This document shows, in pieces, positions 1 through 64,000 of a DNA stretch of 64,000 bases. The first letter of the stretch is position 1, and each line of letters opens with the position of its first letter. The DNA comes from Malacoraja senta (taxonomy: Eukaryota). Made by a program: the position numbers and the translations under genes. The notes below the pieces were generated by a model. The model worked only from the letters and a program-made list of their open reading frames with translations. It did not search any database and was not told the origin of the DNA. Where the stretch lies: contig CM075977.1 of the NCBI GenBank assembly GCA_038087875.1, positions 198,276,001 to 198,340,000 on the forward strand. The letters run 5' to 3'.

Positions 1-639
1 CAGGTTCCCACAGTGGAGCTCCTGAAATCGGTCTCCAGCAAAGGCCGCCAACTCCTCGATGTTAGGCTGCAGTGCGGACAGAGATACGATATGGGGAAAA
101 AATCGCACCTCCGTCAAGGTAAGAGATTAAAAAAGGTTTCCCACCCCGTCCCCCACCCCCCACACAAAACAAGCTAAAGAACACTGAAAACATGCATTTA
201 ACAAATACTATTAAAACACAAAGAAGGAATGGACAGACAGACTGTTGGCGAGGCAACCATTGCTTGCACCACTTGGTGGTACTCCAGCACTTTGTGTCTA
301 TCTGCAGTGTAAACCAGCAACTGCAGTTCCTTCCTCCACATCCTACAGAGGAATCTGGTTGCCCTCATATACAGGGAGAGTGGACATTTTGAAAATGTAC
401 ATCAGGAAAGTCTCCGACGTGTAATCTATATAATTAAAACTCTGATCCTGACCACTTCCTGTTGCACTGCATATTGATTTTAGAAACAACACTACCACTT
501 ACGGTTGTGATTTTTGGCCATCTTACTCAAAGTCCACCTCCACTGCGCAGGACAAGAGGATTTTACCCAATGATGAAAAATAAAAGACATATTAATGTTT
601 AAAAAATGATGAGATTCTCACTCCTGTCAATTATGCCAT

Positions 640-720
640 GAAGGCCACACCCCTTCTGGTGGGAGGGGCGGGACTATAAAACCCGGAAGTGTGGAGGTGC
701 CTCATTTCTCTGCAAGATGG
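640..720 (+). promoter_or_regulatory. Pol II promoter-like motif cluster inside the Helitron module (paralogs at ~9480-9565, ~17735-17805, ~18410-18490)
   Basis: GGGGCGGG (665-672), TATAAAA (675-681), ETS-like CCGGAAGT (683-690), YY1-like CAAGATGG (713-720). Function is inferred only. Confidence 0.35.
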
Positions 721-820
721 GGGAGAGATAGGTCATGACTCTCAGCTTGAGCTGTGAATAACTGAACACATGTCTACTAAACTGTGAGTGGTTTTACTGA
801 CCTGTGAGGGCCCTTAATAT

Positions 821-1777
821 GGTTTCAAAATGTAGTTTGAAAATGCAAAAGTGTGTTTTGGTTTGAAAATGCAAAAGTTGCCTTTGGTTTGAAAATGCTA
901 AAGTTGCCTTTGGTTTGAAAATGCTAAAGTTGCCAATGGTTTGAAAATGCTAAAGTTGCCTGTGGTTTGAAAATGCTAAAGTTGCCTGTGGTTTGAAAAT
1001 GCTAAAGTTGCCTGTGGTTTGAAAATGATAAAGTTGCCTGTGGTTTGAAAATGCTAAAGTTGCCTGTAGTTTGAAAATGCTAAAGTTGCCTGTGGTTAGA
1101 AAATGCTAAAGTTGCCTGTTGTTTGAAAATGCTGAAGTGGCGTTGCCTGTGGTTTGAAAATTCTAAAGTGGCATTGCCTGTGGTCTGAAAATGCTAAAGT
1201 GGCATTGCCTGTGGTTTGAAAATGCTAAAGTGGCTTTGCCTGTGGTTTGAAAATGCTAAAGTGGCGTTGCCTGTGGTTTGAAAATTCAAAAGTGGCAATG
1301 CCTGTGGTTTGAAAATGCTAAAGTGGCTTTGCCTGTGGTTTGAAAATGCAAAAGTGGCATTGCCTGTGGTTTGAAAATGCTAAAGTGGCGTTGTCTGTGG
1401 TTTGAAAATGCTATAGTGGCGTTGCCTGTGGTTTGAAAATGCTAAAGTGGCATTGCCTGTGGTTTGAAAATGCTAAAGTGACATTGCCTGTGGTTGGAAA
1501 ATGCTAAAATGGCGTTGCCTTATTGAAAAGTGGCGTTGCCGTATTGAAAAGTGGCGTTGCCTTATTGAAAAGTGGCGTTGCCTTATTGAAAAGTGGCGTT
1601 GCCTTATTGAAAAGTGGCGTTGCCTTATTGAAAAGTGGCGTTGCCTTATTGAAAAGTGGCGTTGCCTTATTGAAAAGTGGCGTTGCCTTATTGAAAAGTG
1701 GTGTTGCCTTATTGAAAAGTGGTGTTGCCTTATTGAAAAGTGACGTTGCCTTATTGAAAAGTGGTGTTGCCTTATTG
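821..1777. repeat. Compound minisatellite with 26-bp, 31-bp and 21-bp units
   Basis: Units GGTTTGAAAATGCTAAAGTTGCCTGT (26), GGTTTGAAAATGCTAAAGTGGCATTGCCTGT (31), TTGCCTTATTGAAAAGTGGCG (21). The 21-bp array resumes at 9245-9275. Confidence 0.95.
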
Positions 1778-4340
1778 GACAAACTAAATTCTCTCAATGA
1801 CAACTTTCATGGGGCTGGAGAGTCTACAACTGACCTTGGCATGGGAATAGTCAGAGGTAAGATATCAGGGGGTGTGGCTATTCTATGGAACAAGAAGCTT
1901 GACATCAATACATGTGGTTTGGCTTGATGCTGACTGGTGCATTGCCATACACTTTGCTCACAACGACAAGAAATTTGTTATACTGAATGTATATACACCC
2001 TATGAATGCCATCAGAATGAGGATGAATATTTAAATAGGCTTGCTTTCATCTATTCTTTCATTCAAAACAATAATTATTGTAGTGTATATGTCATGAATG
2101 CAGATATCTCAGATAGGAACTCATTATTTGCCAATCATATGGCTCATTTCTGTCAAGATAATAATTTAATATTGTCAAGCAAAGTGCTTTTACCTACAGA
2201 TAGTTATACTTATATTAGTGAGGCCTGGCACACTACATCATGGCTGGACCACGGTATTAGTACAGCTGATGCACATGCCTCCTTGGGGTATATGAGCATT
2301 TTGTACGGGGCAGCAATGACTGCTCATATACCTGTTGCTATGACAATAAATGTTGAACACATACCTGTGGGATCCAGAGTTAGAAATAGCTTTAATACAG
2401 AAAAACTGGACTGGTCAAAGAAAGACATTCTAGCCTATTATGCCCATACAGATAAATCCTTAAGCAATATTCATCTACCTAAAGATGCAATAATGTGTAG
2501 TAATTTTAATTGTAAGGATATGAAGTATCGGAGAGATATCTGCTCCATGCATAATGATATAGTAAGCGCTCTATATGTAGGTAGTAAGCCATACTGCAAG
2601 CATAAAAATAAGACACATAACATCAGGCCTGGCTGGAATAAGTATGTAGCTGAGTATCATGCTGAAGCCCGTGAAGCCACCAAATCATGGGCTATGGCAG
2701 CTAGACCCAGACAGGGGCCTGTGTTTGAGTACAAGAAGCTCACTAATGCAAGGTATAAGTATGCTGTTCGCTTCATCTGTAAAAATGAGCAAGCTATGAG
2801 GGCTGATTGCATGGCTAAGAAGCTGCTAAGTAACAATGCTACTGATTTTTGGAAAGAAGTGAGTGCTCTTAACAGTTGCAAAACATCTCTACCGTGCACT
2901 GTAGATGGAATCTCCGGAACAGCTAATATCGCGGAGTTATGGCGACAACATTACAGTACTTTATTCAACTGTCCAAGGTGACATGTACAGGGTGGACAAT
3001 ATTGAGAATAATGACTCAATGGTGATTATGTCCCATGAGGTGTATCATGCCTTGAACAAGCTGTCCAACAACAAAGCAAGTGGCTTGGATCATATTTCTG
3101 CTGAACATCTTAAGTATGTGAATATGAGGATAGCTCCTCTCCTTGCTATTTGTTTTACTGGCTTTATGATTCATGGCTTGTTACCAGATTCAATGTTGTC
3201 TGTTCTGTTAGTGCCAGTCATCAAGGACAAAGCTGGTAAAGTAGGCAGCCTAAATAATTACAGGCCCATAGCTTTAGCCAGCATATTGTCAAAGGTTTTT
3301 GAAAGAGTTCTGCTGGATAGAATAAATTAGTTTGTTAACTCCACAGATAACCAGTTTGGTTTTAAAGCTAAACATGGCACTGACTTATGCATATATGCCC
3401 TAAAGGAGATTGTAAACAAATATAGAGGCAAAAACTCTTCAATCCTTATGTGCTTTGTTGATGCTTCCAAAGCCTTTGATCGTGTTAATCACAGAAAGCT
3501 GTTTGTTAAAATGAGGCAAAGAGGGGTGCCTAAATACATTGTGAGAATTCTGGCCTACTGGTATGCCCACCAGACTATGCAAATAAAATGGGGCAATAGG
3601 GTGTCAGCCCCATTTGGGGTTAGCAATGGTGTTAGACAAGGGGGAATATTGTCCCCAGTCCTTTTTAGTCTTTATATTGATGATCTGTCCAAACAATTGA
3701 AAGCATGTAATACTGGGTGCATGATTGGGAATATTTTAGTGAACCATATTATGTATGCAGATGATCTTGTGGTCATTAGTCCATCTAGCGCTGGTCTCCA
3801 GCAGCTCCTTACTATATGTTCTGTGTATAGTGTGGAACATGATATTAAATATAATGCTTGTAAGAGTGCTGTTATGATCTGTAGAACCAAAGAGGATAAA
3901 TGTCTAAAATGTCCTGATTTTAAATTGTCTGACAATAATCTTAGTGTCTGTAATAAGGTTAAATATCCAGGGCATTTTATTACAGAACAAATGACAGATG
4001 ATGAGGATATTTATAGGCAATGACGCATGCTGTATGTACAGGCGAATATTCTCTTGCGTAAGTTTGGTGCGTGTGTAGATGTGGTGAAGATGTCGCTATT
4101 TAGAGCATATTGCACACCACTCTATACTGCGCACCTGTGGTCGAACTATGGAAAGACAAGTTTGCAGAGACTAAAGGTGTCATATAATGATGCCATGAGA
4201 ACACTGCTAAGGAAACCTAGATGGTGTAGTGCTAGTAACATGTTTGTGGCTGCAGGAGTCAGTACTTTAGAAGCTATCCTAACAAATCATATGTATAAAT
4301 TCATTTGCAGGATAAATGACTTTAAAAATGTAATTATTTT

Positions 4341-7300
4341 AAAATTCATTTTAAAATAGTTAAGAGATAAAGAGTGAGTAGGATATGGAATCGAATACAT
4401 TTGACATATATATAAATTGTAACTGGGTGAAATAGAACTGAATTGGAAACGGTAATGACCCCATAGATTTTGGGTAATAAATACAGCGGGGCTAACTTTA
4501 TACCAACTACGCCGGAAGCGTTATGGATGTCGTACCCCACAGACGAGTGGGCCACTCACTACGGTGTTGAAATTTTAGACACCGTAAATTTATTTGATTT
4601 ATATATTTTTTTTTTAATCACAATATGTCACATCTGTGTGTTTTCTCTTCAAGGACAATCGCGCAGGAGAACTACCAAGGAAGTCTATAATAGAAATACT
4701 CCCAAAATAACCAGAGTCCGGAGGTATGAACACACCACAATAATTAAGGTCATTAAAACTGGTAAAAATGCATGACGACAATCAAAAGAAAATAGGAGGA
4801 ATCACATTATGTAGTTGGAATATAAGGGGGATTAATGAACCTATTAAAAGGGGCAAGATACTAGCTCAGTTGAAATCATACAACACGGACATTGCGTTTC
4901 TACAGGAAACACATCTTAAACAGCAAGATCAGACAAGACTGAGGGCGAACTGGATAGGCCAAACATTTCACTCTTCATTTACCTCCAAATCTAGAGGTAC
5001 TGCAATTATTATTCGTAAAGGAATTCCATTTAAATCAAAGAACACTATTTTAGATAAGGAAGGGAGATATCTTATAGTAGCAGGGGAGATCAATAATATG
5101 CCAATTACGCTGGTAAACATATATGCGCCCAACTTTGATAACCCTCAATTTTTTAATAAAATTCTGAATATAATTGCAGAATCTAATTATCAAAATGTTA
5201 TAATCGGAGGAGATTTTAATTGTGTTTTAGATCCTTATTTAGATAAATCGATGCAAAAACAAAAAGGTCAGACGAAATCTAAAACCAGTGAACTCTTACA
5301 CACATATATGGAAAACACAAATATAACAGATGTATGGAGGATTGCAAACCCGACGGGAAGGGATTACTCGTTTTATTCAATGGTGCATAAAACATATTCA
5401 CGGATAGACTATTTTCTTGTGGATACAAAATTAATTTCGCAATCTCTGAATCCTAAATATCATATTAATGCGATCTCAGATCATTCTCCGTTAACTTTTG
5501 TTCTAAAACTAGAAGGAATGTCTATGAATAAACCGTTCTGGAGGTTTAACTCACAAATTTTAAAAGACCCTCAAGGGAGTATCTATCTAAAAAAACAGAT
5601 GGATCTATTTTTTGAGTTAAATGATACACCAGAGATATCCCCCACGTTATTATGGGAATCCTTCAAAGCATTTATAAGAGGAGTCATTATTTCATTTCAA
5701 GCTTATCAAAATAAAAAGAATAAGAATGAACAAAGACACTTAGAAGATCAAATAAAACAGTTAGATATAGATAATGCTAAAGACCCAACTATGGATAAAC
5801 ATAATAAAATACTACTACTGAAATTTCAGTTAAATAAATTACTGTCAGAGAAAGTTATAACATTATTTCAAATCACAAAACAAGAACACTTCGAATTCGG
5901 GGACAAACCCCACAAACTTCTAGCACGACAACTTAAAAAACGGGAAAAAGAGAATGCAATATTAAAGATTAAATCAGATAGAGGGGAAGTATTAACACTA
6001 CCCAAGGATATTAATAAAAGATTTGCTCAATTTTACCAGAATCTATACACATCTAAAACGTCAATAGACAATAATAAAATCTCAGAATTTTTAGATAATT
6101 GTAATCTACCACAATTAGAACGCAGGGAACAAGAGGAACTGGGAGCACAAATTACTTCTAAGGAGATAGAAGACACAATAAAAACACTAAAAAATGGAAA
6201 AACACCAGGACCAGACGGATTCAGTAATGAATTTTATAAATCTTTTTATGATATAGTTACTCCACGATTACAAAAAATGTATACATATGCTTATAAAGAG
6301 CAAAACCTACCTGAAACACTAGCGGAATCAACGATCATATTAATACTTAAAAAAGATAAAAATATAGAAGAACCAGGATCATATAGAGCTATTGCTTTGT
6401 TAAATACGGATCAGAAAATAATAGCAAAAACATTAGCCAATAGATTAAGCAAGTATGTTAGTAGACTAATACATGAGGATCAAACAGGATTTATACCTAA
6501 GAGACACTCATTTAATAATTTGAGACGTTTGCTTAACATAATGCATTCACATAAATCTTATGACCAAGAGTTAGCTATCATCTCACTGGACGCAGAAAAA
6601 GCGTTTGATCAAGTAGAATGGGACTATATGATCAAAGTATTGCAAAAATTCCAATTGGGAGAAAACTTTATTGCATGGATAAAACTACTATATAACAAAC
6701 CTACGGCTAGAATACTAACTAATAATATATTATCTTCAAAATTCGAATTATCTAGGGGCAACAGACAAGGATGTTCACTATCACCGCTGTTATTTGCTTT
6801 GGTAATTGAACCCCTTGCTGAAAAAATAAGAACACACTCGAATATTCACGGTTTTAACACAAAATATTCAAACAACAAACTATCCCTATATGCTGATGAT
6901 GTACTACTGTACATCACAAAACCACAAATTAGTATACCAAATATATTAAACTTAATTGAGGACTTTGGATCCTTTTCAGGATATAGAATAAATTGGAACA
7001 AAAGTGAAATTATGTCGATTAAACCAAAAGACTCAACACATCTCAGGAAATTCCCTTTTAAAATAGCTATGGAAAAATTCAAATATTTAGGAATTGAGAT
7101 TACTAGAAATTACCATGATATGTTTAAAGCTAATTATAATCCCCTACTTAAGAAATTAAATAATTTGATTAAATTTTGGAAAACACTTCCGATGTCCTTA
7201 ATAGGTAGGATAAATGCTATAAAAATGATTTTCTTACCACAAATCCTTTACCTATTTCAATCAATACCTATATATCTCCCAAAAAAGTTTTTCAAAAAAC

Positions 7301-8955
7301 TGGACTCAGACATTACAAATTTTATATGGGATTACAAATCCCACAGAATACAAAGAACACACCTTAACAAACGAAAAGAGTTGGGGGGTCTAGCGCTCCC
7401 TAACTTTATGTATTATAACTGGGCAGTAAATATTAAAAATATGATTCACCTGCTGGACAATTCTGCCCAGCAGGTGGACTGGATTATAATGGAAAAAGGG
7501 GATTGCTCCCCGAATAATATAGGAGCGATTATTCTCTCTCCAATAAATTTGAATAATAAAAATTATAATAAAAATCCAATTATATATAGCACTATTAGAA
7601 CATGGAAGCAAATAAAACAGAATCTAAAATTAAGAAACCTATCTCTCTTAATACCAATAGTCAATAACCCATCGTTTAAACCTTCAATCATAGATAAATC
7701 ATTTATACAATGGGAAAGAATGGGAATCAAAACGCTCGAAGATCTGTATGAATTAGAAAAATTACTATCATTCCAACAACTACAACTGAAATATAATTTG
7801 AAAAATAATCAATATTTTAAATATCTACAAATCTGTGACTATTTGAAAACACACACAAAAGATTATTATAATATGCCTTCCGACTTACTAGATGAAGCAA
7901 TGAAGACAAAGGCGGAATCAGTTAATTTAATATCATACTTATATAATATCATCTTAAATATAGAAATACCCACAACAGATGGAATTAGAAGAGATTGGGA
8001 ACAAGATCTAGGTATAAAAATTTCAAAAGAGAGTTGGGATAATCATTTATTACAGGTGCATAAATGCTCGATCAACGTACGACATACGCTTATCCAATTT
8101 AAAACATTACATAGATTATATTATTCAAAAACCAAACTAAATAAAATCTTTCCTAACGTCTCACCAATCTGTGATAAATGTATATGTCAAGAAGCTACCA
8201 TAGCACATTCTTTTGTTTTTTGTACAAAAATCCAAAAATTCTGGTTTGAAATATTTGATATTTTTTCAAAATTAATCAAAATAAAACTGGTACCAAAACC
8301 AGAATGGATTATTTTTGGAATATCGGAAGGTATTCCTGAATTAAACGTGTATCAGAAGAATTTACTCAATTATGGGCTAATAATGGGAAAAAAGCTTATA
8401 CTTAAATTCTGGAAAAATGCGCCCACACCAACAATAAAAATGTGGACATCAAATATGTTGGAAACATTACATCTGGAAGAGATGAGATTCCTCCTAGTAG
8501 GCAAAGTAGACCAATTTCAAAAGACGTGGTCTACGTTTTTGGACCTATTACAAGCATGAGGTGCAATAGTAATTTAGAAAAACAAATAAATAAATAAAAG
8601 GTATCTGGACCTGGTAATGGGAGGTAAAAATAAAAACAGACTTGGTTGTAGTTCCTTCTCTATGAAGTATGTTATAAGAGTTATAATAGAGCGATTGTTC
8701 CTTCTTTCTTTCTCTTTCTTTTCTAGGGTCTATTTTCTAACTTTACTTCCTTCTCTAACTTCTTTTCTAAGGGGCTTTCTTTTCCCAACACTTTTTGGCA
8801 CTTCACAACCTTTGCGCACTTTCTTCACTTTTCTTACTTCTTTCTTTTTCTTTCTTAAAGTTTAAAAAAGTGAAGCGGTACAAAAATGTATTAATATATA
8901 CGTGTGTACATTACTGTAATCTACCGTACTTCTATTAAAAAATTATTTAAAAAAA
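4341..8955 (+). mobile_element. L1-clade LINE, 5'-truncated (no ORF1), nested in the older LINE
   Basis: Interrupts the host LINE coding region. Intact ORF2, T-rich 3' UTR and A-rich tail ending ~8955. Confidence 0.9.
4768..8559 (+). CDS. L1 ORF2: APE endonuclease, reverse transcriptase, C-terminal Cys/His motif (1263 aa, uninterrupted)
   Basis: SWNIRG, FLQETH, GGDFN, SRIDYF, SDHSP, KTPGPDGF, SLDAEKAFD, GNRQGCSLSPLLF, LYADD, KYLG, CDKC...HSFVFC. True ATG at 4768. Confidence 0.95.
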   Translation: MHDDNQKKIGGITLCSWNIRGINEPIKRGKILAQLKSYNTDIAFLQETHLKQQDQTRLRANWIGQTFHSSFTSKSRGTAIIIRKGIPFKSKNTILDKEGRYLIVAGEINNMPITLVNIYAPNFDNPQFFNKILNIIAESNYQNVIIGGDFNCVLDPYLDKSMQKQKGQTKSKTSELLHTYMENTNITDVWRIANPTGRDYSFYSMVHKTYSRIDYFLVDTKLISQSLNPKYHINAISDHSPLTFVLKLEGMSMNKPFWRFNSQILKDPQGSIYLKKQMDLFFELNDTPEISPTLLWESFKAFIRGVIISFQAYQNKKNKNEQRHLEDQIKQLDIDNAKDPTMDKHNKILLLKFQLNKLLSEKVITLFQITKQEHFEFGDKPHKLLARQLKKREKENAILKIKSDRGEVLTLPKDINKRFAQFYQNLYTSKTSIDNNKISEFLDNCNLPQLERREQEELGAQITSKEIEDTIKTLKNGKTPGPDGFSNEFYKSFYDIVTPRLQKMYTYAYKEQNLPETLAESTIILILKKDKNIEEPGSYRAIALLNTDQKIIAKTLANRLSKYVSRLIHEDQTGFIPKRHSFNNLRRLLNIMHSHKSYDQELAIISLDAEKAFDQVEWDYMIKVLQKFQLGENFIAWIKLLYNKPTARILTNNILSSKFELSRGNRQGCSLSPLLFALVIEPLAEKIRTHSNIHGFNTKYSNNKLSLYADDVLLYITKPQISIPNILNLIEDFGSFSGYRINWNKSEIMSIKPKDSTHLRKFPFKIAMEKFKYLGIEITRNYHDMFKANYNPLLKKLNNLIKFWKTLPMSLIGRINAIKMIFLPQILYLFQSIPIYLPKKFFKKLDSDITNFIWDYKSHRIQRTHLNKRKELGGLALPNFMYYNWAVNIKNMIHLLDNSAQQVDWIIMEKGDCSPNNIGAIILSPINLNNKNYNKNPIIYSTIRTWKQIKQNLKLRNLSLLIPIVNNPSFKPSIIDKSFIQWERMGIKTLEDLYELEKLLSFQQLQLKYNLKNNQYFKYLQICDYLKTHTKDYYNMPSDLLDEAMKTKAESVNLISYLYNIILNIEIPTTDGIRRDWEQDLGIKISKESWDNHLLQVHKCSINVRHTLIQFKTLHRLYYSKTKLNKIFPNVSPICDKCICQEATIAHSFVFCTKIQKFWFEIFDIFSKLIKIKLVPKPEWIIFGISEGIPELNVYQKNLLNYGLIMGKKLILKFWKNAPTPTIKMWTSNMLETLHLEEMRFLLVGKVDQFQKTWSTFLDLLQA

Positions 8956-9616
8956 TTTTGCCTTGTCAAACATAAGGTTTAGCACTACACGCTACGAATC
9001 CCAGTTGTGGAGACACTGGTATCATTGTCTCATTGTAGGACATTGATCATTCTTTTATTCTGGATTTTAATTCATGTATTGTATTTTTTTAAATATATAA
9101 TTTATGATGCTTTTATAAGTGATATACTAAGATTTTATTTGTACTTTATTACTTTTTTTTAATATGCAATGCATTTTTAGGTAATGTTGCCCTTGTCTGG
9201 ACCTTTAGTCTGAATAATGTTTATTATTATTATTATTATTATTATTATTGAAAAGTGGCGTTGCCTTATTGAAAATTAAATGTCTAATCTTGACCACTTC
9301 CTGTTTGCGCTCTATATTGATTTTAGAAAAAACGCTACTACATACAGCTGTGATTTTTGGCCATCTTAATCAGAACCCCCTCCGCTCATCAGGTGCCGAG
9401 GATTTTTCCGATCAATGAAAATAAAAGAGTTATTAGTGTTTTAAAAATGTTGAGATTCTCTCTCCAGTCAATCACTCCATGAAGGCCACGCCCCTTCCCG
9501 TTGGAGGGGGTGGGACTATAAAGCCCGGATGTTTGGGCGTGGCTCAGTCTCTGCAAGATGGGAGATGGTGAGGTCACGACTTTCTGTCTTTAGTGGCCTT
9601 GCACCCTGCTTGAAAT

Positions 9617-10572
9617 TAGATTAGATAGATTAGATTAGATAGCCCTTTATTGTCATTCAGACCGAAGTCTGAACGAAATTGCAACAGTCATACATAAAAC
9701 AACAATAAACACATATTAACATCCACCACAGTGAGTCCACCCAACATCTCCTCACTGTGATGGAGGCAAAAGTCTTAGGTCTGCAGTCTCTTCCCTCCTC
9801 TTCTCCCTCTGCGCTGAGGCGATACCCCCCGGGCGATGTTTCCCGCGGCTCAAACACCACGGCCCGGGGTGGTCGAAGCTGCCGCCCACCAGTCCTGCAG
9901 ACGCAGCCGCTGGCCTGCGGCCGAACCCCGGACTCAGGCCACCATCGCCAGAACACCGTCCCAGCACCCTCACGTGAGTACCGTGCCATCTTCAGCCTCG
10001 GGCTGGGCCGCCCCGACATGGGTGCCGAACCTCCCCGGGCCAGGCCGCTCCGACATGGGTGTCGCTTCTCACTCCGGCCGGGCCGCCCCGACATGGGCGT
10101 CGCTTCTCCCTCTGGCCGGGCTGCCCCGACATGGGCGTCGCTTCTTCCCCGGGCCGGGCCGCCCCGACTTGGGCGCCGAACCTCCCTCGGGCCGGGCTGC
10201 CCCGACTTGGGCGTCGCTTCTCCTCGGGCCAGGCCGCCCCGCCTTGGGCGCTCACGGGAGCACTGTTCCAGCCCTGAGCTGGACCACCCTCATGGGAGCG
10301 AGCTCAGGGTGAGTCCTGACGGGCTCTGCCTCCGGAGCCTCGAGGTCGCCACCTCCATTAGGCCTCAGCGCAGACGGAGGCAGAGAAGGGGAATACGACC
10401 AAAAGTCGCATTCCCCCGCAGGGAGAGACTGCAAACCCCGTTACAACCCCCACCCCCCCCAAAACACAAACTAAAACCAAACTAAAAACCAAAACAAAAT
10501 AAACAACACAAAAAACACAAACAAACAGGACTGCCGATGAGCCGCTGCAGCCAGTGCCGCGCCGCCACTTCC
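9617..10572 (-). mobile_element. Non-coding non-autonomous retroelement with an internal GC-rich ~38-40 bp tandem repeat
   Basis: TSD GAAAT (9612-9616, 10573-10577). On the minus strand it ends ...GACAATAAAGGG(CTAAT/CTAT)n. Its 3' segment is shared with 39017-39760 and 45437-46168. Confidence 0.7.
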
Positions 10573-11675
10573 GAAATGGTATGAAACTGCATTTAAATTG
10601 GGTGGCCTTGCACATGCGTGAAATGGTATGAAACTGCACTTGAATTTGGTGGCCTTGCACCCTGCTTTAAATGGTATGAAACTGCACTTGAATTTGGTGG
10701 CCTTGCACCCTGCTTGAAATGGTAGGAAACTGCACTTGAATTTGGTGGCCTTGCATCCTGCTTGAAGTGGTAGGAAACTGCACTTGAGTTGGTGGCCTTT
10801 GACCCTGCTTGAAGTGGTATGACACTGCACTTGAATTTGGTGGTCTTGCACCCTGCTTGAAGTGGCATGAAACTGCACAAAATTGGTGGCCTTGCACCCT
10901 GCTTAAAGTGGCATGAAACTTCACTTGAATTGGTGGCCTTGCACCCTGCTTGAAGTGGCATGAAACTGCACTCGAATCTGATGGCCTTGCACCCTGCTTG
11001 AAGTGGCATGAAACTGCACAAATTTGGTGGCCTTGCACCCTGCTTAAAGCGGCATGAAACTTCACTTGAATTTGGTGGCCTTGCACCCTGCTTGAAGTGG
11101 CATGAAACTGCACTCGAATCTGATGGCCTTGCACCCTGCTTGAAGTGGCATGAAACTGCACTTGAATTTGGGGGTTTGCACCCTGCATGAAGTGGTAGGA
11201 AACTGCACTTGAACTTGATGGCCTTGCACCCTGCTTGAAGTGGTAGGAAACTGCACTCGAATTTGGTGGCCTTGCACCCTGCTTGAAGTGGCATGAAATT
11301 GCACTTGCCTTTGGTGGCCTTGCACCCTGCTTGAAGTGGCATGAAACTGCACTTGAATTTGGTGGCCTTGCACCCTGCTTGAAGTGGCAAGAAACTGCAC
11401 TTGAATTTGGTGGCCTTGCAACCTGCTTGAAGTGGCATGAAACTGCACTTGAATTTGGTGGCCTTGCACCCTGCTTGAAGTGGCATGAAACTGCACTTGA
11501 TTTGGTGGCCTTGCACCCTGCTTGAAGTGGCAAGAAACTGCACTTGAATTTGGTGGCCTTGCGTCCTGGTTGAAGTGTTAGGAAACTGCACTCGAATTTG
11601 GTGCCTGCACCCTGCTTGAATTGGTATGAAACTGCACTTGAATTTGGTGGCCTTGCACCCTGCTTGAATTGGAAT
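10573..11675. repeat. 48-bp tandem array inside Helitron copy 1
   Basis: Unit TTGCACCCTGCTTGAAGTGGCATGAAACTGCACTTGAATTTGGTGGCC, about 22 diverged copies. Confidence 0.95.
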
Positions 11676-12639
11676 TTCAAGGAATAGCTGTGAGTCAACT
11701 GCCAGCCCACCAGCCGTGAGTGAGTGAGCTGCCAGCACAACAGGCTTGAGTGACTGAGCCGCCAGCCCATGAATCCATTTGGCCCACAATGTCCATACTA
11801 GCCCTCTGGAAACCAGTCCCTTCAGCCCACAATACCCATACTAGTGCTCCAGAAATCTCCCCCCACTGGCCACCGATATTGGAATTGGTGAGAGGTGGAA
11901 TATTGAGTTGGGGGACCAGCCCGGGTCCCACTTAGTCTAGTGTTAGCTATTTCTCTTTCTGCAGATGCTGCCTGACTGAATTGAGTACTTCTGGTATTTA
12001 TATAGGTTTTAACTAGCAGTGACCTCAACTCTGACCCTAGTAATGCCCCATTTGTAATTGCCTGGCAGACTGAAAATGATCTATAGACCATTTCCCATCT
12101 AAGACTAGAAGACAGAACTTTCAGGGTGTGAAGGGGCAATTGTTTAAAGGATATGTGCAGTGCAATTGTTTTACATAGGTGGGTGCCTGGAACATGCTGA
12201 AAGGGTTGGTGGTAGAAGCCGATTCGATAGGGGCATTAATGAAGGTTTTGTATAGGCATATGGATATGCACAGAATGGATGGATATGGATTATGTGCAAG
12301 AGATGGTCTTGGCATCAGGTTTTGCACCAACATTGTGGGCAAGGGTGATGTTCTTATGCCATACTCTTACATTTCATATCACATTTCATATCACTTTATA
12401 TCACAAATTCTCCCCCTTAGTCTATCATCAACATTTTTGTCCACTTAAGCTACCAATAAATACACCTTTCCATCCTCAAATTTTGCTTTCCTATCCATTT
12501 TTTATCAACAAATTTGATTACAATACACTCAGTATTGTAAATTTTCATTTAAATCGTTAATATGGACAGTTTCTAGCATTTCATATTTTTATATTTATAT
12601 TTAACTTAACATTATGGCCAGGCTTGCAGGAAGAATGCA

Positions 12640-13370
12640 TTGACATTACGATGTCATAGATTCATACAGCATAGAAATAGGCCTTTCAGTCCATCTTGTC
12701 CATGTCAACCAACATGTCCCATTCAAGCTAGTCCTATTCGCCCCTATTTGGTCCATATCCATCTAAACCTTTCATATGATGTAATCAAATAGATTTGATA
12801 TAGCTCTAGAGGACTTTGGTTAGGCCACATTTGAAGTATTGTGTGCAGTTCTGGTCGCCCCATTACAGGAAAGATATGGAAGCTTTGGAGAGGGGGCAGA
12901 AGAGGTTACCTGAATGCTGCCTGGATTAGAAGCGTTCAACTGCAGGAAGAGGTTGGATAGACATTTTTGTTTTTTTCTGGAACATCAGAGGTTGATGGGA
13001 GACTTGAGAGAAGTATATAAATTATGAGAAGCATAGAAAGGTGACAGCCAGAACTTTTTTCCCAGGGTGGAAGTGTCCAACACTAGAGGGTATAGTTATA
13101 AGGTGAGGGGGAGGGGGGGGGGGGAGGTTAATGGAGATGTGCAGGACACATTTTTTTACACAGAGAATAGGGCTGGAACACATTGCCTGGGGTAGTGGTG
13201 GAGGCAGATATGATTAGAGGCTTTTGGATATGCACATGGAAGTGCAAGGGATTTAGGGATATGGATCATGTTCAGGCCGATAAGACCAGTTTAACTTGGC
13301 ATAATGTTTGGCACAAACTTGGTGGTCTGAAGGCCCCATTCTTGTGCTGTATTGTTCTATGTTCTACGTT
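12640..13370. mobile_element. Degenerate CR1 LINE 3' fragments
   Basis: Remnant of the [18 protein letters not shown]-type coding sequence and CR1 3' UTR. Confidence 0.65.
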
Positions 13371-13489
13371 CTATATCATATTTCACATGACACACGGACA
13401 TTTTATATTAACTTTTATAACAAGCTGTGGAAGGGAAGGGAAATTGAATATTCAAACAGTGACACAGATAGAACTGTCTGATCTAATGA

Positions 13490-13905
13490 ACTAGACACAA
13501 AATGCTGGAGTAACTCAGCTGGACAGGCAGCATCTCTGGAGAGAAGGAATAGGTGATGTTTTGGGTCGAGACCCTTCTTCAGACTGGGGAGGGGGTGGGA
13601 CAGAGATAAAATGTAGTCAGTGTCAGTAAGACTGGTGGGAGAACTGGGAAGGGGGAGGGGATGAAGAGAGGGAGAGCAAGGGCTACTTGAGGTTAGAGAA
13701 GTCAATGTTCATACTGCTGGGGTGTAAGCTGCCCAAGCGAAAGAGAGGTGCTGTTCTTCCAATTTGCGTTGGGTCTCACTCTGACAATGGAGGAGGCCCA
13801 GGACAGAAAGGTCAGATTGGGAATGGGAGGGGGAATTAAAGTGTTGATCAACAGGGAGGTAGGTTAAGGCAGACTGACCGGAGGTGTTCAGCGAAATGAT
13901 CGGCG
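13490..13905 (-). mobile_element. Penelope-like element 3' fragment (GIY-YIG C-terminus + terminal repeat)
   Basis: QHFNSPSHSQSDLSVLGLLHCQSE...KLEEQHL followed by the terminal repeat with a decayed hammerhead core. Confidence 0.8.
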
Positions 13906-14280
13906 ATATACAAGATCTAATGTACTTATTAATCAAGGAACTGACTAAAGTAATTGGGTGTTCAATATTGTGGGGGGTTTTCAAGTTTAAAATGTCCCCC
14001 CCCTCCCCCCCTTCAAACTCCCATGGTCAGACTTTTATCCAGATTTGCAAATCAGCATGATGGATAACAGCCATAATTCCACTGAGTCTAGATTTGACTG
14101 CACAATCCTTGAGAATGTTATCAGCTGAATTGTCAAGAGAATAAAACTTATTCACTAACCTTTCAAGATGCCGATAAACGCAAGGATTCCCCTCAAAGGA
14201 CTTTTACATTTTCATAGCCACACATTAAACAGATTGAATTTCCTTGAGGCGATATTGGACTAACTCATTAAATCCATTGT

Positions 14281-14435
14281 GGAGGGAGGAACTGCAGATG
14301 CTGGTTTAGACCGAAGATAGACACAACATTCTGGAGTAACTACGCTGAAGTAGGGTTTCGACCCAAAACGTCACCCATTCCTTTATCCAGAGATGCTGCC
14401 TGTCCCACTGAGTCACTCCAGCATTTTATGTCTAT
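14281..14435. mobile_element. Palindromic Penelope-terminus-derived short element
   Basis: Head-to-head terminal-repeat halves flanked by the 15-bp TSD CATTAAATCCATTGT (14266-14280, 14436-14450). Confidence 0.8.
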
Positions 14436-15044
14436 CATTAAATCCATTGTTTTATGAACTTACAGCTAATAGATGGAACTAAGGTTTTGCATTCAAATGG
14501 GGAAGGATGTTAATCCATTGGCATGTGTATGATTGTCATATAATTAACAGGATTCATTCAGGAGCAAACCTTTGCCACTGAAAGGGAACAAATTGAGGGG
14601 CTTGTCTTATGTGGAAAAGGTCAATGGTTCAATGTTTCCTTTATTATCACTTGTACCAAAGTACAGTGAGATTCTATTTTTGCTTACAGATCAGTAAGAT
14701 TACTGCCATACATAAGTATTATCCCCGGTTAAGTACATAATGCATAAAAACAGCCCACTGAGTCGATCTGCAATAATCGCCAGGTTTTGGCACCATTTTC
14801 TCAGTCCCAGTTGCAACTGACCATAAAAACCCGTTGCAGCCATCGTCTCCATCGTCCACCTCCGTCACCGACTCCATGCACCTCCTCTCCGGTTCCCAGT
14901 CTTCAGGACAAGTAAGGACCGATCTCGACGGCTTCTCTCTCCTGGTTTTGTGGCAGGCGATCCAGGCCTGCTGTCTGAATGCTGGGCCTACCTTCATTGG
15001 AGTTCCGAATGATAAAAGGTGACCTTAGTTTAGTGTTGTTTAGA

Positions 15045-15310
15045 ATAGTTTTGAGATGGAACATGGAAACAGGCCCTTCAGCCCACAGAGTCCATGCAGA
15101 TCATTCGTTCACAAGGGTTCTACATTACACTTTCTCATCCACTCCCTTCACATTAGGGGCAATTTACAGAGGCCAATTAACCTACAAAACATCTTTGGGG
15201 TGTGGGATGAAACCGGAACATCCGGAGGAAACCCACGTGGTCACATGGAGAACGTGCAAACTCCACACAGGCAGCTCCCAAGCTCAGGATTGAACCCAAG
15301 TCTCTTGAAC
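15045..15310 (-). mobile_element. HE1-type tRNA-derived V-SINE (degenerate)
   Basis: Reverse complement of the V-domain GTGGGTTTCCTCCGG...TCCGGTTTC..CCCACA and a CR1-like tail. Confidence 0.7.
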
Positions 15311-16329
15311 AGTGCCACCCAAAACTTATTCAAACATTTCAGACTCTGAAGTGAAGTAAACCAGAAAATGCTGGAAACACTCAGCAGGTCAGGCTGCATC
15401 TGTGGAAAGAGAAACAGTGTTAAACATTTGGTCAAAGAACTGGAAAAGATTCTGAAGGACACACAGTGCTGGAATAACTCATTGGCTCAGGCAGCATCTC
15501 AGCAGAACATGAATTGGTGGCGTTTTGGGTCGGGACCCTTCTGCAGAACATAGATCACGTCACCTATCTGTTCTCTAGGGATGCTGCCTGACCAGCTGAG
15601 TTACTCCAGCAATTTGTGTTCTTTTGTGTATACCAGCATCTGCAGTTGCTTGATTCTAGAAAAGACTGTGAATTGGCTTGAAACTGAGAGGTTTTCTTCA
15701 CAATTCAAGAGATTTTTTTTCTCTTAGATTACGAATCTTCAAAACTCTGTACCTCTGTGGAGATGGAATCATTGAGCACATTCAAGGCTGAATTAGAAAT
15801 ATTTTGGGGCAATCACACAAAGGGTGGTGGGTGTATGGAACGATCTGCCAGAGGAGGTAGTTGAGGCAGGGACTATCCCAATGTTTAAGAATCAGTTAGA
15901 CAGGTACATGGATAGTTCAGGTTTGGAGGGATATGGACCAAAGGCAGGCAGATGGGACTAGTGTAGCTGGGACATGTTGGCTGTTGTGGGAAAGTTGGGC
16001 TGAATGTCCTTTTTCCACACTGTATCACTATGTCTCTAATCAAGGAATCGTGGGTTAAAGGAAACAGGCAGGAAAGTACAACTAAGTCGAAGATTAGATT
16101 GGCCATGACCTTATTGAATGTCAGAACAGCTTCAAATAAACAAAATCTACAAGATCGCCGTGTTTTGTTTATTCAGCTTGATGTAGAAAGCTTAACTTGT
16201 GCTGAAATAATTTCAATTCTTTTGGAAGAGTTTACTTTGTTTCTCCCCATCACCATTTCCTTTGTTATTATGCATGTTGGCTCAGGAGCTGTGTGTGATC
16301 AAAGTAGCTTCACACACAGCTCCTAAGCC

Positions 16330-16635
16330 AATTGGTTTAGTTTAGTTTAGAGATACAGCATGGAAACAGGCCCATTGGCTTCACTGAGTCCACGCCGACC
16401 AACGGTCACCCATGCAGTAGTTCTATCCTACACACTAGGGACAATTTACTGAACCAATTAACCTACAAACCTGCACGTCATTGAAATGTGTGAGGAAACC
16501 GGAACATCTGGAGGAGACCCACGCAGTTACAGGGAGAACGTGCAAACTCCGTACAGGACAGCACCCATAGTCAGAATGGAACCTGGGTCTCTGGAGCTGT
16601 AAGGCAGCAACTCTACCGCTGCGCCAAAGTGCCAG
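16330..16635 (-). mobile_element. HE1-type V-SINE
   Basis: tRNA-like head, V-domain and (CTAAA)n tail on the minus strand. Confidence 0.8.
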
Positions 16636-16800
16636 TCATTGGGGTAAAATGAACTTTTGAAGAGAATTGAAATAAATTAGGCACAAGTTAAGATTAATTA
16701 AGCACGTTAAGCTTTGTAAATCATTCTGAATAAATAACCAAATGGTGCAGAGTATTTTATTATGAAGCTAACGTTTACAGAATTCATAATATCTACTCAC

Positions 16801-16871
16801 CTTGTCTCAAAACCTAAGGTTTTCCCTGGCAGTGGCTCCATTGCAACGATAACATGGGTCCCTTCTCTCAC
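16801..16871 (-). CDS. Candidate internal coding exon of an unidentified gene (VREGTHVIVAMEPLPGKTLGFET)
   Basis: Acceptor TATTTTCTTAAG| and donor AAG|GTGAGT. Only phase 0 is open. Lies in apparently non-repeat sequence. Confidence 0.4.
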
Positions 16872-17924
16872 CTTAAGAAAATAGACCAAATGTGAGAACA
16901 ATAAGTTTCTCTTCCAAAAAGCTGATGCTGTCACATGAGAGTTTGCAAAAATATGCTTGCCTTCAATGTTAGCAAATGGTCAAATCTCACAAGTAAGCAA
17001 TTGTCACACAAGATTTATCATACAATTTTCTCCCCTTAAACTTGCCCCCTCACCTTAAAGCTATGTCCTCCAGTCTTGGACATTTCTTCCCTGGGAAAAA
17101 AGGGGGAAGAAATGGGCATCTGAGAGAGAAAATGTTGTAGAGGGAGAGAGATATAAGGAGTATAGAAATGGGATTGATGTAATGTCTCTGGTGGAAGCTG
17201 ACGTAGAGCCAATGGAACGAATGGCCTCTTTCTCCATTGCAATAGGTAACAAGGAGATGCAGCTGAAACAGACAAGAGAGAAAATAATTGTTAATTAAGT
17301 CTTCCCTCTTCCAAAGAAAGTACACCCAGCCAACTCAATCATAACTAAAAGTTGCCAGAATCGACAACATCCTTATTAATTTCCTTTGCACTCTCTCTCT
17401 GGCTTTATCATATCCTTCCTGCAATGTGGTGCTTCTGTGACATGTAAACATAAGCCCCAACCTTTTACACCAGCGCCTCTTTCCTGCACCGAGACAACAG
17501 GAAAGACCTGTCCAGGAGTCTCCATTAAATCTATATCACTAAAAGTCTGATCCTGACCACTTCCTGTTGTTCTGTATATTGATTTTAGAAAAAACGCTGT
17601 CACTTACGGCTATAATTTTTGGCCATCTTACTCAGAGTCCCCCTCCGCTGTGCAGGACAAGAGGATTTTTCCCATCGATGAAAAATAAAAGAGTTATTAG
17701 TGTTTAAAAAATGTTGAGATTCTCCCTCCTGAAAGCCACGCCCCTTCCGGAGGGACTATAAAACCCGGAAGTGTTGAGTGCCTCAGTCAGTCTCTGCAAG
17801 ATGGGGGAGCGAGAGGGTTGCGTCTCTCAGTCTGAGCTGTGAATAACACTGAACACATGTCTACTAAACTGTGAATGTGATTTTCCTGACCTTGAGTGCT
17901 CTTAATGTGGTTTGAAAATGAAAA

Positions 17925-18218
17925 GGTGGTTGGTTTGAAGTGAAGCACTGCAAATGGCTGTTGGTGGTGGTTGGTTTGAAGTGAAGCACTGCAAATGGCT
18001 TTTGGTGGTGGTTGGTTTGAAGTGAAGCACTGCAAATGGCTGTTGGTGGTGGTTGGTTTGAAGTGAAGCACTGCAAATGGCTGTTGGTGGTGGTTGGTTT
18101 GAAGTGAAGCACAGCAAATGGCTGTTGGTGGTGGTTGGTTTGAAGTGAAGCACTGCAAATGGCTGTTGGTGGTGGTTGGTTTGAAGTGAAGCACTGCAAA
18201 TGGCTGTTGGTGGTGGTA
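17925..18218. repeat. 41-bp tandem array
   Basis: Unit GGTTGGTTTGAAGTGAAGCACTGCAAATGGCTGTTGGTGGT, about 7 copies. Confidence 0.95.
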
Positions 18219-18557
18219 ACTTGACAACTTCCTGTTTGCACTGTTAATTGATTTTAGATAAAACGCTACCACTTACGGCTGATTTTTGTTCATCTTACTC
18301 AGTCCCCCTCCGCTCATCAGGTGCAGGGCATTCTTCCCATCAATGAAAAATAAAAGTGTTATTAGTGTTTTAAAAATATTGAGAATCTCTCTCCTGTCAA
18401 TCACACCATGAAGGCCACGCCCCTTCCGGTGGGAGGGGGAGGGATTATAAAACCCGGAAGTGTGGGTGTGGCTCAATCTCTGCAAGATGGGGGAGGGAGA
18501 GGTCATGACTCTGTCTGAGCTGTGAATCAACTGAACACTGAATGTCTGCTGAACAGT

Positions 18558-19085
18558 GATGTTTATGTGGTGTTTATGTGGTGTTTATGTGGTGTTTATG
18601 TGGTGTTTATGTGGTGTTTATGTGGTGGTTTTATGGTGGTTTTATGGTGGTTTTATGGTGGTTTTATGGTGGTTTTATGGTGGTTTCACCCTGCTTGAAA
18701 TGTTATGCAACTGCATTTGAATGTGGTGGTCTTGCACCCTGCATGAAATGGTATGAAACCCCATTTGAATTTGGTGGCCTTGCACCCTGCTTGAAATGGT
18801 ATGAAACTGCACTTGAATTTGGTGACCTTGCACCCTGCTTGAAATGGCATGAAACTGCACTTGAATTGGTGGCCTTGAACCCTGCTTGAAGTGGCATGAA
18901 ACTGCACTTGAATTTGGTTGTCTTGCACCCTGCTTGAAGTGGTATGAAACTGCATTTGAATTCGGTGGCCTTGCACCCTGCTTGAAGTGGTTGGAAACTG
19001 CACCTGAATTTGGTGGCCTTGCACCCTGCTTGAAGTGGTATGAAACTGCACTTGAATTTGGTGGCCTTGCAACCTGCTTGAAATG
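18558..19085. repeat. 11-bp (ATGTGGTGTTT/ATGGTGGTTTT) array followed by the 48-bp array
   Basis: Direct inspection. The 48-bp unit is the same as at 10573-11675. Confidence 0.9.
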
Positions 19086-19467
19086 GAATTTCAAGGAATA
19101 GCCGTGAGTCAACTGCCAGCCCACCAGCCCACCAGCCGTGAGTGAGCTGCCAGCATATCAGGCTTGAGTGACTGAGCTGCCACCACAAGAATCCATTTGG
19201 CCCACAATGTCCATACTAGCCCTCTGGAAACCAGTCCCTTCAGCCCACAACACCCATACTAGCACTCCAGAAAGTGCCGCCCCCCCCCCCTCCACTGGCC
19301 ACCAATATTGGAATTGGTGGAGAGGTGGAATATTGCGTTGGGGGACCAGCCCTTCCGTGACCAGGTCTCCAGCATTACTCCAGATTTACTCCAGCATTTT
19401 GTGGTGGAGTATCTTCGGTGGAAACCAGCATCTGCAGTTCCTTCCCACACACTATGTAAACATGGTA

Positions 19468-19614
19468 GACACAAAATGCTGGAGTAACTCAGCGGATCAG
19501 GTAGCATCTCTGGAGCGAAGGAATGGGTGCCGAAGGGTCTCGACCCAAAAAGTCTTGCTGAGTTTTTTGTGTCTACCTTCGATTTAAACCTGCATCTGCA
19601 GTTCTTTCCTACAC
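19468..19614. mobile_element. Penelope-terminus-derived palindromic short element
   Basis: 14-bp TSD ATGTAAACATGGTA (19454-19467, 19615-19628). Confidence 0.7.
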
Positions 19615-19831
19615 ATGTAAACATGGTAATCTGTAAAACTTATAATAAACAAAAACAAGTTGAGCATATATATATTTAAAAATTAAATGAAGAAAAGAGT
19701 ATGTTTCCACCAAAAATGGAGTCTGGAATCTAGGCCATGGACAAACATCTCGAAGTAAGTTCACGCTCCTGGAGTCATACTTGTTCTCACCTAACAAACA
19801 GCTAACAATGATCTGTTTCCTATATCACATT

Positions 19832-22348
19832 AGAAACATAGAAACATAGAAACATAGAAAATAGGTGCAGGAGTAGGCCATTCGGCCCTTCGAGCCTGCA
19901 CTGCCATTCAATATGATCATGGCTGATCATCCAACTCAGTATCCTGTACCTGCTTTCTCTCCATACCCCCTGATCCCTTTAGCCACAAGGGCCACATCTA
20001 ACTCCCTCTTAAATATAGCCAATGAACTGTCCTCAACTACCTTCTGTGGCAGAGAATTCCAGAGATTCACCACTCTCTGTGTGAAAATTGTTTTCCTCAC
20101 CTCAGTCCTAAAAGATTTCCCCCTTATCCTTAAACTGTGACCCCTTGTTCTGGACTTCCTCAACATCGGGAACAATCTTCCTGCATCTAGCCTGTCCAAC
20201 CCCTTAAGAATTTTGTATGTTTCTATAAGATCCCCCCTCAATCTTCTAAATTCTAGCGAGTACAAGCCGAGTCTATCCAGTCTTTCTTCATATGAAAGTC
20301 CTGACATCCCAGGAATCAGTCTGGTGAACCTTCTCTGTACTCCCTCTATGGCAAGAATGTCTTTCCTCAGATTAGGAGACCAAAACTGTATGCAATACTC
20401 CAGGTGTGGTCTCACCAAGACCCTGTACAACTGCAGTAGAACCTCCCTGCTCCTATACTCAAATCCTTTTGCTATGAATGCATACCATTCGCCTTCTTCA
20501 CTGCCTGCTGCACCTGCATGCCTACTTTTAATGACTGGTGTACCATGACACCCAGGTCTCGTTGCATCTCCCCTTTTCCTAATCGGTCACCATTCAGATA
20601 ATAGTCTACTTTCCTGTTTTTGCCACCAAAGTGGATAACCTCACATTTATCCACATTATACTGCATCTGCCATGCATTTGCCCACTCACCCAGCTTATCT
20701 AAGTCACCTTGCAGCCTCCTAGCATCCCCCTCACAGCTAACACTGCCCCCCAGCTTCGTGTCATCCGCAAACTTGGAGATGTTGCATTCAATTCCCTCGT
20801 CCAAATCATTAATATATATCGTAAATAGCTGGGGTCCCAGCACTGAGCCTTGCGGTACCCCAATAGTCACTGCCTGCCATTGTGAAAAGGACCCGTTTAC
20901 TCCTACTCTTTGCTTCCTGTCTGGCAGCCAGTTCTCTATCCACATCAATACTGAACCCCCAATACCGTGTGCTTTAAGTTTGTATACTAATCTCTTATGT
21001 GGGACCTTGTCGAAAGCCTTCTGAAAGTCCAGATATAACACATCCACTGGTTCTCCCTTATCCACTCTACTAGTTACATCCTCGAAAAATTCTATAAGAT
21101 TCGTCAGACATGATTTACCTTTCATAAATCCATGCTGACTTTGTCCAATGATTTCACCACTTTCCAAATGTGCTGCTATCCCATCTTTAATAACTGATTC
21201 TAGCAGTTTCCCCACTACCGACGTTAGACTAACTGGTCTGTAATTCCCCGTTTTCTCTCTCCCTCCCTTTTTAAAAAGTGGGGTTACATTAGCTACCCTC
21301 CAATCCTCAGGAACTACTCCAGAATCTAAAGAGTTTTGAAAAATTATCACTAATGCATCCACTATTTCTGGGGCTACTTCCTTAAGTACTCTGGGATGCA
21401 GCCTATCTGGCCCTCGGCATTTATCGGCCTTTAATCCATTCAATTTACCTAACACCACTTTCCGGCTAACCTGGATTTCACTCAGTTCCTTCATCTCATT
21501 TGACCCCCGGTCCCCTGCTATTTCCGGCAGATTATTTTATGTCTTCCTTAGTGAAGACAGAACCAAAGTAGTTATTCAATTGGTCTGCCATGTCCTTGTT
21601 CCCCATGATCAATTCACCTGTTTCTGACTGCAAGAGACCTACATTTGTTTTAACTAATCTTTTTCTCTTCACTTATCTATAAAAGCTTTTGCAGTCAGTT
21701 TTTATGTTCCCTGCCAGTTTTCTTTCATAATCTATTTTCCCTTTCCTAATTAAGCCCTTTGTCCTCATCTGCTGGACTCTGAATTTCTCCCAGTCCTCTG
21801 GTAGGCTGCTTTTTCTGGCTAATTTGTACGCTTCATCTTTTGTTTTGATACTATCCCTGATTTCCCTTGTTATCCACGGATGCACTACCTTCCCTGATTT
21901 ATTCTTTTGCCAAACTGGGATGAACAATTTTTGTAGTTCATCCATGCAGTCTTTAAATGCCTTCCATTGCATATCCACCGTCAACCCATTAAGAATCAAT
22001 TGCCAGTCTATCTTGGCCAATTCACTTCTCATACCCTCAAAGTTACCTTTCTTTAAGTTCAGGACCCTAGTTTCTGAATTAACAATGTCACTCTCCATCC
22101 TAATGAAGAACTCAACCATATTATGGCCACTCTTGCCCAAGGGGCCACGCACAACAAGACTGCTAACTAACCCTTCCTCATTACTCAATACCCAATCTAG
22201 AATAGCCTGCTCTCTCGTTGGTTCCTCTACATGTTGGTTTAGAAAACTATCCCGCATACATTCCAAGAAATCCTCTTCCTCAGCACCCTTGCCAATTTGA
22301 TTCACCCAATCTATATGTAGATTGAAGTCACCCATTATAACTGTTTTA
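19832..22348 (-). mobile_element. CR1 LINE, 5'-truncated (end of EN + RT), frameshifted
   Basis: ORFs 21673-22386, 20472-21494 and 19936-20430 with NYRPVSLTS, YLDFQKAFDKVPH, GVPQGSVLGP, KFADD, RPHLEYC. Octamer tail (TTCTATGT)n. Confidence 0.95.
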
Positions 22349-22837
22349 CTTTTTTTGCATCTTTCATCATTTGTTCTATATCTCACTAGATCACCGCCTA
22401 TATGTCTCCATTTCCCTTTCCCCTGACACTCAGTCTAAAGAAGGGTCTCAACCCAAAACATCACCTATTCCTGTTCTCCAGAGATGCTGTCAGACCCGCT
22501 GAGTTACTCCAGCTTTTTATGTTTATCTATGGAAACAGGCCCTTCGGTCCGTCAATGATTCAATTTTTGTTTTTTTTCCTCCCACTGTCTTATCCAATCC
22601 GTCCACATTTTACCATTCTCTTTCACACAGTAGTGGTTTTTTACAGCAGGCAATTAATCTACCTACCCATACATCTTTGATGTGGGAGGAAACAGAAGCG
22701 CACATTGGAAGAAGCCCATGTGATGGCAGGATTTATGAGCAAACTCCATCTGAGGTCGGGATTGAACCTTGGTCTCTGGCACGGTGAGGCATTGGCTCTA
22801 CCAGCTGTGCCACTGTGCTGCACTGAGCAGAGCTTCA

Positions 22838-23110
22838 TGATCCAAGATGGCGCCAGTGTGTGGTGACTCTTTGCGTGCTGGTCTCAGAAGAGGATCTGCT
22901 ATTGTGCCCTTTATCTTTATCTTTGCATTGTGTACAGCTTGATTGTATGCATGCATGATCTTTTTTTGACTGGATGGCATGCAAGCAAAAGCTTATCATT
23001 GTATCTCGGTACACGTGACAATAAAACACTAAACTAAGCTAATCTAATCTAATCTAAACTAAACTAAACTAAACTAAGCTAAGCTAAACTAAACTAAACT
23101 AAACTAAATA
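22838..23110 (+). mobile_element. Short non-autonomous retroelement (CAAGATGGCG head, Rex-like tail)
   Basis: Starts GATCCAAGATGGCGCC and ends ...GTACACGTGACAATAAAA plus (CTAAA/CTAAT)n. Confidence 0.55.
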
Positions 23111-23817
23111 ATACAGCCATGACTCTCTTACTTCTAGATTAAGGCTTGATGGTGGCCTTGAGAATCTTAACAACAAAATGTAGGCTGATACATTCTACTG
23201 AGTCAATCAGTGTCATCAGAATACAAAGGGTGAAGATAAACCAGGCAAATGTGGGGGGGAAATTGTGGTTTGATGGTATTCATAAAGAATAGATCACAGT
23301 TTCATGATTTAAATTAGAGCAGGTGTAGGCATGAAGATGATGTTTAAGTATGGGGAGGAGAGCTGAGCAATAATGCATTGCTGACCCTTGGTTACCCCAC
23401 ACAGTCCAACATGGCTTCTGAGGTAATGATGACTCTGCAGATTTTACCACAGATTCAATACACTCGTGACTAATCGAGGAGGTTATTTATCTATTGCATA
23501 TCCATCTGTAACCCAAGGGTCAGAAACAAATGTATTTAAAACCTTATCCGTTACGCCTGATGGTGTAACACCTATCTATCTCCCAGTTTATCTCCTTTGC
23601 AGTTCAGATCAAAGGTCTTCGACCTAAAATATTGATTCTATCTCTCTTCCCACAGATGTTGCCTGACCTGCTGAGTAGTCAAGTCAAGTTTAATGTCATG
23701 TGCACAAGTGCAGCTACTATGAAAATCATACTTGTGGCAGAACCACAGGCACACAGACTCAAACAATCAAATTAAATATAAATCATAATAAATCGCAAAT
23801 AAAATTGCACAGCAGCA

Positions 23818-24632
23818 CAGGGCGACACAAAGGTGCAGCGGTAGAGTTGCTGTCTTACAGCACCAGAGACCAGGGTTCGATCCTGACTATGGGTGCCATC
23901 TGTACAGAGTTTGTACTTTCTCCCTGTGACGCGTGGGTTTTCTCCAGTTGCTCCGGTATCCTCCCACACTCCAAATGGGGACAAGGCGTGGGGGGACCGC
24001 CGTGAGGGACGGTGGAAGAGCAAAGGGGGATCGGGTGTGGGGGAGGGTGGGGGTGGGCACTCTAGTTTTAGTCATTTGTAGATACTAAACGCTGGAGTAA
24101 CTCAGCGGGACAGGCAGCATCTCTGGAGATAAGGAATGGGTGACGTTTTGGGTTGAGACCCTTCTTTAGACTGAAGGGTCTCAACCCGAAAAGTCACCCA
24201 TTCCTTCTCTTCAGAGATGCTGCCTGTCCCGCTGAGTTACTCCAGCGTTTTGTGTCTTCCTTTGATTTAAACCAGCATCAGCAGTTCTTTCCTCCACAGC
24301 CTGTGTTGTTTGTTTGTTTGTTCGTTTATTCCGGTGAAGACGCTGTGCACACGGCAGACAGACAACAGTCGCTTGTCTTTTTCTTTTTGTTTTCACTTTT
24401 AATTTCACGTTTTTGTGTACCTTGTGTACCTTGTGTTGCGACTGTCGGCAGACCAATTTCCCTCTGGGGATGAATAAAGTTTGTCGTATCGTATCGTACC
24501 GTAAAGATGTGTAGGCTTGTAGGTTAATTGGCTTCTGTAAATTGTCCCCAGCATGTAGGATAGAACTAGCAAGCAGGTAATCATTGGTCGGTGTGGCCTA
24601 TTTCTATGGTGTATCTCTAAACTAAACTAAAG
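23818..24632 (+). mobile_element. HE1-type V-SINE split by a ~0.5 kb insertion (Penelope-terminus palindrome + Rex-type tail)
   Basis: SINE head and V-domain at 23818-23975; the body resumes ~24503 and runs to the (CTAAA)n tail. Confidence 0.7.
24087..24250. repeat. 78-bp near-perfect inverted repeat, 8-nt loop
   Basis: Arms 24087-24164 and 24173-24250 are reverse complements with a few mismatches. Confidence 0.9.
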
Positions 24633-25084
24633 TAAAATTCTGCACATTTTAAATACTAATTTAAAAAATGGAAACAAACAAGACATTAGCGGTGGTCTAT
24701 ATTGTTCTGTTGCTGAGGTTGGATTAGGGTTGAGTAGGTTAGTTCCAGAACCTGATGGTTGCAGGAAAGCAGTTGTTAGTTCCAGAACCTGATCGTTGCA
24801 GGAAAGCAGTTGTTTCTGAATCAGTGATTGGTGCAGGACAAATTGTTAGTTCTATTTGTGGACAAAGTGGCCTGGACCAATCATAGATTCAGGAACAGTT
24901 TCTTTCCAAATTGTCCTGGACCAACCACATTTAATCTACAGATTCTAGAAAGCACAACAACATTTCTATGATCAGCCATGATTACATTGAATGGCGGTGC
25001 TGACTCGAAGGGCCGAATGACCTACTCCTGCACCTATTGTCTATTGTCTATTGTCGATTCTACTTCCTCAGAAGACTAAGGAAG

Positions 25085-25400
25085 TTCAGCTTGTTTAGTT
25101 TAATTTAGAGACACAGCGTGCAAACATGCCCTTCTGCCCACCGAGTCCACGCTAACCAGCAATCACCCCGACCACTAGTTCTATCCTGTTCATTAGGGAC
25201 GATTTACAGAGGCCAGTTAACCTACAAATCTGCACGTCTTTGTGAGGAACATCTTTGAGAGAAAACGGGATCACGCAGAGAAAACTCATGCCGTTACAGT
25301 GAGAAGGTACAAACTCAGTACTGACAGCAATCGTAGTCAGGATCAAACCCGGGTCTCTGGTGCAGTAAGGCAGCAGCTTTACCTCTGAGCCACTGTACCA
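25085..25400 (-). mobile_element. HE1-type V-SINE
   Basis: Same family motifs on the minus strand. Confidence 0.7.
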
Positions 25401-26274
25401 TCCTTATTTCCAATGACTACAAAAGAGAGCAAATCCTATCAGGATACAGCACAGCCTGGTTCAGCAACAACTCTGCCTAAGACTGCAGTATAACTCTATG
25501 ACTCCATAACTCTGTGAGATTTGAAAGCATATTGTTAACTAATATCACACTTGAAATGTATACATTAACAAGCTCTTATATAAGTTATTTATATTATATC
25601 CTGTACTATCCAAAGCCTGGAGGGTGTATATTAGCCCAAATTCCCACTACTTCACTGATCTCTACATATCGACCACATCTATTTATCTATCTATCTAGCT
25701 GGGTGTCACAAAGATCATCGAGGACAGGAACGTTGGCATTTCAGTGTTCTCAGACACATTTACGAAAATCCTGAAGTTTCTGTCTGTTTCTAAAAGGGAG
25801 GTTCCTACGACACTATTTGAGGAAGTCAGTATCTTGACCAACACTTTGGTCTCCTTCAATGAACAGTACCAAGACACATCATCTGCCCATGATCATAACA
25901 GTCATATCACAAGACACAAACTGAGCATTTTATTTCCTACAGTGACAACTGAATCTTCACCATATAAAATTTTTGAAAACCATTTAACCCTTTGCATTGC
26001 TGAGAACATACAACATAGAACAGTACAGGAACAGACCCTTCGACCCACAATGTCCATGCTGAACATGTTCATAAGACATAGGAGTAGAATTAGGCCATTT
26101 GACCTATCGAGCATGCTCCGCCATTCATTCATGGCTGATCTATTTTTCCATCTCAACCCCATTCTCCTGTCTTCTGCCCATAGCCTTTGATAACCTTACT
26201 AATCATGACCCTATCAATCTCCTCTTTAAAAATACCCAATGACTTGGCCTCCACAGCCATCTTTAAGCCGAATG

Positions 26275-27005
26275 GATGGCTGAGACAGAGGTTCACATGC
26301 ACCTCCTCTATATTGCATTCAATGTTACTGATGTGGCCTCCGGTACATCTGCGAGCCAAGTGTAGACTCGATGACTGTTTTGCCAAACACTTGCATTCGG
26401 TCCGTCAAGGCCTACAGAATCTCTGGAGTGGATGCTAACCACTTCAATTCCCCTTCCCATTCCCATACTGAACCTTTCTGCCCTGGACCTCCTCCATCTC
26501 CAGAGTGCATCCACACGTAAACAGGAGGAACAGCACCTCATATAGGCTTGGGTAGTTCACAACATGATGGTATGAACAATGAATTCTACAATTTTAGGTA
26601 AATAATCTAACACCCCCTGCCCCCCACTTTCCCACTGTCTCCTCCCACCCCACCCCCACCCTCCGTCTCTTCCCTGTGCTCCACTTGGACTGCCACCTAT
26701 TTCTCCCCTCCCCCACCTCATCCACTTACATTCCTTCCTCTGGCTTCACAATTTGCAACTCTTCTATCCTTATACCTTTTGTCATATCATCTCTGGCCTT
26801 TGTCCAATCATCAGCCTATCAACCCCCTCCCCCCCCCCCTACACACACCTTTATTTGTATCCACCTATCACTTGCCAGGCTTTTTCCTGCCCATCCTTTC
26901 TCAGTTTCTTCACCACCATCAGACTGAAGAAGGGTCCCGATCCGAAACGTCACCTGTCCATGTCCTCCACAGATGCTGCCTGACCTGCTGAATTACTCCA
27001 GCACT
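26275..27005 (+). mobile_element. Penelope-like element 3' fragment
   Basis: Degenerate QRFTCTSS...HLHSVRQG GIY-YIG segment, pyrimidine tract, terminal repeat. Confidence 0.75.
26924..26951 (+). ncRNA. Minimal hammerhead ribozyme core (Penelope-associated)
   Basis: CTGAAGA-A-GGGTC-CC-GATCC-GAAAC-GTC: CUGANGA, stem II, GAAA, palindromic ACGU and a GUC triplet. Confidence 0.6.
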
Positions 27006-27487
27006 TGTGTGTCTTTCTTTTTTCTAATGGGAATAAAGGCAAGTTATGGTTTATGGGAAAGAACTTGGACTTTGACCATCTCTCTTCTTCCACAGTTGAG
27101 TATGGTGGTATTGACTCTGCAATCACTTCACCAGTAGAATTGACCAGTAGTAGACTATTCAGAGTCTGTGGTGATATTCAGGACTACATTAAACTTGAGC
27201 AGAGGAATTTCCAATGTATTGTTTCTACTTGCCTCAGGTCTTTCTCTGTTTAGTCCCTCCCAAGAGACTTGATGAACGGGTTAAGCAGAGGCGAAAGAAG
27301 GAGGAAGTGTAGGGCAGAGGTTAGATGAGTACGTTTCTCCTGTTCATTCATTTCTCAGCTTATGGGCGTCAAGGGCAAGGCCAGCATTTAGTTCCCACCC
27401 ATTATTGCCCCTGAACAGATACATTTATTAATCCTTCACAGGGACTATCAGACGTGTGGACCTGGAGTTAACTATAAGTTAGATGCC

Positions 27488-27735
27488 GGGGCAGCACAGT
27501 GGCGCAGCGGTAGAGTTGCTGCCTCACATCACCAGAGACCTGGGTTCAATCCTAACTATGGGTGCTGTCTGAACGGAGTTTGTACATTCTTCCAGGTGAC
27601 CTGCGTGGGTTTTTTCCGGGTGCTTCGGTTTCCTCCCACACTCCAAAGTCATACGGGTTCGTAGGTTAATTAGCTTCTGGTAAATTGTAAATCATTCCTC
27701 ATGCGTTAGTGTGCGATCAATGATAGGTGCAGACT
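27488..27735 (+). mobile_element. HE1-type V-SINE
   Basis: A box TGGCGCAGCGG, B box GGTTCAATCC, V-domain. Confidence 0.85.
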
Positions 27736-28059
27736 CGATTGGGTGAATGCACAGAGTCTTTTTCCCGGAGTAGGGTAATCAAATACTAGAAGGCATAGGT
27801 TTAAGATAAGAGGGGAATGATTTAATAGGAACCAGAAGGGTAACTATTTCATGCAAAGGATGGTGGATATGTGGAACGAGCTGCCAGAGGAAGACATTGA
27901 TACAGGTACTATAACAGCATTTTAAAAATATTTGGACAGGTACATGGATAGGAAAGATTTAGAGGGATATGGGTCAAATGTGGGCCAACGGAACTAGCTT
28001 GGTGGGAGATCTTGGCCGGCATGGATGAGTTGGGCCAAAGAGCCTGTTTCCATGCAGGA

Positions 28060-28860
28060 GCTGTAACCTCAGCCCCCTGCTCTACTCACTCTATACCCAT
28101 GACTATACCTCGACTATAGTTCTTATGCACTTATGACAGCGCCACCAAATACCAATCCAAATCAATTTACAAGTTCACTGTCGATACCACCGTAGTTGGC
28201 TGTATATCATATAATAAAAAGACCGAATAGAGAAATGAGATAGAGAACCTTGTAACCTGGTGCCAAGACCATAACATCTCTCTCAAAGTCAGCTGGACAG
28301 AGCAGATTGTGATTGACATCAGGAAACAAATCAGTTCACACACCCTGCTATACATTGTTGGTGCCGAAATAGAGATGATTGAAAGCTTTAAGTTCCTAGG
28401 GATAAATATCACCAGCAACTTGTCCTGGACCAGCCACAATAAAACTATAACTGAGAAAGCACACCAACGCCTCTACTTATTTAAAAGACTTAGGAAATTC
28501 AGCATGTCCCCAACAACTCTCACCAACTTCTGCAGATGCACTGTTGAAAACATTTTATCGGGGTGCATCACAGCATGGTTTGGGAGCAGCTCCATCCAAG
28601 ACCGCAAGAAATAGTGGAGTTGTGGACACAGCCCTTATCATCACACAAACCAACCTCTCTTCCATTGACACCATCTACACTTCACTCTGTCTTGGCAAGG
28701 CCACCAGCATAATCAAGGACCAGTCTCATTCCAGACATTCCCTCTTCTCCCCTCTCCCATCAGGAAAGAAGTATAGAAGTGTAAAAACGCATAACTCCAG
28801 ATTCAGGGACAGTTTCTTTCCAGCTGTTATCAGCAACAACAATCATCTCATCAGCTAGAA
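28060..28860 (+). mobile_element. Degenerate Rex1/Babar LINE RT fragment
   Basis: DTTVVG, WCQDHN, SFKFLG...NLSW, KAHQRLY, ILSGCITAWFG. Confidence 0.85.
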
Positions 28861-29421
28861 TGGTGTCCTGCCTCTCAACAAACAAACAATAATGGTACAA
28901 AGACAAATCAATGCCTCTAAGTATGTTTAAGAAAGAACTGCAGATGCTGGAGAAATCAAAGGTAGACAAAAATGCTGGAAAAACTCAGTTGTGAGGCAGC
29001 ATCTATGGAGTCTGAAGATGGGTCTCGACCCGAAACATCGCCTATTCCTTCTCTCCATAGATGCTGCCTCACCCGCTGAGTTTCTCCAGCATTTTTGTCT
29101 ATCTCTAAGTCTATGTTGTTCAGAGCAAATTTGGTGGTTGTAGCGTTTAATGTCCTGATTGTTATAAGGAAGAAGCTGGTTCTAAACTTGGACAATACAG
29201 GTTTCAGGCTCCCATACCTTCTTTCCGATGGCAGGAGTGAAATTAGAGTGTAGCCAGGGTGGTGTGGGTTTGTTGATGATGTTGGCTGCCTTTTTGAGCC
29301 AGTGATTCCTGTAGATTCCTTTGATGGTGGGGAGATCAGATCCTGTGATGGACTGGGCAGTGTTCACCACCATCTTCTTCGTTCCTGTGCCATATGACCC
29401 TAAGATACAGGAGCAGAATTA

Positions 29422-29657
29422 AGGGCCTGTCCCACTTTCACAACCTAATTCACGACCTCTGCCGAGTTTGCCCTTGACTCATACTCGCAGCATGGTTGTC
29501 ACGTGGTCGTAGGAGGTCGTAGGTAGGTCGTAGCAGGCCGTGATGCTAGTCATAGGTAATCGTGGCATCAAGTAGGGGGGCGTTTTTTCTAACCTGATGA
29601 AAAATGTCCATGAGTAAAAAAGGTCGTGAATTAGGTCGTGAAAGTGGGATAGGCCCT
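29422..29657. mobile_element. PIF/Harbinger-type MITE
   Basis: TIR AGGGCCTGTCCCACTTTCAC / GTGAAAGTGGGATAGGCCCT, TSD TTA (29419-29421, 29658-29660). Confidence 0.85.
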
Positions 29658-30504
29658 TTAGGCTATTCAGCCAATCGAAACTGCTCTGCCATTCGATCAT
29701 GGCTGATTTCCCCTCTCAACCCCATTCCCCTGCCATAACACCATAACCGGCAACACCAAAGCACGCAACAAGAGCTTTTCACTGTACCTCATTACACGTG
29801 ACAGTAAACTAAACCGAACTAACCTTTGACCCCCATACTAATGAAGAACCTATCAATATCCACTTTAAAAATACCCAATGACGTCCTCTACATCTGTCTG
29901 GGGCAATGAATTTATCACGTATGAACTTATGAACTTATGAATGAATACCAAAGATGTGACATACATAGTCAGACATTTATTTATTGACACCATCCTGTGC
30001 TATCATGACAACTCTTGGTGCAGTTCAAGGTGAATATTAGCTACTACATCCTCAGGATTAGTTGGAAGGGCATGAATGTATCCAATCCAAATTAAACAAA
30101 ACACTATTCCCTTTTGCACTTGTATTCCAATTAATTAATCTGACCTACAAAGTGAATTGTTTAAGTATAATGTTTACAGAACTTCAATGATAAGGTCAAG
30201 TTAATCATAAATAACTATTTAGTTAACAATCAACTCAATTGATCTCTCAAAGATCAATCTCGCAACTATATAATGTAAAATGTGAGGTAAATAGAAACCG
30301 TTTTATATTCATGTCAAGAGAGAGAATGAGAAAGAGAGATTAAATATGTGCCGAAGCATTTTGTAATTACAGGTGATGAATAATACTGGTGCAATCGTGA
30401 CTTTTGCCATTAAATCAAAGTGACATTTAAGATAAAGTTTAATAAAAGGAATAATAAAGAATGGAAACAGTATTAAGCTGTTTGGCCCTGCTTTCCCATT
30501 AGGA

Positions 30505-30810
30505 ACGGCACAGTGACGCAGCGGTAGAGTTGCTGCCTTACAGCGCCAGAGACCTGGGTTCGATCCTGACTACGGGTGCTGTCTGTACAGAGTTTGTACG
30601 TTCCCCCTGTGACTGCGTGGGTTTTCTCTGGTTGCTCCGGCTTCCTCCTGCAGTCTAAAGACATGCAGGCTTGTGGATTAATCGGCTTTTGTAAATTGTC
30701 AAAAATGTGTAGGATAAAACTAGTGTACGGGTGATTGATGGTCACCGTGAACTCGGTGGGGCAACGGGTCCGTTTTCATGCTGTATCTCTAAACTAAACT
30801 AAAACTAAAC
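30505..30810 (+). mobile_element. HE1-type V-SINE, full length
   Basis: A/B boxes (GGTTCGATCC), V-domain, (CTAAA)n tail. Confidence 0.85.
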
Positions 30811-31879
30811 AATAAGATCATTGCTGCTTCAACAGCGCCACCTCTCTGCACAAATTGATTTCCTACATCTCAGTCGCTGTCTTGAATATGCTCAACTGTT
30901 CAGGTGGTGAATTCCAAGTATTCACTTCCATTCTCTCTGAATAAAATCTCTGGATTGTTTTCTCTGGAACGCCGAAGCTTAGGATGGGACTTTGGAGAAA
31001 CATCAAAAATTATAAGGGGCATAGAAAGGGTAGACGTGGTCATAACCCTTTTCCCAGGGTGGAAATGTCAAATACTAGAGGGCATAGGTTTAAGGTGAGA
31101 AGGGGAATTTTCAAGTAGATGTGCAGGGCATGGTTTTTACAGAGAGAGTGGTGAGCACCTGGAATGCCATGGCTAGGGATGGTGGTGGAGGAAGTACAAT
31201 AGTGGTGTTTAAGAGACTTTTGGATATGCACATGGATATGCAGGGAATGGAGGGATATGGATTATGTGCAGGCAGATAAGTGATGGTCTTGGCATGAGGT
31301 TTGGCATCGACATTGTGGCTGAAGGGCCTGTTCCTGTGCTGTAATGTTCTATGCAAATATTTCAGAGTCCTAGAATTGTATAGAGTAGAAACAGGCCCTT
31401 CAACCCGCTCCATCTTTGCCTACCAGCTTGCCTATCTTTACTAACCCCACTTACCCCCATTGATTCCATATCACTCTCTGCCTCGCGCTTTCAAGTATTT
31501 GTCCATTTATCACATTCTTTGTGTTAAATTTCATCATCCATTCCTCAGCCCACCTGCCCAAACCAATCAAGATCCTGCTGCAATTTTTGACAACCATCTT
31601 CACTATCTACAATACCACCCACTTTGGTCTCATCTGCAAACTTGTAAATCATGCCTTGTACGTTCTCAGATATAGATCAGTTATGATCTGATGATCTTAT
31701 CAATTTCATGGTTTATTTTCTTATTGTGGTTGAGTCAAACTCTGAGCCATGTCTGTACATATCTGTGCTGTGCCCACTGAAAGCTTGCACCTTTATGCAA
31801 AATTCCCAGCCTATTCAAAATATCTAGAAAATTATGGAAATTCTTTTATCCACTGACAAACCCAGAACTCAAGTCTGAC

Positions 31880-33175
31880 AAATAATAGTAAGATTAAACG
31901 AGAACTTACCTAAGTTTGAAGTTTGATCTTTATTTTATGAGGAGTTACGTAGGTGATTACGTGAAGAACCCCGCCAGTGCGCCTGCGTGTCAATCTTCAA
32001 AGCAGCGGTGTGAAATCACAAAAAACAACAACCGAAGTAATATAGTCTCATAATAAAACGAGTAATACAAGAACTTCCATCTGACCTTTATGATAGAGGG
32101 TAGGGTCGTGGCGGGCACGTAATCACCTACGTAACTCCTCATAAAATAAAGATCAAACTTCAAACTTAGGTAAGTTCTCGTTTAATCTTACTATTTTACT
32201 TCGGAGTCACATGAGTGACTACGTGAAGATTTTAAAGCTTTGTGATTTCATGCCGCAGATCAATCCCGGCTTCTTACTGCATTGATTGACTCGGAACGAG
32301 AATAATCAATCATGCATTCATAATAACATTTGTACCACAAATGCAGTAATTCATTTCAATAATGAAATTAATCAGATCCCCTTTAAACCAGAGGAATTTA
32401 CACAGAACTTAAAATAGTTTCTGCAAACAATCCCGCATTAACAATAGGCCGATGGTAAAAATGTTGAAACATCAACTCATTGGACCACCCGGTGGCTGCG
32501 AGGATATGGTCGACAGGGACGTCTTTCACCCTGGCCGCCGACGTTTCTGCCACCCTAGTCAAGTGAGACGTAAAAACATCAGTGTTAATACCAGCAGCTG
32601 TTAAGACTTCTTTTATCCATCTGGAAATAGTCTGTACTAAAACTCTCTTGTGTGGTTTCTTGTGTGTGATCAACAACCCAGTTTCCGTATTCTCAAATTC
32701 TTTGTGACCTCCATGTATTGTAACAAATATGTCTTAACACAGAGACAAGGATCATTTGGATATGCTGCTAGCACAATTTTAAATCCTGTCACACATGGCC
32801 TACTTTGCTTTAGTAGGTCATAGATATAGAATGTAACCTTGTCTTCAGTTACTTCCATCCTGTCTATTTGTAATTTTCCAAGTGTTTGCACTCGTTGTGC
32901 TGTCACTAATGCCATAAGCATGACTACTTTCATACTGAGCTTGGCCAAAAGTAAAGACACACGTGGTGACCATTCACAAAGTAGTTTCAGTACCACACTT
33001 ACATCCCAGATTGTCATGTCCCTAGGTTTCGGTGGTTTGGAATTAAAGATTCCTTTCATTAGTCTGGAAACAAGTGGGTGTGACCCAATTGAGTTTCTTT
33101 CTGAATCCAGAACCAAATATGAGGACAATGCACTTCTGGCTGAATTAATTGCACTACAACTCAGACCTTCATCAT
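31880..33175 (-). mobile_element. DIRS-type tyrosine-recombinase retrotransposon, 3' part (frameshifted YR, internal complementary region, right terminal repeat)
   Basis: ORFs 32670-33128 and 32398-32676 carry YR catalytic motifs (TAQR, HLTR, GW...FQHFY). Perfect 80-bp inverted repeat 31884-31963 / 32116-32195. TTT terminus. Confidence 0.9.
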
Positions 33176-35087
33176 AAATTCAATTCAAATTCAATTCTTG
33201 CAAGCAACAGTTGTGCAGTGCAAAACGAAAAGACGTTTCCCAGGGAATACCGGAGCATCGCACATGACGTTTAAAACATTTCACACATAATAATAATAAT
33301 AACAACACTAAAACAATCCAGTCCCTGATGGAAGAGTATAAGTTAAAATAGATACAAACAACATTAAAATACAGTAAGACCAATCATAAACATGTCCGGG
33401 GTGGCTGATTTGAGTGGCCAGTGCCAGTTATTGAAGTGGCCAGTGCCAGTTATTATAGTGTCCGTGCCAAGCCGCAGAATCAGGTGACTGAGTACAGAGT
33501 GGCTGTTTAGCAGCCTCACAGCATATGGCAGGAAGCTGTTTAGCAGTCTTGTAGTCCGGGCTTTGATGCTGCGATATCTCTTGCCTGATGGCAGGAGATC
33601 CAGGTGTATGTGGAGGGGGTGCATTTTGTCCTTGGCAATTTTTGGGGCTTTTTTCCGACAGCGGCTCAGGAACAGTTCTTGTACCGAGGGTAGGGAGACG
33701 CCAATGATCCTCTCTGCTCCCCTCACTACCCTCTGCAGAGCCTTCCTGTCCGAGCAGTTGCAGGTTGAGTACCACGTATTTAAACAGTACGTGAGTACAG
33801 ACTCCACTGTACCCCTGTAGAAAGTCCTGAGGATGTTGGTGGGGAGTGAGGCCTGTTTTAGTTTCCTCAGGAAGTGCAGTCGCTGATGGGCCCTTTTGAC
33901 GGTCCCAGTGGTGTTTCTGGACCAGGTGAGGCTGTCCGTAATTTGCACCCCGAGGAACTTTATGCTCTCCACTCTCTCCACTGTGGCGCCACTGATGTTA
34001 AGGGGTGCATGCTTTGGCTGCGCCCTCCTGAAGTCGACAACCATCTCCTTTGTTTTTTCCACATTTAGTTCTAGATTATTTTTATTTTTGCCGCACCAGT
34101 CCACTAGTTGTTTTACTTCCTCCCTGTACATTGATTCATCATCTCCGCTGATGAGTCCCACCACTGTTGTGTCATCCGCGAATATTATGATCATATTGTC
34201 CCTGAATCTGGCCACACAGTCATGTGTGAGCAATGTGAACAACAGCGGGCTGAGCACACAGCCTTGAGGTGAGCCGGTGCTCAGCGTGATCAAGCCTGAA
34301 GTGTTCTTGCCCACACGGACTGACTGCGGTCTCTCTGTCAGAAAGTCCAAGATCCAGTGACACAGGGTGGTGTTGAGGCCCAGCAGGGTTAGTTTCTCCA
34401 CAAGTCTCTGTGGGATGATGGTGTTGAACGCAAAGCTGAAGTCAATGTACAGGATTCTGGCGTATGTGTTACTTTTTTCCAAATGCGTGAGCACTGTGTG
34501 CAGCATGGTAGAGATGGCGTTCTCTGTAGAACGGTTGGGGCGATAGGCAAACTGGAGGGGGTCTAACGATGAGGGGAGGCTGGCAGTAATGTGGGGTTTC
34601 ACCAGGCGTTCAAAACACTTCATTATTATTGGGGTCAGGGCGACAGGGCGGTAATCATTTAGGCAGGCAACAACTGGTTTCTTCGCTATTGGGATAATTG
34701 TACTCGTTTTGAGGCATGTGGGGACAATGGCTTGACTGAGGGAGATGTTATAGATGTCCGTTAGCACATCTGCTAACTCCTCAGCACATTCCTTAAGCAC
34801 ACGTCCTGGGATGTTATCGGGTCCGACTGCTTTCCACGGGTTGACCTTAGACAGGATTCTCCGTGTGTCCATAGGGTCTATGGTCAGGACTGGCTGGTCG
34901 GTTTGTATGCAGGGACTGGCTCTCCCCTTGGGTGTGGTGTTTGCTGCATCAAAACGAGCGAAGAAGTTGTTTAGTTCATCAGGGAGAGAAGAATCCGTGT
35001 CAGTTACCTGCTGCCTTGCCCTGTACCCCGTCAGTGTTTGGATTCCCTTCCACATCCTCCTGGTGTCTCCTGTGTCACAGAGGTGTC
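33176..35087 (-). mobile_element. Rex1/Babar LINE with an open RT frame, inserted into the DIRS YR, running into the gap
   Basis: [53 protein letters not shown]; (TTGAA)n-like tail at 33176-33200. Confidence 0.95.
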
Positions 35088-35287
35088 NNNNNNNNNNNNN
35101 NNNNNNNNNNNNNNNNNNNNNNNNNNNNNNNNNNNNNNNNNNNNNNNNNNNNNNNNNNNNNNNNNNNNNNNNNNNNNNNNNNNNNNNNNNNNNNNNNNNN
35201 NNNNNNNNNNNNNNNNNNNNNNNNNNNNNNNNNNNNNNNNNNNNNNNNNNNNNNNNNNNNNNNNNNNNNNNNNNNNNNNNNNNNNNN
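35088..35287. other. Assembly gap (200 N)
   Basis: Run of N. Confidence 1.
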
Positions 35288-36372
35288 GCTTCGCACAACA
35301 CATCTACTCAGTTCACAATAACCAACCTGATCTCCCGGTTGCTCAACACTTCAACTCCCCTTCCCATTCCGAATCCGACCTTTCTGTCCTGGACCTCTTC
35401 CATGGCCAGAGTGAGGGCCATCGCATATTGGAGGAGCTCCACCTCATATTCGCTTGGGTAGTTTACACCCCAGCGGTATGAACATTGGCTTCTCTAATTT
35501 CAGGTAGTCCTTGCTTTCTCCCTCCTTCCTCGCCCATTCCCAGCTCTCCCACAGCCTACTGTCTCCACCTCTTCCTTTCTTTTTCATGTCCCCCCCCCGA
35601 CATCAATCTGAAGAAGGGTCTCGACCCGAAACGTCGTCTATTCCTTCGCTCCATAGATGATGCCTTACCCGGTGATTTTTCTCCAGCTTTTTTGTCTACC
35701 TATGGGACCCACCACTGGCCACATCTTCCCATCTCCTCCCCTGATGGCTTTCCGCAGAGACCGCTCCCTCCATAACACCCTGGTCAATTCGTCCCTTACC
35801 ACCCAAACCACCCAAACACTTGTTGCTTTGACTCCATTCAAGGACCCAAGCAGTCTTTCCAGGTGCGGCAGAGGTTCACCTGCACCTCCTCCAACCTCAT
35901 CTATTGCATCCACTGCTCTAGGTGTCAGCTGCTCTATATCGGTGAGACCAAGCATAGGCTTGGCGATCGCTTCGTCCAACACCTCCGCTCAGTCCGCAAT
36001 AACCAACCTGATCTCCCGGTGGCTCAGCACTTCAACTCCCCCTCCCATTCCGAATCCGACCTTTCTGTCCTGGGCCTCTTCCATGGCCAGAGTGAGGCCA
36101 CTGTAAATTGGAGGAGCAGCACCTCATATTTCGCTTGGGCAGTTTACACCCCAGCGGTATGAACATTGACTTTTCAATTTCAGGTAATCCCTGCTTTCTC
36201 CTCCCCTTCCAAGCTCTCCCTCAGCCCACTGTCTCCGCCTCTTCCTTTCTTCTTCCCGTCCCCCCCACCCTCACATCAGTAGGAAGAAGGGTCTCGACCC
36301 GAAACGTCACCTATTTCCTTCGCTCCATAGATGCTGCCTCACCCGCTGAGTATCTCCAGCATTTTTGTCTAC
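35288..36372 (+). mobile_element. Penelope-like element, partial tandem (two GIY-YIG C-termini, each with a terminal repeat)
   Basis: IYCIHCSRCQLLYIGETKHRLGDRFVQH (35863-36162). The C-terminal segment is duplicated at 35288-35700. Confidence 0.9.
35608..35635 (+). ncRNA. Minimal hammerhead ribozyme core (intact)
   Basis: CTGAAGA-A-GGGTC-TC-GACCC-GAAAC-GTC. Confidence 0.65.
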
Positions 36373-37055
36373 CCATTCACACAAGTTCAGTTATCCCACT
36401 TTCCTTATCCACTCCCTACATATGGGGCAATTTTACAGAGACAAGTTAACCTACAAAGCCAATGCATCTTTGGGATGTGGGAGGAAACCCACACGCTTAC
36501 AGGGAGAATGTGCAAATTCAACACAGACAGTGCCTGAGGACAGGATCAAACACAGATCTCTGGCGTGTGAGACAGCAAGTCTACCAGCTGTGCCACTATA
36601 TTTTGTTTTCCAACACACAAAAAATTATACATTGATAACTTTGGTTACTAAGAAAAGGAAAATATTCATTTTCAGTTTTAAATCTCCAAGTGACGCTATG
36701 TCCCCCTTTACAGCTACTGTATGTTTTAATTAAGTTCAAGATTATGGGGCAGTACATTTGCCATAAAGCTGCTGCCTAAAAGTGCCAGAGACCCGGAATT
36801 GATCCTGAATATGGGCGCTGTCTGTATGGAGTTTGCTCCTTTTCTCTTTGATCGCGTGGGTTTTCTCCGGGTGCTCTTGTTTCCTTCCACATTCCAAAGG
36901 TGTGCAGGAACCTTTCAGACCCAACCCAAAACGTAATATTTTCCTTTTGTCCAGAGATTCTGTCTGACCTGTTGAGTTATTCCAGCTTTTTGTGTCTATC
37001 TTCAGTTTAAACCAGCATCTGCAGTTCCTACACACACGATACTATATGATAGAAC

Positions 37056-37302
37056 NNNNNNNNNNNNNNNNNNNNNNNNNNNNNNNNNNNNNNNNNNNNN
37101 NNNNNNNNNNNNNNNNNNNNNNNNNNNNNNNNNNNNNNNNNNNNNNNNNNNNNNNNNNNNNNNNNNNNNNNNNNNNNNNNNNNNNNNNNNNNNNNNNNNN
37201 NNNNNNNNNNNNNNNNNNNNNNNNNNNNNNNNNNNNNNNNNNNNNNNNNNNNNNNNNNNNNNNNNNNNNNNNNNNNNNNNNNNNNNNNNNNNNNNNNNNN
37301 NN
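37056..37302. other. Assembly gap (247 N)
   Basis: Run of N. Confidence 1.
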
Positions 37303-38481
37303 NTTTCATTGTTCTAACTGGGATGTGAGAGAATAAAACATTCTTGACTCTTGACTTACTCCGCTAATGTGTGGGATAGAACTAGTGTACGGGTGATCGG
37401 TGGTCGGCGTGGACTCGGTGGGTCAAAGGGCCAGTTTCCACGCTGTATCTTTAAATTAAACTAAAATCACTAAAACCAGAGGGATTCTAAAGAAGGGTCT
37501 CTACCCAAAACGTCACCCAATTTTTTCTATCCAGTTACTGGCTGCTCCATGGAGTTCCCCCGCACAATTAAAGCATGGAATAGTCTTCACCCTACCATAG
37601 TTACCCAACCAGACACAACTAAATTTAAGGTACCTCCTTTTTCCCCTAGAACCCTTTTTTGCTTAAGTCCAAGTCAAGAGTCAAGAGAGTTTTATTGTCA
37701 TGTGTCCCAGATAGGACAATGACATTCTTGTTTGCTGCAGCACAACAGAATATGTCAACATAATACAGAACAGGAGATAAAAGTTCAGTGTGTTTATATA
37801 CCTTAGACCATATATATACATAATAAATAAACAGATAAAATGCAATAGGCTGTTATTGTTCCGCCCTCCACCACCTCCAGTTTACATTCCATTTAGAATA
37901 TTTATGGAGGACCAGGAAACCAGAAGCAAGAGTTACTCCAGGGAGTTGCTCCAGATCCAGGTTCAGGGAGTGATTCTGAGTTGGTTTTCAGCGGTCGTGG
38001 CGAGGTGGCGACCGGACAGCAATGGCGGCCAGATCTCCCACAATTCAAAGGGAGGGAGAAAGTGCCCAGCGCTGACCAGTTGCCGTGGCAGTGCACATGT
38101 GCAGGGCGGCCGATGATGTGAGGGCCGTGGTTGTGCGCATGTGCAGGGGGGAGGATGTGCTGGCCGTAGCAGTGCGCATGTGCTAGGCGGCCTGCCGTGC
38201 CGGCGGATGAGGAGCGAGCGGAGAGCGGAGACCCGGCGGCCTGGACACGGATACGGATGGTGGGCGGAGACGGAGATTGACAGACAGAGAGAGAGAGAGA
38301 TAGAGAGGGGGGCCCGCCCAGAGTTGAACGCCAGGTGTCCTGCCTTGGCCAGAGGCCCCCTAGATTTCAAGGCCCAAAGCTTCAGTCTATGAAGCCTAGT
38401 GGTAAATCTGGCTCTGCGAGGCCCCCCTAGATCTCGAGGCCCTAAGCTTAAGCTTGTCAAGCTTATACGTAAATCCGGCTC

Positions 38482-40355
38482 TGACAGTGCTCCCTTTTTT
38501 AATGTCCCCACCCTGGTCTTCTCCCCTTCCTCAACTTTACTGCCATTTGATTTACAGTCTACTGTGTTGCTCTTGTTATTTGTCAAGGAGTCATTTTATT
38601 TTCCTGTCCTGGTACGAAAGGGCTGCCTTTTCATCTGATTCTCTTGGTGAATCGTATTCTATAAAATCGTCCTGTAAAAGTCTGCAAAAGCTGGGGTGGG
38701 CATGGGAAAAGGTGAAGATACAAAGTTTTATTGAGCAGCATGGGGGTAATTGTGAAATGTTCACAGTTCCATCAGCACTTGTTCACACATTTCTACCGTA
38801 GATCAGATCCACCCTCGTTCTGGACATACCATCTGATAGATCTATTCCATTCACCCTTGGTGTGTCCACGGGACAGCTCTTTGAACACCTCCTCGTATAG
38901 TGACCTATGAACAGCCAGCAGACCTCTGTCTCCCATTCCATAACACCTCATCACTTTCCACGAAAACCACCAACCTGACAATTCCCCAAACCCATACTGC
39001 CTGTACCACCAGGGGTGGCGCACGATTGGCAGCCCCGCCAACAGTCGTGTCTGTTTTGCTGTCCTTTTTATAATTTTTAGTGTGTTTTTAAAGTTTCTGT
39101 AAATGTTCTCCGGTTTGTTTTATGAGGGGGGAGGAGTAAGGGGGAGGGGGAAACTTTATTTTTCAGTCTCTTACCTTGCCGGAGAAGCCATGTTTTCGGG
39201 GTCATATCTCCAGTCGCTCTGCGGCCTAACATCAGTGGAGCTGGAGGCCTCCTCGGACTGACTTTAGGGACCCTGTGCAGGTCGTGGACTTAACATCGAA
39301 TCTGATCCCTTACCTGGGATCGCTCCAATCGCGGCCTGCGGACTTTACCATCGAGCTTGCAGTCTCGGGAGAGGCCGGGTCAGGAGCTCCAACGACGCAG
39401 AGGTTCGAGCAGCCCAGACCCGGGGGTCCGATCGCCGGCGGGGGGAGCTGACATCCTCCCGACGCAGGAGCTGATGATGCGGAGGGCCCAAATGCCACCA
39501 GCTAAAGGAGTCAAGATCATCCTGTCAACGGAGGGCTCGAGGCCCCCGACCGCGGGAGAGCAAATAAGGGAAGTGATTGAACTTTTTTTCGCCTTCCTTC
39601 ACAGTGAGGAATGTGGAGGAGACACTGTGGTGGATGTTTATGTTAAAATGTATTTTGTGTGTCCGTTGCTTTTTATTTGTATGACTGACTTGACAAATGA
39701 AATTCCTCGTATGTTGCAAAACATACTTGGCTAATAAAGTATTATTGTGATTGATTGATTGCGATCTCCTGGAGTGGAAAGCCTCTTCTTGAGATGATTT
39801 CAACATGGGTGATTTCCACCCTAGAAGATCTGGGTTGTCTTCCTTTTAGAGGAAACGCGGTTGCCCCCCACACTCCACAACACCATACAGTTGTAGATGA
39901 TGCCCTCACTTGTGTCTCCTCCATTCGTACAGCTCCCCCCCCCTCCCTTCCCCCAGGCAGAACAGGTTTAGAGTTCCCCTGGACCTTATCTTTTACCCCA
40001 CCAGCCTCCACATCCATGAGAACATTCTATGAAATTTCCACCAACTTCAACGTGATGCCCACCTCAGGTCTTATCTTCATGTCGCCTCCCATTTCTGTCT
40101 TGACATGAGACCACTTTGCCCCTGCTCCCAGGTGCGCTCATCCCCTCCACACTTACGTCTCCCATGCCACTGCCACTTTCCACTGTCACCACAAAATGCA
40201 CTGGACGCAATGGCCCCAAATTTCACGTCTTCTTCTCCAACGTTTCCTGAAGGTTTGCAAGTTTCAAATGCAACAAATGGTGTTTGAGAGAAATAAACAA
40301 ACTACACACCAGTTAGCCTCACACAATTAGCATTTATTTTGGTAGAATCTATAGG
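38482..40355. repeat. Local segmental duplication, copy 1 (copy 2 at 43946-46695)
   Basis: Long exact shared runs (e.g. TTTTTTAATGTCCCCACCCTGGTCTTCTCCCCTTCCTCAACTTTACTGCC...) and the same embedded elements in the same order. Confidence 0.9.
39017..39760 (+). mobile_element. Non-coding non-autonomous retroelement (paralog 45437-46168)
   Basis: GC-rich body; 3' end AATAAAGTATTATTGT(GATT)n; 3' segment similar to 9617-10572. Confidence 0.65.
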
Positions 40356-40990
40356 TGTGATAACAGCACGCTTTGTGAGGCTATGATCTCTAGTCCTGGA
40401 CTATCTCACTATTGGAAACATCCTCCCCACATCCATTCTGTCCAAGCCTTTCATTATTCTGTTCGTTTCAATGATGGTCACCCCTTCATTCTTCTAAACT
40501 CCAGCGAGTACAGGCCCAATGCGTCAAATGCTCATCATATGTTAACCTACTAATTCCTGGGATCATTCTTGTAAACCTATCATATGTTAAGCAAAAAAGC
40601 AGTCAGCAAAAAAGACTACACATGACCGAGTCGTTCACAGTGTACAAATGCAGGATAAATGGAATAACCATTAGTGCAAGGTAAATTCCAGTAAAGTCCA
40701 ATAAAAGATAGTTCTAGAGTCTCTAATGAGGTTGATGGTAGGTCAAGACTGCTCCCATGTTTGCGATATTTCTACACACAGTGTACATGGTTTCCTGATG
40801 GTCAGTACGGACACAGTGGGCCGAAGGGGCTGTTTCTGCCGGGCATTACACGAAAATCATTGATAACAGTGAGCCATCGACTCATGTGTGTGGCAGTGAA
40901 GCGGAGATCGCTGCCGGGGACAAGGTTGCGAGCTCCACACAGACAGCTCGGGATGCCGGGACCCGACCCCGGGGTCCCAGGGCCTGAGAG

Positions 40991-41209
40991 ATGGCGGCTC
41001 CACTCACGGTGCTTTGGCCCGTCACCGTCGCCCATCCCTCTCGGAAACCCACCGGCTCTCGCCCGTCCTCCCTCCTTCCCGCCGAGGGAGGCCGCTCCTC
41101 GCCGCCACTCGACCCGTCGCTCCCCGCCGCGCCCACGCGTTGCCAAAGGTCACGGGTACACAATGGCGCTGGTGTATTCGTGCCCAGAACCTTCCCCGCG
41201 CCGGAGAGG
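40991..41209 (+). CDS. Candidate first coding exon in a CpG-rich patch (73 codons, unidentified)
   Basis: GAGATGGCGGC start, open frame to the donor AGG|GTGAGG (phase 0). No homology recognised. Confidence 0.25.
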
Positions 41210-41737
41210 GTGAGGATTATGGAGAGGAGATGGGCGGTATAATGATGGGAGGAGATGGGTGGTATTATTATAGGAATAGACAGTTGGTATTATGATGGGA
41301 GGGTAAGGGTTTGGTGGGTTCGTGAGGGGAGGAGAGCTTCCGTTAGCAAAAGGGAGAGGTTACGTTTATTCCTTGGAGCGCAGGAGGATGAGGGATGATC
41401 TTATAGAGGTGTACAAAATCATGAGAGGAATAGATCGGGTAGACACACAGAGTCTCTTGCCCAGAGTAGGGAAGTCGAGGACCAGAGGACACACGTTTAA
41501 GGTGAAGGTGAAAAGATTTAATAGGAATCTGAGGGGTAACTTTTTCGCACAAAGTACGGACGAGCTGCCAGAGGAGGTAGTTGAGGCAGGGACTGTCCTA
41601 ACGTTGAAGAAACAGTTAGACAGGCACATGGATAGGACAGGTTTGGTTCCAAACGCAGGCAGGTGGAACTGGTAGCTGGGTCATTTTGGCCGGTGTGTGA
41701 GCAAGTTAAGCCGAAGGGCCTGTTTCCACGCTGTGTC

Positions 41738-43249
41738 ATAGAAACATAGAAACATAGAAAATAGGTGCAGGAGGCCATTCGGCCCTTCGAGCCAGCACCG
41801 CCATTAATTGTGATCATGGCTGATCGTCCCCTATTAATAACCCGTGCCTGCCTTCTCCCCATATCCCTTGACTCCACTAGCCCCTAGAGCTCTATCTAAC
41901 TCTCTCTTAAATCCATCCAGTGATTTGGCCTCCACTGCCCTTTGTGGCAGGGAATTCCATAAAATCACAACTCTCTGGGTGAAAACGTTTTTTCTCACCT
42001 CAATCTTAAATGACCTCCCCTTTATTCTAAGACTGTGGCCCCTGGTTTTGGACTCGCCCAACATTGGGAACATTTTTCCTGCATCTAGCTTGTCCAGTCC
42101 TTTTAGAATTTTATATGTTTCGATAAGATCCCCCCTAATCCTTCTAAACTCCAGTGAATACAAGCCTAGTCTTTTCAATCTTTCCTCATATGACAGTCCC
42201 GCCATCCCAGGGATCAATCTCGTGAACCTACGCTGCACTGCCTCAATCACAAGGATGCCTTCCTCAAATTAGGGGACCAAAACTGCACACAATACTCCAG
42301 ATGTGGTCTTACCAGAGCGCCATACAACTGCAGAAGAACCTCTTTACTCCTATACTGAAATCCTCTTGTTATGAAGGCCAACATTCCATTAGCTTTCTTC
42401 ACTGTCTGCTGTACCTGCATGCCAACTTTCAGTGACTGGTGTACAAGGACACCCAGGTCTCGCTGCACCTCCCCCTTACCTAACCTAACCCCATTGAGAT
42501 AATAATCTGCCTCCTTGTTTTTGCCGCCAAAGTGGATAACCTCTCATTTATCTATATTATACTGCATCTGCCACGCATCTGCCCACTCACTCAACCTGTC
42601 CAGGTCACCATGCAACCTCCTAACATCCTCTTCACAGTTCACACTGCCACCCAGCTTTGTGTCATCCGCAAACTTGCTAGTGTTGCTCCTAATTCCCTTT
42701 TCCAAATCATTAATATATATGGTAAACAGATGCGGCCCCAACACCGAGCCTTGCGGCACTCCACTCGCCACTGCCTACCATTCTGAAAAGGACCCGTTCA
42801 CTCCTACTCTTTGCTTCCGGTCTGCCAACCAATTTTCTATCCATGTCAACACCCTACCCCCAATACCATGTGCTCCAATTTTAGTCACCAGTCTCCCGTG
42901 CGAGACCTTATCAAAGGCTTTCTGAACGTCTAGATACACTACATCCACTGGCACCCCTTCATCCATTTTACTTGTCACATCCTCAAAAAAGTCCAGAAGA
43001 TTAGTCAAGCATGATTTCCCTTTCATAAATCCATGTTGACTTGGACTAATCATTTTGCTACTATCCAAATGCCCCATTATTACATCTTTAATAATTGACT
43101 CCAGCATCTTTCCCACCACCGAAGTCAGGCTAACTGGTCTGTAATTCCCCGTTTTCTCTCTCGCTCCTTTCTTGAAAAGTGGGATAACATTAGCTATCCT
43201 CCAATCCACAGGAACTGATCCTGAATCTATTGAACATTGGAAAATGATC
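41738..43249 (-). mobile_element. CR1 LINE RT fragment, frameshifted
   Basis: NYRPVSLTS, GVPQGSVLGP, KFADD, RPHLEYC; (TTCTATGT)n tail. Confidence 0.95.
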
Positions 43250-43945
43250 TATGTGTCACTCTTTGACGTTCTCAGAGTGGATTTCTGAGGGGAGGGGATG
43301 GGTGAGTTTGTGAGTAGAGAAGACTGATGGGTGAGTTTGTGAGAGAGGGGGAGGGTTTGTGAAGGGAGTGCGGGTGGTCGCTGGGATGGAGAGATGGTGC
43401 ACCATGGTTGCCGCTCCAGCTGTGGGTGGTTGGTGGAGGCCTAGAGAGTAGGGAGAGATCCTGAGGGAGAACGAGTACTCCTGTTGGAGGAAACAGATCC
43501 TGAGGAAGATGGAGAGGTCTTGAGTAAGAGATCCTGAGGGAGAGGAAGAGATCCAGAGGGATAAGGAGAGATTAAGAGGGATAGGGAGAAATCCGGAGGA
43601 AACATAGCCTGCTGGCCTGACCGTGTGGTGTGATGGAAGCTGGGCGTCCGTGGAAGTTTCTAGAACGCGAGTGAATCCAACCACCGCCTCCCCTTCCCCT
43701 TCGTGGACTAAGTGCAGGTAAGTAGGATCAGTACTGGAGGGCATTGGATGGTCAGAATGGAGGAAATGGGCCGAGTGCCTGTTCCTGTGCTCTGTGTGAT
43801 CTATGTCTATGAATTATTCAACAATTTCTGTTGGCAGCTTGATATTTGTACAATTTCTCCACTCCAGTCTAAGCCCTTTCCTGAATGTCTCCCCTACAGA
43901 GAGAAACATCCAGAATCAGTGGCTGAACCTTGCACCTCTGCTCAC

Positions 43946-46695
43946 AGTGCTCCATTTTTTAATGTCCCCACCCTGGTCTTCTCCCCTTCCTCAACTTTAC
44001 TGCCATTTGATTTACAGTCTACTGTGTTGCTCTTGTTATTTGTCAAGGAGTCATTTTATTTTCCAGTCATGGTACGAAAGGGCTGCCTTTTCATCTGATT
44101 CTCTTGGTGAATCGTGTTCTATAATATCATCCTGTAAAAGTCAGCAAAAGCTGGGGCGGGAATGGCAATAGACAATAGACAATAGGTGCAGGAGTAGGCC
44201 ATTTGGCCCTTCGAGCCAGCACCGCCATTCAATGTGATCATCCCCAATCAGTAGCCCGTTCCTGCCTTCTCCCCATATCCCCTGACTCCGCTATTTTTAA
44301 GTCCTTTCTAGCTCTCTCTTGAAAGCATCCAGAGAACCTGCCTTCACCGCCCTCTGAGGCAGAGAATTCCACAGACTCACCACTCTCTGTGAGAAAAAGT
44401 GTTTCCTCGTCTCCGTTCTAAATGGCTTACTCCTTATTCTTAAACTGTGGCCCCTGGTTCTGGACTCCCCCAACAACGGGAACATGTTTCCTGCCTCTAG
44501 CGTGTCCAAGCCCTTAACAATCTTATATGTTTCAATGAGATCTCCTCTCATCCTTCTAAACTCCAGAGTGTACAAGCCCAGGTGCTGCATTCTCTCAGCA
44601 TATGACAGTCCCGCCATCCCAGGAATTAACCTTGTAAACCTACGCTGCACTCCCTCAATAGCAAGAATGTCCTTCCTCAAATTAGGGGACCAAAACTGCA
44701 CACAATACTCCAGGTGTGTTCTCACTAGGGCTCTGTACAACTGCAGAAGGACCTCTTTGCTCCTATATTTAATTCCTCTTGTTATAAAGGCCAACATGCC
44801 ATTCGCTTTCTTCACTGCCTGCTGTACCTGCATGCTTACTTTCATAGACTGATGTACAAGAACCCCAGATCCCGTTGTACTTCCCCTTTTCCCAACTTGA
44901 CGCCATTTAGATACTAATCTGCCTTCCTGTTTTTGCTACCAAAGTGGATAACCTCACATTTATCCGCATTAAACTTCATCTGCCATGCTTCTGCCCACTC
45001 CCCCAACCTGTCCAAGTCAACCTGCATTCTCATAGCATCCTCCACACAGTTCACACTGCCACCCAGCTTTGTGTCATCTGCAAATTTGCTAATGTTACTT
45101 TGAATCCCTTCATCCAAATGGGAAAAGGTGAAGATACAAAGTTTTATTGAGCAGCATGGGGGTAATTGTGAAATGTTCACAGTTCCATCAGCACTTGTTC
45201 ACACATTTCTACCGTAGATCAGTTCCACCCTCGGTCTGGACATACCATCTGATAGATCTATTCCATTCACCCTTGGTGTGTCCACGGGACAGCTCTTTGA
45301 ACACCTCCTCGTATAGTGACCTACGAACAGCCAGCAGACCTCTGTCTCCCATCCCATAACATATCTCATCACTTTCCACGAAAACCACCAACTTGACAAT
45401 TCCCCAAACCCATACTGCCTGTTCCACCAGGTGCGGTGCACGATTGGCAGCCCCGCCAACAGTCGTGTCTGTTTTTCCGTCCTTTTTTAATTTTTTAGTG
45501 TGTTTTAAAGGTTGTGTAAATGTTCTCCGGTTTGTTGTATGTGGGGGGAGGGGGAGGGGGTCGGGGGAAGTCTCTTACCTCGCTGGAGTTGCGATGATTT
45601 CCGGGTCGTATCCCCGGTTGCACTTCGGCTTAATATCAATGGACCTGGAGGCCTCCTCGGATTGACTTTGGAGCCCCTCCGCAGGATGTGGACTTAACTT
45701 CGAAGCTGAACCCTTGTCTGGGATTGTTCCAATCGCATCCTGCGGACTTTACCATCGAGCTCGCAGTCTCGCGAGAGGCAGGGTCGGGAACTCCAACGAC
45801 GCAGAGGTTCGACCAGCCCCAACCCGGGGATCCAATCGCCAGCGCGGGGGGTGATGACATCCCCCCGATTCAGGAGCTGATGATGCGGAGGCCCCAAATG
45901 CCGCCGGCTACTGTAGTCAAGATCGTCCCGTCAATGAAGGGCTCGAGGCCCCGAACTGAGGGAGAGCAAATAAGGGAAGAGATTGAACTTTCTTTCGCCT
46001 TCCATCACAGTGAGGAATGTGGAGGAGTCACTGTGGTGGATGTTTATGTTAAAATGTATTTTGTGTGTCCATTGCTTTTTATTTGTATGACTGAATTGAC
46101 AAATGAAATTCTTTGTATGTTGCAAAACATACTTGGTTAATAAAGTATTATTGTGATTGATTGATTGTGATCTCCTGGAGTGGAAAGCATCTTCTTGAGA
46201 TGATTTCAACATGGGTGATTTCCACTCTAGGATATCTGGAATGTCCTCCTTTCAGAGGAAATGCGGTTGCCCCCCAAATTCCACAACACCCTACAGTTGT
46301 AGATGATGCCCTCACCTGTGTCTCCTCCATTCGTACAGCTCCCCCCCCTCCCTTCCTCCAGACAGAACAGGTTTAGGGTTCCCCTGGACTTTATCTTTTA
46401 CCCCACCAGCCTCCACATCCACGAGAAAATTTTATGATATTTCCACCAACCACAACGTGATGCCCACCCCAGGTCTTATCTTCATGTCGCCTCCCATTTC
46501 TGCCTTGACAAGAGACCACTTTGCCCCTGCACCCAGGTGCACATATCGCAAAGGCCTCAAATTTCACATCTTCTGCAACATTTCCTGAAGGTTTGCAAGT
46601 GTCAAATGCAACAAATGGTGTTTGAGAGAAATAAACAAACTACACACCAGTTAGCCTCACACAATTAGCATTTATTTTGCTAGAATCTATACGTG
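43946..46695. repeat. Local segmental duplication, copy 2 (carries an extra CR1)
   Basis: Colinear with 38482-40355 once 44165-45117 is removed. Confidence 0.9.
44165..45117 (-). mobile_element. CR1 LINE 3' fragment present only in duplication copy 2
   Basis: ORFs 44297-44845 and 44914-45180; (CTATTGT)n tail; AATGG at both junctions. Confidence 0.9.
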
Positions 46696-49420
46696 ATAAC
46701 TGCACACTTTGAAAGTTTCAAGGGATTAGATAAAATCAATTTGTATTTTAATGAATATAGGAACAGTACAGCACAGGAACAGGCCCTTCGGCCCATCATG
46801 ACACTACCAAATTTGATGGCTGGTAAACTAACCTCTTCTGCCTACGTGTGATCCACATTCCCCCCTTCCCTGTATATCCATGTGTCTATCTAATTGCCTC
46901 TTCAATGCCCTATTGTATCTGATTCCACTAAACCTGGCAGGGCATTCCAGGCCCCATCACTCTATGTAGAAAAAAACCTGCCCCTCATATTAAAACTATA
47001 CCCTCTAGTCTTTGTCATTTCTACCTGGGGAAAAGGTTTTGACTGTCTACCTAATCTCTGCTTCTCATAGTTTTTTATACTTCTATCAGATTTTCCCTGA
47101 ATATCCGACTCTCTAGAGAAAATGTCCAACCTCTCCTCAGAGCTCATACTTTCTAATCCTGGTAAACCTTTTCTACACCCTCTCCAAAGAGCTTCCACAT
47201 GCTTCCTGTACTAGGGCTATCAGAACTGCACACATTTTTATTTATTCAAGGTTTGACAAACCTGCTCGGAGTTTTTTTCCAAGTATGTAATTGGTAGGAA
47301 AATATGAATGGGTGCAGTGTATTTGCATGTTCAGAAGATCTTTAATCAAATACCACATTGAGGTAGGTATGCAAAATTCAAGCACTGATATTGGGGGAAT
47401 GAAATCTAATAGGAACCAGTGGGCCGTAGAATGAGGGTGATGGTGTTAAGATATGTGGAAGACAGTTAGGAAAAGGTTTGCATTCACACACCAATCAAAT
47501 AATAACTTGCCGTTTCATTTCCCCCTGAAATTGGGTACGTATACATGAAACACAAGAGACTTGCGTGCAGGTATTGTAAGCAGTTGTAAAGACAAATGGA
47601 ATGCTGGTTTTTATTGCACAAGATGAGTGTATAAAAGGAAGGATGTTTTAATGCAACATTACAGGGTACAGTTCCCCCCATCATACTAATTCAGCGAGTT
47701 TTTTACCCACTCACTTAAACCGTCTATATGTCTGTGCCGGCCCATTGTGTCCTCATCACTTACTAACCCACCTGTCTTTGCATCGTCAGACAGCGTCTCT
47801 GCAGTACTTTTGGTGCTTTCATCCTTTGTTTGCTTCGGATACTCTGTTCCTTTTATATACTTGCAGAAGCTCCTTTTATCCGTTTTATATTTACCAATTT
47901 TCTCCATCAATCCTGTCCTCATAATTTTTTAAGATGTTTACTTCTGTCTTACAATCTCCCAATCCTCTTACAAATAATCTTCTCAATATTACTGTCGGCA
48001 TTTTCTTTCATTTTGAAACTACTTTAGCCAACTGCATCACTCCATTGTAAATGCCTTAATTAAAGTTTAGCAAACCGGCTTCAGACACAAGTGAACTGGG
48101 TACCAGATTCTTCAATGTAGTCATCCCTCTTTACCAGGAGATCTCATCTCATGTTACAAGACGTGCCCAATCCTTGAACCCAACCACCAGTCCAATTTGG
48201 GTAAAGCCCATAGTCCGGCTGTTCCGGTAATGGAAATTCTCCCTTGCAGAATTCACAAATCACCAGTGAAAAATTTGAGATGCAGAATAAAATATGCACT
48301 CTTGGAATTAGTGCGAAAAAAAATGATGTGGTTTCAGCTTACACGTAACACTCCATAATGCAGGGGACACCTGTGATCCGCAAGGAAAAGGGAATGTCTC
48401 TCCTGAGTGCAAAGGATACTCAACGGGTCAGGCGGCATCTGTGCAGAGAGAAAGAGTTCATGCTACTGATTGAATAGCTGAGACAATAAAACAGATTGTT
48501 GGTGCAGAAAGAGTGAGATAGAGAGAGAGGGACAGGGACAAAGGAATGTCTTATGGGGAGAGGCCTGGTTTCCATAGTAATAAATGATTGACAAAGCTAT
48601 CTGGGCATTTAGAAAGAGAACATGTAGAAACTGCAAATGCAAACCAGAGCTACAGGAGATGGCCACAGATCAGGCCGTGCCCGTAGAGGGAGGAAAACAA
48701 GTTCATAATGCAGATGGATTATCTACAACACAGCTGACCAGCTTTGACACAGACAGAGAAAGTGAGCACACCGATATTGTTGATTGCAGAGTCTAGCCTG
48801 GAAAGCTACACCATGCACTTTCCGAGTAAATGGTTGAATGGAATGGAAGAACAGATGATGGAGTCGCAAAGGGAATGGTCCCCTCAGGATGTTGAAAGTG
48901 TAGGCAGGTGGAAGATGTGTCTGTTGGTGGACCCGCACCGATGGTAACAGAAGCTATAAAGGTTGATCCAATGAATGCAGAGACTAGTGGGTGGAAAATG
49001 AGGATCAGGGAAAATCTATTCTTCCTCTGCCTTGGGGAAAGAATTAGCAAAGAAGTTCATGAAAACGATTCAAAGCTGCCAAGGGTCTGTCAGCTAATGT
49101 AGAGATTAAACCATGGTTTAGGATGAAGGAAGACAGCTAAGAGGCATGTGAAATTTGAGTTCTATGTGGATGCAGGAATCAGCAGCAATGCAGTTGCAAA
49201 TGTATCAGATACACCACTGAGGGAGGGGTCGCTGAGTGGGACTGATGTGAGGACAGCTCCATGTACCCCACAGACACACGGTCATAGCTGTGGGAATGTA
49301 GCATTGTTTCTCTCTGAAGTTACACTGCCTGATCCACATCAACAGAACCTGCCACTGTCACTGGAGATGCAGCATCCCTCCTGTTGACACCGGCAATGGA
49401 GCTGAGATGGTGACGTTCAC

Positions 49421-49786
49421 CTCTCTTCAACCAGCAGAAAGTGAAGCCAATTATAAGAAAATAGACCGCATAAATGGCAGCCCGAATGGCCAACGCTCTT
49501 AGTCCATCCTCGAATAGGTGGATCTCACACGTGTCTCTCTGGTGTTCATTCACAGCCACACACGTGTATTTCCCTGGCAGCCTGGGGTGAAGCAGTTTTC
49601 CCACAGTCAGTAATTTCTCTGGATCATGCATGACTGTCATCTCACTACTGGTCACAGGCAGTGCGCTGTTCCCTGGGCCGATCCACGTGATGTTTGCAGG
49701 GGGCTTCCCTTCAGCCCAGCACACGAGGGTGTGTTCTCCAGTTACATTGTCGCTCACAACAGACAGCTCCAGGATGGTGGCTGGGA
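49421..49786 (-). CDS. Siglec-15-like C2-set Ig + transmembrane exon (phase 1-1; if unspliced the frame reads on to TAA at 49320)
   Basis: Acceptor TTCCTTCTCCAAG|. PATILELSV..LVCWAEGKPPANITWIGPGNS..GKYTCVAVN matches the Siglec-15 C2 pattern (CTAEGEPP..WSGP..GRYTCTAAN). TM ALAIRAAIYAVYFLIIGFTFCWL-KR. Putative donor AG|GTGAAC. Confidence 0.85.
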
Positions 49787-50442
49787 CTTGGAGAAGGAAA
49801 AAATTCAATTAAATTCATTGAATGAATCACAGTTGATGGTGTGTGCGGATAGAGTCCATCTGAATGGGGATTGGAAGGACACACCTAGGAGACTGCAGTG
49901 AAATATTTGCAGATATGATAGTGTGTTTGAGAAGCACATGGATCTACAGGGAATGGAGGGATATGGATCATGTGTCGGCAGATGATATTAGTTTAACTTA
50001 CAATACCATTATGTTCTGCACAGATATTGAGGGCCAAAGGGCCTGTTCCTGTGCTGTACTGTTCTATGTAATATTCAGTGAGAAAACATACAGGTTCCCG
50101 GAGTCGATGTGAATGAAAGAGACGGATGTAAATACCCCAGGGCAGTCTGTGGATCTTTGCAACACAGACCATGCCACAGACACAGGGACTGGAGGTTCAG
50201 CAGGTGAATGTGGGTCTGAATCTCTGATCCTGCTGCAGGGAGCTCTGTGCATCCTGGCTGGAATCAGCACTGTTTTCCAACCACTGGGGGCAGTGCTGAG
50301 CAAGGGAAGCCCAGGGCAAGGAATGGAACCTACAATGGATTGGGCCGATCTCGGCTCCAGCTGTCAGTGGATCTCATGTCCTCTTACAGTTGTTAATGTG
50401 ATTTTATCGTTCACAGCACAACACAGACAGATCTTTCCTTAC

Positions 50443-50805
50443 CCACAACCTCCAGTTTCGTCTCATCCTGAGTCACCGTCTCCTGTGTGGAATTCCTGAC
50501 CCAAACGTAACAGAAATAGTCACTGCTGTCGTTCAGTCTGAGCTCCTTCACTCTGATAGAGGCGTCTCCCTGGTCTAGTTTTCCCACCAGCTCATGTCGA
50601 CCTCCTCCCTTTACAGTGACAGTGTAGGGAGGGTTCACAGAGTGGGGGTGAGTGTGATTAAAGACTGTGGACTCTTCCTGTGGATTCCCCTTCATCCAGC
50701 GGACAGTGATGGGGCTGGGATTCTTGTTCAAGTTGCTGAAGAAGCAGGGCAGTGTGGCTGAATCTCTTCTCTTCCCAATCACCATGGATGTGTTCTTCTT
50801 TCCAT
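50443..50805 (-). CDS. Ig V-set exon C, Siglec-15-like, lacks the essential Arg (YFCYV)
   Basis: 363 bp, AG/GTAAG, phase 1-1, open. ATLPC..W.KG.P..VF..DASIRV..L..D..YFC. Confidence 0.9.
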
Positions 50806-51038
50806 CTTGTATAGAGAAAAGTTGTATTTAACAATCTATTCCACATGGTTTATAAAACTACATCATCCATGCCTGTGACTTTGATTCTCCATCCCACTCC
50901 CACTCTGATCTGTCTGTCTCAGACCTCCTGGACTGTTCTAACGAGGCCCAATCTCAAGTAACAACACCTCATCTTCTGTCTGGGCAGCATGAAGCCTTTG
51001 TGCTAACATTTAAAGCAACAATTTTAATAACTTGCTTA

Positions 51039-51445
51039 AGAGCCAGTCCATCATACGCGATTTTGTAGGTGACTACAGGCGACTGGGTAGTCACCACACG
51101 GTCGCCGGGTGTCACCTGTATGGTTGTGAGTCGTCTCCTTAAGTCGCCCAAAGAGTCGTAGCATTTTTCTGGTCACCGCTGCATTTTGAAATGGTGAAAA
51201 CTTTTCGGCGACACTCGGCGACCTTGGGCTTGTCGTAGCTTGTCTTCTCCTGACGTAGATGCTGTCGTAGGTTGTCGCCAGGATAATGTATGTTGTCGCC
51301 AGGATAACGTAGGTTGTCGCCGGTGCTGACCTCGGTGAATTCAATTGGCGACTACCTACGTCAACCTACGTCAACCGGCGACAGGTACCGGCGTCAAGAG
51401 AAGTCTTCAGTTGTCTTCAGTTGTCACCAAAGTGGGACAGGCCCT
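51039..51445. mobile_element. PIF/Harbinger-type MITE
   Basis: Right TIR AGTGGGACAGGCCCT, degenerate left TIR AGAGCCAGTCCA, TSD TTA. Confidence 0.75.
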
Positions 51446-51596
51446 TTACTGTTTGTATAAGAACTGGCCAGAACTGCCTCAGAAGTCAATAGTACCTGAC
51501 CCATACCACCATAACCATAGGCTGATGACAATATCACTGGAGATGCCACAAGACTCCCGTCAACACCAACATTGGAGATGAGACAGTGACGTTCAC

Positions 51597-51690
51597 CTCT
51601 GTTCAAACATGAGAAAGTGAAGCCAATTGCAAGAGTACAGTCCACATAAGTGGCAGCTCAAATATCAAACCCACTCATGGGCTGTAGTGT
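51597..51690 (-). pseudogene. Decayed paralog of the TM exon (cassette B); C2 part missing
   Basis: DI*AATYVDCTLAIGFTFSCLNRG aligns to AIRAAIYAVYFLIIGFTFCWLKRG, with TGA (51658-51660) at the Arg position. Confidence 0.75.
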
Positions 51691-51997
51691 GCTTATTGAA
51701 AATGCAAGAGTATCATGAGGAGGGCAGATAAACGTAGAACTGCCGAAAGATTCTGCAATTTTTAATCTAAATACAGATATAGGCAGAGAAATGGCAGATG
51801 GAGTTTGATCTGAACATGTGTGAAGTGTTGACTTTGGGAGGTTGAATGCAAGTGGAAAGTAGACAACGGCAAGACCCTTAAAACCACTGATGTACAGAAA
51901 AATATTGGGATCCAATTCCATAACTCCCTGAAAATGGCAACATGTTAAAAACGTGTACAGTATTCTTGTTTAATTGGTCAAGGTACTGAATACAAGA

Positions 51998-52205
51998 TGT
52001 GTAGGAAGGAACTGCAGATGCTGGTTAAAACCGAAGATGGACACAAAAAGCTGGAGTAACTCAGCGGGACAGGCAGCATCTCTGGAGAGAAGGATGGGTC
52101 ACGTTTTGGGTTGGGAAGAAGATACTCAACCCAAAACGTCATCCATTCCTTCTCTCCAGAGATGCTACCTGTCCCGGTGAGTTACTCCAGCTTTTAGTGT
52201 CGATC
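51998..52205. mobile_element. Palindromic Penelope-terminus-derived short element
   Basis: 14-bp TSD TACTGAATACAAGA (51984-51997, 52206-52219). Confidence 0.85.
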
Positions 52206-52847
52206 TACTGAATACAAGAGTCAGGAAGTCATGTTGTAGCTCTATACAACTTTAGTTACGACACTGGGATTATTGCATTCAGTTTTATGTGCAGTTCTCA
52301 CCCATTACAGGAAGGATGTGGAGACTTTGGAAAGGGGTCAGAAGAGGTTTACCAGAATGCTGCCTGGATTAGAGGGTATTAGTTATATGAAAAGGTCGGA
52401 CATACTTGAACTGCTTTCTCTGGACTGTTGAAAGTTTATAAAAATATGAAAGACATGGATAGGAGAGAGAGTCAGAACCTTTTGCCTGTGGCAGAAATGT
52501 CAACGAATAGACGGTATTGTGATAAGGACAGAGGGGAAAAGATGAAAGGAGATATGTGGGGAAAGTTATTGTTTACACAGAGGGTGGTGGGTGCCAGGAA
52601 AATACTGCTAGGGGTGGAGGTGGAGGCAGCTACGATAGTGGAGTTTTAGAGGCTTTTTGAAATGCAGGTAATGGAAGAAATGTATCACCTGCAGGTAGAC
52701 GAGATCAACGTAGCATCATGTTCGGTACAGACATTGCGGGCCAAAGGGCCTGTTCCTGTGCTGGTCTACGCTGTCACTGGGAGCTCATTCCTCTTAAGGT
52801 TGTTCAATATGATATTATCGTTTTCAGCATAACATACGTTTCCTTAC

Positions 52848-53210
52848 CCACAACCTGCAGTTTCATCTCATCCTGAGTCACAGTCGTCAACGTTGAAGTC
52901 CTGACATAAACATGACAGGAGTAATCACTGGCGTCACCCAGTTTGAGTCCCTTCACTCTGATGGAGGCGTCTCCCTGCTCAAGGTTTCCCACCAGCTCAT
53001 ATCGATCTCCTTTATTTACATTTTCAGGAATGCGATGTGCTGCTGGGCGGGGAGAAGTGTGACGAAAGACAACAGACCATTTTGGTGGATTCCCCTTCAT
53101 CCAGCTGATGGTGATGGAGCTGGGATTCCTGTTTGAGGCGCTGAAGGAACAGGGCAGTGTGGCAGTCGCACCCTTCCTTCCAATCACTATGGATGCTCTG
53201 TCATTATCAC
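52848..53210 (-). CDS. Ig V-set exon B, Siglec-15-like, lacks the essential Arg (YSCHV)
   Basis: 363 bp, AG/GTAAG, phase 1-1, open; paralog of exons A and C. Confidence 0.9.
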
Positions 53211-53554
53211 CTTGCATAGAGAAGAGTTTTAAAGTGTGAATATGATTTAATATTTGAATACAATAAGCACACGGTCTTTATCAATAGTTCATCCATACTT
53301 GTGACTTGGATTGTCCATCCCATTCTCACTCTGATCCATCTGCTCCTGACCTCCTGCACTATTCTAATAAGGGCCAATCTCAAGTAAAGACATCTCAGCT
53401 TCAGTCTGGACAAGATGGAGCCTTGACCTTGAAGACCAGGAACCAGAGAGGAGGATGGAGGGTGACTAATGGAGCGGTTAACTGAATTAGGAGGGGTGGG
53501 GGTCTTAGGGTCTGCACCCGAAGCTCATCTGAGGGAGGCACGGTTCATAGGATC

Positions 53555-54575
53555 TTACGCGATAGGAGTAGAATGAGACCATTCGGCCCATTAAGTCTAC
53601 TCCGCCATTCAATCGTGGCTGATCTATCGTTCCTAACTCAATTCTCCTGCCTTCTCATAACCTCTGACACCCGCACTAATCAGGAATCTATTTATCTCTG
53701 CCTTAAATATATCCACTGACTTTACCTCCACAGCCTTCTGTGGCAAAGAATCCCATAGATTCAACCCACTCCGACGAACGAAATTCCACCTCATCTCCTT
53801 CCTAAAAGAACGTCCTTTAATGCTGAGGCTAAAACTGCTCATCTTAGACTCTCCCACTAGTGGAAACATCCTCCCCACATCCAAGCCTTTCACTATTCTG
53901 TCTGTTTCAATGAGGTCCCCCCTCATTCTTCTAAACTCCAGCAAACATAGGCCCAGTGCCGTCAAATATTTATCTGATGTTATCCTACTCATTCCTGGGA
54001 TCATTCTTGTGAACCTCCTCTGGACCCTCTCCAGAGCCAGCACATCCTTCCTCAGATATGGTGCCTAAAATTGCTCACAATATTCCAAATGTGGCCTGAC
54101 CAGCGCCTGAAAGAGTCTCAGCATTACATCCCTACTTTAGTATATAAGCCCTCTTGAAATAAATGCTAGCATTGCGTTTGCTTTCTTTACAACTGATTCG
54201 ACTTGCAGATTAACTTTTTGGGAAACCTGCACCAGCATTCCCAAGTCGCCTTGCACCTCCGATTTCTGGAGTCTCTCTCCATTTAGAAAATAATCAACGC
54301 CTTTAATCCTATTAGCAAAATACATGACTCCACACTTTTCAACACTTTTCCGTCTGCCACTTCTCTGCCCACTCTCCAAACCTATCCAAGTTCTTCTGCA
54401 GAGTCCCTGCTTTCTCTGCACTACCTGCCCCTCCACCTATTTTCGTATTATCCGCAAACTTAGCCACAAAGCCTTCAATCCCCTCATCTAAATCAATAAT
54501 ATACAGCGTGAAGACCAGCGGCCCCAGCACCGAGCCCTGCGGAACTCTGCTAGTAACTGGCAGCCAACCAGAAAA
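53555..54575 (-). mobile_element. Degenerate CR1 LINE RT fragment
   Basis: VPQGSVLGP, KFAD, LERVQRRFTRMIPG. Confidence 0.9.
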
Positions 54576-55018
54576 GGCCTGGGTAACCGAATTAGGAGTG
54601 GTGGCGTTTTTTAACTTCCGCGCCTTAATCACATCTGCGGGAGGAACCCCCCCACCGCACACCTCCCCTGGGGAAGAAGGGCTGAAGAGGGCTGTGCAAG
54701 GTGAGGGTCAATATTCCAGGACAACTGGAATGGAGGGGGTGGCTGCAATGGGCCTCTGTGGCCACTGCAACGAGGACTGTAAAATGGTGCAAAATGGCAA
54801 CTGTTGCCCAGACTCAGTGGGTTCTTCTGTATATTATGTACTAACCGGGGGGATTGTGCTTATTGATGTAAGGTGATATTCTTACTGATCTGTATGAAAA
54901 AATGTATTTCACTGTACTTGGTACATGTGATAATAAAGAAACCATTGAACCGAAAATAGACACAAAATGCTGGAGTAATTCAGCGGGCAGGAAGTATCTC
55001 TGGATAGAGTGCATGGGT

Positions 55019-55046
55019 GACGTTTCGGGTCGTGACTCTTCTTCAG
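55019..55046 (-). ncRNA. Minimal hammerhead core (one stem II mismatch)
   Basis: Reverse complement CTGAAGA-A-GAGTC-AC-GACCC-GAAAC-GTC. Confidence 0.5.
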
Positions 55047-55900
55047 GAGAACTGAGTCAGTATCACAGATGCTGTAGAACTCGCCAGTTTTGATACAAAC
55101 AGCGGGCAAATCACCAGAAATTGTTCTATTCAAGGTTGACCCATTGAACCATTGAGTCAACATTGAATACAACAATTTCTGGTAACTTTCCCGTTGTTTT
55201 TATCAGAAGTTCTACAGCAGGTTATCCATCTGTGATACTGACTCAGTTCTCCTCTCTCCACTGACACTGCCTGATCTGCTGGGTGTTTCTTGCAGCTCTG
55301 ACGTGCATTTTGCAGCTCTGGTTTATATCTTTGTTTGTGTTCTCTGTCTCCAGTTACCTTCCTTAATTTATCAACCAGATAATTTCATCAACACCCCTCT
55401 ATACAACCTCTGCAACTTCAGCTAATTTATTTTAAGTTGCAATAATCGTTGAGAGAATAACTGATTAATATTCCATTTTGCTTATCTTCAGTAGAACTGG
55501 TTACTGATAAAAGAGAGAAAATGTATCATCCAAAATTCTTGAATTCAATGGAGTCTGCAATGATGCAGTGAGCCCTGTTCTTCAAATTGCATGAGACTGG
55601 TTATAAGGAAGTCACAAAAAATAGTCAGAGGGGGAATTGCATGGATGATTAAAATTACAAGCAACAGAAAGCTCAGGATTAACCATGTAGATTGAATAAA
55701 AGGTTTTCCCTCGTTCCCCCGCCCATCAACTGCATTTATTCCTTGGGAAAGCAGCCAACATAATCAAGGATCACTCACACCCGAGTTACTCTCTCTTCTC
55801 CCCTCCCCCATTACCAGAACCAGAGGCTGACAACAATGTCACTGGAGGTCCCATGATTCTCCCATGAACACCAGCAATGGAGATTAGACGTGATGTTCAC

Positions 55901-56048
55901 CTATGTTGAACCACTAGAAAGTGAAGCCAATCACAAGAAAGTAGACTCAATAAACGGCAGCTGAAATGATCAACCTGTCCATTCCCTCCCGCACACACAG
56001 GTATCTCCAGATACATAATCACCATCGCTCCAAGATGGTGGCTGAAGC
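55901..56048 (-). pseudogene. Decayed C2/TM exon paralog (cassette A) with the C2 domain internally deleted
   Basis: Keeps the acceptor and CAGCCACCATCTTGGAG start, then jumps to the TM-homologous IISAAVY*VYFLVIGFTF*WFNIG (two stops). Confidence 0.75.
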
Positions 56049-56248
56049 CTAGAGAGGGATAAAAGTCAATTACATTCACTGTTATTCATTGGTGCAGGGG
56101 GAGAACCAGGAAGGGGTGAAGATTTGAAAGAGACCCAGCAGGGGAATGGAGTGAAATATTCAGAGAGGAAACAGAACGAAGCTGATTCTTCTCACCGTTG
56201 TTCAATGTGATTTTATCATTTACTCCTCAACACTGACTGTTTCCTTAC

Positions 56249-56611
56249 CCAAAACCTGTAGTTCCGTCTCATCCTGAGTCACCTGAATATTCTGAGGGAA
56301 TTTCCAGATCCAAACATGACAGAAATAGTTGTTGGTGTCATTCAACGTGAGTCCCCTCACTCTGATGGAGGCGTCTCCCTTGTCTAGGTTTCCCACCAGC
56401 TCATATCGACCTCCTCTATATACATTGTCAGTGCCATGACTGCTTGTGGGGTCGGAGCGGGTATGATTAAAGACAACGGACTCTTCCCATGGAGTCCCCT
56501 TCATCCAGAGGATAGTGATCACCCTGCTCTTTGCGCTCGAGGGGCTGAAGGTGCATCTCAGTGTGGCACCACCTCCTCTCTTTCCGATCACCATGGATGC
56601 GCTGACATCAC
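56249..56611 (-). CDS. Ig V-set exon A, Siglec-15-like, lacks the essential Arg (YFCHV)
   Basis: 363 bp, AG/GTAAG, phase 1-1, open. Confidence 0.9.
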
Positions 56612-56711
56612 CTCGTATAGAGAATGATTTAAAATATGGACATCATTCATTGGTCGAATGCATTAACCACATTTTCTTCATCAATACTTCACCTGTGTCT
56701 GTGACCATGTT

Positions 56712-56919
56712 GATAGACACAAAATGCTGGAGTAACTCAGCGGATCAGGCAGCATCTCTGGAGAAAAGGAGTACGTGATGTTTCAGAATGGAACCCTTCT
56801 TCAGACCTGAAGAAGAATCTATTCCATTTCTCCATAGATGCTGCCTGGCACGTTGTGTTACTCCAGCATGTTGTGTCTATCTTCGGTATAAATCAGCATC
56901 TGCAGTTCCTTCCTACACA
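56712..56919. mobile_element. Palindromic Penelope-terminus-derived short element
   Basis: 14-bp TSD TCTGTGACCATGTT (56698-56711, 56920-56933). Confidence 0.85.
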
Positions 56920-58439
56920 TCTGTGACCATGTTTCTCCATCCCACTCCCACTCTGACCCATCTGTCCCTGACCCTCCTGCGCTGCTCTAGAGCGGTGAAA
57001 TGTAACTGTAAATGTAACTTCATCTTCTTTATAAATAATATGCAGAATTCTCAAATCAACTTGAATAATTGCAGGTGACCTGCTTGTATTTTTATATAAC
57101 CTACAATGTTGCTAAATCACGCCTAAAACCTTGGAACATTGTGGTGTCAGTCCTGCCCCTCGCTCACCAAAACTCTAATGGCCACAACATCATATTTCCA
57201 TGCATTAATTCAAACTCTACATTCATCTGCCTTACACATAATACGCATAGCATTGAAATAAACACACTTCAGCCCATCAGTTCCACTGTGTTCATTAACC
57301 TGGCCCTGCCAGCCCTTCTGATCAGTCTTAAGCTGAAGTCTACATCCCATTCAATTCCTCCACCTGCTCCAGTTCCCAACCTTCTGCCAAACTAGATTAA
57401 ACCCTCCTAAGTGGCAGCAACACACCTTCCTACATGGATATTGTCGCTCCTCCAATTGACTCTGCATTCAGACCTGATTCATTTTACAGCAATTTATGTT
57501 TTAATTCTTGATGAAGGGGAAGTTCTGTTGTCAATGTAAGTGGAGTTTAGGGTTAGGGTGGATAATATATCTAGAAGGATTGATAAGGAAGGATCCAGTG
57601 GATGTAGTATACCTCTACTACGTTTTCTACTGCATGTTGTACTACATGTTCATTTTCCATCGAATGTAACAAGATTGCAGATGGAATATGAAAAGGTGGA
57701 GAAGGTGTGTGTGATAAATATTGACAGACACACACCGAGTGATAATACCTACACAGAAATGAAGATAAGATAGTTAAACAGAACAATGCTCAAGGGTTCC
57801 ATGGAACATGTGGAGAACTTACAAGACACAGTTAAATAAAACAAATGTGACACATTGAGGCAATGGTTAGTGAAGTGAGAGACGCTGGGCTCAATGATGA
57901 AAGCATGAAGTACAAGATTACGATAGCTACATTGCCATAAAACAGAACAAATCAGGAGAGAAACAGATGATTGTCAGGTTGATGGGAAAAGTTACAATAA
58001 AGACATGTATTTTATGTTGCAGAGAAGTGGGAAGGTGGAGGAATCTGTGATAGGTTGGGGACAGGATTGCCCTGGTGATCGGCTGTTGTGGTCACTTGTT
58101 TGGTAAGTGAATAAGAGTAAATATAGGGGTGAAGGCTGTGTTGAACCTGTTCAACTACAAGAGATTTGTTTCCAATTCCAGTCATCACTCTCCAGGATGT
58201 CAAGGATGAGAGAGGATGCATAAAAGTTCCTTCAGAGTCACCTCCAGGTTTAGACTGGAAAAGCTGGTTCAGTCTTCTTGGAAAGTCGAGACGAGATTCG
58301 ATTGAAGTGGACACAATAACAACTAGTTTCGAAGACAAGGAGACAGACTTAAATTGTCATGAACATAAGCAAAAATGATGCAAAGTACATTTCATTAATC
58401 CAGGGCCTCACTGCCTGTGAGGTTGGTAGATTCAAACAA

Positions 58440-59430
58440 TGCTTCAGATAGAGAGATTGCCGATACTGCTGTTGTTGAATGAATATAAGATAATGATGAG
58501 TCAATGTACAGGAGGCAGACCCATAATCTGGTTGAGTGCTGCCAGAACAATGATCTTGCTGTGAACTTGAGCCAAACCAAGGAGTTCATTGTTGACTTGG
58601 GGAAGGGAAAACCTAGATTCCATCAACCTGTTATCATTGGGAGCACGACAGTGGTGAGAGTGAAGAGCTTCAAGTTCCTGGACATGCACTTCACTGAGTT
58701 TTCCAGGGCCCAGTACATTGATGCAATCACAAAGTAAGCTCATCAGCTCTTCCAATTCCTCAGATGTTTGAGTCACATCACCAAATGCACTATAACTTCT
58801 ACAGGTGTACCGTGGACCATACTGACTGGTTACTTCACAGCCTCCTTTGGTAACCAGAATGCCCCAAAAACCAAGGAGGCTGCAGAAAGACATTGCCCAG
58901 TCCATCATGGATTTCAACCTCCACAACAATGAAAGGACTTACAGGTGTTGCCTCAAGTGGGCAGCCAATATCACAGTTGCACAGAACACGGCTTGATCTC
59001 CTCTTGTTGCTACTGCCAGGTAGAAGGTACAGGAAATGTGAACCATTACCTCCAGGTTCAAGAAGACAATCTTGCCATTAAACAGGTTGTTTTGATATCA
59101 CTATAGATCTCCCTCCTGAACTGTGATTCAGCAATCCTGTTATTCATCCATACAGATGAGTGCTGAAGTTTGGTTGTGTTTAGGTTCATTGTTGCATCAT
59201 CAGGTTCTTGAACCAAGACTGAGCACCAAACTATTGTGTACTTTGTATAAGGTTGCACTAAGTACTTCAAATGTTAATCAAATGCTTTTACCATGTATAA
59301 CTGATATTGTATTATTGTTTGCTGTAAAGTTATTATTATGTTGCATCAATGTACCTGCAAAGTTGCAGCAATGAATAATTGTATTGTTCTAATCCCAGTG
59401 CATATGACTATTAAACACGCCTGACTGGAG
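58440..59430 (+). mobile_element. Degenerate Rex1/Babar LINE 3' fragment
   Basis: LVECCQNNDLAVNLSQTKE..KSFKFL. Confidence 0.75.
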
Positions 59431-60384
59431 TAATTTGGGGGATTGTGTGGAAAGAATGGGGGACTGGGACTGATGGATGTCAATGGACAGAGGGCTCTGG
59501 GGAATAGATGGATTTCACAAGTACTTGTGGAAAGTTTCTTTCCACCTGCTTATGATTCAAAAACCACAGGTTAGGGACTCGGAAAAGCAGTCAGACATTC
59601 AGGACAGAGGTCAAGAAATTCCCTACAAGAATGTTTGTGAACCTACTGAATTTTCCATCCCAGAGTTTAGTTTATTGTCACCTGTACCAAGGTACGGGGA
59701 AAAGCTTTTATTACATGCTAACCTGTCAACGAAAAGACTATACATGATTACAATCAAGCAATCCACATTGTGCAGAAGCTGTGGATAAAAAGTGGTTGAG
59801 TAAGTTCAAACTAAAGGTCCACAGTTTTTCTGGGTCTCATGGAGATCACTGTCTGGGGGATCTCTCAGTGAATGAACAAGGTCCAGAATTAGCCATGATT
59901 TAATGGATGAGAGTTGGTTCGAGCATCTGTGTGCCTGACTCCTTCTCCCATTTCACGTAATAGTCGAAGCATTGTTTTAGAAACCCGGGACTACCCCTAC
60001 CTGTTCACTAACACTGACTGAACAAATGCTGTCTCTCCAATCTGCCAGGGTCAATTTTGATTCTCTGTTTCACCATTCTACACTTAATGCTGCCTCGAGA
60101 AAGTAACCACATTATCAAGGACAACTAATACCCTGACATTCTCACACCCAGTAGATACAAAAACTTGTAATTAGTACCACCAGGTGGAAGAACAACTTCT
60201 TACCTATTGTTAGAGTCTTGAATGGACCTCACAAATGCTAGGGTTGAATTACCCGATCTTCCAATCTACCGCGTTAAACGCTTGCACTACTCTTTAGTAG
60301 CGCTTTCGCTGTAGCTGTCATACTACATTCTCCACTTTGTTTATTTTCTCTTTTACAGTGCCTGATGCACACATCTAAGGTATG

Positions 60385-61085
60385 ATTCTTCCAACCTCAT
60401 CTATTGCATTCTGTGTCCCCAATGTGATGAATACTTGTGTTCAGTCTGCCAAGGCCTGCTGGAGCTCCTCGTTACCTAGCTTTTTAACTCCTCTTTCTGT
60501 TCCCACGCTGACCTGACTGTCACTGGCCTTGTGTATTATCAGCGTGAGAGCAACGCAAACTGGAAGAACAGCAGCTCATGGTCAGCTTGAGTAGCTTATA
60601 ACCCAATCGTATGAACACTGAACTCTCAAAGTTCAAGTAATACCTCCCCCGCCCACCAGCCCACTGTGTACACATTGCTCCCATTATCCCTGTCACACTG
60701 CTCCTTTCTTCTCCCGTATTCATCTCCCATCCTCGAATCCCATAATTCCTTCTATCACAAGTCTTTCCCCTGCCCATCTCCCCCGGCCCATTCCATCCAT
60801 TTACCTCCACCGTTACATTTTGTTTCCTTGTCTGACACCTTTTGTTTCTTTTTCACCACTCGCCATTATCACTGTCCACCCATCTGATAAGCACCTCCCC
60901 TGTGCCCCCCCCCTCCCCACTTCCATCCACCTATCATTGGGCAAGCTTTGCCCCGTTCCTATCTTTCTCCCTACTACTCCATCAGTTTGAAGGGAACCGA
61001 CCCGGATAATTGCCTGTCCATTTCCTCCACCGGTGCTGCTTGACCCACTGTGTCTTCAGCACTTTGTGTGTTGCTCATGGTTCCA
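60385..61085 (+). mobile_element. Degenerate Penelope-like element 3' fragment
   Basis: TCCAACCTCATCTATTGCATT (SNLIYCI), pyrimidine tract, terminal repeat. Confidence 0.7.
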
Positions 61086-61563
61086 GCATCTGCAGTTTCT
61101 AGTGCCTCAATGGTATGATTTGTCTGGATAGCACTCGGAAAAATGTCACTGTATCTCAGTGCACTAGACAATAATAAACCAATACCAATATCTGAAACTT
61201 AACTGGAGGAGACATAATATGTGACTATAACAGCAGGCCAGATGTGGCAATGACATCACCCCATTCCACAGTGACTGTACATCATGGTCAAGGCAGAAAT
61301 GAGGAGTATGAGTGAAGATGGTTATCACAAACTACAGCAGGATCTTGATCAGCGGGGCAAGTGGGTTGAGGGATGGTTAATAGAGTTAAATTCAGTTTAG
61401 TGCAACGAGTTGTATTTTAGGCAGTCAAACCAGGGCATGATCTCCCAGTGATATACCCAACAAGTCAGCAGCTTGAACAATTACCAGCCATGCCAGTAAC
61501 ATCGGAATCACAGGAAGCAGGGAGGAAGACAAATTGTTTGTTTGCAGCACAATAATTCCTCAC

Positions 61564-61944
61564 CTGATACTGTGATTTTCCCATGTTGGCATCCTAACTT
61601 TCCTGCATTTCCCGTGAGCTCAACACGACAGTTGAGGATCTTGTTTGTATCCGTCTTTCTCAGCTGATTAATGATTATGGAAGCATCGTTCTTCCGAGGG
61701 TTCCCCATTGGTTTGTAGCGAGTTTCTACATTATCCAGGATCTCATTTTTATACTTGTTGTTTGATGGATAATTTGTGTATTTGAAAAAGATCTTCTGGA
61801 TGTTCCACTCACTCCAGATGATGCTGATGTTGCCTTTGTATTGATGGTGAGGGTGAGTGAACTTGCAGTACATAACCACAAGCTTCCCCTCCCTCCCCAT
61901 CACCTTGTCCGGTGTCTCCATGGTCCAACCACCGCCACTGGAGC
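61564..61944 (-). CDS. Siglec-15-like V-set exon retaining the sialic-acid-binding Arg
   Basis: 381 bp, acceptor TGTCTTCACAG|, donor G|GTGAGG, phase 1-1. CKFTHPHHQYKG, GNPRKNDASI and CRVELTG match Siglec-15 CTFTHPHRHYDG, GNPRRNDLSL and CRVEFAG. Confidence 0.88.
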
Positions 61945-62934
61945 CTGTGAAGACACAGAGATGTAACGTTAAGACTGAACTGAGGGCCACAGTCACAGTA
62001 GGAGGCTGCGCCCACCCTGGGTCCCTGCCCTTGTGGAAGGTGGTTGAACTGCGATGCTGATGTGCTGTTTGTCACCCTCACCACGTGGTGAGCTGTGAGA
62101 AATGGGAGAGGTGGGACTGTGACACTAGCAGTGGTTCCCCTTCTCCGGGCTGTGCTGGCTCTTCACTGGAGCCACATCTCTCACAGCTTTAAGCTGCTGT
62201 CCTGGAGGGATGTTCCATTTACATCACTTTACAGTACTGTGTGTGGTTTGCATATTTTATGTAGGATTGCATGGGCTTTCTCCTACATATGCCATTTCCA
62301 ACATCCCAAAGATGTGCATTTAATTTAATTGATTATGTTGCCGCTAGTGTATACGTGGGTCGTTTGAACTGGGGATCGAGGGAAATATGTGGAGAATAGT
62401 ATTGGGTTCGGGTAGGAAGACTAGAGGTTGCTTAATGTTGTGCCTGTATTTAAGCAGGGCTGCAAAGAAACACCTTGGAAATGTGCCTAACATCATCACA
62501 GGTGTCGATTCTGAGGAATTAAACAAACACCCACTTGGAAAGATAAGGGTTGATTAGGGACAGTCGCATAGTTTTGTGCATGGGAGATCATGTCTCATGA
62601 ATGTGATTGAGTTTTTTGAAGAAGTAATCAAGAAGGTTGATGAGGGCTGGGCCATAGATTGGTCTTCAGAAACGCCTTTGACAAGGTTCCGCATAGGAGG
62701 TTAGATTGCACGAGATCTAAACAGATCATGTTAACATAATCCACCAGTAGCCAGTTAGGGTGGTTTCGGACGAGACCTGTAGCTAGTGGTGTGTCTCAGG
62801 GATTGTTGATAGGCCATTTGCTATGTGTCATGTATATCAATTTGAATTAAAATTTATTGAATGATTAATAAGTTTGCTGATGACTTAAAAATTGGTCATA
62901 ACGTTGACAGTCAAAATGGTTATCAAGAATTACT

Positions 62935-63125
62935 TTGGGATCTGCCTTACAACGCCAGAGACTCTGATTCAATCCTCCATACGGGTGCTGTCTGTACGGA
63001 GTTTATACATTCTCCCTGTGACCACGTGGGTTTCCTCCGGGTGCTCCGGTTTCCTCCCACACTCCAAAGATGTGCACGTTGGTCAGTTAGTTGGCTTATG
63101 TAAATTGCCCTCGTGTGCCCAAGCA
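62935..63125 (+). mobile_element. HE1-type V-SINE fragment
   Basis: V-domain GTGGGTTTCCTCCGGGTGCTCCGGTTTCCTCCCACACTCCAAAG. Confidence 0.8.
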
Positions 63126-63371
63126 CTCACCTTATATATTCACCACATGATTTTATACACCTCTATAAGATCATTCCTGCCTTCTGCGCTACAAGGAATA
63201 AAGTTGCAGCCTGCCAAACCTTTCCCTCTAGCTCAGGCCATCAAGTTCTGGCAACATCCTCGTAAATCTTCTCTGCACCTTCTCTTGGTTATGTGAAGTT
63301 AATGTAGAAACAGTAATTAGCAGTGCCAGCAAAAGGGGACATTTAGACCTTGGGGAAAGAGTCAATGCATT

Positions 63372-63490
63372 AAAGCCCTGTCCCATGGTACGAGTTCATT
63401 CAAGAGCTCTCCCGAGTTTTTAAAAAATCAAGCTCGTGGTAAGCACGTAGAATGAACATAGCGGGTACGTCGGAGCTCGGGGACGTCTCT
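63372..63490. mobile_element. Left end of a Harbinger-type MITE, interrupted
   Basis: TTA|AAGCCCTGTCCCA, similar to the TIR at 29422. Confidence 0.55.
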
Positions 63491-63640
63491 TCCGGTGGCG
63501 CTATGGAGGCTTGAGTCCAGTGCCAGCTAGCTCCGTGCCGAAGAATCTGAAAACGGGAGAAAATCGGGTCTTACCTGCAGCGATCGCGATCTAAACGGCT
63601 GCCTGCCGCGTGACGTCATCAGGCGCGCGACTTTGACGGT

Positions 63641-64000
63641 ATGTCGATACAACGTACCCCCCCCCCCCCCGTGGGACAAAAAAAAATCGTTAAAGGGAAA
63701 CCACCGATGGAAGAGGAAGGCCTAACTGAGGCCTCGGCCTCAGTTACAATGACGGCCCAGGAAGACCCTCCGAAGAAATCAAAGCAGAAAAAGTCTGAAA
63801 TTGAAGATCTTAAAACTTTTCTCGCTGCTGAGTTGAAAACCTTTGAAGGAAAACTGAATTTTAAAGAGGAACTCAACTCTTTTAAGGTAGATTTTAAAGC
63901 AGAAATGCTTTCTACCGTTCAAGAAATACTGGAAGTCTGGAAGAGGTCGAGGGACGAAGAGGTCAAGGAACAGATTGAAGTGCTGGAAGCCAGGCTCGTT
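63641..64000 (+). CDS. Probable L1 ORF1 N-terminus (coiled coil), open to the window end; CpG-rich 5' UTR from ~63491
   Basis: ATG at 63641 with 120 open codons. Acidic/basic heptad-like IEDLKTFL..LKTFEGKL..VKEQIEVLEARLV. Confidence 0.55.
   Translation, partial: MSIQRTPPPPVGQKKIVKGKPPMEEEGLTEASASVTMTAQEDPPKKSKQKKSEIEDLKTFLAAELKTFEGKLNFKEELNSFKVDFKAEMLSTVQEILEVWKRSRDEEVKEQIEVLEARLV

Follow-up and report, generated by a model that had tools for sequence, protein, structure and literature searches.

Background

How four open V-set exons come to share a single intact membrane-anchoring exon, and whether they are joined in one product, is the question raised by a 64-kb stretch of Malacoraja senta DNA, referred to here as the window. 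To our knowledge, the Siglecs characterized to date all consist of a single V-set domain and, after it, C2-set spacers. Siglec-15 carries a lysine in its transmembrane (TM) helix that pairs with DAP12/DAP10. The human protein has this TM lysine and an essential arginine, Arg143, in its V domain (PMC7226832). The first-pass annotation of the window took one V, one C2 and a TM helix as the Siglec-15 baseline, which is the mammalian arrangement. The Siglec-15 models of cartilaginous fish, found in skates, rays, sharks and chimaera (examples are Leucoraja isoform X2, with 397 aa, and models from Pristis, Mobula and Callorhinchus), are organized as V1-V2-C2-TM, where V1 has the arginine and V2 does not.

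The results described below indicate, with a probability of about 0.72, that the locus is one skate Siglec-15-like receptor gene encoding four V domains, a C2 domain and an arginine-bearing TM helix in one product. The four-V layout is real and unusual, and it is not new to the databases. Since the architecture is already present in RefSeq predictions of related skates, the gain is one of description and interpretation, not the discovery of an unknown gene.

The V exons

Inspection of the reading frames and splice sites across the window confirmed the four open V-set exons, their coordinates and their frames. All are on the minus strand, all are bounded by AG and GT and all are phase 1-1, that is, the frame opens with two bases that finish a split codon and one base is left over. 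Exon D (61564-61944, 381 nt) encodes V1, a Siglec-15-type V-set domain with a C-R-V arginine motif. It is followed by three exons of 363 nt each that encode V2-type V-set domains: exon C (56249-56611), which has C-H-V and lacks the arginine, exon B (52848-53210) and exon A (50443-50805). The Pfam V-set E-values were 1.7e-16 for C, 1.8e-13 for B, 3.3e-13 for A and 5e-5 for D, the last with a score under the Pfam gathering score of 26 bits. The best solved relative of exon D was human Siglec-15 (7ZOZ, E 2.4e-12). In this alignment CxFTHPHxxYxG, GNPRxND and FCRVE line up and the C-R-V of exon D coincides with the human C-R-V, so that exon D carries the Siglec-15 signature as well as the arginine that follows the F-strand cysteine (human R143). 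A profile of the V2-type domains matched the CD276 V domain (E 1.6e-10) and Siglec-15 (E 8.9e-10) about equally well.

The locus shows the chondrichthyan pattern of V1 with arginine, then V2 with histidine or tyrosine replacing it, then the family C2, in phase-1 exons. Exon A is the V2 copy closest to the V2 of ordinary skate Siglec-15. When exons D, C, B and A are joined to the exon encoding the C2 domain, TM helix and tail, one uninterrupted frame of 644 codons runs to a natural stop.

The terminal exon and its dead copies

For four V exons there is one intact C2-TM exon in the window. It had been annotated as 49421-49786, a stretch with Pfam I-set, Ig_2 and C2-set matches whose C2 domain also matches that of Siglec-15 (E 6e-5). 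The claim that this is the only intact copy was upheld, but its boundary was not. The frame does not end at the GT at 49421 but continues until it meets a stop at 49320-49322, and Leucoraja unit 1 has conserved both the tail and the position of the stop. Because Rhinoraja, Leucoraja and Pristis all conserve the read-through tail (GERHHLSS...), the minus-strand segment 49320-49786 is probably a single terminal coding exon rather than a phase 1-1 internal exon, with the supposed donor lying inside it. The exon encodes the C2-set domain, a TM helix (LAIRAAIYAVYFLIIGFTFCW) that contains an arginine and no lysine, and a tail of 34 residues (GERHHLSSIAGVNRRDAASPVTVAGSVDVDQAV) that lacks tyrosine.

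Two dead copies of this exon were found, also on the minus strand, one behind each of exons B and C. Remnant 2 (51508-51668) retains the TM-tail part and lacks the C2 part; a TGA (51658-51660) sits exactly at the position of the TM arginine codon. Remnant 3 (55901-56048), from which the C2 part has been deleted, has a TGA (55947-55949) and a TAG (55914-55916) in the TM frame, and its length of 148 nt means that splicing it in would break the frame. The TAG and the C2 deletion are common to other skates, while the splice sites were lost differently, the AG in Rhinoraja and the GT in Amblyraja and Leucoraja. Homology also spreads into the introns around the V exons.

The remnants and the intron homology bear out the original proposal that a cassette was triplicated and two of its TM exons died. 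The cassette itself had been misidentified. Because cartilaginous-fish Siglec-15 already has V1-V2 before C2, the copied unit is V2 plus the C2-TM exon and does not include the lectin V domain. The starting state would have been V1-V2-C2-TM, and in a skate ancestor the unit consisting of V2 and the C2-TM-tail exon would have been copied twice within the gene. Decay of both upstream terminal exons would then have let splicing read on from V2 exon to V2 exon, so that the locus appears to preserve the successive steps by which a unit is copied, its internal terminal exons decay and the orphan V exons are captured.

The leader exon

A hydrophobic-ORF scan combined with a search for the family leader peptide detected no leader exon between the V exons, as originally reported, and none in 61945-64000. 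On the upstream side of exon D, the window extends for 2.06 kb. Five related units, taken from three skates, each had exactly one leader (MLFILLC...), located 3.9-8.2 kb upstream of D, and no leader lay between their V exons. The leader of the M. senta gene would sit past the end of the window, at an expected distance of 4-8 kb from D.

These findings bear on whether the V exons belong to separate small genes, each having a leader and a promoter to itself. Two automatic gene models in Rhinoraja, P0001 and P0002, do begin inside V2 exons at an internal methionine, as such an organization would predict. However, neither has a signal peptide, leader-like exons are missing between the V exons of the window and of the five related units, and the four V exons have only one intact TM exon among them, making separate genes very improbable.

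Related skate loci

The corresponding loci of Rhinoraja, Amblyraja and Leucoraja align collinearly with the window, with about 84-94% nucleotide identity. Two of them are represented by uncharacterized RefSeq predictions, Leucoraja erinacea LOC129695366 (XP_055488229.1, 694 aa, and XP_055488227.1) and Amblyraja radiata LOC116971578 (XP_032874704.1). These are about 86-94% identical to the window, have one leader per unit and show the same D-C-B-A-C2 order, phases and splice sites; XP_055488229.1 and XP_032874704.1, both predicted models, join D-C-B-A-C2 in one gene. The single leader per unit, the conserved frames and splice sites and the RefSeq joins all favor the elongated V-V-V-V-C2-TM receptor, one of the two outcomes envisaged in the first-pass annotation. 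In Rhinoraja, automatic annotation cuts the orthologue into two models (D-C-B... and A-C2TM), which speaks against this reading.

Exon D has an identical acceptor and donor in 5 other skate units. The V2-type exons are open in 16 of 17 complete copies, and AG and GT are intact at every complete copy with one exception, the 5' end of the exon C copy in Leucoraja unit 1. Exon C is open with conserved splice sites in Rhinoraja, two Amblyraja units and Leucoraja unit 2; in Leucoraja unit 1 it is open, but the 5' end and acceptor differ. A 6-nt indel is its sole length change. Exon B keeps an open frame in Rhinoraja, in Amblyraja L005 and in three copies from Leucoraja, and is broken by a frameshift and a stop in Amblyraja L003. 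Exon A has an open frame in Rhinoraja, where it carries a 12-nt deletion, in Amblyraja L005 and in Leucoraja, and lacks the canonical cysteine in one Amblyraja unit, which is not the unit with the broken B. Since B is broken and the cysteine of A is lost in separate Amblyraja units, individual V2 exons are dispensable, a further point against the elongated receptor.

Phylogenetic analysis placed A, B and C in separate, well-supported orthologue clades; therefore, the triplication is older than the split of these skates. The A clade groups with V2 from the Siglec-15 models of Leucoraja and Rhinoraja (support 94/91).

Selection and frame constraint

The introns differ by 6.0-7.8% with 5.5-5.7 indels per kb, 74-87% of which are frameshifting, whereas indels in the V exons are only 3, 6 and 12 nt. 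The probability of no frameshift was 0.002/0.0008 over the four exons together and 0.01/0.005 over C, B and A; the corresponding probabilities of no stop, at the intron rate, were 0.015/0.036 and 0.05/0.10. The joint chance that C, B and A would have neither a frameshift nor a stop is about 5e-4 per species comparison. The TM remnants, which accumulated stops and lineage-specific splice-site losses, serve as an internal control for neutral decay.

The dN/dS comparison suggested when the locus was first annotated gave a divided answer. The ratio was mildly below 1 for B (0.41-0.55), close to 1 for C and greater than 1 for A; consequently, codon-level constraint alone does not set C, B and A apart from neutral DNA. 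Exon D had an even higher dN/dS, and its nonsynonymous divergence was 2.3-2.5 times the intron rate. Because D is surely functional, the high ratios at this locus signal diversifying selection rather than decay.

These measurements also weigh on the interpretation that B and C, possibly together with A, are intronic pseudo-exons remaining from dead cassettes, in which case the product would be D-A-C2TM or D-C2-TM. Several observations are consistent with such relics, 1) dN/dS is near 1 for C, and at nonsynonymous positions B and C have diverged about as much as the introns, 2) B is broken in one Amblyraja unit, 3) the partner TM exons of B and C are certainly dead and 4) C has zero depth in the one RNA-like sequencing run, X1. 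Nevertheless, frames and both splice sites have been kept in almost every copy from four skates, while introns and TM remnants in the same alignments gained frameshifts, stops and splice-site losses; the low joint probability of three intact exons and the still higher ratio of functional D likewise argue against decay. Pseudo-exons are thus quite unlikely.

RNA reads and alternative inclusion of V2 exons

In read mapping, three runs behaved like genomic DNA, leaving X1 as the only RNA-like run. It was nearly empty at the locus, with zero depth over C and half of B and low depth over A and the A intron, and there were no exon-exon joints among those listed. The genomic runs gave a very high word depth over a retrotransposon fragment (53445-54667, minus strand) with reverse transcriptase-like ORFs, which lies within the intron that separates remnant 3 from exon B; Rhinoraja has this fragment too.

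The first-pass annotation had raised combinatorial splicing onto a shared anchor as the second outcome. Exons C, B and A would then be alternatively included, and one anchor would carry from two to four V domains or a varying choice of V2 domains. Because every V exon is phase 1-1, skipping preserves the frame and any subset is in frame. The V2 acceptors, all with A or G at -3 and with short pyrimidine tracts, are weak, which fits skipping, and related genomic loci with B-A, C-A and D-C-B-B' sets suggest that such products are tolerated. The constitutive C2 exon, however, has an acceptor of the same type (AAG), so this weakness is not discriminating. Comparable Leucoraja RefSeq isoforms vary in the cytoplasmic tail only and have the same V content, and no isoform signal was present in the nearly empty run X1. 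Alternative inclusion is consequently unlikely. The fuller version, in which the V2 exons are regulated cassettes that place a fast-evolving lectin domain on stalks of varying length and V2 composition, alongside an inhibitory twin gene, is somewhat less likely still; if true, it would constitute a splicing-based repertoire on a single activating anchor. From the single-leader organization and the conserved frames and splice sites, we infer instead that splicing brings the four V exons together in a single mRNA.

The proposed receptor and its relatives

The window would contain the body of a single minus-strand gene. The leader would be spliced to V1, a Siglec-15-type lectin domain with the essential arginine, followed by three V2-type domains, C, B and A, without that arginine, and by a final exon encoding C2, an arginine-bearing TM helix and a short tail lacking tyrosine motifs. 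The predicted product is a five-Ig-domain, adaptor-coupled surface receptor of about 660 residues, probably activating. V1 may bind sialic acid, and the TM arginine may pair with an adaptor. The gene has the features of an activating member, a charged TM residue (Arg) and a short tail without an ITIM.

In sister units of other skates, the same ectodomain is carried on an uncharged TM helix with an ITIM-type tail. LOC129695366 and LOC116971578 have this uncharged TM and an ITIM-like tyrosine tail (inhibitory type), in contrast to the Arg TM and 34-residue tail of the window gene, whereas Leucoraja unit 1 (D-C-B-B') has an Arg TM and tail like those in the window. In Leucoraja the ITIM-tail counterpart lies beside the activating unit (L006 units 1 and 2), and Amblyraja L005 is also of the ITIM type; no inhibitory counterpart was found within the 49 kb downstream in the window. 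Because of these sister units, the family looks like a set of paired activating and inhibitory receptors under diversifying selection, of which the window gene is probably the activating four-V member. A lectin domain that changes at more than twice the neutral rate, together with Arg-TM and ITIM versions with near-identical ectodomains, is a signature of pathogen conflict.

The C2 of cartilaginous-fish Siglec-15 is closely similar to that of the window (ATIL.L... and PPANITWIGP motif), but those proteins have one V2 and a Lys TM (PLIKFLLLL) instead of three V2 exons and a different Arg TM. The Lys-type TM occurs in other skate models as well, e.g. P0011. Human Siglec-15 is likewise of the activating type, with a charged TM residue and a related C2, but is V-C2-TM with Lys and no V2, whereas the window gene has four V-set exons before a single C2. 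In the window gene and its skate relatives, a single arginine-bearing lectin domain would stand on a stalk of extra V-type domains. The locus is a tractable case in which to study how domains accrete and how paired receptors evolved at the base of jawed vertebrates.

Lengthening of the ectodomain by internal tandem duplication of Ig exons has a parallel in 4Ig B7-H3 (CD276), where the VC unit is duplicated within the gene. Both V+C pairs are kept in the CD276 product, while in the window gene two of the copies lost their C2-TM partners to decay and retained only their V exons. Tandem V multiplication is also seen in a predicted lungfish protein, LOC122808572 (XP_043935463.1), which has seven Siglec-15-type V domains followed by C2 and TM. 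The lungfish protein repeats the arginine-bearing V1 type, whereas the skate gene has a single V1 and multiplied the V2 without arginine.

Exon organization

The minus strand of the window encodes four V-set exons, designated D (61564-61944, 381 nt), C (56249-56611, 363 nt), B (52848-53210, 363 nt) and A (50443-50805, 363 nt), all of which are open, of phase 1-1 and bounded by AG and GT. Pfam identified each as V-set, with D alone falling under the gathering score. Thus frames, splice dinucleotides and Pfam assignments agree with the first-pass annotation, which had reported four in-phase V exons with canonical splice sites, three of 363 bp. The proteins encoded by A, B and C, referred to here as V2, were 53-59% identical to one another and each 25-28% identical to that of D, referred to as V1. 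The fifth exon, 3' of A on the same strand, encodes a C2 domain (49421-49786; I-set/Ig_2/C2-set in Pfam) and a transmembrane (TM) helix. When joined in the order D-C-B-A-C2TM, the five exons form a 644-codon frame, and the residues at its junctions (..TVS-G-DVS.., ..QVL-G-DND.., ..QVV-D-GKK.. and ..EVV-V-PAT..) agree with related gene models. We consider it probable, at about 0.7, that the gene makes one protein, leader-V1-V2-V2-V2-C2-TM(Arg).

The C2-TM exon had been thought to end at the GT at 49421, but its frame continues to a stop at 49320-49322, adding the sequence GERHHLSSIAGVNRRDAASPVTVAGSVDVDQAV. The same tail, with a stop at the same position, was found in the first of two Leucoraja erinacea units, the read-through tail also occurs in Rhinoraja models and one Pristis model, and its sequence is preserved even in one of the dead copies (remnant 2). 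The most plausible reading of 49320-49786 is therefore a single terminal coding exon for the C2 domain, the Arg-bearing TM helix and a short tail. The GT at 49421 is used in two Rhinoraja predictions, which reach repeat-derived exons downstream; this splicing is doubtful.

Self-comparison of the window showed that a C2-TM exon remnant trails both B and C and that the introns flanking the V exons carry repeated sequence as well. Remnant 2 (51508-51668, minus strand) retains TM-tail homology without the C2 part, and a TGA at 51658-51660 replaces the TM Arg codon. Remnant 3 (56048-55901, minus strand) has lost the C2 part and has a TGA and a TAG in the TM frame. With these copies disabled by stops and lost C2 parts, one C2-TM exon is intact, as originally proposed. 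No further copies of any exon were found elsewhere in the window, and tblastn with all exons as queries found no more family members in 1-47000, which consists chiefly of LINE and other repeats.

Domain identity

The best solved relative of exon D was human Siglec-15 (7ZOZ; E 2.4e-12), with which CxFTHPHxxYxG, GNPRxND and the Arg after the F-strand cysteine all align. In the human protein, R143 and the TM lysine are the residues that define Siglec-15 function (PMC7226832). The profile of A, B and C matched the V domains of CD276 (E 1.6e-10) and Siglec-15 (E 8.9e-10) about equally, with His or Tyr at the position of the Siglec-15 arginine, and the C2 part matched the Siglec-15 C2 domain (E 6e-5). 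The sequence matches to Pfam and the PDB settle the folds of the domains. If the protein works as Siglec-15 does, V1 would form its glycan-binding head, the V2 domains would hold this head away from the membrane or provide additional surfaces for binding, and an ITAM adaptor would be recruited through the TM Arg.

Two additional cysteines were observed. The one in D (..KLGCQHG.., exon 61564-61944) is shared by the Amblyraja radiata unit L005 and Leucoraja unit 1 and missing from the other three copies, while the one in the C2 domain (..RDTCEIH.., exon 49320-49786) is missing there from all related copies compared. They could provide an additional disulfide or a link between chains.

Leader exon

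A scan of 47000-64000 for short ATG...GT phase-1 hydrophobic ORFs yielded nothing but the antisense of a LINE fragment at 58.8-58.9 kb, which was rejected as a leader. No leader was found in the window, including the 2.06 kb upstream of D (61945-64000). The Amblyraja and Pristis leaders extended by tblastn into the pyrimidine tract beside D (61945-61975); this match was dismissed because in Amblyraja the true leader forms an exon of its own, 5.3 kb upstream, that splices to the same CAG|GC acceptor. In every related unit there is a single leader exon (MLFILLC...ADR, phase 1), which lies 3.9-8.2 kb 5' of D, and no leader separates the V exons. The leader of the window gene should therefore lie beyond position 64000. 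The claim that no leader separates the V exons was borne out by both the scan and the related units, and the reading of each V exon as a separate gene is nearly excluded. The annotation of the orthologous Rhinoraja locus (L004 10001-34233) has two models without signal peptides, D-C-B... and A-C2TM (LOC144611609 and a 257-aa 'Siglec-15'); this split is probably an annotation artefact.

Related loci and gene models

The Rhinoraja longicauda loci (L002/L004) are collinear with 62229-47000 of the window at ~84-91%, and similar values were obtained for two Amblyraja units, L003 and L005 (~86-94%), and for the two adjoining Leucoraja units in L006 (~88-94%). The complete V2-type exon copies retain AG and GT throughout, apart from C in Leucoraja unit 1 at its 5' end, and 16 of the 17 are open. 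The sole exception, B of Amblyraja L003 (27718-28055), has a 25-nt frameshifting deletion and a stop, and in exon A of L005 (29456-29818) Arg replaces the canonical F-strand cysteine; individual V2 exons are thus disappearing in some copies. The old TAG of remnant 3 is shared, its AG is gone in Rhinoraja and its GT is gone in Amblyraja and Leucoraja.

The order D-C-B-A-C2 was found in the RefSeq model XP_055488229.1 (Leucoraja LOC129695366, 694 aa), which has an uncharged TM and a tail with ITIM-like motifs and whose isoform X1 differs in the tail end alone, and likewise in XP_032874704.1 (Amblyraja, 596 aa). Leucoraja unit 1 (L006 9959-25968), adjacent to LOC129695366, is an Arg-TM unit with the order D-C-B-B'-C2TM, no A exon and the tail of the window gene. 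The ITIM-type unit, D-C-B-A-C2-TM (L006 49331-65797), lies directly downstream of it. The family thus exists in an Arg-TM and an ITIM form whose ectodomains are almost alike, and the window gene is of the Arg-TM form. RefSeq isoform X1 is recorded across both Leucoraja units. The four-V architecture is thus already in RefSeq as uncharacterized predictions; none of the literature searched for Siglecs of cartilaginous fish, sharks and skates included, describes this family. A lungfish prediction, by comparison, has seven V1-type domains.

Origin of the three V2 exons

The first-pass annotation took a single V followed by C2 and TM as the Siglec-15 baseline. Protein searches gave many predicted 'sialic acid-binding Ig-like lectin 15' proteins in skates, rays, sawfish, sharks and chimaera, which consist, from the N terminus, of leader, V1 (D type), V2 (A type), C2 and TM. 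Because these models, like the window locus, already have two different V domains, the second V type is not peculiar to this locus; they have one V2, whereas the locus has three.

In a tree of V2 domains, A, B and C formed separate, strongly supported clades. Since each clade unites window, Rhinoraja and Amblyraja copies, the V2 triplication predates the split of these skates, and since the A clade adjoins the V2 domains found in ordinary Siglec-15 models of skates, B and C are the derived copies. V2 and the terminal exon would have tripled within the gene, and splicing would have come to read on between V2 exons once both internal copies of the terminal exon had decayed; the remnants support this origin. 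The earlier proposal that a [V + C2-TM] cassette was triplicated and two TM exons died therefore stands with respect to the remnants and repeated introns, but the V of the repeated unit is V2, not V1.

Frame retention and selection

The aligned introns differed from those of Rhinoraja and Amblyraja L005 by 7.8% and 6.0%, with 5.7 and 5.5 indels per kb, respectively, and 5/19 and 6/47 of these indels were divisible by three. The expected number of frameshifting indels in the four V exons was 6.2 and 7.1, whereas only 3-, 6- and 12-nt indels were found in the four together. The probability of no frameshift was 0.002 and 0.0008 for the four exons and 0.01 and 0.005 for C, B and A. The corresponding probability of no stop at the intron rate was 0.015 and 0.036 for the four exons and 0.05 and 0.10 for C, B and A. 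That B and C are silent relics is quite improbable, given frames free of frameshifts and stops when set against these intron rates.

The dN/dS ratios were 1.3-2.3 for D, 0.8-1.0 for C, 0.4-0.7 for B and 1.6-4.4 for A, the last with few synonymous changes behind it. As a test of function the ratio was non-discriminating, the clearly functional exon D being itself high, so the evidence for function was taken from the retained frame and splice sites instead. The nonsynonymous divergence of D exceeded that of the flanking introns 2.3- to 2.5-fold (Fisher p 3.5e-9 and 7.6e-7), which clearly signals positive selection acting on V1, the putative glycan-binding domain. Frames kept open while the protein changes fast fit immune receptors under diversifying selection, not neutral relics.

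Exon A (50443-50805) had 1-2 synonymous and 11-15 nonsynonymous differences against its orthologues, although intron divergence there is 5-10%. The scarcity of synonymous change might reflect gene conversion or selection acting at the RNA level.

Sequencing reads over the V exons

A single small RNA-like run (X1) was available, along with several large contig sets, for comparison with 50650-56649. Three of the latter (X2, X4 and X5) had even depth across introns and exons and contigs that span the exon borders, and so behaved as genomic DNA. X1 was nearly empty, with zero depth across C and half of B and a depth of ~5 on part of A and the intron upstream of it; one 575-nt contig ran from the B donor into the intron at 95.3% identity. 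Every joint listed connected copies of a high-copy repeat (52026 to 54956), and none was exon-exon. These results argue neither for nor against transcription or V-exon splicing. Skipping of C, B and A, whether regulated or partial, is unlikely as the main mode.

Repeats in the window

A short, partly palindromic repeat flanks the V exons (51995-52214, 54949-55046 and 56709-56922). Because its word depth reaches millions in the genomic contig sets, it is among the commonest repeats of the genome, and it is MITE- or SINE-like. At 4768-8559 (plus strand), an uninterrupted 1263-residue LINE ORF2 encodes endonuclease and reverse transcriptase, and the element was possibly active recently. Two long ORF-like runs 7 kb apart on the minus strand (10593-11789 and 17787-19188), with the repeating peptide ..SSAVSCHFKQGARPPN.., are evidently tandem-repeat DNA.
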